Positions 1 through 64,000 of a stretch of 64,000 nt of DNA are shown in pieces. The position numbers and the translations under genes were made by a program. Numbering within the stretch: the first letter of the stretch is position 1; each line of letters opens with the position of its first letter. A model generated the notes under the pieces. That model saw only the letters and a list, made by a program, of their open reading frames with translations, had not been told where the DNA came from and did not search any database. This stretch comes from Schmidtea polychroa (Eukaryota): contig CM097885.1 in the NCBI GenBank assembly GCA_044892525.1, forward strand, positions 17,052,001 through 17,116,000, in the 5' to 3' direction.

Positions 1-657
1 AGTCAATCATGTCAACATATGATGTAGCAGACGACTGAAGAAAGACAGTATTCTTGTCCATAGTGCGAATCACTTCGGAAGGGAGAAAATTTTGTCTTGC
101 AGTTATGATTTTTTCTGTTGCAAACTTTCTGATTTCTTCATCATCATCACCAACAGCAGCTAGGAGTATATTTTCTGGATGTGAGAAGTAATTGTTGTTC
201 TGAATGACAGGAAAGATGATTTCTTGGTCTGATGGATCCAAATCCTGCAGAAGTTGGAGCATATAAAAAATATTTCTTGCACCATCTTGGCATGACGAGT
301 GAGTCTTTATATAAAACCATGACGGTCCATAGAAATTGACAATAAATTTCACTATTCGCATGAGAGGTTCAGATGGAGCAGTTTCGGACATATATAGTCG
401 CAGAATTCTATTAGCTTTCGTTAGCCAGCGACTGTGATTCAAATTTCCTGGTTGTGCCATTTGTAGAAAAGGGACATCCTTGTTGTTGTGGTACCCTTTC
501 TGGACTGCCAAGCATACTCTGAGGAAATACAATTGATCAGTGTTCAATTCTTTCTTGACATTTTCACTAATATCTACGACCTTTCCAGGAAGGGACATAA
601 AGGCTACTACGGGCTTGTCTTTTGGATCAAAATCAAGAACGCTTCCTATTTCACCAA
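1..657 (-). pseudogene. Internal fragment of a hAT-superfamily (hATm/hATx-like) transposase, running off the window start
   Basis: Manual minus-strand translation gives ELNTDQLY...PGNLNHSRWLTKANRILRLY...FYGPSWFYIKTHSSCQDGARNIF...NNNYFSHPENILLA, motifs I associate with this transposase group. Truncated at ~657 by the next element. Confidence 0.6.
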
Positions 658-987
658 CCTGCGGCCCATTCTATAATTTTGTGCGGCCCGTTTTGTATAA
701 ATATTTATTGTAATGAAATATCAAATATAAATTTTTATTGTAGTAAAATATCACATGTGCGTTCAAAATTTTTTTTAATGTGTATTTTTTTATTTTTTTT
801 CTAAAAAACGGTTACTTTTAAGATTTCTTTTTTAGTTTTAACTATCATGCATAAAATGGTTGCTATGATTACAAGTAAAAAATTGTTTAAAAAATCATTA
901 TTATTTCATTTATAATCAAATATCATTGAGTAAATTATTTTTAATTTATTTTAATCTTAGTCTTTTATTAAGGACTTTCTATCCATT

Positions 988-3900
988 ATGTCTGATAAGA
1001 ATAAAAAAAGAAAATTTGAAGATGAAAACAGACAATTTCAAATTGAATGGGAAAATTTATATTTTTACACGCAGGTGAAGGAAAACGCTATATGTTTAAT
1101 TTGTCGTCAATCTACCTCAATATTAAAATCATATAATTTGAGACGACATTTTGAACAAAAACATGATGATTATAAAAAATATACTAAAGACGAACGAAAA
1201 GTGAAATTAGATACACTTAAAGCAAATCTGAACGCAGAACGAAATATATTTCATAAACAAACAATTCAATCTAATGCCATCGTTAATGCCAGCATGCGAA
1301 TATCACACATTATTGGGAAAAAATGAAGCCCTTTTCAGATGGTCAATACATCAAAGAATGCCTTATTACTGCAGTTGAAGAAATTATTCCAGAAAAAGTT
1401 AAGATTTTTGGTCAAATCAGTCTATCACATCAAACTTTATCACGAAGAATTGATAACAATTCAACTGATATTTGTTCTACGCTGGACATGGTTTCTAAAG
1501 AGTTTGTTTATTTCTCACTGGCTTTGGATGAGACAACAGATATTAAAGACACTGCATAACTTGCTATTTTTATTCGAGGTGTTAATAGTGAAATGAGTGT
1601 AACTGAATAACTTCTGGAAGTTATGAGTTTGAAAGGCACAACTACCGGAAAAAATATACAAAAAGCTGTCGTAATGTTGGGCTGAAAACGAGAACTGAGA
1701 GTTTGTTTTAATCGATCGAAAATACCTAACACAAAAACCGCAAAGTTGAAAAAAATTTATGACCAAGGTTTAATTTAAAAATAAATAAAATAAACTACAT
1801 CACACATTAAGAATCAATAAACCCCGTATAATAGAATAAAGAGATAAATAAATTTAACAGAAAATTCAACACTTAAAAATTTAAATAGAAAAATAATAAA
1901 ATATAAAATGGAATTAGTCGAAAATTATTTAAACAATATAAAAATTAAATCGTCAAAAATAATAAAATTAATTAGCATTATGTAAATTGTAAAGTTTATA
2001 GAATTAAATGGTTATTTAACTTATTAAATTTAAAGAATAAAAATGTTTAAATTAATAAAAATTAATATAACTCAAATTAGTTAAAGTATAAAATTTGTAA
2101 AATTAAAATTAATAAAAATTAAATAAGAAATTAATTAAATTTATGAAATTAAAACAAATAAATAATTACACACATTCATGCATGTGTGCAAAATCAATTC
2201 AATAATTCTCGCACTCTGATTGGATAGAGTACGCATTCAAAATCAGTATAAATACTGATCACAAATTCAATTGAAAAACTCTCTTTTTCAACATAGCCAC
2301 TTAATTTGCAGAACTCTCAGTTTCGATTTTATGTCAACGTGGATGTGGTAAATTATTTGTTATTGTTTTTGTAATTCTTATGAAGTATTTTAATTAATAA
2401 ATTTTATATGTCTCAGTTAAATTTTCTTTAGTAAATTTTTTAATGGTTTAAATTCGTTTAGTTTCAAGTTCTAAATCATAGTTTTATTGAATTCAATCAT
2501 ATTATTTGTTGATGGTGTCGATGGTCTGGGCTGGGGAAAAGTTTGTGGACGGGCGGCACTACGTGCTGTTGGTCGGCAGATATTTCGCCGGTTGAGTCCA
2601 TCGAGTTAGAGGACAGTCATAGTGATAGGAATGATTAGGGAGTGTAATGTCATTTTAGGTCGTTTAGGATTTTATTTAGATTTAGATAATGTAGGTGGCT
2701 TAGTCACCTTTATGTTTTATAGACATAAGTGAGTTAGGAGTAAAGATGGAATAGTTGAGACCAGTTGAAGATGGATAAAGTTAGATTTATGTAATTTTTC
2801 CGACAGCTCAGGATTAGAAACACAGGCAGATCCCTGCTCAAAATCTCTGAAGAACAATTTAAATATTATGGCAAGTGTGGATTAACTTGAAAATAAGGGC
2901 CAATCCCTGCGCAAATTTTTCAAAGGATAATTTAAATATTGTAGGAAGTGTAGAACAATAATTACTAGCTGGGAAATAAGGACGGATCCCTGCACAAAAT
3001 TTTATAAGAGAACAATTAGAAATACCCGTAATTGAGGACCAACAACGATCCAAAAATAGCATATATAGTGAATAAGGACGTAAGACCTTCTATCGGCAGT
3101 CTAGAACCCGAAAAGAAAATCCAATGGGGACTAGTTTTAGTAATAGAACTCACCTGCTCATTGTTTTTTCACCTTTGTGTACAGTACCAACATGGTCGTC
3201 GCCATGGGTACACAAATGGTTTAAATTGCAATAGTCATGGAGGTGCTTAGGAAAGAGTCGAACGATTATGATTACCCCTAACGTATTTTAAATTGTAAAA
3301 AGGACACACCCCTAAGTAACCAACAGTAAAATGCACACAACATCATGGTCCTAATTTAGCAAACCTAATTGGAATCGCCACAGATGGTGCAGCCTCAATG
3401 ATCGGTAAAAATATTGGAGCCGTAAAATTAATTCTTGATTATAGAAATGCCATGGAAAAAGCTTCATTATCTCCTGACCTTTTTATTTGTCACTGTTTTT
3501 TACACCTTGAGAATTTATGTGCGCAAGTATTTGATATGAACCACGTGATGTCAGTCGTTATTAAAACAGTTAACGCAATAAAAAATAATTCCTTGAAACA
3601 TCGTCAGTTTCAAGATTACCTTCAAGAACTAGAATCTGAGTACAGTGATTTGCTTTTTTATGCGAAAATTCGCTGGTTAAGTCGCGGGAAATTTTTAGAA
3701 AGATTTTGGAATTTGAGAGAAGAGATTGGAATTTTTATGAATGAAAATGACCAAAATGTTCCTGAATTATATGATGAGCAGTGGCTTTTGGATTTATGTT
3801 TCCTTACAGATATTACTATGAAATTAAACGAACTAAATAGGCAGCTTCAAGGTGAAAACAAGTTGATCACAGACTGTTATGGAAATATAAAAGCATTCAT

Positions 3901-4452
3901 AACAAAACTGAAACTTTATGAAAGTCAATTAAAATCAAAAAATTCTGTCCACTTTCCATTATTACATATATTTAATTGTGACAAAAAAGATTTTTCTAAA
4001 TATGCACAAGAAATTACCAATTTACTACAAGAATTTCAGGAGAGATTTTCATATTTAAAGAAATATGAGAATATATTTAATATTTTCCTATGTCCATTTG
4101 ACATTGTTGTGGAATCAGCTCCAACAAATTTGCAAATGGAGTTAATAGATCTCCAGTCATCTTCTGAATTAAAATATATGTTTGAAGCCAATGATAAAGT
4201 TCAGTTTTATAAAAAATACATATGCAATGATAAATTTCCTAATCTAAGAAAACTAGCGATAAGCGTTACAGCTGCAATGGGACCATGTATCTTTGCGAAT
4301 CTTTTTTTTCAAAATTAAAGATTGTTAAATGTAAAAGTCGTAATAGATTAACTGATGAAAATTTAAAAGACCAATTACGATGTGCAACTTCGAAAATACC
4401 TGTGGACATAAAAAAATTATCTGAAAAAATTGAAAAACAAGTTTCACATTAA
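988..4452 (+). pseudogene. GTF2IRD2/SPIN-like hAT transposase, disrupted by frameshifts, stops and an LTR insertion
   Basis: ORFs 988-1326 (CLIC...RRHFEQKH zinc finger), 1323-1559 (KPFSDG, SLALDETTD) and 3398-4318 (HCFLH, RWLSRG, with TDGA just upstream). The C-terminus ends QVSH* at 4452. Removing 1675-3329 restores the reading KAVVKCTQHH. Confidence 0.9.
1675..3325 (+). mobile_element. Solo LTR (1651 bp), Gypsy-like, inserted in the hAT transposase
   Basis: Termini TGTTGG...CCAACA and a 4-bp TSD GTAA (1671-1674 and 3326-3329). ATTGG (~2219) and TATAAAT (~2247) follow an A-rich U3-like region. Confidence 0.85.
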
Positions 4453-4619
4453 GTAATATGTATGTATATGTAAAATATAATTTAGTTTGTATAAATTTTT
4501 TATAATAAATAAATACGTGCGGCCCACATTATATTTTTATTTTTTATTTTGGCCCAGTAACCAATTTCGGTTGGACATCACTGGACTAGTCATTATTTGA
4601 TGTTTTGCAATTTATAGCT

Positions 4620-4881
4620 GAATGGGACTTCCTTGAATCTCTCCCAATACTGTCTCTAAGCCTTCAATTAATTCTCACAATTTGTGTGTCTTTAGCTTCA
4701 TGTAAACGGAGCTTTTCAAAACTAAATCTGATAAAGAATTATTTACGATACATCATGGGACAGTCAAGACTTTTCTGATCTGGCTATATTATCAATTGAA
4801 AGTGAGACCGTGAAGGACATAGACTTTGATAAAGTGATTGACAAGTTTGCAGCTCTGAAGACCAGGAAAAGAAAATTTTAA
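4620..4881 (+). pseudogene. hAT C-terminal dimerisation-domain fragment (ZMYM1/Tip100-like)
   Basis: Frameshifted translation ASCKRSFSKLNLIKNYLR...LAILSIESE...DIDFDKVIDKFAALKTRKRKF*. Confidence 0.75.
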
Positions 4882-6063
4882 AGAATGTATTAATATCTAT
4901 AACTTAACCTACATAATTTTCAAAAAATAATTTCTATCCAGAGGAAGAAAAGGACAGTGAGTTATCGGGGCCCTATCCACCTATTTTCTGGCACTTAAAA
5001 ACATCTGAATTCTTTATACGACTTTACAAATAAACTTTGGTAGAAGTGAAGTAACATCTGGTTTGTTACAAAACTTTTTTGTACAAACAAAACTTTGGGA
5101 GACAAGAATGCGTTAGGGTATCAAATCTTTCAAAATTTCAAAGACGAGATGAGGATGAATTAATGGGAAAAAATGTGATTGTAAATGAAATCAGATCAAA
5201 TTTTCATCTTTCATACGAAGGAAATTTTTCAATGTAAAACTGATTTTTTAGAAAAACCATTAAAATATTTTTATATTTGGAAGTTGAATGTTTTCTGTAT
5301 AAGAATTATCATCGATAAGATTGCCATTAATAAAATATAATGTCATAATGTCATGATTTATTGTGATTTTTACATTAATTTCGTGATATCCTAATGCTAA
5401 TATTTCTATCACCGACGGCTGAGAAAGGTTTCCAAACCAATATAAACTAGAACTCTCTCAATTTTCATAATTTTTGTTCGGTTTGAATTAAATATCAAAC
5501 ATTTCTCTGACTCATGGACAACTTCTTTAGAATTCTAATGTCTACAGCTGGTCCAAGAATATTTGTTTTAAAAGTTTAAAATAAGACATTCTTGCCATTC
5601 TTTACTCTCATTAAAGAGTGCCAAAGACCTTGAAGATGTCGAAGAATAAAGGAACTTCAATCATAATTTCAAAACATTTTTCTATCCATTTCAAACATGA
5701 ATCCTCAATGAATCCACAATTAGTCTTTGAAATAAAACCCTAAAATTAAAAAAATATTTGCTTAACCTTTGGGGGGAAATGAGAACAGGTTATCCCGATG
5801 TTTGCATTATAAATATTAAATATAATAAAATTTTTTAACCGGTATAGCTACGCAAATTTTCGGAAAAATTACTTCAATGAGTAATTTTAAGAGGGCGAGA
5901 GATATGTTTAAAGTTAAAAACTATTGTTTTAGTCAAATAATAATGTTAAATAACACAATCACTTTTGTCGAAAAAGAAACCAAATAATAACGGTTTATTC
6001 AATTGAATATTGTAAACTAGTTCTTTGAATACAGATACATAACAGCTCATTAAAACCAATCAT

Positions 6064-6282
6064 TCAGCCATGTCTGAAAACGTCTATTGTAAAATCTTCG
6101 GTTTCGGGGGTTTTCTGGATTTTTATTGGTGGATTTCTTATTCGATTACTGCCAAAAAACCAAGGACTCCAAATATATCTTCTGGGAGAATATCGCCGGC
6201 TGGACATTGCCATTGTTTCAATTAAGATGAAATCTGGCAAAATTGCGGATATTAAAACAATTAAAACAAATATGTTAATCAT
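6064..6282 (-). CDS. Candidate small secreted peptide precursor (72 aa from the ATG at 6282)
   Basis: Hydrophobic N-terminus MINIFVLIVLISAILP, two RR dibasic sites and a C-terminal Gly. AATAAA on the minus strand at 5994-5999. No recognised homology. Confidence 0.4.
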   Translation of the reverse strand: MINIFVLIVLISAILPDFILIETMAMSSRRYSPRRYIWSPWFFGSNRIRNPPIKIQKTPETEDFTIDVFRHG

Positions 6283-6482
6283 TTTCAATGCTTCTGTAAA
6301 ATTATTGTATATAAGTGATGGTTTTTATCATTAATTCCATCCAATGAAAACTCGAATACATTCTTGTCCACCTACTATTCGAGTTGAATTATTATTGGAT
6401 ATCCGATACTGACCAATTATAGTATTATATATAAATATCAAATTTGACTATTAAATATAGTACTTACAAATATGAATAAATA

Positions 6483-6485
<3 letters not shown>

Positions 6486-6549
<64 letters not shown>

Positions 6550-6580
6550 GTATATATATATATATATATATATGTATATA
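6486..6580. repeat. (TA)n microsatellite
   Basis: Directly visible. Confidence 0.95.
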
Positions 6581-7194
6581 AAAATATTATTAAATCATGT
6601 ATCACATTGTAACAACTGACAAACTGATAAACCCGACAAATGTAGTAATCAACAAATCACTTATAAAATTTTTATTATTAATCAAACTGATTACTCACCA
6701 AATTCCAAAAGAAATAAATTCAAATTTAATAATTTTGATTTAATTAAACAAAAAAACCTTATTAAAAATTCATAAAAATAAATTATACAAATTGGTTCTA
6801 GCTTTTGAGATTATTTTATTTTTTAAAGAAAACAATTTTTATAATGGGTTTTTGCGAAGAATTAATCACCAGATCTGATGTAAATTATGTTTGAGTTATG
6901 CAGATTAGTACAAATAAAACATACAAAAATATATTAGTATAAAATGAGCTACCCTACGTACCCCTCTTCAAGGTCATTTAAAATCAAATAATTTTGTTTT
7001 AATCAGCATTCGCGTCTTATATTTTAATTTTTTAAAGAACTTTCAATGTATGTATATTTGAAATTAATTTCTCGTTTTAATGGAGTAATATTTTTAATTT
7101 CGCGAGTAATATAAATAATTTTAATATACCTTTTTAAAAGTCATCCCCCCCCCAAATTCAAACTGGTTTTTATCTCATTTTAAGTATAACCATA

Positions 7195-7620
7195 TAGGCA
7201 GAATTTAATTCTCTATAAAATAGCTTGATTATAAATGTTAAATGTTGTGTTGTGTGTGCTACATACATGTTTTCTTGTATAATTTGGCCTTTCTACCTAT
7301 TAACATTGTTGTTATTGAGTTTTAACTTTAATAAAATATAGATGAATTTTAATTCTCCGTAATATGGTTTTATTTGAAATTTAAAATGTTTTTTAGTATA
7401 TGCTTTACACATGTTTTGTTTTAAATTTTTAATCTTTTATCTAGTTGAAATAAATTTATTGAGTTTTCAATGTAACAATGTATAAATGAAGTCTAATTCT
7501 CTATAAATTGGTTCGATAAAGATTTGAAATTAAGCGTTGTGCATATTTCTCATAGTTAAAATGATTTTATTGAGATTTTACTGTAACAATTTATTGATGA
7601 AATTTAATTCTCTACAATAT
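7195..7620. repeat. Degenerate ~145-bp tandem repeat (about 3 units)
   Basis: AATTCTC-containing motif (AATTTAATTCTCTATAAAAT-like) recurs at ~7202, ~7345, ~7490 and ~7600, with ACATGTTTT recurring in the first two units. Confidence 0.55.
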
Positions 7621-9332
7621 GCATAGAAGAATTAATTCCCAAAAGAAGAGGTATAGGCCTTTTAAATTAAAAATTTTAAATACGAGTACAACAAAGTAGA
7701 GATATGACGGGCGCAAATACACATAGATTGAATAAAGTATATTTATTCAAGAGTCCTATGAATTAATATGTGTACATATATGCACATTTAGACCAAAAAT
7801 TCTTTTTTAATTAAATTATGCTCATTAATCATTAAAAATGTAAGAGTCTAAATAGTATTCAATCATTTACAAACTTGCCTTAATTTATTCATTCATACAA
7901 GCATTTAAATTCAAGGGAAAACGTGAAATGATAAATAAAATTGAAAAATATCGGTGGTGAATGTAATATGCTTTATTTTTGTAATTTTGGCTAATAATAA
8001 ATTAATACTCACAGATTTCTTCCTCCGACCGGATCTTCAGGAGAATCATTGACGAAAAAGAAATTAAAACTCCAAAATTAATTAAAATAAAATAAAAATT
8101 CTACGGAATGAATTATTTACCAATTTGCAATAAAATTTTCGACAAAATAAAAATAGGATTTAATCCCGAAAAAGATATATGAAAAAATCAGTTTTATAAA
8201 TTTTATATTAAATATCATTGTTCCAAGTAATTTTCATATTCATATAATTTTTTTTCCAAATTCAAAAAGCCGTAAAAATTTCAAGTTTTAAACACCACTT
8301 TGACTGGTTAACGTGTTTGTAAGTGTGAGTGTGGCACCAAAACTTAATAAAACGCATTGTCATATATAATGAATCTATAAGATGGATGGAAGTGAGTTGA
8401 CCCTTCCAGATATACATAAAAATTTTTGATTTTTTTATATTATCCAGTGGAACTCAGTGTAATAAATAATAATTGTTAAGAATCCCTAGCCTAAAAGTTT
8501 CTAAAATTAGGCTTAATTTATAATAGGATATTTTTCTGAAGACAAATAGTAACTCTTTATCCTGGTGGTACCAACCGGATCCCATTGAAGTATTAGCTTT
8601 TACCCATTCAAAAATAATTATTAATTTTATTTGAATCTTATTTAAATTATTTTACAATAGTCAGAAAAACAAAAAATATATTTAAAAACATTAGAGAAAT
8701 AAATTTGAAAATGAATCTAAAATTGGACATAACTCTAGCAATAAATTGTTTATATCTTAATCCTGCTGATAATTCAGAAAGGAATCCCACAATTACGAGC
8801 GCAGAGATGTCAAAATTATATAAAAATCGTGACATGATTTCATTAAAAACTAAAAAAAAATTACTACTTGAAAAAATCGAAAATTTTAAATTATTTTTAT
8901 TTTATCACTAAAATTTTATTTTTTTAATATATTTATTTGATTTACTTTGCTAATAAATGCAACTTAATAAATTTTATTAAATAATAGTTTATAATGCGAA
9001 AGTAATTAATTTAATTTAAATTTTCCATTAGAAGATAAATGTGTGTGGAAATACGAAATACCAGAGATAAGTTAACCTCCACTCTGTGCATTTGGGTCAA
9101 ATGGATCCCAGTCAGATGCGGATTTACTCTTGAGGGGCCCAAGCCTAAAAATTTTATGGGGCCTGTAGTAAACTGTTATTTTTTATTGTATTTATTATTC
9201 ATAACAAAATCCAAATTAGCCTTTTTTGATTACTATAGTAAATTATCGCTTTAGTAAAATTAAAAATCAAAAAGAATATCTATAAAAAAACATTAAAGAA
9301 AATTTCAAAAAAATTTTATCCAATTCAACCTA

Positions 9333-9628
9333 TTCAACATTTTCTAAAAACCTTCTATTTAACGAGATTATTGCCTGGAATTCTATCCCTATATTATCGA
9401 ACAGAAGATTGAAAGAGTAATCCTAATTTAAACTATACGAAATTTCAAAGTGATGAAAAATAACCAATAAATTTCAATCGGTTCAACGTTTTCTAAAAAA
9501 CCTCTATTTAGTGTGATTATTGTCTAGAATTCTATCCCTATATTATTGAACAGAAGAAGAAAGAATAATCACAATTTAAACTACACGAAATTTCAAAGTC
9601 GTAAATAATAAGCAATAAATTTCAACCA
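9333..9628. repeat. Imperfect tandem duplication of ~150 bp
   Basis: TTCAAC.TTTTCTAAAAA...GAATTCTATCCCTATATTAT.GAACAGAAGA...AAATTTCAAAGT occurs at ~9333 and ~9482. Confidence 0.8.
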
Positions 9629-10305
9629 ATCCTGCGAATCGCCTGCGAAATACCAAGGGCTAATTAAGGTCCATTAGTTTTTTTTCATTAATAAAAGTTT
9701 GTAAAGTTAAATTTGTTATTTGTATTTTGTTAATTTGTTAGTTTGTAAACATCAGCAAACACATTACCGCAAACCACACACATACACCCAGCTGTCCGGA
9801 GACAGTATTTTTTACAGGAGACTCAGCTGAGCTCTTCAAATCTTCTAAACATAAATTAACAACAGAAAATAATAATCAACATAATATAGGACACAAACTA
9901 TAACAGGGCCCTTTATAAAATTTTTTTTAATAAAAAATTTGAAAAAATATTGTGCTTTCGTGAAAATTTTACTTTAGAAAGGAATATTTAATATAACATG
10001 TAATATAATTAAATACTTCTTTACTTATATTACATAAATATAATAATTTGCAAATAATTAAAATATGTAATAAATTTTTATAATAATAATACAAAAATTG
10101 GGACCTCTGCCAGATCTGACCACACTCATTTTAAAATGCAATTTTAAAAATATTACGCCAAGTAAATTAACTCACTAAAGAGAATTGCCTTAATTAATAT
10201 TTTGTATACACAATACAAAAAAGCCGAACCAAAAACAATTGTATATGTATTTAAATAAAAACTAAAATTGTGAACGTTTTCCTTACAAAATATATCAAAA
10301 TGTGG

Positions 10306-10587
<282 letters not shown>

Positions 10588-11399
10588 GTTCGATTGACCC
10601 TTATGCACAGACAATGGAAATTTTTCAATGCATAGATTTTAAGCAAAAATGACAAAACATCATGTACTAACTATTTAATTTAACAGTAATTTGTAAATGA
10701 TTGCTGGATGTGAATGTTTGTCGAATTAGTATTCTATATAAAGTTTCAAAATTGTTTGGTTTTAGATTATTCTTAGTCAATAAATAGTGAACATAAGGAA
10801 CCAGAGTCAACATTTTTGATCAAAATCACTCGAGAAACCAGTGCCCAAAATTCGTGAATATAAAAAAAAACATCCATATATTTACTGATTCATAGTCATG
10901 CTTTTTAATAATTACAATGTCAATTGAAAAAAAAATCAGTGGTGAAATTTGAGAAAAAGTTCTTATAATATTAAACACTGTTAAGAGCAACAGTGGGGTA
11001 AAGTTTTCTGAAACAAATACTAAAACCATTTTACTCTTGATAATGTATTAGTTATATTTATTCGTATGTATCAAAGAATATTATTTTGTAAAATATAATT
11101 TTGGAATGTATTTCAACATCTCCGCTGTCATCATCGGGCACTAAACAACTTCAATAAAAACGATTATACTGATAGGTTCATTAATAATTAATTAATTATA
11201 TGTTCGGAATTCAATTAAATTTAATAATCCTAATAAAATTTATTAAACACTTGAAAAATACACGTGTTTAATGCATTTTATTTATTAATTTCGAGTTAAA
11301 GGATTTTCTCCTCAAGATCTTACAAGTAATATGGGTCCAATAGTTTTTGAAACTCTTAGATAATACTTTAAAATAGGAAATTATATTTTAAACTTATAT

Positions 11400-11741
11400 A
11401 TCTATTCAGCACTGTACTATCGCAAGTGCAATCACCCCCAAATACATTAGAAAAACTTCTTCAATAGCAAAAATATATCACGAATTGAAAGAAAAAAACA
11501 AAAAGGAAAATTCAAAATTAGTTTAACTTTCAAAAAAATCTAGTTGAAAATACAACAGCCAGAACTATTGATTACAATGATATAATCGATGAATTTGCCA
11601 GCAAAGGAGCTAGAAATATTGTTTTATAATTTCTTTGTATTATTTTTTTTTAATTAAAATCAATAAAAATGAATGCAATAAAATTACAAAATTTTTTTTT
11701 AGTGTCTACACAGGGCCCTTGAAAGTTTTAGCATGGCACTG
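11400..11741 (+). mobile_element. 3' remnant of a hAT (Tip100-like) element
   Basis: Translation ...TARTIDYNDIIDEFASKGAR followed by GGGCCC...GCATGGCACTG, which resembles a terminus. Confidence 0.5.
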
Positions 11742-11759
11742 TGCCTATTATGCTCAATA

Positions 11760-11930
11760 ATATTACTGTTTCCACTAAATCTGAATAAACTACTAAAATG
11801 CTTTCGAACTCGTGTACAGTGATACCGAGAGGTTTTACCAATGAATGTTGAATTACACCCATAAAAAATAAAACGATATACGAAAATAAAACATAGATCA
11901 AACGGTGTCACAGATTTATTATTAAACATT
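11760..11930 (-). pseudogene. Penelope-like GIY-YIG endonuclease fragment
   Basis: VYRFIFYGCNSTFIGKTSRYHCTRVRKH resembles the VYxFxCxxCxxxYIGxTxRxLxxRxxEH pattern. Confidence 0.6.
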
Positions 11931-12129
11931 ATGCACTTTACAAGATTTTGGAATCATTTAACGTTAACACTTCCAATATTTTTTAGAATAACTTCTCTAA
12001 AGTTTTTAAACATCAGAAAACAGTAAAACTATCTAAGAACCAAATTCGGTACACAAATCATTTTCATTTATTTTATCAAACATAACATTACTACTATTAA
12101 TGTTATTCATTTGAGCATTATCAATCATA

Positions 12130-12520
12130 TTAATTACAAGGGAGCAATGAAGAGAGCTTCTTATTCAGAAATTTGTAATTGGATTAAAGAATCATCGGAA
12201 GAAGTAACTTCAAATTGCAAAGTTGGAGGGTTTAATTGATCTCGTATTATTCATTATACAAAACATGGAATTACTGAATCAAAAGTAGAAATGTCCGATG
12301 AAATAATTACAGAATCTAGCAATACCGATTATTGTGAAGAATTTGATGGTTTTGAATAAAAAAATATATTGGTTTAATGATATATTATTAAATTGTTTAA
12401 TTTTGACAAGTTTTTCAAAAATCCATTTTCATATTTAGATAAGCCACATTTTCACTTTTTTGAAATTAATTGTACATTTTTATATGTATAAACCGCGGCT
12501 TATACACGTGATTTTACGGT
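12130..12520 (+). mobile_element. 3' remnant of a pogo/Tigger-like DNA transposon
   Basis: MKRASYSEICNWIKES resembles a pogo transposase C-terminus. The remnant ends in CCGCGGCTTATACACGTGATTTTACGGTA, a pogo-like TIR. Confidence 0.55.
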
Positions 12521-14104
12521 ACATTACTTTCTTTATTTACCAAAGAAAAACTTTCAAAGCAATTAAATGGATTAACACCAGGTAAAATTATGCAATAAAT
12601 CCCATTCAGCTTAATAAAACAAACATCAACAGTTTCACATAACATTTTTTTGTAAAAATACCTAGAATATAAAATTTAATGGAGTAATTTAAATAATTTA
12701 TCTGTATTAATAACAGATTTACAATAAGTAGATGGTAATGCCCAAGAACGATAGACCAATTCCTTTATCAATTTTCTTTTATATTTAAAATTACAAAATC
12801 TTCCTGATGATATATGAAGTTAAAAACTATTAAAGTTTTTACAACATTTCAAATATATTTCTGAAAACTTATTCTTTATGCGAAGGTGAAAGGATGATTA
12901 CATAAGATTTATTCTTTAAGTTAAATTCTTTAATTGAAAGTTCTTACAGCATTCCCGATATTTCTGAAATAATGGAGCCATGAATTTCTACAGTTCCATC
13001 AAATGTTGAGAAAAAACCAAAAATCGTAGGTATTTAAAATTAAATTAAAAAATAATATTTTGATAGGATTTTGCAATTAGACAAAACCAAAATCATTAAT
13101 GCCATGGAACATCGCGAGGATTGTTTTTATTTTTAATGTGTTAAACCTATATAGAAATCTTTGGAGAATGTTTTGGTTGTTCCAATAAATTATGGTGTAA
13201 ATATGATTATAGAACGTTTCATCGCCAGAGGATTCATCAAGAAGACTGTTCATTACAAAACTTACTTTTATGTATACATTTAAAATAATAAATCAATAAT
13301 AGAGGTTTTTCTTTGCAATTTCTACTAATTTGTCTATTAACTGTATTTTAACATAGTAATACGTATAGTAAGATATATCCAAAGCAAATTAATATATCAT
13401 GATGAACTGTTCTCTAACTTATTTTAAATCGAAATAAATCCAAATTTTAATGCATAAATTAATAAAATTTCAGAAAAAAGTAATTAAAAATAAATTAAAA
13501 TATAAAAGTTGTATAAAAGTAATATATATGGACTTGACTAATGATCTCATATGAATAATGATCCAAATTCAAGCCTCTTATTTAATGGTTTAAAAACTTC
13601 ATAATTGAAAATAAATCCCAAAATGATTTATACAGCTGTTACACCAACCGGTTTTATAGATGTGATTATTCTATGCAAATGGGTGTATCAATTTCATAAT
13701 TTATATTATTAGCGTTTGGCATTATTAAAATTCTATTATGTGACACTATAACTGAGATATTTTATTTTTATATAATTGCAATGTGCATGGACTGATCTAT
13801 ACTGATCCACAACCTCCGTGTGGATCAAGAATGACTGGAGAATTATTAAAACTATTATTAATATAAGAATTACAATTAATATTAGAATAAAAATTAATAA
13901 AAACAGATAAAAAACACTAACAAAATTATTGACACAAAATGAGCAAAAATCTTTATCTTAATTGTAAAAATTAAGATAACTTCAATTTATCAAAATAATT
14001 TCCGATGAATAATATAATTTGGCAGAATAATATAACTTCAATTTATGAAAATAAATTCCGATGAATAATATAATTTTATGACATTAATGTAAAATTATTT
14101 AAAG

Positions 14105-14149
14105 AAATAATAATAATAATAATAACAATAATAATAATAAAAAAAAAAA

Positions 14150-14239
<90 letters not shown>

Positions 14240-14248
14240 TATAATAAT
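14105..14248. repeat. (TAA)n microsatellite left of the Polinton-like element
   Basis: Directly visible. Confidence 0.95.
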
Positions 14249-14599
14249 ACAATAAAATGATAATTTAAGCCAGTTGGTAGTTAGAAGCGTACGGCAACAA
14301 TTGGGGGGGGTAAAAAATGTTGCAAACTTTTGATTGCATAATTTTTTCCGTAACCATTTTTGATTACATAATTGTTGCCGTACGCTCCAATGTTTTTTTT
14401 CTAGGATTTTAAATACAAAAAATATTTTTTCAATAAACAAGCCAAGGATAAATATTATTTGGGTGGGTCTCCTTGGTCCTGAGAATTTCAATACAAAAAG
14501 GCGGTCTTCAATAAAAAAGCATGGAATTTTCACACTATAGTGAGGGGGTCTCGATGGTCCTGAGAATTTCAATAGAAAAGGTGGTTTACATTAAAAACG

Positions 14600-15050
14600 C
14601 ATAGTAAATTTTTAAAATAAAGCAAATTATGGGTCTAAAATTTAAAAATAAAGTAAATTATGGGTCTAAAAAATTAAATTTAAGTAAATCAAGGTTCAGA
14701 TTTTTTTTTTGAATTAAAGTAAATTATGGGCCTAAAAATTGAATTACAGTAAATTATGGGCTAAGATTTTTGAATTAAAGTAATGAATGGGCTCAACTAA
14801 GTAAATTAAGGTTCAAATTTTTAAATTAAAGTAAATAATGGTTCGAAATTCAAAATTAAAGTTAATTAAGGGCTCAACTAAGTAAATTAAGGTTCAAATT
14901 TTTAAATTAAAGTAAATAATGGTTCTAAAAAATTAAAATAAAGTAAATTAAGGTCCTAAATAATTAATTAAAGTAATGAATGGGCACAAATAACTAAATT
15001 AAGGTTCTAAAAAATTAAATTAATTAAGTTAATTAAGGTCCAAATTTTAA
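14600..15050. repeat. Subterminal ~30-bp tandem repeats of the left arm (mirrored at ~26400-26850)
   Basis: Recurring AAGTAAATTA(T/A)GG.. units. Confidence 0.8.
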
Positions 15051-15389
15051 AATTAAGTAATCAATGGTAAAAAATTAAAGTTAAATAAGTAAATTAAAGT
15101 AAGATTTTTAAATTTATTAACAAAATAATAGTAGGTGTTTGAGAATTGAAATTTTTTAATGAAAATTTTTATGAAATAATAATAATAATAATAATAAAAA
15201 TAATAATAATATATCAACCAAATACTATACAACACATAAAAAATTAACTAAACACATAAAAATAACTAGACACATAACAAAACATATAAACATTAACTAA
15301 ACACATAAAAATGAACTAGACATATAACAAACATAAAAATTTACCAAACAAATAACAAATGTAAAGATATAAACTTTTATTTAATAAAA

Positions 15390-18300
15390 TTAGTCCTCAT
15401 CAGACAAAATAACGTCATCGATATCGATATCATCTTCTCCAAAATCTTCTCCAACATCTTCATTAAATTCTTCCTCATCTTCTCCAACATTTTCATTAAA
15501 TTCTTCCTCATCTTCTCCAACATTTTCATCATTTTCTTCTCCAACAATTTCTCCAATATTTAATTCACTTAATCTTACATGCCCATATGCAAGACTAGTA
15601 TTTTTCCCCACCCAAACCCTTTTGTCATCTTTGTTAGTTAGTGCTATTTTTGTATATTATTTTAGTCTGAGGAACCGAAAAAATCTGGTTAGTGTTATAA
15701 CAATCCAGGTATGACTGATGTTTTATGTCACTACCTTTCAATGTTACACCTTTAGCCTTTTTTGTTTCCCCATCACCCAACAAGCTATAACATTTAGGTC
15801 TAAGAAAAACCCATTCCTTATATTTTAGACCCTTATTCTCGTCTTTGAACTTTCCAATGACAGAATCAAGGTTCTTACTATATAAGGAATGACAACTATT
15901 GTAATTGGAAGTATCTAATAAATTATCTCGAATCATTGCAGGTAAAAGAACCTCAAGTTTACAGTTAATGACTTCGAGGAAAAAAGAATCTGTATCACCT
16001 GCAACGATATTAATTTTACAATTAAACTCATTGCGAAATGATTCTAAATCCTTATATATTGTAATTCATACATTCTGAGTTTAGATAGATCAAGTACAGA
16101 TTGACCAATGTAACTTGGTCTATCTAAACATATAGAATCTGAATTCAATAATGCTGCAATTAAATTATCGTCTATTTTAATAGATTTTTTAAAAGTCGGC
16201 TTTGAAGAATATTTAACTAAATTACCGGCAGTTGTACAAAGACGAAGATTCATTCTTTTTAAATTTTCAACTGTTTTGCCGTATAAACTGTTATTTAACA
16301 ATTTATAATAATTTTTATCTAAATTATTTATGCTTTTTGACCTTAATTCTGTATTAGTATCTATATATTTTTTAAAAATTGGAGATTGCTTAAATCTTAC
16401 ACCCCTATTTACACGTGTTACTTTAACACCAAGTTCCAAATATAATTTTAATAATCTCCAATGAATCACATAATTAGATTTTGGAAGATGAGTTAATAAT
16501 AATTTTTCAACCTTAGACCCAGCAGGTTTCATTTTTTCAGCAGCTACAGGGAAATCATCCAACTTATCATGAAGCTCAGAAGGAATTACAAGATCAACTT
16601 CAAGAGTGTATCCATAAGACAAGGATTCAAGATTTAAATTCCTACATTCATCCATTATTAAATCAAATCCATCAAGAACCCAACTAAATTCACCACAAGG
16701 TAATGATTGACTTAAAGCCCAACCATAAAGATTATTAATATCTATATAAAGTAACTCGGTGTTCTCATCGGTTTTTACGTAATGCTTATTCACAAAAGTA
16801 AGACCGCCTCTTATTCCACCCTCATAAAAGCTAAACATTTCGTTTTCAGTTATGAGCTCAATTGGTTCATCTAAAGACATTAATGCAGAAGACCAAGACA
16901 TACCAGGTATTCCGAAATAATTCAATGGTTCCAATCTATTGTGAGCAATAGATTTCAACCGAAACTGATGAAAGAAATCAGCCAAAAGAAAACAATCGAG
17001 TTTTAAGTAGATCATCATATAATCTAATAAAGTTACGCAATTAGATTCTACCCAAATCTCCTGAGCTTTTTCATACTCAAGCTCAGTGACACCTTCCCAG
17101 ATTGGTGGTAATTCATAAGTAGTTTGGAGAATATCTAAAGATGTAGCGAAATTATAAGGGAAGATTCCTTTTTCAGAAACTATAGTGCCAGAAAAAACAG
17201 AATTAGTAAAAGGCAAAGAATTCAAAGTTTTGACTGCTTTAGCTAAAGAATCATTAACAATTTGATAAGAATCAATAAACCTTAAACTAATTTTTCCTAA
17301 ATGCGCAATCAAAGAAATAAATTTTTCAGTCGTTATTGGGATGCAACCTAAAGTCCAATTTTTAAATTTATTTAAACCATATTTAAGTATATGGTGCATA
17401 TCGTATCCCTTCAAGTTGTGAAATACGATAGGCAAAATTTTATTTATTTTCCTATTTATGTTACATGTGCTACAAGCTGCACCCAAGTATTTCCCCGTAA
17501 AATGATCGTGATCTCTAACAGGATCGACGATAGATTTCATACAAAGATAACAAACAGATGCACTAACAAATTGACGTTGTTCAATTTTTGTTAATTTCAT
17601 CATAGGTTTCCTACCCATTTTATAATAAAAAGGAAGAACCTTATTTAATGCTATATCCTCTATAGCACTTAAAAAAACTCTCGACGCAATCTAAATCTAT
17701 GAACTGTTGATAAGATTTAGATCCGTCAAAGTTATTTACAAGTAAAAGACCAGCAGATATTGGCATGTGTCGTTGGAAATGAACATTATCAGAAGGTAAA
17801 ATAGCCTCAAAATCGGCATAAACTACAAAAGGAGGAGTTACTGTTTTCGACCAGTCAGTAAACTGCAATAATTTATTTTGAGGGAAGGTGTAAAGAGTTG
17901 TTCCTAATTGATTACGTTTACATAATATTTCATGTTTGTCCAGTGCGTTTCTATTTTTAAAACCATTCAAACAACGATGGCACCATAATGATTGTATGCG
18001 TGTAGGACAACTAGTGTTGATACCACAATTCAGTAACCTATTTAAATTACTTATAGCAACGTAATGGAAATTGTTTCCTTTATTTAATAGTAGTAAATTA
18101 ATTATAGTTCCATTTAAAACTTTGGAACGATGTATAATATCTAAATGTGGATGTTTTAATACATAATTATCAGTTAATTGTTTGCTATTATCATATGAAA
18201 AAACATTAATTATTAAACCCGGATTTTTAGATTCAAATTTCCTAATGTCTTTTAATTTCATAGGTAATTCTAACGGGTTGTATACTAAGTCAGATAAATT

Positions 18301-19897
18301 ATAACTTGATGTCCTATTCCTATATTGTGTAATAACTTCATCATATTTTAAAATAGCTAAAATACTATATAAAATCCATGAATCATCAGTGTTTTTTATA
18401 TTAATTAAACAATATTTATTTTTTAGATAAGTAGGTGTTTCAATGAAACTCCTACCACTTAATCTACTTAACCTACTTATTTTTGTTATGGTGAAATGTA
18501 TTTCAGTAATATTTTTAATATTCCAACTGCTTCCTAACTCGGTAATATTAGTAATTTTCTCATTTAATTCCTTAATGCCTTCATCAAAAAATGATGCAGT
18601 TAAAGGCTTTGCATAATTTGAGATATTATTAACTTTTATTTCCCCGTCTTTTTCAAATTCGATTGTTATTCCGAATTGAATTTTGACGGAGCCTAATTCG
18701 TTAATAATATCTCGTAATTTTATTATTAGTTGTTCAGGAAATATTATTTCTTTTATATTTAAGTCGCTAGTATTTAAGCTTAATATTTGATGGGTACCTC
18801 TTAAATCTCTTTGTACTGTTGGTACATTTCCACCTATTTGTATTATATTTAATCCATCCCAAGAATCAAAGGAAGTGAATAATCCATCATTGGATTCAAC
18901 AACCAATCCGACCTGGGATTCAACAAAAGGCAATCCGACCTGGGATTCAACAACCAATCCATCATTGGATTCAACAAAAGGCAATCCGACCTGGGATTCA
19001 ACAAAAGACAATCCGTCCTGGGATTCAACAACCAATCCATCATAGGATTCAACAAAAGGCAATCCGACCTGGGATTCAACAAAAGACAATCCGTCCAGGG
19101 ATTCAACAACCAATCCATCAATGGATTCAACCTCTAATCCAACCTGGGATTCAAAAGAAGAAGTATCTAATTTAATTTTTTTATTTGTATTATTTTTTTC
19201 TATAGTCGAGGGTCTTTTAAAAACGCTATCTTTTTTAAAATTAAACCTATCTAAATGATTTTTATGTTTATTATAAAAAACGCTATATGTTACAGGGTCA
19301 CTAGTCTTACATACAGGACATATAAAATAAGTTTTATTATAATATTTTTTCGTGTAATAATTCTCCATTATAGAATGGCAATTATTATCATGTTCTTTCG
19401 ATGAACAGTAATTTGGATAAAGTATACCTATAAAATAAAAATTTAATAAAAAAAAATATAATTTAAATGAAATATTTTAATAAATGTTTACGCAAAAATT
19501 TGCAAATTATTATTATTTTACAAATTTTATTTACTAAAAAATAAAAATTTACTAAATTAAAAATATTAACATTTACTTAAATAAAAAATTATATTAAATT
19601 TCCTTTAAATTATAAAAAGTAATCAATACTTACATTGTAAATTTTCATTTCGATTATTTGACACATTGACATAATTTTTCTCTTTATTTGTATTACCTAA
19701 ATTATTAATTAATTAAATCAATAAATTAAAAATTATGTTTACTTTTTCTTTTCAAATTTCCTTTAATCTTCGATTTTAAATTGTCTTCATTAATATTATC
19801 TAAATTAATTAATAAATTAATTAATAAATAAATTAAAATTACCAAATTCCTGAATTTTTTCTCGGACATTCATAACGTTTTCTATTAAAGAATTCAT
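15390..19897 (-). pseudogene. polB: Protein-primed family B DNA polymerase (pPolB), left-arm copy, frameshifted
   Basis: Mirror of the right-arm copy. ORFs 17641-19368, 16044-17618, 15634-15936 and 15390-15611, plus predicted 5' exons up to 19897. Confidence 0.9.
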
Positions 19898-20380
19898 TTT
19901 TATAGGTTAATTATTTGTTAAATGTGACTAATGATTGATTATTGTTTATAGATTATTATTTTTTATAGATTATTATTGTTTATAGGAACAAATTCTTACC
20001 AATGAAAATCAAGGAAGGGTAGGAAAAATAAATGTATTACGTTGCAGTATTTTAAAACTTCAATATATTTTAAAACACATTTTGACGCTAAAGTTGACTT
20101 ATTTAACATTTTCATAATAATTTAATAAAAAATAATGTGATGAACCCACAAAGTAATATCATTTTTCATCAAATTGCAAAACAGTAATAACGTTTTCATA
20201 AAATTGTAACAAAGTAATAACATATTTCAGATAAATTTTCAACAGTTGTAAAATATTTAAGCAAATTGTAACAAGATTAGAAAATATTACAACAAAGTAG
20301 TAACATATTTCAGAAAATTTCAACAAAGTTGTAAAATATTTATCAAATTGTAACTAAAATAATAAAAATATTGCAACAAA

Positions 20381-21070
20381 AATTAAAAAAAAAATTTAAT
20401 TCTCTACAAAATGGCTCAATTACAATTTTAGTTTGTCGCTTTGTGTGTATACACACATGTTTTTACGATAAATTTGTATTTTTCGCGCGGTTAACGTAAT
20501 TTTCTTGGATTTTTATTCATATATTATATAGATAAAATTTCATTTCCTATAAAATAGCTTGATTAAAAATTATGTCTCGTATGATGTGTGTAATACACAC
20601 ATGTTTTTACGATAAATTTGTATTTTTCATACAGGTAACGTAATTTTCTTAGGATTTTATTCATATAATATATAGATAAAATTTAATTTTCTATAAAATG
20701 GATTGATTAGAAATTATGTATCTTGTTTTGTGTGTAATACACACATGTTTTATGATAAATTTGTATTTATTATACGTTAACGTAATTTCCTTGGATATTT
20801 ATTCATATATTATATAGATAAAATTTAATTTTCAATAAAATGGATTGATCTAGAGTTTAAAATGTTGTATTATTTTATTACTTTGTTGCAATATTTTTAT
20901 AATCTTATAACAATTTATTTTACATCTGGTGAAATATTTCCGAAATATGTTATTACTTTGTTGTAATTTACTGAAAGACTTCACAATTTATTACAATATT
21001 CTTTTTAATTTGTTGTCCGTCTTCGAAATAATGTATTGATTTGTCCCAATTAACATCATTATTTTATTAC
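20381..21070. repeat. Non-palindromic central spacer with 3 copies of a ~144-bp repeat plus degenerate TATTACTTTGTTG repeats
   Basis: ACACACATGTTTT at ~20451, ~20595 and ~20739. Symmetry breaks at 20380/21071. Confidence 0.85.
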
Positions 21071-21553
21071 TTTGTTGCAATATTTTTATTATTTTAGTTA
21101 CAATTTGATAAATATTTTACAACTTTGTTGAAATTTTCTGAAATATGTTACTACTTTGTTGTAATATTTTCTAATCTTGTTACAATTTGCTTAAATATTT
21201 TACAACTGTTGAAAATTTATCTGAAATATGTTATTACTTTGTTACAATTTTATGAAAACGTTATTACTGTTTTGCAATTTGATGAAAAATGATATTACTT
21301 TGTGGGTTCATCACATTATTTTTTATTAAATTATTATGAAAATGTTAAATAAGTCAACTTTAGCGTCAAAATGTGTTTTAAAATATATTGAAGTTTTAAA
21401 ATACTGCAACGTAATGCATTTATTTTTCCTACCCTTCCTTGATTTTCATTGGTAAGAATTTGTTCCTATAAACAATAATAATCTATAAAAAATAATAATC
21501 TATAAACAATAATCAATCACTAGTCACATTTAACAAATAATTAACCTATAAAA

Positions 21554-24500
21554 ATGAATTCTTTAATAGAAAACGTTATGAATGTCCGAGAAAAAATTCA
21601 GGAATTTGGTAATTTTAATTAATTTATTAATTAATTTATTAATTAATTTAGATAATATTAATGAAGACAATTTAAAATCGAAGATTAAAGGAAATTTGAA
21701 AAGAAAAAGTAAACATAATTTTTAATTTATTGATTTAATTAATTAATAATTTAGGTAATACGAATAAAGAGAAAAATTATGTCAATGTGTCAAATAATCG
21801 AAATGAAAATTTACAATGTAAGTATTGATTACTTTTTATAATTTAAAGGAAATTTAATATAATTTTTTATTTAAGTAAATGTTAATATTTTTAATTTAGT
21901 AAATTTTTATTTTTTAGTAAATAAAATTTGTAAAATAATAATAATTTGCAAATTTTTGCGTAAACATTTATTAAAATATTTCATTTAAATTATATTTTTT
22001 TTTATTAAATTTTTATTTTATAGGTATACTTTATCCAAATTACTGTTCATCGAAAGAACATGATAATAATTGCCATTCTATAATGGAGAATTATTACACG
22101 AAAAAATATTATAATAAAACTTATTTTATATGTCCTGTATGTAAGACTAGTGACCCTGTAACATATAGCGTTTTTTATAATAAACATAAAAATCATTTAG
22201 ATAGGTTTAATTTTAAAAAAGATAGTGTTTTTAAAAGACCCTCGACTATAGAAAAAAATAATACAAATAAAAAAATTAAATTAGATACTTCTTCTTTTGA
22301 ATCCCAGGTTGGATTAGAGGTTGAATCCATTGATGGATTGGTTGTTGAATCCCTGGACGGATTGTCTTTTGTTGAATCCCAGGTCGGATTGCCTTTTGTT
22401 GAATCCTATGATGGATTGGTTGTTGAATCCCAGGACGGATTGTCTTTTGTTGAATCCCAGGTCGGATTGCCTTTTGTTGAATCCAATGATGGATTGGTTG
22501 TTGAATCCCAGGTCGGATTGCCTTTTGTTGAATCCCAGGTCGGATTGGTTGTTGAATCCAATGATGGATTATTCACTTCCTTTGATTCTTGGGATGGATT
22601 AAATATAATACAAATAGGTGGAAATGTACCAACAGTACAAAGAGATTTAAGAGGTACCCATCAAATATTAAGCTTAAATACTAGCGACTTAAATATAAAA
22701 GAAATAATATTTCCTGAACAACTAATAATAAAATTACGAGATATTATTAACGAATTAGGCTCCGTCAAAATTCAATTCGGAATAACAATCGAATTTGAAA
22801 AAGACGGGGAAATAAAAGTTAATAATATCTCAAATTATGCAAAGCCTTTAACTGCATCATTTTTTGATGAAGGCATTAAGGAATTAAATGAGAAAATTAC
22901 TAATATTACCGAGTTAGGAAGCAGTTGGAATATTAAAAATATTACTGAAATACATTTCACCATAACAAAAATAAGTAGGTTAAGTAGATTAAGTGGTAGG
23001 AGTTTCATTGAAACACCTACTTATCTAAAAAATAAATATTGTTTAATTAATATAAAAAACACTGATGATTCATGGATTTTATATAGTATTTTAGCTATTT
23101 TAAAATATGATGAAGTTATTACACAATATAGGAATAGGACATCAAGTTATAATTTATCTGACTTAGTATACAACCCGTTAGAATTACCTATGAAATTAAA
23201 AGACATTAGGAAATTTGAATCTAAAAATCCGGGTTTAATAATTAATGTTTTTTCATATGATAATAGCAAACAATTAACTGATAATTATGTATTAAAACAT
23301 CCACATTTAGATATTATACATCGTTCCAAAGTTTTAAATGGAACTATAATTAATTTACTACTATTAAATAAAGGAAACAATTTCCATTACGTTGCTATAA
23401 GTAATTTAAATAGGTTACTGAATTGTGGTATCAACACTAGTTGTCCTACACGCATACAATCATTATGGTGCCATCGTTGTTTGAATGGTTTTAAAAATAG
23501 AAACGCACTGGACAAACATGAAATATTATGTAAACGTAATCAATTAGGAACAACTCTTTACACCTTCCCTCAAAATAAATTATTGCAGTTTACTGACTGG
23601 TCGAAAACAGTAACTCCTCCTTTTGTAGTTTATGCCGATTTTGAGGCTATTTTACCTTCTGATAATGTTCATTTCCAACGACACATGCCAATATCTGCTG
23701 GTCTTTTACTTGTAAATAACTTTGACGGATCTAAATCTTATCAACAGTTCATAGATTTAGATTGCGTCGAGAGTTTTTTTAAGTGCTATAGAGGATATAG
23801 CATTAAATAAGGTTCTTCCTTTTTATTATAAAATGGGTAGGAAACCTATGATGAAATTAACAAAAATTGAACAACGTCAATTTGTTAGTGCATCTGTTTG
23901 TTATCTTTGTATGAAATCTATCGTCGATCCTGTTAGAGATCACGATCATTTTACGGGGAAATACTTGGGTGCAGCTTGTAGCACATGTAACATAAATAGG
24001 AAAATAAATAAAATTTTGCCTATCGTATTTCACAACTTGAAGGGATACGATATGCACCATATACTTAAATATGGTTTAAATAAATTTAAAAATTGGACTT
24101 TAGGTTGCATCCCAATAACGACTGAAAAATTTATTTCTTTGATTGCGCATTTAGGAAAAATTAGTTTAAGGTTTATTGATTCTTATCAAATTGTTAATGA
24201 TTCTTTAGCTAAAGCAGTCAAAACTTTGAATTCTTTGCCTTTTACTAATTCTGTTTTTTCTGGCACTATAGTTTCTGAAAAAGGAATCTTCCCTTATAAT
24301 TTCGCTACATCTTTAGATATTCTCCAAACTACTTATGAATTACCACCAATCTGGGAAGGTGTCACTGAGCTTGAGTATGAAAAAGCTCAGGAGATTTGGG
24401 TAGAATCTAATTGCGTAACTTTATTAGATTATATGATGATCTACTTAAAACTCGATTGTTTTCTTTTGGCTGATTTCTTTCATCAGTTTCGGTTGAAATC

Positions 24501-26061
24501 TATTGCTCACAATAGATTGGAACCATTGAATTATTTCGGAATACCTGGTATGTCTTGGTCTTCTGCATTAATGTCTTTAGATGAACCAATTGAGCTCATA
24601 ACTGAAAACGAAATGTTTAGCTTTTATGAGGGTGGAATAAGAGGCGGTCTTACTTTTGTGAATAAGCATTACGTAAAAACCGATGAGAACACCGAGTTAC
24701 TTTATATAGATATTAATAATCTTTATGGTTGGGCTTTAAGTCAATCATTACCTTGTGGTGAATTTAGTTGGGTTCTTGATGGATTTGATTTAATAATGGA
24801 TGAATGTAGGAATTTAAATCTTGAATCCTTGTCTTATGGATACACTCTTGAAGTTGATCTTGTAATTCCTTCTGAGCTTCATGATAAGTTGGATGATTTC
24901 CCTGTAGCTGCTGAAAAAATGAAACCTGCTGGGTCTAAGGTTGAAAAATTATTATTAACTCATCTTCCAAAATCTAATTATGTGATTCATTGGAGATTAT
25001 TAAAATTATATTTGGAACTTGGTGTTAAAGTAACACGTGTAAATAGGGGTGTAAGATTTAAGCAATCTCCAATTTTTAAAAAATATATAGATACTAATAC
25101 AGAATTAAGGTCAAAAAGCATAAATAATTTAGATAAAAATTATTATAAATTGTTAAATAACAGTTTATACGGCAAAACAGTTGAAAATTTAAAAAGAATG
25201 AATCTTCGTCTTTGTACAACTGCCGGTAATTTAGTTAAATATTCTTCAAAGCCGACTTTTAAAAAATCTATTAAAATAGACGATAATTTAATTGCAGCAT
25301 TATTGAATTCAGATTCTATATGTTTAGATAGACCAAGTTACATTGGTCAATCTGTACTTGATCTATCTAAACTCAGAATGTATGAATTACAATATATAAG
25401 GATTTAGAATCATTTCGCAATGAGTTTAATTGTAAAATTAATATCGTTGCAGGTGATACAGATTCTTTTTTCCTCGAAGTCATTAACTGTAAACTTGAGG
25501 TTCTTTTACCTGCAATGATTCGAGATAATTTATTAGATACTTCCAATTACAATAGTTGTCATTCCTTATATAGTAAGAACCTTGATTCTGTCATTGGAAA
25601 GTTCAAAGACGAGAATAAGGGTCTAAAATATAAGGAATGGGTTTTTCTTAGACCTAAATGTTATAGCTTGTTGGGTGATGGGGAAACAAAAAAGGCTAAA
25701 GGTGTAACATTGAAAGGTAGTGACATAAAACATCAGTCATACCTGGATTGTTATAACACTAACCAGATTTTTTCGGTTCCTCAGACTAAAATAATATACA
25801 AAAATAGCACTAACTAACAAAGATGACAAAAGGGTTTGGGTGGGGAAAAATACTAGTCTTGCATATGGGCATGTAAGATTAAGTGAATTAAATATTGGAG
25901 AAATTGTTGGAGAAGAAAATGATGAAAATGTTGGAGAAGATGAGGAAGAATTTAATGAAAATGTTGGAGAAGATGAGGAAGAATTTAATGAAGATGTTGG
26001 AGAAGATTTTGGAGAAGATGATATCGATATCGATGACGTTATTTTGTCTGATGAGGACTAA
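21554..26061 (+). pseudogene. polB: Protein-primed family B DNA polymerase (pPolB), right-arm copy, frameshifted
   Basis: N-terminal region: INIKNTDD and HY (vOTU-like), zinc finger CHRC...HEILC. Exonuclease region: ExoI YADFE, endonuclease-VII-like CYLC...DHDHFTGKYLGAACSTCN, ExoII FHNLKGYD. Polymerase region: motif A DINNLYGWA, motif B KLLNNSLYGK, motif C GDTDS at 25452-25466 (outside the ORF track), RPKCY, KAKGV and DDKR...AYGH. Confidence 0.92.
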
Positions 26062-27189
26062 TTTTATTAAATAAAAGTTTATATCTTTACATTTGTTATT
26101 TGTTTGGTAAATTTTTATGTTTGTTATATGTCTAGTTCATTTTTATGTGTTTAGTTAATGTTTATATGTTTTGTTATGTGTCTAGTTATTTTTATGTGTT
26201 TAGTTAATTTTTTATGTGTTGTATAGTATTTGGTTGATATATTATTATTATTTTTATTATTATTATTATTATTATTTCATAAAAATTTTCATTAAAAAAT
26301 TTCAATTCTCAAACACCTACTATTATTTTGTTAATAAATTTAAAAATCTTACTTTAATTTACTTATTTAACTTTAATTTTTTACCATTGATTACTTAATT
26401 TTAAAATTTGGACCTTAATTAACTTAATTAATTTAATTTTTTAGAACCTTAATTTAGTTATTTGTGCCCATTCATTACTTTAATTAATTATTTAGGACCT
26501 TAATTTACTTTATTTTAATTTTTTAGAACCATTATTTACTTTAATTTAAAAATTTGAACCTTAATTTACTTAGTTGAGCCCTTAATTAACTTTAATTTTG
26601 AATTTCGAACCATTATTTACTTTAATTTAAAAATTTGAACCTTAATTTACTTAGTTGAGCCCATTCATTATTTTAATTCAAAAATCTTAGCCCATAATTT
26701 ACTGTAATTCAATTTTTAGGCCCATAATTTACTTTAATTCAAAAAAAAAATCTGAACCTTGATTTACTTAAATTTAATTTTTTAGACCCATAATTTACTT
26801 TATTTTTAAATTTTAGACCCATAATTTGCTTTATTTTAAAAATTTACTATGCGTTTTTAATGTAAACCACCTTTTCTATTGAAATTCTCAGGACCATCGA
26901 GACCCCCTCACTATAGTGTGAAAATTCCATGCTTTTTTATTGAAGACCGCCTTTTTGTATTGAAATTCTCAGGACCAAGGAGACCCACCCAAATAATATT
27001 TATCCTTGGCTTGTTTATTGAAAAAAATTTTTTTATATTTAAAATCCCAGAAAAAAACATTGGCAACAATTATGTAATCAAAAATGTCTACGGAAAAAAT
27101 TATGCAATTGTTGCCGTACGCTACTAACTACCTACTTAAGCCTTTTGCTGCAAATAATGTATATAATGAAAAAATTTTCGACTATAAGA

Positions 27190-27386
<197 letters not shown>

Positions 27387-28734
27387 TTAATTAATTTTTA
27401 TTTTGTTTAGATTGCAGCTGTAATACGCATAGATGTAAATAAATAATGCATAGAAAATTGTTCAGGTGCTTGTTCTCAAATTCAATTTACCTTTCTGTAA
27501 TGATTCAGTTTCAAGTTGGAAAATAAAATATGAAAGCTGAAAAAATTTTAAATTAATAACTTAAGAATAACATTTATAAAGGGAGAAACTATATGAAAAA
27601 AGAAAAAATCAAAGTGGTGAATAATAATTAGTCTAGCAATAAATGGAGAAGCTGAAAATACGTTCTGATATCCGAAATATTCACGTGAAATTGCATTGTA
27701 AATCAGCAAATCTATTCAAAGTATTCAAGCACGCTATTCTCATCATTTCATGTTTTTCCGAGTGCCAAAAAAATATTTAATTGTCCGCACTGCCCAATTG
27801 TTTTGCTTGTAGATTGCAGGTGGGAAAATTTGAAAAATTGAATTTTACGAAGATTCGTCTATTAAAAAGAAATAAATTTGCTATTTCTTTACGATTTTTT
27901 GTGAAATTTTCTTTTAATAAACGGCAGAGCAAATTTCATATTTTATATAAACAAATAATTAATTAAATCAATCTAATATTTTTGGTAAATTTTAAATGGA
28001 TCTTCATATGTAAAATCGGAGTCAACCAACTCTCGAAACCTGCAGAATTTGCATTAGGAACCGAAATATTTCCAACTAGATTATTTACTCATTTGACGCG
28101 AAATACTGCCATTGGACAATGATCACCAACATATGAAGGTTGGATGCATTTAATAAAATCATCTTCAACACCTCCAACCCATGGCACAATTATATATACT
28201 AAATTTAAGGTGAGGAATGTATCTAATCTGCTTCCATATATCAGTTGATATAAAGCCAAGAAATGTTGCGCAATAAGTTAGCTTTCTATTAACTTGAATA
28301 AAGATAGATTCATCTCCTGCGGATAAAGGAATATTTGTCATGCTTATTATTTCATTAATTCCTTCGAGAGCTTTTTAAAAATTTATGACTTGAATTTTCA
28401 TAGAATAAAAAGACTTGAATAATAATTCAAAATTAATTCCTTGATCTATATTAATTATGTTAATTATGGATCGCATTTGTGTGAGGGTGGATTATTGATT
28501 GTATTTGCTTGTTGGGTGCGCACACAGACGCGAGGCAATGTTTTCAATTTGTTTTGGAATTTTTCGATTCATGCTTTGGAATTTACAATTTGAGGTTTCT
28601 CTTATAGTTTGTTTGGTCGGATTAATTATTTGATTCTTTTTGGTTTTAAAGGAGTTTTTGTGGAAGAGTTTTTGAAAAAAAAAGAATTTTCTCAAGTGGT
28701 TTTGAAATTTTAATGAAATTTATGATGGCTTGAA

Positions 28735-29095
28735 GATGTGACAATCCTATAACTATTTTTTCTCAGGACGACTTATATCCAATCGTCTATATCCAATTCA
28801 GTCAGGACATTTATATATTATATCCAATTGAATATTCAATGGAAGATGGTTATTCTGGTACTTATTTCGAAATATTTACGATATTTCATGTGCAGTGACT
28901 GGAATTCTGTTTTGTCAGATCAGATGAGATTAAATGCCCAACGTTATTTGTTAACTTCGCAAGAGCCAATTCCAGTTGATCAATTGGCTACACAGATCTG
29001 TGATTTAATCCATACTTATACTATGAACGATGATCTTGAGGCTATTTATAGCCGTATGATGAAATGCGATGTGGATATTCGAGAGGATTTATATA
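28735..29095 (+). pseudogene. Degenerate proteasome alpha subunit (PSMA4/alpha3-like) fragments joined to a short actin-like fragment
   Basis: DNPITIFSQD...YPIEYSMED and RLNAQRYLLTSQEPIPVDQLATQICD resemble proteasome alpha-3. MKCDVDIREDLY resembles actin MKCDVDIRKDLY. Confidence 0.7.
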
Positions 29096-30345
29096 CGATG
29101 ACAATGAGGAATCAACACATATCATATCCCTTGATAAATGCATCAGAATTTCATAATAATTATTGTAAAAATAATAATAATTAATATCATAATAAGAGGC
29201 ACGAGTTTTCCGTGCTATTTTTATTTGAAATCCTCACTAAGAATTCCCTGAATTAAGTTTATTTATAATTGAAAAAATGAGGGAAAAAAATAATAATAAG
29301 AAATTCCGGTAAAATAATTTGATTTATTCCTAATAAAAGTGCATAGTGAAAAAATAATTTCAAGAAGCCAAAAAAATTTGTTTGTGAAGGATTTATTTCG
29401 ATATTATTTCGAAATTAAATTTCGAAGTTATCAGAGTTGATTAAAAGATTAACGTCAGAGGATAAATCAAGTTATATGTCAAGGCTGAAGGAATTTGAAT
29501 ATATAATGACCATTTGACATGACTATTATAGATCAAATCAAGGACGTCATTTTTTAAGAACTAATGATGATGATGAAGACATAAAGTTGATCTAGGGCTC
29601 GACCATCTCTTATAGAGAAATTGCGCATTCGTTAGTTTTCTTTAACAGATGATGGAGCTTCGATATATTTTGAATTGCTGGAATCATTCGTGATGTATTG
29701 GAGGTAGAAGATGATGTATACTCTGACTGAAGCAACTTTCATCTACCGGGTAGACAATACCAGCAACATCCAATTTTACACGAAAGGATTGAAAGTGCTT
29801 TAAACGCATTCTTCGCAAATTCATACATAATGCACAATGTGATTTGAAAGTTTTGTTAAAGAATAGTGTTCTTCAATGAACTTAGATATATTACGTTATA
29901 CACAAATAAAGGCGCGAACAATAAATTCGCAGATAAATCTATATTGAATCGTGAATAAAGTATTTATAACTAAATTCTGAAAAAGGCATATAGTGATTTA
30001 ATAAAGATATATGGACTAAGTGGAGATATTTCCTTTTTTATCTGCGCTTTTATTGTCCGTGCCGTTTAATTATTATTATATTTAATATGTCATTTAAATC
30101 AAATCTAGTTGATTCCAATAAAGACTCAGTTCTAATAAATAGGTGTTTGTCCTTTATTTTAATATCGACGTACCAAGACATAAGAATATTAGATGAATAG
30201 CAGAATAATTGTTTTTTATTTTATTCTTGAAAAAATCTAAAATTTCTTCGCTTGTTGACTGTTAAGGTTTAAATAATTAAATAATTGTGGGTACTACGAA
30301 TTCATGCTTTTCTTGATTGAAAGTTGCCAAACGCATTGACTAAAT

Positions 30346-30611
30346 CAGTGTTTTCCACGGTGGAGCACCGCGCTTCAGAGGCGGGACACACAACAATTAT
30401 AAACTTTTCCACATAAATATTTTTTAATATAATATGCTCATTCACGACTAAATATGACAACGAGCATACAGCAATTTCATCTAGCGTTATTTTTGCATAC
30501 TGGAATTACTGATTATCGAAGTTTGAAAGTTTCTTTTAAGAGACCGGTAGGGCATATGACTTTTGAAAATGCTATGGTGGGGCATGATATAAAGAAAATG
30601 GAGAAACACTG
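30346..30611. mobile_element. hAT (Charlie-like) MITE
   Basis: CAGTGTTT...AAACACTG ends. Flanking 8-mers GACTAAAT and AAATAAAT match at 6 of 8 positions. Confidence 0.55.
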
Positions 30612-31075
30612 AAATAAATGATATCGGTGATAATAATTGGTAATTATTATAATAATTATAACACTTATTATATCAGTATATTTATCAAATGAGGGCCATA
30701 AATTATCACAAATCAGTTTTTGTAAATAAGCATAATTTTCTTAAAATTTTTATTTGTTTGCATTTAAAAATAGAAGATAAAAGAGTCAAATTCCTAAAAT
30801 TCGTAAATTATTTTTATTAATTCAATTATTAATGATGAAAATATTTTATAATTAATGAAAAAATAAATTTTTCCCAAATTTTCAATGACAATATTTCTTG
30901 AACAGTGAAATATTTCATTTTCTAAATATATTTTCTCAACAATCCAAATAACAGATAGCCCAGGTTTATTTATGATAAGCTTGATAAGAATGAAATTTTT
31001 ATTTATATTTAATTTTAATTTATTTTAATTTATTATTTTTCTTGTTAAAGTTAAAAAAATTATTAAGATTGATTA

Positions 31076-34000
31076 TGTAGAGACATACAATTAATTCGAA
31101 TAAAGATTTTATTCAAATTAACATTGCTATAAATAATTGTTATATCTTCTCCAATAGTCAATATACCAACGAAAGCACGAACACTTGATCTGGAGATTGT
31201 TGAAGATCTTGACCATCATCAGAGAGATCATTGGTAATAAGACGAAGGTTTCTGTTTCTTCGTCGTATTCAAGGGTGCAAAAGGCTGGTTTTAATCTGGA
31301 AAGGTTGATCATGACGTGGTTGTTGTCAATATTGAGTTTCGCCATATTTTTGTACAGCTCTATGATGCGAAACGGACCTTTGAATCTGGGTTTGTTTGAA
31401 AAGTCGATAGTTCTCATCCATGCGTCAGTTGTGGAGGAAAATGACTGTGTGTATATATGGTTTGTACGACGTGGAATATGTGAACGACGGATTAGTATTT
31501 AAGCTCAAAAATGCTTTCGTGTTAGATTGATCTCGTCTAATGGTGAGTCATTGTAAAGATCAATAAGTTCATTGGGCATGAAAGTGTTGGATCCAAACAA
31601 AAGTTGTGAAGGAGACACCCCGCTTGAACGATTGGGTGTATTGTGCCATCCTAGTAAAACAAATGGTAACGCTTAGACCCATAAAGTTGAAGTTGAGAGT
31701 TTTCTGAGAGATGCTTTTAAAATCCGATGAGAGCATTCGACGAGACCGTTTGTTTGCGGATGGTAAGAGATGGTTCTTAAGTGTTTTATTCCGAGGCTGG
31801 ATGTAAGATGTTCAAAAAGATCCGATTCAAATTGCGCATCTTGGTCAGTGATGATAGAGGTTGAAATTCCATAACGTGAAAACCAGGTAGATGCTAAAGC
31901 TTGTGCGACCGTGTGAGCAGTGATGTCACGAACAGGAACGGTCTCAAACCATCGTGTTTTCCGATCAATCATTGTCAAGATGTAACAAAATCCGTCGTCT
32001 ACTGGTAGTTTACCGACTAGGTCAATGTGAAGTGTGTTGAATCTCGAACCCGTTGGGAAAGGAGTGATTGGTGGTTTAGTGTGTCGGTTCACTTTGTGTT
32101 GTTGGCAGCTTTCTCATTCAACCACCCACATTTTTACATCTTTGAAAAATGAGAACCATGTGACATTTTGGCGTAGGAGATGGTATGTGGACTTAATTCC
32201 TGGATGGTGCTAGTTGTAAATGGCGAGAAATGCTTCTTTTCGAAGCGAAGAGTGTAGGATTGGTCTGAGAGTGTTTTTATACATTGTATCATAATGTATA
32301 CCGTCTATTGTCTGTAGCGAGTCTTTGAAATGGACAAGATCTTCTGATGTCGGTGGGGTTGAACGGAGAACATCTTGAGTAATTATTGGGGTTGATGAGA
32401 TAGATGCTGAAATGTTTCTGGAAAGATAGTCAGCGATTACATTATCTTTACCGGACACATGGGCGAACTTAATGTCGAAAGATGATAGGTATGTTATCTG
32501 ACGATGTACCTTGTTTGATGGGTCTTTCATGGTGAGGCAGTGGATAAGAGGTTTGTGATCAGTGAATACTGAATTGTCTACCTTCTTAAATGTGACCAAA
32601 ATGCTTTACAGCTAGAAAAATAGCAAGTACTTCTCTGTCGAATGCACTGTACTTTGACTCTGCCGATGAAAATTTCTAGGGAAAAATTCTATTGGGAGTG
32701 AAACATTGTCTTTAATTTGATGAAGGACTGCGCCGGCGGTGATATTTGATGCATCTCTTGTGAGAGTGTATGGGAGGCCATGATTCGGGTAGTTGTAATC
32801 TTGGATAGAGCGTCTTTGACTGTGTTGAATGCATCACTTGTTGTATCGGACCAGTTAATGGTGAAGTTTTTCTTTCCTTTGTTCAGTGCTGAAAGAGGTG
32901 CCGTTATGTGTGATGCGTTTTTTATGAATCTGTGACAGAAAGTTACGATGCCGAAAATGCTACGTAGTTGTGTTAAGGTGGCGGGTTATGGAAAGCTGCG
33001 GATTACATTAAGTCGTTCAGGAAAAGGTTCGCAACCCGTAGATGAGACTATGTGACCAAGGAGTCTGGCGCGTTTTTGAAAGAAATTGCATTTATTTACA
33101 TTGATTTGTAAGTTATAACGGTTCAATATGTCAAGAACAGTGTGTAGGTCCTTGTTGGGGTGTCACGCTCGGGTGATGCTACGATTATATCGTCGATGTA
33201 TGCAAAAGCGTGGTGAATGTCCTGGAAAAGTGTGTCCATGAAGCGTTGTAAAGACTGAGCTGCATTCCTTAACCCGAAAGGCATGAACATGTATTCAAAA
33301 TTTTCAAATTGTGTGGTTACAGCGGTTGTGGGAACGTCATCGATATGTACAGGAAACTCATGGTAGGCTTTCGAGAGGTCAATAGTTGAAAATATGGTGG
33401 ATTCTGAAAAGCGGTTATTATATCTTTGATAAGTGGCATTGGGTATGCATCGTGAACGGTCACTTGATTGAGTTGACGGTAGTCGCCGCACGGCCTGAGT
33501 GAACCGTTTTGTATTGGTGACGTCCATGAAGATGAAGAACGGTGTATAATGCCTGCATTCTCTAGACTGATGATTTTGGCTTTAATTGAGTCGAGTTGGA
33601 TGGGTGGGAGCGGTCTGGCTCGGTTGTGTTGTGGTATGCACGGTAATGTCGGAATATAATGAGTCGATAGAGTTGTATGTGGTATGATAAGGATTTTGTG
33701 ATGAGGTTTGAGTATGTGGTTATGTCGTGCATTGGCTCTGAATTAGGTGAGTGTTGGATATTTGACATGTGTTTATTGCGTTCTATCGTGTCAGTAGATT
33801 GAATAAAACTGAGTTGGGTTGTCGGAGATGTCTGCGTAGAGATTGATGTTCTGTTTGGTGATACATTTGTGGATATAGGATTGAGATGTAGGATTAAAGT
33901 GAATAGTAGTCGATTTTTCCAGTCTATCATGAAAGATTGTTCGCTGACGAAATCGGAGCCTAGTATTAAATGAATTGTGTCTGCTATGTGGAAATTGCGA

Positions 34001-35413
34001 GTGAAAGTTGAGTTCAATGTCAGTAGCTTGAATGAACGTTTTTTTGTTCCCTAAAATTGTATCGGTGATCCGTTGGCTGCCAATATGGTGACATGATATT
34101 TGAGATCTGGAGTTATAGTGGTTGGGAGGTTCGAAAATGATGATCCGGATTCGACAAGGAAGTGAATTGATGAACTGGAATTGAAAGTTGCTTCAACTGT
34201 AAAGTTTTTGTTGATCGCGATGGCACCGCCTGAAAATCCAGGGTTTACAGCCGATGAAGTTAGTTTTTTAGGGGGGAATTGGAGTAGTTTTTGTTGAATT
34301 GTGGTTTGTTTGAGTGACGATTCACAAAAGTGCAGCATGGTTGTGGTAAATGCAGATGGGAATAACTCTTAGGGTTGACGGGGGGTTTGGTCAAGAACAT
34401 CCTATGTGACATGTTCTAGTGTCTGATGAAAACATTTTGTGAATAAACCAAGTCAGAGGTGCAAAACAGTTCGAACTGTTAGTTCTTTAAGAGTATGGAG
34501 TTTTTCGAGGGCGAATAATTAACGTGGCGACAGCTTTTGTCAAGGAGGATATCTGTTCTTGAAGCGAGGGGTCAGAGACGGATTTCTCATGTATCGGTGT
34601 TTTGATGGACTCGTAAGGGTTTTCGGAGTCTAATGCCTCAACAATTTGTGAACCTAATTCTGACATTAATTCGTCAGGTATCGCGTCTAACAAGAGGTCT
34701 TGTCTAGATTTGGGGTTGGCATTGGGTGATGATTGGGTGCCGTCTGAGTCTAAAAATATTAATTGGGTTTGACCGATGGGCATGGATGAATGATGTCCAA
34801 TGTTTGTCTTGCCACCACCTCTTGTCCTGAAAAAAGTGTAACAATTGATTGTTCCGGGATTGAAAAAGGGTCGACGATGGGGACTCCGTTATTTAAGGTG
34901 AAAAACTCGTTTTCGTCTATTAAAAAATGTTTCGATAGGTCTTTCATAAAATTTTGGGTTACGCGGACTTGGAACAAGATGTTGTTGTGATGGACAGTAA
35001 TGTTGCGCGTTTTCTTATTAATTAAAGTTGGGTTTTGGGTTTGGTATATTGGTGGGAAAAAAATATAGCAACATAATAATTGAACATTTTTAATATATTA
35101 TATATAAATTTAATAAATGAAAATGTCTTAATAAAAGTCTTAAGGACAATTATACATGTAAATTTTACTGTTTTTAAGGAAAGAAGATTATTTACCGTTG
35201 TTACTTCTGACACCAATTGTAGAGACATACAATTAATTCGAATAAAGATTTTATTCAAATTAATATTGCTATAAATACTTGTTATATCTTCTCCAATAGT
35301 CAATATACCAACGAAAACACGAACACTTGATCTGGCGATTGTATGGAGATTGTTGAAGATTTTGACCATCATCAGAGAGATCATTGGTAATAAGACGAAG
35401 GTTTCTGTTTCTT
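31076..35413 (-). mobile_element. Decayed Ty3/Gypsy LTR retrotransposon
   Basis: ~190-bp direct repeats at 31076-31260 and 35218-35413, ending ...CTCTACA on the minus strand. Domain order is protease (FLVESGS), RT (MPFGLRNA, YIDD), RNase H (FTDHKPL), integrase (HIDLVG, TDQ, YHPQTNGLVE). Many frameshifts. Confidence 0.9.
35203..35215 (-). promoter_or_regulatory. Primer-binding site of the Gypsy element
   Basis: TGGTGTCAGAAGT lies 2 nt after the LTR's TACA end and is complementary to a tRNA 3' end (probably Leu). Confidence 0.7.
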
Positions 35414-35853
35414 GAATTTCTGGCATATTTGATTTATTGATTTTGACGCGATTTAATGATTGCGAAGTAGAATAATTTATTGTTTCTTTTTATATTCAAT
35501 GTGATATTTTTTGGAAAAAGTAAGGATTATTAAATAATAGTTTTCAATTTATTTTTAATTTAATTAATTTAATAATATATTTTAAGTTCAATTATTAAAT
35601 TGATAAAAGTGGAGTCAGAGTTTAGGCTAGCCTTTTGCATTCTGTTAGAGAATTCCCGTATCATGTTCTACTATCTAGTGGATTTATCAAGGTTTACCAG
35701 TAAACTATAAAGCAATATTTAGTCGATTGTCGATAAATAAAAGTAATTAAAATTATGACCACTTCAAAGAATTTCAGTAATTAAGAGTATTTACTAGTTG
35801 TTCTTTACCTTGTAATGTGGCTTTAACATTATTCAGAGAATGGCCGTGGCAAC

Positions 35854-38800
35854 TGTTGGGTGTACGTGGGGAAAATGGATAACTATTACTAATATGCACA
35901 CAACCTCTCATCATTCCGCTCAGACGCTTCCCTCGTACACGCCCCATGATCATGCAAATATTCCCACGTATGAGCCCCTAGTGATGTTCTACGTTGGTGC
36001 TGCCCACACGGGTCGGAAGAAGCTAGCAGGTGAGCCTCTATCTTAAGACTACTCCTAACTCCCTCTCAGTTCAGGTTCTATGGTGCCTTAGAAGGACTTA
36101 CCTGTTCTTACTTTTGCAATCGGCCCGACCCTGGTCCAAGAGGACGGCCTTCATTCAAGGTTGCTGTTCCAGTCTAGCAATTCAGTTGTACATTTCACTC
36201 ATCATTCCCATCATTCAACTAACAAATAAAGGAAAAATAAAATTTTGTATTACATTCAAAAATTATCGAGACCGAAAAATCGTACATCAACATACAATAA
36301 ACATTTAATTTCATAATACCAACGAATTGTTAGCTACAAAGGTGTTGGTTAAAGGTCTTTCCGAAGTGAGAGATGAATCCCATCGTCGGGGCGGAAATTC
36401 AGAACGCATCTCCATCGGCGAATACTTCGTCTATGTCTACGGGCAATCTGTGATCCACCAGATACTTAATGCCCTCGGCTGGAACCACTTTGAATATCTC
36501 CTTGGCCGGAATTACGTGGGTGGCTGAAATATCCTTAATTGTGGACTGGGCCATGGATAGAGAAGCTTCTAGCGCCGCCATGGCGTTCCTGCGTTTCTGG
36601 TTTTTCTCCGAGCGTGTTAATCTGTTGCGTTTTCGACGTGGTTTGATAATATCTACTGGACCCTGTGACATAGGTTGAGGTACTAGAATCGGAGCCAAGA
36701 TAGGGTCCGATGAGCCTCCTGCCATGGGTCTATAGCCCGAGAGAATTGGTGGCAGATGCGGCCCATGCCCCTTACAACCAGTTGTGGTTGACTGTGCCGA
36801 TTGGTGGTGGATCGGGAACACATTAGTCCCGTCTTGCACTGGATACTCGCGAACTCGTTTCGCTATTTCTGATTCCGAGTAAACTTTATGGAGTGCCTCT
36901 GATTGGGCTTTTATAGTTAGCCTCTGGCACCGACTTTCTTCTAGGAGACTGTCTCGGCAGTGCTCCAGACGCAATATCTTGCTCTTTTCCTCTTTCATTT
37001 GTGGCGGGGAGAACCACGTGCCTTCATAATGATCGATTCTTTTCTTTAGTGCCCCGATGTAGAGGTGAAGCTGCGCGATGTCAGCATTTTTGTCCGCGCA
37101 GGAAAAACAAGGATGAAGAATTTTCTCGGTATTGATTGGGGTAGTCATCTAAAGATTAAAGATATCATATTTGCTTTTCGCATTTAGTTGATCGACGATC
37201 ACATTTGTGCGACGCGAGTTTTACCACCCACATCCCTCATGAAATGAACTTAAAAGAAAAATTATCTCACACATACATTCAACATTCGTCCATAAACTCA
37301 TGCATGCCACAAATTATTCACGATAATTCGCACAAATCTCTTTAACTTATTTGAAAGAAAATGAGAATAGTCACCTTAAATTTACTCGTCTATGTCAATC
37401 TTGTCGATTTTGGTTAAATATATTATTACCGTTTCGCAATTATTATTTTAGTATTATTAATCTGGTTTATTAACTTACCTAATTATTTTTCTTTGTATTA
37501 TGTCTCACCCGTTATCAAAAATTAGGTGTTATTGAATTAATAGAACAAGATAATCCGATTTAGGTTCCTGACTGTATACAAAATCGATCGATTAAACATA
37601 TAGTTCATAATTACTAATTTCACCCATTATTATTTTCAAGTTTTTGTTTTTAAATCTCTGCGGTAATGGTCGTCATGACGATGTAGACTAGTGAGTGTGT
37701 GTACCAGAATATGTTTATCTGCTTACATTGCGAATGCCGTGTGAAAATGTTATGTCACTATATGAAAATTCTACCTGCTCATTGGTTTTCACACACAACT
37801 CTACTATCTCAGGCAAGGTCTGTTTTATTATGCAACTATGGCGTCATACAAAACTCTCCCGTTTGGATTTAATGTCATCTTTACTGGAACGAATTTCTCT
37901 ACCGGGTGTGCGTGCATATGTTCTGTGACGTTATCGATGGGAAGCTCTATTAGAGTTTTCATGAGTACATGCCTTACGTACGTGGGTGTCTGATTCGGAG
38001 AGCTGCATGTGAACTGAAGCTAATCCTCTATTCTCCATTATGTTGTCAACTCAAGATAACAGCTGTCGACGCGTTTAATGAGCTAATCGTGGGGGAAATT
38101 ATTACATTATCTCGGTTTTCTAAGATTGGTCGATTCATAATCGGATAACTTTTATCCAGCTGAAAATTTTGGTCGACAACTAACTGCTAATGCTGATAGC
38201 GCTGTCGCTCATATTGACCGTAAGTAACTGATAATGACTACTGATGTTGTTTACATTAGTTTCAGGGAATCGAAGCTTATCAGTAGCCTAAAAGTCAACA
38301 ATCCAACTCAAAAAGTGCATCGGCACTGGGTTTTATCGCTAACGCTCTGGCGACCTAAATCCCTCTAAGAAAACCTAACGATCGTTCATACGCTTCTATT
38401 TGGAATTTGTGCTAAAACCGAAGATTATTATCTATGACTGTGCAACTCACTATGACGAAAAAGTGCTGAGGAAGTAATTATGTCCAGCTTGAGCTTAATG
38501 GAATATGATTTCGACCTAAAAGAGTAGATTCGCTTCATCTCAATTGCTCCGGAAAATTCTGTTGGATTTACTATTTTCATTTCTAACCTCGTGATCTCAA
38601 TTTCCCTACTGACGGAATATTTTCTCTGACGATCGCAGACTTCACTCGGTGAAAGAAAAACTCCTCTAATCTCTCTTAATTCATACTCTGGACGTCCTCA
38701 CCCCTCCTGACCCACCCAAGAGCGGCATACATTGCTGCCACCACTCTTGGACCGTCAGGAAGGACGATTCCATCTCTCCGCATCTCAACTTCATTGGTAT

Positions 38801-40008
38801 ATCGAATGAACATTGACATAAATGACATAATGCATTTGAATGAATTAAATTCGTTAAAAATCATAAAATTATATACCTGGCGACCACGCCGTCTGAATCT
38901 CGAACATGATGCTGTGCGATAGTATAAATGTTACGTTTCTGGTGAACTCTATTTCACTGAAATTCCCGATCCCATTTTCTCGTTTCAAATCGTTCTCATA
39001 TACTTTTCTGTGAATATTCATCTGAGCCTCCGCATCATATTCGATCTCCAGAAAACGCCGTCGTCAGCACCATAGAGAGAGAAAACCGTATTGTGTTATA
39101 ACTTTTATTAAGAATAAATTAGTTTTTATTATCCATTTTATATAAAAATATCAATAACAAAATACAAACATCCTGCTTACTATGATCGTTTCCTCCGAGA
39201 GTATTAGAAATGGTTTATGAGTCCTCTTTCGATACACTATTAGTCTAAATAAAATCCGATAGAAATTGAGTCCTGTTGAATATTAGGTAAGTGTCTGAAA
39301 GTTTAGTTCCTGAAATATTCGTATAGCTGCTTAAGAGTAGTATTTGTAGAGTTTCGGTAGAATAGTTGCGTGGTTCTAAAGTCCTGTAGAGTATAGTGGT
39401 TAAATGGTTAATAAAATAAAGTAATTTTACCTGTAGAGTATAGTGGTTAAATGGTACTCTACAGATTTTCTTCATTGCTTATATAGTATTTTCCGTCCAA
39501 TCAGGACGCGACTAGTGTGTAATATTATTGTTTATTATTATTTTTATGTTTTTTAGTGTAATATGTTAGATTTTTACGACTTTTCTTATTTTTCTTATTA
39601 TTTTATTTATTTTCCAATTTTTGATTATTTTTCCCTCGCTTTTCTTATGACTTTATTGTTATTCGGTGATAATATAATTTTCTTTTGTTTTAATTACTTT
39701 ATATAGACGTTTGCAGATGGTTTTATTTCTATTTTATTCTTAGTATCTTTATTTATTTTCCTTAAATTTATTATTCTATTTCCTTCTGCTATCATAGATG
39801 TTAGGTAATTTTCTTTTCCGTCTTACTTTTCATCTTATTAACTTTATTAATTTATTATTTATATTATTTCCTTTATTTTCTTATTTTCTTTTATTGTTAT
39901 CTAATTTTAATTGTTCTTATAGTTATTGTATTTTTTCGGGGAATTTATCCTATCCTTTTTTATTTATCTTTAACCTGGTTTCTAATACTCTCGAAGCTTA
40001 GCCCAACA
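35854..40008 (-). mobile_element. 4155-bp solo-LTR-like element
   Basis: Termini TGTTGGG...CCCAACA and a 4-bp TSD CAAC (35850-35853 and 40009-40012). The minus-strand start TGTTGGGCT matches the 1675 LTR. ATTGG (~39500) and TATATAA (~39483) on the minus strand. No pol motifs seen. Confidence 0.8.
36399..37148 (-). CDS. Hypothetical 249-aa protein inside the LTR-like element
   Basis: Uninterrupted, GC-richer ORF with CFSC, a helical/coiled-coil-like N-half, a Pro-rich linker and the basic cluster KPRRKRNRLTRSEKNQKRR. TTAG immediately precedes the ATG, so this may be a last exon. Confidence 0.6.
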   Translation of the reverse strand: MTTPINTEKILHPCFSCADKNADIAQLHLYIGALKKRIDHYEGTWFSPPQMKEEKSKILRLEHCRDSLLEESRCQRLTIKAQSEALHKVYSESEIAKRVREYPVQDGTNVFPIHHQSAQSTTTGCKGHGPHLPPILSGYRPMAGGSSDPILAPILVPQPMSQGPVDIIKPRRKRNRLTRSEKNQKRRNAMAALEASLSMAQSTIKDISATHVIPAKEIFKVVPAEGIKYLVDHRLPVDIDEVFADGDAF

Positions 40009-41451
40009 CAACTAAGAAAATTAAATTTAAAATTCATTTGACATTCAATAACCGTGGTAAAATCTTTTCTTTCGTCTCTAAAATAAGCTAATAGATAGGC
40101 CAGATAAATGATACTCGAATTTGGAAATATTTAGAAAAGAGGTATGTTGAGGTAATAAAAAATGAAATAATTAGAAAGAAAATAAAGAGAATTAGACTAA
40201 TTATTGTGTAGGGATGAAGTCAATGGCAAGAGGAATTGTCGTTACCTTTTTAGTCTCTATATCACAGGTCAATTGACGTGCTTCACCCATGATCCGTGTC
40301 ACCTTCTGTGTATGTAGTGCTAGCAAACATTGGTTGATTGAGCTAAATCAACGTAGGTACAATCCACATTTCCTGTCCCGAAGGGAATAACTATAGACTA
40401 ACTCAGGTTCCTTTGAAACCACTTTTCAACATATAGTCGCATCATTTTCAACATGTCACCATTCCATTTCCAACTATCCAGTGCGCAGGTTTAGCGCCTG
40501 GATCTGGTGTCCAAGAACCCACGCTTCTAACTCGCGACACCTGAACAAAATCCATTCCACCATCTTTTTTGATGTAGAAATTTCCCCGGCATTTTGCAAA
40601 AGATGTGCTCAGAAACTTTCGATTAATGTTTCCAATGAAATTATATTTCGATAGTAATTGTCGCTAAGTGCAAAATTCGTCCATCAAAATATACTTAATG
40701 TTAATTTGTCATGAATTTATCCCGTTCCCCAGTATCAACATTTTGTTTTCATATCAATCATACCGTCTCAAGCATTCATAATATCAATAAAATTAACTAC
40801 ACAAAGTGTAATGGAAATTATAAAACGAAATACATAAATTGACGAGAAATCCTTCATGAATTAAAGATTAGTGTCATCGTTGTGATGCCTGATCTCTAAC
40901 TTCAGAAGTCACGGGCTGCTGTGGAATCAAAGCCAATATCTGTGATGAACAGAAATCTTCCGAGCTGTTTCTTCTGATTTAGTAGTACCTATTCAAGAAA
41001 GCAAATAATAGATAATAATATTGAAATCATACAGTGCTTTCCCACATCGACATTTCAATCACTTATTTACTTCATCATACGCTCATACTGGTTACGAGGA
41101 CAATATTAAATTTATCGGTCATTGCGAAAATTTAATTGGAAGCAATCGCATCATCGATAGAAATATATTTTAAATCTGCCTAACTATTCGAGAAAATTAT
41201 ATTGAAATTAAAACTCTTTCAAGGACCATATTTTGTATGTGATACAACAGAAACGAATTTAAAATTACGCCCATTTAATGATGAAAAAAAGCAGAAAGAA
41301 TAGTAGTAAGGTCAAAGCTAAATGGACAGCAAAGCACTAATTAAACAGGAATTCTCGAGAAATTAGCAATTAGCCAATTAGTAACACCAACAAAATTTTA
41401 TTAATAACAACAATAGTGAAGATTTACCAGATTTAGTTATTAAAGAAAATA

Positions 41452-42615
41452 ATGATTTTGCCAGTTAAGCAATATGGAGGAGATCCAGTTATTTTTGTTG
41501 ATTATATGAGTGATTACTATATGTATGCAACGGCTTATGGATGGTCTCAAGCAATCATGATTCAAAGACTACCTTTATATCTTAAAGGAGCAGCTATAGA
41601 GGTAATCGACAGGAAAACAATCGGCAATGATAGGGCCAAGTTGAAAGATGCATTGGCTGCTAAACTTATTGGAGGAGATAGAGATTAATGCGTCAAAGAT
41701 TTTATAATAGAATTCAAAATCCAAATGAAAGTGAGCAAATTTGCTTATCATTTATCGACCCTTGCCAGAAAATCCTTTGAAGAAGATGCGAAACAACCAG
41801 GATTAGCCCAACAAATGCAAGAGCTGATTCAAGACCAATTTTTGTCAGGAGTAAATAAAGAGATAAAGACGGCATTGTGTTTTGTAGATTATAACAATTT
41901 TGTTGAACTAGTTTAAAAGGCTATGAAAATTGAATTGAATCTAAAGAGCTCTAAAAATAAATCTGAGGTATTTGCAATAATTCCAGTACAAAGAGAGAGA
42001 TCAATAACACCAACAGAAGACAATTGTGAATCAGGAAATAGATTCCAACTATCAAAAACCCCATCATCCAAATGGAGGACTGATAATAATGTGAACAGAG
42101 CAAGCCAAAATTCACCAGGTAGTGAGAGAGCTAAAGTTATTCAGTGTGATATTTGTAAAAAAATTGGCCATTATACAAACCAGTGTTGGTTTAAAAATAA
42201 TTCTGAAAGAGTACCCAGGAGATTGAGTCCAGATTGGCGTAGAGATGATAGAGGAACGAATTTTTGGAGAGCAATTCCTAATGTGAAATCAAATTCTAAT
42301 GAAGTACAATGCTATCGTTGTGGCAGAAAAGGACATGTTTCCAGAAATTGTTTTTCAAAATCATGATCACCATCAACTTCACCATCACCACAGAGGGACC
42401 ATGTGCATTTAAATGTACAAATGCAATGTCATTTATGCAGAAATTATGGGTATATTGGAAGATCTTGTCCTAGGAATTCCGATAAATTTCAAAGACCAAT
42501 TAGATTTCAAGATGAAAACCAATCAAAGAACAACGTTGTTTATGTTCAGAAAGATAGATTTAGAGAAAAAACTGAGAACGATGTTAAACAGTTAAATCAA
42601 AAATTGAATAAATAG
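41452..42615 (+). pseudogene. gag: gag (capsid-like region plus three CCHC-type zinc knuckles)
   Basis: LPLYLKGAA, DQFLSGV, CDICKKIGHYTNQC, CYRCGRKGHVSRNC and CHLCRNYGYIGRSC. Confidence 0.85.
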
Positions 42616-42829
42616 ATAGCAAAATTTGAATCAGATGAAGAAACAGATTCTCATATGATGAAGAGACGAAAATGGAAGACAGGTGAATCAAAACTTGATG
42701 ATGTTGCAAGAAAGAGTTAAAACTGATATGCAAAGTGAAAAGAGTACAATACTTATTGCTAAGGCTAGAAAATTAGTAACAGAACCTGACGCAAACTCTC
42801 AGAAATTGACAGAAGTGTTAATGAATCTA

Positions 42830-43570
42830 ATGAAAATACCGTTGAGGTTAACAAAAATTAAAACTGTTATTAAACTTTGTACGGAATTTTATTCAGCAAG
42901 TGTGGAAAAGCGAGATGTATTTTAAAATTATACGAAAGAATGTGAAGTTTGGACAGTAGAACTTAGATTTATGAATCGGATGTTGGAAGACGACGAATTC
43001 TTGATAGATTGTGGATTGATCCCCGGTGTTGAAAATGAGATACAAATAATGAGCATGATGGCCAATGAAAAACCAGTCAAATATGATGAGGATAAAATTA
43101 AATTTAAATTAAATAAAACATTGTTCAAGAGAGATACAGGTGATATTATTGATAAATTAAATAATATTTTGAATTTAGAATTTGAAGTGGAAGATAAATT
43201 AAAAATTTTAGATTATGTCAGGCCCTATGTGAATTGTGATAATAAATATAGTGAAATGATAAAAACGCTTATTCAAAAATTTGGACAAGAATTTATTGAA
43301 AAAGGAGTCATTGAGCCATTCATAATAATGTTAAAAATAAATGATCAAGAAGTAGTGTACAAACGAGCAGTGGTGTAAGAAAGTGAGTAAAATACGACGG
43401 AAAGCAGCAGAAATTCTGGGCAATGATGAAATAATTGTATTGATATACAAAGGTTTTGAATTAGATGATGATGAGTATTTATTTGATTGCGGCTGTGTAC
43501 CACGAAAGCTCGATAAAAATGGATTTTTGACGAATGAGGAACCGTCTCAAATGTGTATTAATGAAATAGT
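42830..43570 (+). pseudogene. Two ubiquitin/SUMO-like domains within the Gypsy polyprotein
   Basis: LRFMNRMLEDDEFLIDCGL and KIRRKAAEILG...VLIYKGFELDDDEYLFDCG match the UBL pattern LIxxGxxLxDxxxLxDxG by eye. Confidence 0.65.
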
Positions 43571-43929
43571 TGCGATGAAACAATTTGAATTAAAAGAAAT
43601 AGAAGAAAGCTTTAAAATGGAATTACCAAATTGGAAAAATGAGATAATGAGTAATGATGATGAGATGCACGATGAACAAGAAATAACAGATGAAATAAAA
43701 CATGAAACTGAAGAGATTATTGTTAAAAATGAGCTGAAGACTGAAAAAGATTAAATAGAAAATGAAGCGGAGGAGACTATTTTTACAAAAGAGATGATAA
43801 CTGAAGTTAAAAATGAGGCATATATGACAGAGATGACGACTGATAATGAAATTAAAGAAAAACAATGCAGAAATCTGTATGAAATGAGATGTAAAATAAT
43901 ACAAAGATTTCAAGAAGAGATCAGAAAAA

Positions 43930-44340
43930 CTCAGAGGAAACTGAGAAAGTTGTACGTGCTCTAGTAAATGAATTATATTGAAAAAAATAAAAGAAAGTAT
44001 GGAGTTTTGCGATGATAGTGTGATAACTGAGATGATGACAAGAGAAATGGATAGAGATATGGTATTAACAATTATGAGTTATATATTGTTAGAAATCGGA
44101 ACATAAAAAAACCAGAGGAAATAATTAAAACGGCGAGTAGAGTTTTACATAAGTATGTTGGCAAATGGATAAAAGAGAATGAAGGTTGGGAAAAGCTGAT
44201 TAAACAAAAAATTGAACCAGTTGCAAAAATGAGAGAAAACTATGAAGGGGCATTAAAAAGAAAACCCATAAAATTACCGTTTGTAATGTTTATGATCTTA
44301 ATATTATGTGCCATTATAACTCAAACTTCTTCGTTAATTG
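43930..44340 (+). pseudogene. Bcl-2-like segment (BH2 motif plus downstream hydrophobic helix)
   Basis: LHKYVGKWIKENEGWEKL (W codons at 44166 and 44187) resembles BH2 WIxxNGGW. It is in frame with LPFVMFMILILCAII. The BH1-like region upstream is weak and frameshifted. Confidence 0.5.
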
Positions 44341-44870
44341 CATATGATTACACTCAAACAAAGATTGGAGAAGTTTATCCTATAGTGGATTGGCAATTAG
44401 CGACAAAATTATATACAATTCAAAAACTGTATAATTTCATACACATTCATCTTTGTAGAAGTATGTTGTCGTAATCGAACCGATGAACAGCCAAAGAACA
44501 GCAGAAAATCAAAATAATTTTCAAAAAACCATGTAATTGAGACATAGAGTAAAGGAAATTCTTTTGTCCAAAATGGAAATCTACAGAAATCTCTTCATGG
44601 TTATGAAACCTGTACGAACAATCAATGGTCAAAATTAGAATCTCAAGATGAAACTTTCGATTAATGTTTCCAATGAAATTATATTTCGAAATGATAATAA
44701 CGAAATGAATCACGTTCAAGTGCAGATTTATAATAATGAAATAATTATATCATACAAGGAAAAAGGGTAATTGTTTTCATAAATGATAAAATTCAGGTAG
44801 TGTTGGACTGACATCGACAACAAGCAAAGAGTAGCCTTCGAAGGTCAGAAACCAAACCAACATCAAATGA

Positions 44871-47800
44871 ATGTATGAATGTATCGTGGGAATGGATATA
44901 TTGAAAAAGTTAAAAGATATTGTATTCGATTGTGCAACAGGTGAATTAGTAAAAATGAGGGGTAGAAAACGGAAAACCTACAGTGTGGATGTAGTGTTTT
45001 TGGATAGAACGGTGACAATACCACCGAGGACCGAAACAGTTTGTTTTGTGGCAACACACCAAGAGGTGGAAGGAGATATTATTTTCGAACCGAGTGAGCA
45101 GTTCGTAAATAGGTATAAAACGCCTATGGTGCAAAACTTGGCAACAGTACGGGGAGGAAGGATCCCGATTAGATTAACGAATTTAGCAAGTAAATCATTG
45201 AGATTATACCCAGAGACCAGAGTGGGTAAATAAAACTTTCTAACGCGCAGAAAGAATCTGAATCGATATTATCAGTAGAAGAGGATGAACGAGATCCCGA
45301 TATTGAATATTATGACGCACCGAGCTGCGATAGTAAAGCCTTATCTAGAAAAGAAAATATCGGAGTTAACCAATTGTTACGTAAATATGACCAAGTTTTC
45401 GCAAAACACGAATATCACTTAGGGCAAGTTAATATTTTAGAGCATGAAATTAAGTTAACAGAAAATAAACCGATAAAAATACGCCAGTACAGAATACCTC
45501 AAAGTATACAAGGGTCCGTAGATAAACAAATTAAATTAATGCAAAAATATAATATAATCAGACCCAGTAAATCTCCATATTCCTCACCTTTGGTGGTTGG
45601 AGCTAAGAGACGGCTCAGTTAGATTATGTAATGACTATAGGAAATTAAATGAACAAACAGTTAGTGACAATCACCTTTGTTAGATTACATTTATGATAAA
45701 ATGAAAAATTCGAAGTTGTTTACTGTGATGGATGCACAGAAAGGATTTTTATCAAATAAAGATGAGCGAAGACACAATTCCTATGACAGGATTTTCTACA
45801 AGTAGTGATTTACAAGTAAGAAGATTTAGATAAACATTTGGAACATCTTGAGGACATTTTTAAAAGATTGATTATGGCAAATCGGAAAGTAAAGCCAAGG
45901 AAATGCAAATGGGCAAAATCGGAAGTGATTTATGTAGGACATGTAATATCACACGATTGCGTAAGACCAGATCCGGCTAACACGGATTAAGTAAAGAATT
46001 TCCGACAACCAGTGAATGTGAAACAATCAAAGGATTTTTAGGGTTAACGGGATATTACCGGAAATTTATAGGAAGTTTTTCAGCAATTGCTTTTCCTTTA
46101 ACTACCTTAGAAAAGAAAGGTATAAAATTTTTATGGGGAGAAGATCAGCAACAAGCGTTTGATAAGTTGAAAGACGCTCTATGTAAACCACCAATTCTAC
46201 GATTTCCAGACTTTAAAAGACAATTCATGGTGATGACCGATGCATGCACAAGAGCCATAGGTGTAGTTATGGGACAGAAAGACGAAATTGTCGATGAATA
46301 CGCAGTGGCATATGCAAGTCGTGGATTGAAGCCACACGAAAAAAGTTATGCTGTAATAGAATTGGAAGCATTAGCATTAGTATTTGCAGTGGAAAAATTT
46401 AGTCATTACCTATGTGGCAGAAAGGTGATTTTCTATACAGATCATAGACCATTGCAATGGCTGTTAAAACATAGAGATGAAGATCAAAGTTAGTAAGATG
46501 GGCATTGAAATTACAGCCATATAATATCGAAATTGTATATCGTAAAGTTAAACTAATGGTAATGCAGACGCATTATCACGAATGGAGCAAGAGCCTGAGT
46601 TAGAAGATATAAAGGCAGGAAGATTAGAAGGAACCATCTTCATGCTAACAAGAGAGGCTAACACTTTGAGCGATTTAGTGGAAGCGCAGAAAAATGATGA
46701 CGAGATCAATATGATCAGACAAGCTATAGAAGCAAAGGCCATACCAAATGAGTTTCAGAAATATTGAGAGAAACACAAAGATAAATTCATATTGGAAGAA
46801 GGTCTAATCAAATATGTGGAATCCATAGATAATGTAATATTAGTGCCAAAGAAATACAGAGAATCACTATTATTACAATACCACTATGGAGCACTGGGAG
46901 GACATCTCTCAGCTAGACATACACTGTCGAGATTAAAAATGAAATACTTCTGGCCAGATATGAAAGATGATGTTAAAAAGAGGTGTCAATCATGTAAGAT
47001 ATGTATAACCAGAAGGAACACAGGCAGGAAACCACATGTTCCATTAAAACCAATGCCTGTACCGTCCTCGCCAATGGAGACGACTGTTAGGGACGTACTA
47101 AGGCCGTTTAAAGAATCAAAGATGGGAAATAAATTTATCATAGTATTTTGCGACTACTTAACGAAGTGGCCCGAAGTATTCCCAATTCCGAATCATAAGG
47201 CAGACACAATTGCCAGAATCTTTGTAGAACAAATTGTATTTAGATATGGTGTTCCGACAAAATTGCTTACCGAAAGAGGAAAGGATTTCATGAGTAATCT
47301 GTTAAAGAGTATAAATGATTAGTTAAATACCTCACCATACTACCCACAGACGGATGGATTGGTAGAAAGGTTCAATGGAACCTTGGCAAATATGCTATCA
47401 TCATACGTAAACTCAGGTCAGACAAACTGGGATGTACACATATCATCGTGTTTGTTTGCGTATAGAAATACTGTTCATTCAGCGACGGGAGAAACACCTT
47501 TCTATCTAATGTATTTAAGGCATAGCAAGATGCCAGTGGATCTTATATTCTATCCGAAAGCTTCACAGAATTGTGATGAAGGAAATTACTTATTCGAAAT
47601 GAGGGAGAGAATGCAAGAAGCCTGGGAGAAAGCAGGTTTGAACATTCGTTATAACCAGGAAACAATGAAGGAATATCATGAGCGCAAAGCAAAGGATCAT
47701 GGGTTTTTGGTAGGAGATTATGTCATGTTAGAGGACATTACAACAAAAAGGGTTTGTCTCCAAAATTAATGAGAAATTACAAAGGGCCATATCAAATTTT

Positions 47801-48030
47801 GAAAGTCACAGAAACAAATTTGGTCTTGCAGTTAGTGGCAAACAGGAAGGCAGAAACGATTATGGTTCTTGCAAACAGATGTAAAAAGATAGCGCGCCAG
47901 AAAAGTAGAAACCAAAATCAGAAATTGATGAATTCGAAATAGATAAGAAATCAAAAAAGAAAACGTTAGAATCATACAAAAGTATCCTAAAGGGACAACC
48001 AGAATGATACCCTTTACGATCTCGGCAAAT
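44871..48030 (+). pseudogene. pol: pol (protease C-terminus, RT, RNase H, integrase), fragmented
   Basis: ORFs 44871-45233, 45374-45622, 46167-46493, 46792-47322, 47359-47769 and 47754-47942. Confidence 0.9.
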
Positions 48031-49587
48031 CCCGAAAACAGTCACATTTCTAGTTGTGATTAGTTGCGTTATGATGATTGGACAAGCATTCGAGGTATTT
48101 ACACCAAAAGCCAGTCAACATCCAGATATTGAATATCAACGAACAGATAGAGCATTCAGAGATTAGTGCTCAACCATGCTTATCTAAATAGAAGATGGAC
48201 AATCAAAATAGATACCGTGACAAAGGCGAACATTTCGTATTTAGAATTTACTGAGAGAACGGGTTGGTATACAATACATCACGAAATAGTAGATTTAATA
48301 CCTCCCGCAAAGGGAAAACTAAGTAGCAAAGAAGGCCAGAAGTCTTATATGATTAATTTTTATGTTTTTATTGTTATGCTGTTTATCTAAAGCCTTTCAC
48401 TAGTATTACTTGTCTTGTTTTCGAGATGAAAATCTTTTAGGGGGTAAGACTTGTTAGGGATAGGCCTGGAGCCTTAAATTCAAAACAAGAAATATTACTA
48501 TATTTGGAAAAGGTGTAAATAAATAATTACTTAAAATAAAATTTAGGTTTAATTAAATACTATAAATAGAAATAAGTTATATATAGTAATATTTAATCAT
48601 ATTGATACTATAATTAGAAATTATAATATTACTAATAATATATTATACAAATATTATTTATTATAAATACGGTTTCAAAAAATGGAAGGAGGGGGTTGAA
48701 ATTAACTAGACAATAATCGTACGGGAAAATTAGACGATTAATTTTAGGGAAAAATATTGGAAAACCAAAACTTGAAATCAGACGGAGAATCGATTAAGAA
48801 GTACAAAGTACTTAGGATATTGAACTGAACTGATCGGCTTGTTTGAAATTAAAAAAAACAGCTGTTGTGTAAATTAAACTGTATAATTTGGGAAAAATAG
48901 AATTCGGATCAAAATACAACTGTCAATTTTACTATAAATTGAACGAAGCAAATTTTAGTAGACAGAAGACGAAGCAAAACAATTTTTCCAAAGGTAAATT
49001 CAAAAGATATTTTTGTGAAAATTTAAGAAAAGGATAAATTAGTATCCATTGAAGGTTTTTTTTTAACATAGCGAATACAAAGTACTGATAGCTTACTTTT
49101 GTATTCCCTGGGTGCCCCAAAATAATTCCCACTTGCTTATCCGACTCTTTCATCGATTTTAATTGGATTGTATAATTGGATTTAATTATATTTTTTCGAT
49201 CACAACCGTATATGAGAAACCGCGCATGCTGTATGCAATTTACAAGGAAACAACAGATTTTTCCAGCGGATATCAAGCAAAATGTTCATGATTCATTTTT
49301 ACAATCAATTAATAATTTTTTTAAATATGTAAATATCTGTGATTCTGTGAATTGTCTTACCGCAATTCATGCTAATGAATTACACCTTTTAAAGTAAAAA
49401 AACCAATACATAAATAATAATAATTTTAAATAATGATTTTATGTAACTTTAAACGAAATAATATTTTTCGAAATTTAGGGCAAATAAGATTTTTAGGACA
49501 TGTTTGTGCCCTAAATTTCACACACTATTGTATTATCATTATTTATTATCATTATTATTACTATTAATATTATCATGAGTATTATGG

Positions 49588-49588
49588 C

Positions 49589-49675
<87 letters not shown>
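49588..49675. repeat. (TTA)n microsatellite
   Basis: Directly visible. Confidence 0.95.
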
Positions 49676-49676
<1 letters not shown>

Positions 49677-50211
49677 AATGATTAATTACTATTATTATTA
49701 CTTTTATCGTCATTGCTATCGATACATATAAACTATTGTGACTATCATTATTAGTATATTTTTATTAATGTTAGCAGTGATAGAGTTGTGATTGTTATGT
49801 TATTTGATTATGGTTATTATTGTTATTATATCCAGTATGATGATTACTATTAGCATTATTATTTTGATTGTTATTACTATAATTAATATTACTAATATTT
49901 ATTATGGCTAGAGTTTTACTAGTAATATCATTGCGGGTCACAGAACAATACAGATCCATATATAATAAGTATCATTATTAAGGTATAATTTTTTTTAAGA
50001 AGACAACTCTTACGTAAAATACATATGCCACTGAAATGAATATCATATAATCATTATTAAAATCATTATAGTCATCATGTTATTAATGGGATTGTTATTG
50101 TGAGTATAATTATCTCCACTATTCATATTAACATTATCATGCGTTTAAATAATATTACAAAATTTTAGAAATAAATTTTAAATTATAAAGATAAATGACT
50201 TAAATATTCAA

Positions 50212-51223
50212 TTTCGAGGACGAAATTTTTTTAAAGGGAGGAGATATGTTGAGGATACCTAAATGCCAAAATAAAAACAAATAAATAAAATTAATTTGGG
50301 AATATCGTCATGACAAACGGGACGATCTAAGTGAACTCAGAAAAGAAAACGAAAGCAAAAAGAAATGAGAAATGAGGAAGAGGAAGGAAACAAAAGAAAT
50401 CAAACATGAAAATAAAAACCAAGGTCAGTCCTAATTAATTAGTAGAATTTTGAAAACGGGAAAACAGAAAAACAACAATATTCTTATCTCGACAGCTTGT
50501 CAGAGATAAGGGAAACAAAACAAAAACAGGCCGAAGCCGCAAAAGGAAAAAATTATAAAAATTGCGACAGCTATCAAAGATAACTCGGTCGCAGAAAAAA
50601 ATGAAAAATCATGTTGGGAAAAATGGTGGAATTGGAGATAAACTGAAATGCCACAAATTGACAAGGTATAAAAGGAGGTGACACAGTAGAAACGGCAGAA
50701 GAAAAAATAGAGAAGGAACTATCGAAGAATTAAAAGAGAGAAACTATAGAGAAGACGAATTATAAAATTAAGAAGACGTGGGAGAATTGTATTAGCAAAC
50801 AGTTTGGAGAAGCCATTGAGAGAACAATTTAGAAGAAATAATTGAATAAAATTGAAGCAGAGAAACTAAAAAGAAAACAGAAATAAATAGAATCAGCAAG
50901 AGTTTATTCAGTTGATAATAGAATAAAGTTAGGCGAGTAAAACCAAGTCAAAATCAGAGAACAACCAGTTAAAATTACCCATTATTACACTCCTCAGTTG
51001 TGAGATTTGTGAAATCAAAGTCATACGAGTGTGCTATTCCTCACCATAGTGTTGTAATAAGCACGGTATAATAGTCAGCTTGTTGAGTCAATTGTATCAT
51101 TGTGAAAATATTTGTGATATTCAATAAAGTTTCCAGTGTTAATTGTTATTTGTGTGGCAGTCAAAGACACGCTTGGAGTCAGAGTAAGAGTTCTGATTCT
51201 ATTACCAACTCAATAACCCAACA
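50212..51223 (+). mobile_element. PPT plus 3' LTR of another Gypsy element (right boundary uncertain)
   Basis: TTTCGAGGACGAAA...AAAGGGAGGAGATA is followed by TGTTGAGG at 50247. TATAAAAG at ~50667, AATAAA at ~51123 and CCCAACA ending at 51223. Confidence 0.55.
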
Positions 51224-51980
51224 GTTTGTATTTGTTGCGCATGTGTGCAGTTTTTAATTTTTCTTCCACTTTTCAGATTTCTATAGTAGAAGATGTATCT
51301 CACTGAACTATAAATGAGAATATCAACGTGAAATCAAAGTAAGTATGTATGTTTCTATAATGTAAGATTATTGATTTTTTATTATATTATAGGAAACGGT
51401 TCTCAGTGGTGTTTGGTGTAGATACTGCTGTCAAGTGGCGACTATTGTGTTGGTTAACCTCTCTACGTGATGTGACTAAGTTACAGATGATTTTGATGTT
51501 TATCGTCTCTTGATTGATTTATGGCGTGACAATTTTACTTTAGTTACGGCAATTCTGGCAAATATCTCATCGTTTAGATTCCTATTGTAGCCCTGATGAG
51601 TGAGTTATGGCATAGATTTAGATTACTCATGATGGCTAGTTTCACCAAATGCCTGGTTGAATTTTATTGCACTTGCTTAATGAACTACTCGTATTGGAGA
51701 TTTTTGGAAACTAATTAAAATTAATACGACTGGTTCCCGTCTGATCTAATGTGATTGGGTTTATGCTGTCACACCCACGGTCGAGGAATATCTGAGGAAT
51801 CTGTCTTATTATAATGTTTCTCGAATGTGCAAGTGTCCGTAGTTCGTCTAATTATTACAGCCCGTCAAATTTTAAATGTTGATCGAAAATTGCATTCAAG
51901 ATGTAGAAAGACGGAATGATGGACGCCTCAGTCACTACAACCTATCTCCTGTAAAATGATTCTTTTGAATATAGTTCTAG

Positions 51981-52857
51981 TGTTGGGAACTCAATATATG
52001 GATATTGGAAGTTGATATTTTTCTGGATTTCTCTATTTCATTCCCGAAAGTATTATTTTTCTACGGCGACGGATCAGTGGAGAAGGCCATACATTTCAGC
52101 CCGATCAATACGACTGATTGAAAAGCCAGTCGACTAACTCGTTAGAGCAACCATAAAGGTCCCCACAAATTCTGACCTATGGGATTCCAACACCACTATA
52201 ATTCTTCAATATATATATCCTATTTCAATCAATTAAATCAAACAACAAAATTATTATTGAAAGGAGAAAGGTGATGAATTGAATTACTAAAGTTTAATTG
52301 ATTATTAACAACACAAATTCTATACCATTGCAAAAATTACAGAAGAAAATAAAATGAAAATTTAATAAAATGGCAATTTCAACATACTGCTAAACAGATT
52401 GAAGATTGCTGTGATCGGCTGAACAAAATCTAAGGTTTTATAAAAATGAACAGTAAAAAGTCTGTCTAAGATTGCTATTATATAGTTTTTGATGGAATTG
52501 TTTTAGCCAATCAAAATGGAGTAAGCCTATTTTATTTAATTTATTTGTAAATGTTTTAATTTTTAATTATTTTTCGATTTTATGTTTTATTTATTAAATC
52601 TCGATGGTTGGTTGGTTGTTTTTCTGTTTTATCCTTTTTATTAGCGACTTTTTTGTGCTTTTGTGTTTCTTAGCTTGTTATCGTTGTTTTTTAATTTATT
52701 TTAATTTTGTTTTATTTCTTACTTTTTATTTCATTGATTTTATTTTTAATTTACTTCTATGTTGTTAAGGTGTCGTAGGTGTCCTTTTTTATTTATTTAT
52801 AATAGGAAACAAAATTGATTACTAAAGTTTGTTCAATACTCAGTTCTCAGCCTAACA
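51981..52857 (-). mobile_element. LTR or LTR fragment related to the 1675 LTR (left boundary uncertain)
   Basis: Minus strand starts TGTTAGGCTGAGAACTGAG at 52857, compared with TGTTGGGCTGAAAACGAGAACTGAG at 1675. ATTGG at ~52509 and TATATAA at ~52481. Possible TSD CTAG/CTAC (1 mismatch). Confidence 0.5.
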
Positions 52858-55800
52858 CTACTCTTCGCATACTTGTTATTATGACATCGAAAATTTAAAA
52901 ACTAAGCAAACATTTTGTTAATTCGATCCAAGGATCCAAAACTTTGGGTGATCTACAAAAAAACATTTGTATAGTGAGATACATTCATTAAATTTGAAGT
53001 ATATTAGAATATCAATGATTACCATTTTTGTGTTTTAATATATGTATACTTGTTGGACGATGAGGGTAGATTCATCGACACATTCATCCTTTCAAAGTAT
53101 TACATGACAGGGCCAAACTCATACCGAGTAAATATATACACAGAGAAGCAAATAGCTACCGTGCATAACCGCCCCAAAATCTCAATATCAATTTAATCAT
53201 CATCACAATCACCTCAACAATCATCATCAATCCAATACAATAGCAAGTAGCCCTAACAGTCCAAAATCAATCTTCAACATCAACTCAATCACCATCCAAA
53301 TCACTCCATCAAATTAATTTAGATTCTCCAATCCAAATCCCCACCACCAATTTACAGAACAAATTTAATATTAATTGTTTTGACAATATTGAGTGTTATA
53401 ACTATTATCATTTTATTTTTGATCTTGATTATTATTTTATTAGTATTTTATTTATTTTGATTTTATCGTGTGATTTTTATTGGTATTTTATTTTATGAAG
53501 ATGAAAAATTAAATAAAGTGATTAATCAATTCTAATCGATTATAATTGAACACATTTTTTCTGAGTTGTGTAAGGAAATTTTACAATGGTAGACAAAATT
53601 AAATAATTTAGGTGTTGACATTTGAGTGCATTTAAGAGCTTTTGTAGTAGAAAAATGTACTATAAAAGCCAATTAAAAAATAGTAAATTGGCTCAAGGTA
53701 ATTTTGACCTATTTTATCGAATGGTCGAAAAGATGCAATAATTTAATTGATGATTAACATCATATTCAATGATAAGTTTAGGTTTTTATAAACATATTGT
53801 TTGTCATTGGGAAATCTGAAAAATCTGACCATTTTTGCTGTAATTCAATTTTAAATTTAATGAAATTTTGTTATTGTTATATACTTTGTTATTAATTTTT
53901 ATTAATTTGTTATACTTTGAATATTAATGAACAGGAAATTTCAGATTACATATTTGTCATGTTACAATGTTCAAATTTTTTAAATTAAAAATGCAAATCT
54001 TTCATTAACCCTAAGGAATTTATATGAATTTTAATTAATTTTTAAATATTGATTAATTGAGGGGTTGAAAAGCTAGTAGTACCTAAATTATAATATTATA
54101 AAAATATATGTAGATTATAATTAGAGTTGCCACATGTTGAGAGGCTCAAAGTAGAACAAATCAATAGCCTATTACAGTAGTAGGTACGACAAATATCAAA
54201 TTGTTATTCTTTTTATTTATTTTTAAAAAAAGATAAAATAAGAAATATATTCTACAAGAATACTAAAAAATACCTATACTAAAACAATTGAAAGAACAAG
54301 CGAGAATCAAATTTATCATCAGAGTCAAGAATGGTTGTTATACTCAATTGATTATAACATTTCAAGATTAGAATAAATCAAAGAAATATTCTAAGATTAT
54401 AAAGCTATTGTACAACATAACCATCATCTTAAAAATGATATGGTGCATTTATTAAATGAGATGACGCATCAGATAATAAGAGCTATTGCAACCGTCTCAT
54501 GATTAAATATTCAATCTTGTGACGGTTACAAAAGGTCAGAACAACAGAATGTTCATTTAAGTAATAAGATGTGTCCTATTTAAAATCATGGAGAAATTAT
54601 AGATGCTGTTAGGAGTATCACCAATCATATCTTGAAAATTCAATTAATACTAAATGAATCCATAATTTTTATATCAAAATATATGATCACACCTAAATTT
54701 CTTATTTAAACAAATTTTCTATTTTTAATTTATTTTTGAAATATTTATTTTAATTTATTTTGCATTTTTAAATTTAAAATTTTAAAATATTTTGTAAATT
54801 ACAACTTAAAAATTTCAGGAACTTCCTACTCTCTCATCGATGTAATTTTGAAAGCAAAAGCAAATATTGTAGAAAAATTACAAACTTATACAAATAATGG
54901 CCCAGTTTGGTAATTTCAAAAATTTTAAAAATCTGTGCATACTCATAATTTATTTGGACATTGTTGAGTGAAATCGAGAAATATATATCCATGAGGGTTT
55001 TTGGTAGCATCTTGAAATGTACTGATTAGAAAATTAGGATTATTTGAATATACTTGTCTTGTAAGGAAATCAAATACTGTTGCATTTTTAGAATTCTTGA
55101 TTCAAATTGCGTGTTCGATTGGTAGAGTTTACAATATTCATGTCACGACGTCATGATACTTAGAGAAATACAATACAATTTAATATAAAAATAGAAATTA
55201 ATAATTACCAGAAATATAATAAGTAATATAAATTTAATGAAAGGGAGGATAGCCAGTTCAATTAAAACTAATATTAGATAAATTTAAATAAAGAGCTTAA
55301 ACCAGTAATGACTGAATTAATTTGGTTGTAAAAGAATGTGAAATTAGCATAAAAATTCGTTTAGACGAGACAGATCGAGTAGCATCATAATTAGATATAC
55401 ATAAAGACAAGGAGAAATTGTAGTTAGAAAAATCTCAATCATTTAGAGCCTCTCGGAACCATCAACTGTAAAGTTAATTTACCTTAAGTATGACAAGTAT
55501 TTATATATATATATATATAGTAATGCACTATTATATCCTCCATTTATTGAATTGTAATTAGAATTCGTTATGCGTTGTTATTTTTGTTATGATGTACGTG
55601 ATTTAAATATTAAATAAACTAGATAGCGATAATTCACTATAGTGAATTATCACTATATAAAAATTGATAAAATCTAAAATCAAAAAAGAAATATAAAAAC
55701 TAAACTAAAAAAACTGACTCAAGGAAAAGAAAACGATCTGAAAAAGAAACTAGTTTGGAAGCTCCACGATCTTAAAATTCAACAATCACACGATCCTCCA

Positions 55801-56374
55801 ACTAGATAATTATACGATCCCCACAATCCTACTATCGTACAATTCTGCAATTATAAAATTCTACAACTATCATTCTAAACTTCAGTTATCCAGCTCACTC
55901 GCATCTAGATTCTAGAATAATACTAGACCAAGTCCTACCTTTGGAATTTTCAGTTATAAAAAAGAATATATTAATAGAAGAATAATTTTATTTAAAAGAA
56001 GGTAGCAAGAAAATGAATACTCTTTATTTATATCACATTAAATATGGTAAAAACACCAGAAAATGCAACAAATTGAATTATGGATACCTATGTGCATCAT
56101 ATATTTTGAGAAATGACAAAACGCTTCGAAAATAACCTCCGTTGAAGCTTGCATTCAAAAGCGGTGTACGAGAGTATACTGGTAAGATGCAATTATTGCG
56201 TCAGACACAGAAGAAAAGTATGACAAGTATTTAAAATTAATCGCAAACGAATTGAATAAAGTTAGATAGTTAATTAATGTTGAAAAATGCACAATTTTGC
56301 AATCGGGTCATCAACTGGTATTTCTCCTATAGAAACAAAATAACAGCGATTGAAAATTATAAATTACCAGTCAA

Positions 56375-59299
56375 TAGGGCTTGCAATACCGATTAACCGA
56401 TTTACCGGTTAACCGGTAAATTGCTAAAAAATTCATTACCGAAAAACCGGTAAATTCATTATATTTTACCGGTTTTTTCGGTAAAAATTTAAACTTTATA
56501 TTATACAATATTTATCGTTTTGTTCCGTTCCGTGCATACTATTTTATAAGTAAATAGTTGAATTTAATATTTAAAATTAATAATTATACTATAATAAAGA
56601 AATTCGACTTTATTTATAAAGTAGTATGTACGGAACAAAACGAAAAATATTGTAAAATATAAAAAGTTTCACACTTCTGTTCAGTGGTCACAAGTCACAC
56701 TCGCACCTACGTAAATATAAAACAAATTTTTGTTTCTTGTTGTGTATGCAAATGCGTGAAATATTCATGCTTAATATTCTATTATTCTATCATATATATG
56801 TTAAGTGCTCGCTCAAACCGAAGTAGAAATTTTTTATTTGTTTGTAATATTCAAGTTATATACTGACAGAAACGAATGTTTTTCGTGGAATTTCGAAATA
56901 TTGAACAATTTTAACTGTTAAAATTGAAATACATAAATTGTTGCAGTATATAATTTATAATAAATATATCAATTTTTTTTTAATATAATAGAACGTCTCA
57001 TAAAATTTAATAAAGGTAAGGTAATACAAAAAATACTAATTTATTCGTTATTTAAAACCAAAAAATATTTTAGCCATCATGCGTACAAATTTAATATGGA
57101 CCTAATTCAAAGAAACATATAAGAATGAAGCCATCTGCAATAGTTGTGCGAAACCGATTAAATGTGTTGGTGGTAGCACTAGCGGTTTGCATGCCCATCT
57201 TAAATCTCAGCATAAAATTAATCTATTGAAGAGAAAAGATGACGAGAGTGATATGGCATCATCTAGTCAAATTACAAACAAAGTCATCGCTAGCACTACA
57301 AACAATAATATATCAAATTTCTTTATAAAAAAGGTTGATGATTCACTTCCAGCTGTTCTCGCGCGTTTGACAGCAAAAGATAATATACCGTTTTATAGAG
57401 TTGCCACATATTACGATATCCGAGTACTAATTAAAGCTAAATATAATAAAGAAGTACCAAGATCTTCCCATACGATCAAAAAAATTGTAATGGACTATGG
57501 GGATAAAATTCGCAAACAAGTGGTTGAAGATTTATCCAACCGAAAAGCTAATAATAGTGTATTCAGTTTGACGTTTGACGAGTGGACGTCTGTTAAGAAT
57601 CGACGATATATGAACATAAACGTTCATGGAAATGACCGCTTTTGGAACTTGGGTCTTGTGAGAGTACATGGTTCGATGCCAGCTGATAAATGTATAACGC
57701 TGTTGCAAAATAAGTTAAATGAGTTCAAACTAACTTTAGACAACATTTTTTCAATAACAACTGATGGTGCTTCGGTGATGAAGAAAGTAGGTTCGTTGAT
57801 TAATGCTAATCATCAATTGTGTTTAGCACACGGCATTCAGCTAGCCGTCATTAATGTTTTATATCGTAAAAAAGACATGAGCGATATTCATATAGAGGAA
57901 GTAAGTATTGTGGATGAAACAGAAACCGATTTAGAAAGTGAAGAAGGCATTTCCGAAGAAGATGAAGTGGGCTTTGAAGTAATTAATACGGTACCCACTT
58001 GAATTGATGTTCAGCATGAAGAAATAAGTCCTCTAATAACAAAAATTAGAAAAGTTGTTGTATTGTTTCGCAGATCCCCTACAAAGAACGACAATTTACA
58101 GAAGCATATTAAGGAAGAATTTAACAAAGAGCTATCCTTGATCATAGACTCAAAAACCAGATGGAATAGTCTTTGTGCAATGCTAGAGAGATTCTGCGAA
58201 GTTGAAAGTGCAATAAGAAAAAGTTTAATCGACATTAAATCCGAGTTAAGTTTCAGCGAAAATGAAGTTGTTTTACTTAAAAATATAATTGCATCATTGC
58301 AACCAGTAAAACTTGCTGTGGAAGCACTATGTCGAGAAGACGTTAATTTATATGTTTCAGATATAACAATGAAATTTATGTTAGATGAGCTTAGTGTGCA
58401 AAACACAATTCTAAGTAAAGAACTTAAAGAATCTCTAATTATACGTATTAAAGAAAGGAGAAACATTTGTGCAGATATTTTGCACTATCTCCATGATCCA
58501 AATGTAATTAATGTAAGAATAAGAAATGACGATGATAATTATGAAATATTCTATAAAACAACAAAACCATTGATAATAAAAAAATCGTTGAATTAATTGA
58601 ACGGTTTACGTTAAATGAAGAGTCTGAAACTGACATTTCAGATTCAGAAACATGTACTTCAGATGAGGGTGCAACTCCGTCAACATCAGCATCGCCAGCG
58701 TTAACAATGAAAGAAAAGCTGCAACTTACAATTCAGCAGAAGATGAATAAATCGAATTTGGAAAGTACTCGCCCAAAATCACCTAAAGGTAAAGGATTAG
58801 CAAACATTATTAAAAAGGAAATGGACTTTTTCCAAGAACAGAACATCCTAGGTAAATATTTAGAGAAAGCATTTCAAATGTTGTAAACTGTTCGACCGAC
58901 AAGTGTCGAATCGGAGCGCGCGTTTTCAGCAGTCGGTCTGATCTGCACCAAATTGATGTCGAGCTTAAATGATAACACGTTAAACACAATGTGTTTTTAA
59001 GGCAGTATTTTAATCAAAAACAAGAGTTGAAATGAAGTTTTAATTTTTTTCTAATTTGCGTTTATACTTTTTTTTATATATTATAATGTTATGATTATAA
59101 ATTAATAAAATAAAAGAATGAATTAATAAAATAACTGACTTGAATTTTATAAAACATATTATAAGTAATTAGTTTGAATAAAATATCAACTAACTAAAAT
59201 ACTCTCAAAATTACCGGTAAATTACCGGTTTACCGGTTTTTTCCACATAAATTACCGAATTACCGGTAATTGAAAAAGTCGGTAAATTTGGAAGCCCTA
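56375..59299 (+). mobile_element. Full-length hAT (Ac/hobo-like) DNA transposon
   Basis: TIRs TAGGGCTTGCAA / TTGGAAGCCCTA (11 of 12 match), a perfect 8-bp TSD CCAGTCAA (56367-56374 and 59300-59307) and subterminal ACCGGT clusters. Confidence 0.95.
57079..59030 (+). pseudogene. hAT transposase with BED zinc finger, inactivated by stops and frameshifts
   Basis: CNSC...GGSTSGLHAHLKSQH, LTFDEWTS, TTDGAS, CLAHGIQL, TRWNS and PTSVESERAFS. In-frame stops, for example at 58000-58002. Confidence 0.9.
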
Positions 59300-60784
59300 C
59301 CAGTCAACAAAATAAATTTCAAAGGCTGCAAATAAACTAGAATTTTTATATAAACTTATCAATTATAAAATTAAAAAAGATAATTTGGACTGAATTTGAA
59401 ATGTTTTGAGGAAGCTTAACAGATATTGCAAAGAACAACTGAACTCGCGTTATTCCAGAATCGGGTACTGGAGCAGTACTGGAGCAAAATGGACGTCCAA
59501 TATCATTCTTTAGCAGATTGTTAACAGAAACAGAATCTAGGCAGGGAATTACTCGCAATATACAAAGCTTGCAAGCATTTCCATAATTTCCTTGAAGCCA
59601 CTGAATTCTTGATGCAAACGAAAACAAACCGATTGCCAAAGGACAGACAAAAGATCGAAGCAACAGACATCTCCAATATATTCACAAATTTCAGTGCAAG
59701 ATAGTCTACTGTCCTGTGAATAAAAACCAAGTTGATGAACATAGGTTCTACTACTTTCCAAAAACACTTACCCATAGATGAATGAAAAGATAATGCAAAA
59801 GCAGAAACAGGAGATGAAGTATGAAAAAATGAATTATCAAAGAAAATTGAGAAATTAATTTTACCGCAGTCTCAGAAGAGAAGCTCTTCGGATGACTCAC
59901 GATGTCGCTCATCTAGGAATACAAAGGACCAATATATTGATGTTGAGTTCAACACCTGGCACAAGATGACAAAAGACCAAATGTGGTGTCAACAATACGA
60001 TTCCTGCTCAAAATGAAAGGTATACTGTCATTTCAAATTGTCATTGCAAGCTTTGCAAGGCTGTGTGTAAATGTTTTCAGCAGTGGCAAAGTTGTTATTT
60101 TAGGCCTTTAGACATTTAGATTATTAACCTTTTATTAACGTTTTAATTTACGAGTTGCAAATGGAATACAAAGGAAATTCATGTTTCTGATTGTTCATAC
60201 AATATGAATGCTGACTCCAAATGGGAAAAAATTGTATATAAACTTTTAATAATTTCTAATTTCATCCTTTAAAATACATTCTATATTAGAAGATAAAAAT
60301 CGTAATTTAATATGTTATTACATTTAATTAATAATTAAAGATGCTTTGTCTCTTTGGCGACTATTTTGACCAAGAAGGAATGATCTGACAAAAATATTGA
60401 TAAATGATAAAAACCAAAAAGATTGAAAATTTAATTATCTACGGATTTCAATTATCAAATTTTAGTTAATATTTCATGAGCAAATCAGTATTTAAATTTT
60501 GACCTTTGTCAGCCCTTTTGACCATGAAGATATAGTCTGATGAAATAGTTGTCAATAAAAGTCTTAGAATTTTTTCCCCTTCAATTTGATAAATAGAAGT
60601 CTTGGAGAAAATTCATGGTTCAATTTTTAGTTTTGGTATCATTGTTAAATGAACTTTTGACGAAATATTTTTGACGACTCATATTTCTTTGTTCTTGGGA
60701 GAGGTATGTATTTGTCTATCAGACTTAGAATTTTTTTTGATGATGACTCATATTTCTTTGTTTTCAAAAATAATTGTAATTGAT

Positions 60785-61030
60785 TCAATCGGTGGTAGCG
60801 ACAAGCGATGTATACAAAGGGCAGGGACGTAATCATTGTAAGCTAGGGACTTGCACTTACTAGGAATTCTCGTTCAAGTGGAATAATTTCAATCCACTAT
60901 TCCTGACACAACAGTGATTTAGCCTCTTACCCGGCCATTTCTAGCTATTAATGAAACTCGCTGTTACTGCCATTTTAGCGCGCATGGGGCCCGGGCATCT
61001 AAGGACATCACAGTACTGTTATTTCTCAAT
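60785..61030 (-). pseudogene. Degenerate fragment of the 18S rRNA 3' region
   Basis: TACAAAGGGCAGGGACGTAATC and CATCTAAGGACATCACAG.ACTGTTATT match the reverse complement of conserved eukaryotic SSU rRNA segments, with substitutions at universal positions. Only ~250 bp. Confidence 0.85.
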
Positions 61031-64000
61031 TTCCTTTAGCTAAAATGGCGTTTCCCTCCTGCAGGAGGCCATGAAGTATGGAGTCAGTGAGATTACCATG
61101 CGGTGTGCTGTGAAGGAACGGGCTTTTAGAAGAATAATTCTGATGTTAGGAGTACCCGAGCTCCAAGGATACAAGTGAACAAGACATGGTGAAACTGAGA
61201 GCGTGAAAGTTACTCAAACTTTTGTACAATGAAATTATCTATATTTTTTCCTATATTTTTTAAATTGAAATATTACTACATTCCCGGGAATGACAATTTT
61301 TATGCATCTGACATTGTCTGCACCAGATAGCACCGAATTTCATACTGAAAGTTCAGCTGGTGGTCTGAATATGCATCAGTAAAAATGCGGTGAGTAATCC
61401 TGTTTCCCTACCTCATCCAAGCAGTGTTAACGCTGATTTTTAACAGCAGTACTGCATTCGTGCCAAATAACTACCATTCATTAACCATAATCACAGCGAA
61501 GACAGTGTTTAGCCTCATTTGGCATCTGTGTGTTACGCAAGAGTAACGCAGTCTCTACTTCATGAACTCCACATTCTATTTTTCTGTAAAGAATCAAACC
61601 CTCACAAACCTTTCCCACTGTCGCCCTGTGAAAAATGTTGGTCACTCTTCAAAGCTGAAATTTACAGGGATAACAATCACAACACCGTATCCAGCGATAC
61701 ATCCCAAAATTGTCCCACGCTGCTCTGCAGAATGACTTTAAAACTATCCGAAAACGATTACGGGCAATCTGTGCAACTGGCCCCCTATCAGTTGTTTGAC
61801 ATTTAAAATTGTTGCATATTTTTCTTTGACCGTGTTAACATATTATTTAAAGGGATTTGTTAATAAGTTTTAAATTTGTCCGGATTATGATGTCACACCT
61901 TTTACAAGCAATATAAAAATGTAAAATCTAAAAGGAAAATATTGTAACCGACTAAGCGGTAAAAAGTTTAATAAAAAAATTATGATGTAATTTATTATTT
62001 TTATTTTAAGTTAAATTATTTAATAATTTTAGAAGTTAATTTAGATGAAAAAAATAATTTGAAAATTTAAAATGGAAATTAAGATGGTAAATTTTAAATT
62101 CACTTTCAATTTATCTTGTTTGATAATATTAAATTAAATAACTGAACTTAATTGAATTTTAAATTATTTATATTTAATTATTTATGATGTTTATTTATTA
62201 ATGTATTATATTAATGTATGATTTTAATAAAAAATTTGAATTTTTTAAATTGGCACTATTTATTTAAGAAAATATTTTTGGTACTTGTTGAAAATATTGT
62301 GGGCATCACGTTTTTAAAGCATCATCATTTTAATCTTAAAAATTAGTATATCATGAAGCTGAAATGTAATCAACAGTTTTTTATTATCTTTTTTTCATAA
62401 ATTTTGAGCCAACAAAAAGTTAGAATTTGTTTAAAAATTCAATTGAATTTTTCAGGAAACAATGTTTAACTTTTAAATAATTGATTTATGAAACAAGGAA
62501 TTAATAGGCTCAGTGATATTTTCAAAAAATTGAATTAGAATCAAGAATTGCTTTTAAGAAATGCACAAGGAAATTTACTATATATGAATTTGGAAAAATT
62601 CAAAGTTTGGATTAACCATTGGCAGCAGTGTGGTTCTCTTCGAGGGACACGCATCAGTTAATTTTATGATGGTCTAGGGGCGGGGACTCCAGTTTTGTTT
62701 TAGACTCACTACATTAAAGGCCCAGAATTTTGATTATAGTCAAGGAATTACTGAACCAATAATTAGCAAATCAGCCGGTAGAAATGAACCTAAAAAGATT
62801 TTTTGGGTCAATCAACAAAGAAATGTGACGGTTTTCTTTAAAAATATTAAAGAATCTGTCAATTGTGATAATTATTAATAATTCACCACGTAATTGAAGT
62901 AATTACAGTATGTAGTATTATCTGTCAAATTTAAAACTCAAAATGTTGAGAACGAGTATAAATATGTGTTAATTGATAAAAATATATTTTCTTAATTTAA
63001 TATTTAGAGTTATTATTGTTGATGCTTAAAGATGATCTGCTTATGGTCCTATCAGTTGAATTACTTCTGGTATTTATAACATCCATAATTATACACAAAT
63101 ATTTATTAAATTCAGAACAAATTCAATTTGTTTTACAATATTCAAACACATCTCTCCACAAGGATTTTTATTTGTGAGTAAAGTAATTTGCAAACCATAG
63201 CAATCCATAACATACATTTATTTAATTTTTATTTATTTACATTCTGACTGATGCGAAGAAAAAAGTTTTATTATCATCGGTGTTTTTATTATCACCATTT
63301 ATATTTTATCATTTTCATTCTATTTTACAAAAAATATTCCTATATATTATTTTGAGATCATATAATAATAATAATAATACCTAAAAATAAAAAGGTATAA
63401 TAAATGTAATTATATTGATATATTAATAATAATTTTTGTATATGCTTTTCTAAAGTTTAATAATTATGAGGTTTTCAGTCGGGACGCCGTGAAATTAATA
63501 AGACGAAATGTTTATTAATTAACTAATTATTTTTGAAATACTTATTAATAACAATAACTTTTTAGTCCATTTTTATTTCTAAAATTAATATTGAATAATT
63601 TTTTCTCTCTCTGGTAGATTATTCCATTTATTGCTTCAGCAGATTCTATATTCAGTGAAGATTTTCTATTTTCTAATTAAAGAATTGGTCCGATATTTTA
63701 ACCAATTCTTTACTATTGTGATATTATTTTTAAATTTGTGGTTAAATTTAATTTATTGATCTATTATCATCAAACAGTAAATATATAAAAATACAAACGA
63801 TGTTATTTACTATTATTTGTGGAGGAAATGAAATTAATGATTCCATAACTATTCCATAGAAATAATGACACACACTATGTTAAAGTAAACATGGTTAACC
63901 AAAACTAAAAACATTGTATATGGGGTTATTTAAAACGGAATCAAATTGTATGAAATTTTATCTAATCACAAAAAATATTCGGTAGTAATTCAGATGCCAG

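Follow-up and report, generated by a model that had tools for sequence, protein, structure and literature searches.

A 12.9-kb Polinton-derived palindrome with a broken polymerase gene in each arm

Snap-back (copy-back) defective genomes, including adenovirus derivatives, carry the same end twice, on either side of a short loop, and are helper-dependent. Polintons are defined by a DNA polymerase B that is protein-primed (pPolB), to which the terminal protein is fused, together with integrase, protease, ATPase, and capsid genes (10.1101/2024.03.18.585575). In vertebrates, the corresponding Mavericks have terminal inverted repeats (TIRs) of 46–1,447 bp, target-site duplications (TSDs) of 6 bp, and lengths of 12.7–24.6 kb, and 96% of the loci are degraded (PMC8097293). 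Butterfly polintons have TIRs of ~2 kb that duplicate the hexon and adenain genes, and copies without polB are inferred to be mobile (10.1101/2025.02.07.637071). TIR expansion by gene conversion is also known from linear mitochondrial DNAs and plasmids, where inward growth duplicates genes, including pieces of a DNA polymerase (PMC3673629). In Caenorhabditis elegans, remnants comprising a TIR and pPolB without integrase occur at 10 loci, and Polinton TIRs have been implicated in chromosomal rearrangements and inversions (10.1101/2024.01.15.575659). Furthermore, short inverted repeats seed large palindromes and conversion acts on Y palindromes (review, PMC7999016), and template switching homogenizes the arms of short inverted repeats (PMC8604942). 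No Polinton with pPolB in both arms is reported in the open-licence literature searched; subscription papers, Repbase, and preprint supplements may hold one.

The locus described here lies in a window of 64,000 nucleotides from Schmidtea polychroa (GCA_044892525.1, contig CM097885.1), and the coordinates below are positions in this window unless a contig is named. It is a Polinton-derived element that is organized as a 12.9-kb palindrome and holds a broken pPolB in each arm. The element is a derivative and not an autonomous Polinton; rather than copying itself, it probably persists as a rearranged relic.

Boundaries and anatomy of the palindrome

The element occupies 14272–27136 (12,865 bp). 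On direct inspection, its left end at 14272 reads AGTTGGTAG and its right end at 27136 reads CTACCTACT; the termini are of the form AGT...ACT (AGTTGGTAG / AGTAGGTAG), and the doubled (AGT)2//(ACT)2 motif is absent. The hexamer TAAGCC directly abuts the element on both sides as a 6-bp TSD (14266–14271 and 27137–27142, forward strand), and a flank match of this length has a chance probability of ~6e-4 at the local composition. The termini and TSD claimed in a preliminary description of the window are confirmed at these positions.

Two inverted arms of 6.1 kb, i.e., TIRs of that length, were delimited by BLAST and global alignment at 14272–20377 and 21074–27136 and make up 95% of the element. The near-identity originally ascribed to them is reproduced by BLAST, in which 14333–20401 aligns with 27108–21048 at 99.5% over 6,071 columns. 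Each arm contains one pPolB with its 3′ end toward the terminus, so the two copies face outward in the divergent orientation first proposed. The spacer between the arms, initially put at 690 bp, is present and measures 696 bp by global alignment.

Except for AAT microsatellites, the two flanks show no relation to each other, which argues against a mirrored read, and the flank sequences have no second copy within the 64-kb window. Since the unrelated flanks also carry a direct TSD, a fold-back read artefact is unlikely, and there is a high probability that the palindromic structure is real. Long AAT arrays flank the element at 14106–14264 and 27189–27391, 1 and 46 bp beyond the TSDs, respectively.

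Several families of tandem repeats are arranged symmetrically. The 31-, 81-, and 49-bp subterminal repeats of the left arm (14605–15361) are mirrored at ~26090–26846, and the 83-bp repeats at its inner end (20208–20380, forward strand) are mirrored at 21060–21248. The spacer is not unique sequence and consists of a 144-bp tandem array and ~190 bp of the 83-bp repeat that also occurs in the arms. Its core (20391–20854, forward strand) comprises 3.2 copies of the 144-bp unit, with a small stem-loop in each full unit, and an extra degenerate block of 83-bp repeats (20869–21051, forward strand) is found on the right side only. Inside the 83-bp motif the left arm breaks off, and a few A-rich bases connect it to the array. 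The right arm continues into the spacer as one unbroken unit that includes the extra repeat block; the left arm is cut short. When eight non-coding pieces of the element were compared with the rest of the window, a clear homologue turned up for the 144-bp array alone, i.e., ~3 degenerate copies (65–75%, E 7e-13) at 7190–7627, and because this homologue lies outside the element, the unit is regarded as a dispersed repeat. An old relative of the element at 7–10 kb was considered and dropped, as the 144-bp array alone matched there.

The homologue of the spacer array in the host flank would suit an origin in which two polymerase-end fragments inserted head-to-head on either side of some host repeat sequence, the composite thereafter moving as one unit by way of its outer ends, and the unlike termini described below would follow from two donors. 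However, without the same conversion step, two donors whose ends differ by 5% would not have all lesions and a 99.97% identical gene in common, and the two arms end in one and the same repeat motif; such a composite is considered highly improbable.

The polymerase pseudogenes, the missing genes, and related loci

In each arm, the pPolB matches Pfam DNA_pol_B_2 (PF03175) with E 1e-31. The Polinton ancestry claimed at the outset is upheld. Its closest full-length relative, P0001 (1,242 aa), is 64% identical, and the best partial relatives are 66–68% identical; none of these protein relatives is a member of the same family, and an exact look-up of two ORF pieces in a sequence collection found neither. 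On alignment to P0001, the gene falls into four frame pieces separated by three breaks per arm. The left pseudogene (15490–19368, reverse strand) is broken near 17670, 16050, and 15650, and the right pseudogene (22083–25960, forward strand) has the same breaks near 23780, 25400, and 25800 and a single silent difference from the left. The surrounding sequence of each break is identical between the arms, and the third break additionally lacks ~9–10 codons found in relatives. Introns were rejected as the cause, because the alignments contain no extra sequence at the breaks. Two of the three breaks are located in simple-sequence runs, where assembly slips are possible in principle. The exonuclease and polymerase motifs are still present, and a 78-bp coding tandem repeat is located in the N-terminal part (18881–19131, reverse strand, mirrored at 22320–22570).

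Since the same three frame breaks are found in both arms, the element supplies no polymerase; judged from its reading frames, pPolB is dead in both. The earlier term "polymerase-only" goes too far, given that both copies carry these breaks. The lesions appear to predate the copying of the arm, because they are identical in the two arms and the third involves a loss of several codons. At columns conserved in at least 96% of relatives, pPolB deviates at 8 of 158, a rate reached by none of 51 relatives in a leave-one-out comparison; after trimming of the piece edges it deviates at 6 of 149, and at fully invariant columns at 2 of 112, and each of these rates is reached by 2 of the 51 relatives, which are kin of one another, two of the deviating sites being adjacent. 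Modest evidence is thereby provided for ~1% neutral decay of pPolB, as compared with 0.026% between the arms. Furthermore, zero in-frame stops were found in 3,108 pPolB bases, an outcome with a probability of 0.17 at 1% decay, 0.03 at 2%, and 0.01 at 2.6%, which would cap the decay at roughly 1.7%.

Apart from the pPolB pieces, the element contains no ATG-initiated ORF of at least 100 aa. The polymerase was the sole match in the element to the stop-to-stop ORFs of two related contigs, L001 and L004, and to 285 ORFs from 21 loci. A retroviral-like integrase is absent from the element, the integrases of L001 and L008 matching only outside it; a packaging ATPase is likewise absent, the L001 ATPase matching only at ~55 kb; and neither a cysteine protease nor major or minor capsid genes were found in the element with the same ORF sets. 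These searches with proteins of related elements bear out the lack of integrase, packaging ATPase, protease, and capsid genes noted in the preliminary description. A sigma-70 promoter scan gave a chance level (20 vs. 22) and is not relevant to this element.

The metagenome contig L001 carries a pPolB that is 54% identical to that of the element and has the same endonuclease-VII-like insert, an integrase (rve, E 1e-12), an A32-type ATPase, and a TBP-like gene (PF00352, E 5e-18, 11330–11779 of the contig). By contrast with the present element, it is a full Polinton with a single pPolB pointing inward. Several of its ORFs are, we assume, capsid-like, Pfam having given no such match. In L004, a capsid-like end is followed by a protease-like ORF (Peptidase_C5, E 5e-4, below the cut-off), a further gene, a non-coding gap, and a co-oriented pPolB. 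The orientation of pPolB relative to the capsid module is opposite in L001 and L004, implying that the polymerase cassette has inverted within this clade. Neither a second pPolB gene nor an inverted repeat of several kb occurs in any of the 21 loci (L001–L021); the maximum is a repeat of 1,184 bp at 83%, in short-read assemblies, which would collapse palindromes. The Polinton-like contig L014 has a 1.18-kb inverted repeat at 83% (2260–3424 and 10852–12034). L018 (1–6543) is a 6.5-kb contig with 239-bp TIRs (98%) and pPolB that looks like a linear plasmid, and none of the queries used (integrase, ATPase, capsid-like) matched it. In a scan of viral contigs, a single pPolB protein as query gave 0 of 13 candidates and an alignment as query gave 15 of 20, all at 27–37%; 10 viral-contig matches to a 16-base terminal motif had no wider similarity and were taken as chance.

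Sequencing runs were compared by shared words of 15300–21060, a measure that speaks to sequence content and not to junctions. At least half of the words were shared by 6 of the 17 listed runs (one organism, two studies), five of them at 0.53–0.55 and one at 0.75; eight of the listed runs, with shares below 0.2, were left out. A share of 0.53–0.55 fits a copy 0.9–2% from a related sequence if fully covered, or partial coverage.

Other features lie in the same window. A decayed fragment of a Polinton packaging ATPase is found at 54,920–55,130 (reverse strand; 54% to the L001 ATPase over 68 aa) and a broken TBP-like fragment at ~60,000–60,110 (forward strand; 59% over 22 aa to the L001 TBP-like gene, E 2e-4), and the two pieces suggest an old remnant of a TBP-carrying Polinton. 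Decayed LTR-retrotransposon-like regions with reverse transcriptase, gag zinc-knuckle, and integrase pieces occupy 31,560–33,930 (reverse strand) and 41,920–47,770 (forward strand). A Spin-doc zinc-finger ORF (988–1326), a proteasome-subunit fragment (28846–29184), and a DUF659 (hAT-like) ORF (57253–58002) are also present.

Divergence between the arms and the route to the palindrome

Divergence between the arms is concentrated at the ends. In the outer 153 bp, there are 8 substitutions (5.2%; 6 events if adjacent pairs are merged) and indels of 33, 9, and 1 bp, the ends differing as early as positions 4 and 14, and this corresponds to 0.7–4.3% per arm (95% range). The remaining 5,953 bp contain 6 substitutions in all: one in the next 1,066 bp, the silent change in the 3,878 bp of the polymerase (99.97% identical), and four in the 1,009 bp upstream of it. 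The step is sharp at ~14425 (terminal vs. interior, Fisher P 3e-10, with the boundary set after seeing the data), and at the inner arm edge there is no old zone beyond ~20 A-rich bases. The interior itself is uneven, since five of its six differences fall within the inner 1,153 bp (0.43% near the spacer vs. 0.02% in the middle) and a 4,444-bp stretch in mid-arm is identical (longest-gap P 0.002 under even scatter).

The left terminal zone (14272–14424, forward strand) contains a strong hairpin at ~14286–14390 (−28.9 kcal/mol, z −5.8, 0 of 200 shuffles). The right terminal zone (27027–27136, reverse strand), which is without the 33- and 9-bp stretches, has a weak hairpin (z −1.3, 20 of 200 shuffles). 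Both stretches are bounded by short direct repeats, and the right end has lost part of the terminal hairpin via two deletions.

Because a fresh fold-back would give identical termini, the arms were probably equalized after the ends and the gene had aged. Both ends look separately aged, the gene appears to have died ~1% ago, and the arm interiors seem to have been equalized much later; with no in-frame stop in its 3,108 bases, the gene looks younger than the terminal point estimate. Two origins had been offered for the palindrome at first reading, i.e., a fold-back genome carrying the same end twice and the replacement of one half by an inverted copy of the other. The ends are not identical copies of one genome end, with 8 substitutions and three indels in 153 bp, and the fold-back option fails in its simple recent form, given 5.2% and three indels at the ends vs. 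0.1% in the interior; for it to hold, the event must be old and conversion between the arms must have followed. The second option gives the best fit to the stepped divergence.

Tentatively, the favored reading is that, in an old integrated Polinton, an inverted copy of the polymerase half was substituted in situ for the left half, by steps reconstructed from the anatomy and divergence described above. A Polinton with short TIRs would have integrated and created the TAAGCC duplication, after which it would have aged by roughly 1–2% as its two TIRs drifted apart and pPolB broke. Replication or repair may then have left its template within the left TIR, ~150 bp from the end, and resumed on the right TIR, which is homologous. 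From there, ~6 kb would have been copied back across the dead pPolB up to the 83-bp repeats, and the copy would have been rejoined where the 144-bp array begins with A-rich sequence, so that the integrase and capsid half would have been deleted while both original outer ends and the TSD were retained. As the inner junction would be new, the sharp step at ~14425 and the lack of an old inner zone are expected. The layout of L004, from capsid-like end to co-oriented pPolB, is one that could give rise to such a product. However, a single event predicts even scatter in the interior, and the clustering of its differences near the spacer requires a second levelling, in which the middle 4.4 kb would have been made alike again, either by later conversion between the arms or by polishing of the assembly consensus. 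The decay signal, which weakens on trimming and at invariant columns, also counts against in-place replacement.

The two-level interior, which shows repeated levelling, can be read in favor of a different history, namely an extrachromosomal snap-back (copy-back) product of protein-primed strand-displacement replication, made while pPolB was intact and inserted by a helper integrase 1–2% ago, in which later arm-to-arm conversion spread the lesions and spared the outer 150 bp. The length of 12.9 kb falls at the lower edge of intact vertebrate Mavericks (12.7–24.6 kb; PMC8097293), and mobile polB-less polintons have been inferred (bioRxiv 10.1101/2025.02.07.637071). In this history, conversion must reach within ~20 bp of the inner junction yet stop 153 bp before the outer end, and one step more than in-place replacement is needed. 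In probability it comes close behind in-place replacement.

A more far-reaching proposal, which is considered unlikely, is that the locus is an old, aged member of a family of Polinton mini-replicons of the snap-back type, which keep only the terminal-protein/polymerase gene, in both arms. The displaced strand would fold into a ready duplex and permit self-replication, with integrase and capsid supplied by a helper. Such elements would bridge the gap from full Polintons to gene-less palindromic satellites.

In linear protein-primed genomes, panhandle repair is expected to equalize the ends first, as in the adenovirus model. The pattern here is the reverse, the ends being the most diverged, and the simplest history is an aged insertion followed by in-place inverted duplication. 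The same argument bears on the view that helper enzymes recently copied and integrated an already dead palindrome whose ends were unlike, and that the family is still mobile. A perfect TSD and arm interiors 99.9% alike would be accounted for; however, panhandle replication should equalize the very ends, which differ at positions 4 and 14 and of which the right has lost part of its hairpin, and recent mobilization is improbable.

The identity of the middle 4,444 bp, with the differences near anchoring sequence, is also what polishing would give, and two of the pPolB breaks lie in simple-sequence runs. An assembly artefact may accordingly be envisaged, in which the polymerase half was walked twice, two copies were mis-joined at the 144-bp array, or, in a milder form, polishing levelled the arm middles. 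By contrast, unrelated flanks with a direct 6-bp TSD (P ~6e-4) are unexpected from a fold-back read or a mis-join, six interior differences exist, and the third pPolB break is a multi-codon loss and not a homopolymer slip, so an artefact is given only a small chance.

Significance and comparison with known systems

One locus records three clocks, i.e., old ends, a dead gene, and young arms. Whichever route is right, the arms of a giant Polinton palindrome can be equalized after the death of the gene while the ends are left unequal, and arm identity is neither evidence of recent transposition nor proof of panhandle replication. Should the junction recur in further copies, the element would represent a polymerase-carrying intermediate toward gene-less palindromic satellites, and the long-proposed panhandle model of Polinton replication would become testable by comparison of copies; a lone dead relic would be a curiosity.

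The element resembles snap-back genomes and adenovirus derivatives in having one end in duplicate about a short loop and differs from them in both its unlike ends and its integration with a TSD, those genomes having identical ends and no such integration. It shares with Polintons and Mavericks pPolB, a 6-bp TSD, AGT...ACT ends, and a size within the intact range, whereas it departs from them in its 6.1-kb inverted repeats, its two broken pPolB copies, the loss of the core genes, and the absence of the doubled (AGT)2 motif. In the C. elegans pPolB-end remnants, no two-armed palindrome is described in the available portion of the source (10.1101/2024.01.15.575659). Linear mitochondrial DNAs and plasmids are free replicons in which 50–700 nt of a polymerase are duplicated (PMC3673629), whereas the present element is integrated, its whole gene is doubled, and its outermost ends are not equalized. 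Butterfly polintons are similar in that a TIR has expanded over a core gene to give two gene copies per insertion; they keep the core and double hexon and adenain, whereas here the polymerase is doubled, the core is gone, and the arms account for 95% of the element. The structure is unusual, but its polymerase is dead, a single locus is known, and expanded TIRs that contain genes have already been published.

Follow-up and report, generated by a model that had tools for sequence, protein, structure and literature searches.

The 5ʹ end of the polymerase gene in a palindromic element of Schmidtea polychroa is best explained as the spliced front of an Alpha-type Polinton/adintovirus pPolB, and we consider it likely that this gene is transcribed by RNA polymerase II, starts at position 21554 and carries three phase-1 introns that are spliced out. 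Positions refer to the window, which is the whole stretch of 64,000 nucleotides analysed. Splicing of intron 3 is very likely, and splicing of introns 1 and 2, which is read from sequence signals, is likely as well. In the proposed course of events, the host RNA polymerase II would transcribe the gene from a TATA-like cluster, the host spliceosome would take out the three phase-1 GT-AG introns, and translation would start at 21554, with the Met at 22083 falling inside the protein. The product would open with a Lys/Asn-rich stretch of about 58 residues and continue through a zinc-binding module, a repeat linker, a terminal protein (TP), a vOTU, an exonuclease and a palm. The predicted features of the 5ʹ end are as follows.

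21466..21552, plus strand: possible Pol II promoter, with four CTATAAA boxes and an initiator-like heptamer at 21524
21554..21608, plus strand: predicted exon 1 with the start ATG, 55 nt
21609..21651, plus strand: predicted intron 1, 43 nt, phase 1, GTAATT/TTAG, with no G/C inside the terminal dinucleotides
21652..21708, plus strand: predicted exon 2, 57 nt, Lys/Asn-rich
21709..21754, plus strand: predicted intron 2, 46 nt, phase 1, GTAAAC/TTAG ends
21755..21817, plus strand: predicted exon 3, 63 nt, whose last base would be base 1 of the module's first Cys codon
21818..22023, plus strand: predicted intron 3, 206 nt, phase 1, GTAAGT donor, T-rich acceptor, ATAG end
22024..22238, plus strand: predicted start of exon 4, a conserved Cys/His module across the internal Met at 22083, with no Pfam family

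An earlier note on this DNA had proposed this structure, and its exon and intron coordinates, with GT-AG introns of 43, 46 and 206 nt all in phase 1, hold exactly. When the joined exons were recomputed, they gave the claimed open frame running into ATG 22083, a stop-free stretch of 234 nt or 78 codons with D, S and C as the residues at the junctions of introns 1, 2 and 3, respectively. Retention of any one intron in the frame of ATG 21554 leads to a stop within 3–5 codons. GT-AG ends, a donor consensus and an AT- or T-rich acceptor, as in U2-type introns, are found in the predicted introns. The G/C content was 39 of 175 positions in exons 1–3 versus 2 of 81 inside introns 1 and 2 (Fisher p = 1.4e-5), a contrast calculated on boundaries that were picked post hoc, after inspection of the data. 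A two-intron chain leading from an ATG to donor 3 with GTAA/TTAG signals was obtained in none of 1000 dinucleotide shuffles, and with any GT/AG in 4 of 300; as donor 3 was held fixed and the size window of 38–65 nt was chosen post hoc, these nulls somewhat overstate the significance. Outside the element, the density of GTAA..TTAG pairs of mini-intron size is about 0.7 per kb of strand, with 71 of the window's 90 located there. Exons 1–3 are low in complexity. The host-type spliceosomal introns claimed in the note are thus the best reading of the signals and the open frame, and for intron 3 of the homologues as well. A 54-nt GTAAGT..TAG stretch outside the element (51339–51392) is a candidate for a mini-intron of comparable length on the host side.

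The suggested CTATAAA promoter fared less evenly: boxes at 21466, 21483, 21500 and 21546 do form a local cluster, but the motif is common in the window. CTATAAA as an enriched motif was rejected (31 observed, 25.4 expected window-wide), and the promoter reading is only that of a local cluster of candidate boxes.

The test of intron 3 comes from protein homologues. The first 73 codons of exon 4, in which the Met is residue 20, were used as the query against 1.84 billion proteins and gave 32 matches (including the repetitive and probably spurious P0045), 23 of which align from query residue 7 or earlier, ahead of the Met. The shared module follows the pattern C-x4-6-C-x4-H-x2-5-C...C-P-x-C...H-x2-H. 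The 37 proteins examined contained 28 front halves of the module (3 being too near the protein end to judge), and a Cys stands 4–6 residues ahead of the invariant Cys in 25/25 modules with room for it, counts that are not all independent because they include within-protein repeats and the near-duplicate pair P0019/P0046. In the window, the 19 codons ahead of ATG 22083 form the front half of this module, and its first Cys arises only across intron 3, with a spacing of 6, while without splicing the genomic frame reads Gly at that point and offers no in-frame ATG in the 16 open codons that precede exon 4. The first Cys therefore fixes the acceptor at 22023 and calls for a phase-1 exon ending in T. 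It leaves the donor unfixed, because 6 of the 13 GT sites tested would yield Cys at the junction; the donor at 21818 is the sole GTAAGT among the 13.

As the conserved module begins ahead of the Met at 22083 and continues past it, ATG 22083 probably encodes an internal Met. The leader of 78 residues claimed earlier stands as 78 open codons, but the last 20 of them belong to the Cys/His module, and the leader proper would be a Lys/Asn-rich segment of about 58 residues. From its residue pattern, the module probably binds zinc, with two ions. With the window's copy of the module, no match to a Pfam family came up to that family's cutoff, and the module had no match at 0.9 or above in the ESM Atlas. 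A fold search with a model of the P0017 module (pLDDT 81) gave no clear match, the best rows being weak (Kaiso, E = 1.3; Serrate, Z = 2.9), a result that is evidence neither for a new fold nor for zinc binding. P0015, P0018, P0024, P0027, P0031 and P0036 each carry the module two or three times in tandem.

Among the relatives, the called start of P0001 is the equivalent of the internal Met 22083, as it is in P0039, P0043 and P0050. P0051, a full-length cluster mate of P0001 that is 48% identical to the window copy over the TP/vOTU region, has the whole module and, ahead of it, G-K..FFFSS-G. To judge from the protein, this G-K, Phe-rich run and S-G may be the trace of a read-through phase-1 intron, which would lie two codons upstream of the Cys, compared with within the Cys codon in the window. 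In 9 of 30 modules, G/S-K/N/T and a hydrophobic run follow, 8 of them at the same offset, against a background of 22 of 573 windows; the short matches with such a run after the module are only putative polymerases. Several relatives thus appear to bear protein-level signs of phase-1 intron read-through. Eight of the 32 matches continue into a TP-like domain, including the branch P0027/P0047, which is 31% identical to P0051. The leader is not universal, because 10 of 25 modules begin with M-x-C at the called start, without a leader. The linkers of P0002, P0019 and P0023 are also repeat-like.

Word-index searches for full-length carriers of the module returned only P0001 or no match. Scans of viral contigs gave no confirmed relative, and DNA of close relatives was not found in the viral contig, metagenome and genome scans. 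The metagenome scan gave 80 loci (the best 80 of 428) and the genome scan 52, nearly all 23–38% identical, and the module was absent from all 132 of these distant loci (best domain E 0.39). At 71 of 91 distant loci, an N-terminal part of at least 150 codons lies in one ORF. At three distant loci (L053, L073 and L002), the pPolB match exceeds the expected span by 1–3 kb near the endonuclease insertion site, which we read as larger inserts or duplications. Polinton-type pPolB genes also occur in contigs of prokaryotic MAGs (L081–L131), which are probably binned eukaryotic or viral DNA.

These relatives bear on when the introns arose. It is unlikely, in our estimate, that the introns are spliced but were gained late, after integration, through introner-like insertion or local duplication. 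Introns 1 and 2 do share 37 of their 42 aligned bases (a score attained by 4 of 500 shuffles, and both introns are low-complexity), and the apparent intron of P0051 sits outside the Cys codon. Further, according to one report, introners colonise integrated Maverick/Polinton-like proviruses in dinoflagellates and were mostly gained post-integration (PMC11957031). Within the window, however, resemblance to another intron was found only between introns 1 and 2, and a self-comparison of the window gave no further copies of these introns among the listed matches of at least 60 nt. All three introns are in phase 1 and confined to the 5ʹ end, and the read-through traces of the relatives are likewise of the phase-1 type. 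The introns are most likely an inherited trait of the Polinton lineage.

We also weighed an improbable variant in which the acceptor at 22023 is real and the set of upstream exons differs. Translation could start at ATG 21582, which can read through intron 1 into exon 2; an exon could run from ATG 21779 to a GT at 21789; or a 12-nt micro-exon could lie at 21918–21929, as permitted by an additional 43-nt GTAA..TTAG pair observed inside intron 3 (21875–21917) among AGTAAAT repeats. All three models keep an open frame and can obtain the Cys, and the second would give a start near the M-x-C of the relatives. Nevertheless, GTCAAA at 21789 makes a poor donor compared with GTAAGT at 21818, and there is no or almost no G/C in either the intron-1 read-through or the micro-exon. 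ATG 21554 precedes the other starts, is the first ATG and has an A-rich context, and the two upstream mini-introns would have to be a coincidence that none of the 1000 shuffles produced. Intron 1 is the least secure of the three because of the read-through from ATG 21582.

That the gene is unspliced, a single ORF from ATG 22083 behind AT-rich promoter DNA and a decayed half-module, is very improbable: Met 22083 is conserved, several relatives have their called start there, and Polinton core genes are intronless in two published reports (PMC8097293; 10.1101/2022.07.12.499685), but the Met starts of the relatives come from ORF calling, with the full module upstream in P0051, the half-module in the window retains its C, H and C residues and shares 12 identical residues with P0018, and the AT-rich tract stops at an AG that falls right within the conserved Cys codon.

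The predicted spliced gene is part of a larger element, with the following features.

14266..14271, no strand: left 6-bp target-site duplication, a hexamer identical on both element flanks
14272..27136, no strand: palindromic Polinton derivative, 12,865 bp, AGT...ACT ends
14394..20380 and 21071..27057, no strand: element arms, with a 690-nt spacer between them
19366..19897, minus strand: mirror of the predicted spliced 5ʹ region, with exons 19843–19897, 19743–19799 and 19634–19696, then from 19427
22290..22570, plus strand: in-frame tandem repeat of 24/27-nt units in the polymerase linker
22620..23777, plus strand: TP-like domain, vOTU-like region and exonuclease start, 48% identical to P0051
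23761..26061, plus strand: rest of pPolB in three further frames (PF03175, E = 1.1e-31)
27137..27142, no strand: right 6-bp target-site duplication, a hexamer identical on both element flanks

The AGT...ACT ends and the 6-bp target duplication indicate that the 12,865-bp unit most likely integrated as one element. The mirrored structure described in the note at 19366–19897 is present on the minus strand, and the silent difference it reported between the arms in exon 3 was recovered as ACG/ACA at 21762. In total, 10 of the 5987 arm positions are different between the two arms. We rejected the two arms as independent witnesses of the gene structure, as they stem from a single duplication with 10 differences, and two silent arm differences as a sign of selection (n = 2). 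An assembly artefact was rejected as the source of the palindrome; the distinct ends and the target duplication argue against it. The palindrome likely originated by fold-back during strand-displacement replication. The arm differences cluster near the arm ends, and there are none in 14781–19224. The element ends (14272–14395 versus 27058–27136) differ by indels, and a short inverted repeat within the left end is in part missing from the right end. The element is placed between two (AAT)n tracts, and its two polymerase copies point outward. A 144-bp tandem repeat occupies 20391–20878 in the central spacer, and a diverged copy (65–70%) lies outside the element at 7192–7529. The element is surrounded by AT-rich sequence in which hAT-type and LTR elements have decayed, and an apparently decayed stretch at 28753–29184 resembles a proteasome subunit (PF00227, E = 2e-5).

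Within 14272–27136, the ATG ORFs of at least 80 aa are all derived from pPolB, apart from one overlapping frame in the repeat, and no integrase, capsid, ATPase or protease ORF was found there. The element is therefore a non-autonomous derivative, and any integrase came from elsewhere; it is probably a passenger moved by such an integrase. In both arms, the reading frame of the polymerase shifts near 23.78, 25.39 and 25.80 kb, so that the gene is broken into four successive frames and is not a single ORF; one change adjoins a homopolymer run, where a sequencing error is possible. Introns are an unlikely source of these changes, because the relatives span those regions without a gap; chance GTA..YAG pairs lie near two of them. 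An endonuclease-VII-like insert in the rest of pPolB stayed below the cutoff in the Pfam run, which covered 18 of the 46 ORFs of the window. A little-finger-like fold is expected of the TP domain in Alpha-type pPolB; in the model of the TP region, residues of about 1–117 are confident, and the best PDB matches were Y-family polymerases (E = 0.012–0.05, none at 0.001). The vOTU-like region aligns with the relatives and keeps the His motif, while the Cys that is invariant in P0001–P0004 is not Cys here, an assignment of catalytic residues that combines our own reading with the published layout. No OTU structure was among the listed fold matches of this region.

The layout of Alpha-type pPolB is TP-vOTU-EXO-PALM (Starrett 2021, PMC8502044; Krupovic 2024, PMC11071308). 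Of the features expected of a Polinton, the element has a protein-primed family B polymerase (the PF03175 match above, with a broken frame in this copy) and bounded ends at 14272/27136 with identical hexamers, whereas the intronless state of core genes is probably lacking, to judge from the splice signals and the module Cys. Compared with the adintovirus/Polinton pPolB, the gene would differ in its predicted introns, as Polinton core genes of vertebrates and nematodes are reported without introns, and it has an extra N-terminal Cys/His module that is not in Pfam; the element is unlike adintoviruses and Polintons in being almost wholly palindromic and in its reduced gene content. Vertebrate Mavericks are reported to have intronless ORFs (PMC8097293), and nematode Mavericks intronless core genes and introns only in cargo (10.1101/2022.07.12.499685). 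That cargo is host-derived, whereas the predicted introns here sit in the core polymerase. The dinoflagellate introners offer a likeness, being spliceosomal introns within Polinton-like elements, but they are mobile intron families, whereas here three phase-1 introns would be restricted to the 5ʹ end of the polymerase.

Adenoviruses, which are thought to descend from Polintons, make Pol and pTP from spliced mRNAs in which three short 5ʹ exons, shared by both, are joined to a long terminal exon (PMC11304566, PMC9499273). E2B resembles the predicted gene in being a protein-primed polymerase of the same evolutionary group, with a spliced mRNA that has three 5ʹ exons. Adenovirus introns, by contrast, extend across other genes and serve in the selection of pTP or Pol, while the predicted host-type introns of 43–206 nt lie inside one fused gene. 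In human adenovirus, the start codon is supplied by an upstream exon. To our knowledge, adenoviruses do not integrate with a target duplication. Among the papers listed and the passages covered, the literature search gave none that describes spliceosomal introns in the pPolB of an animal Polinton, and the available portions of PMC10748475, PMC6431247, PMC12220804, PMC8363768, 10.64898/2026.07.28.741253 and 10.64898/2026.07.28.741278 hold nothing on a spliced pPolB. Among 12 listed titles of 101, there was no report of a fold-back polymerase-only Polinton.

Taken as a whole, the feature is real and probably spliced, in a copy that is broken. In descriptions and annotations, the core genes of Polintons are single ORFs free of introns, and a spliced pPolB would depart from that, although adenovirus splicing and dinoflagellate introners are precedents, so it would not be a new mechanism. 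As a more speculative extension, which we regard as unlikely, a branch of animal Polintons may have assembled a new N-terminal part for its polymerase out of small symmetric phase-1 exons and between one and three copies of an undescribed zinc-binding module, with host splicing toggling the module and so the replication of the element. The frame would survive skipping of exons 2 and 3, which makes such toggling possible, and a Ser would replace the first Cys if exon 3 were left out. If true, this splicing-controlled replication would cover polymerase-only fold-back forms that integrate via a borrowed integrase. If the lineage splices its polymerase, ORF callers would trim the N-terminus and halve the conserved module, as seemingly happened in P0001 compared with P0051, and screens that equate intact with intronless would miss or misjudge such copies. 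Expression of the replicase would then be tied to the nuclear spliceosome, as in adenoviruses.
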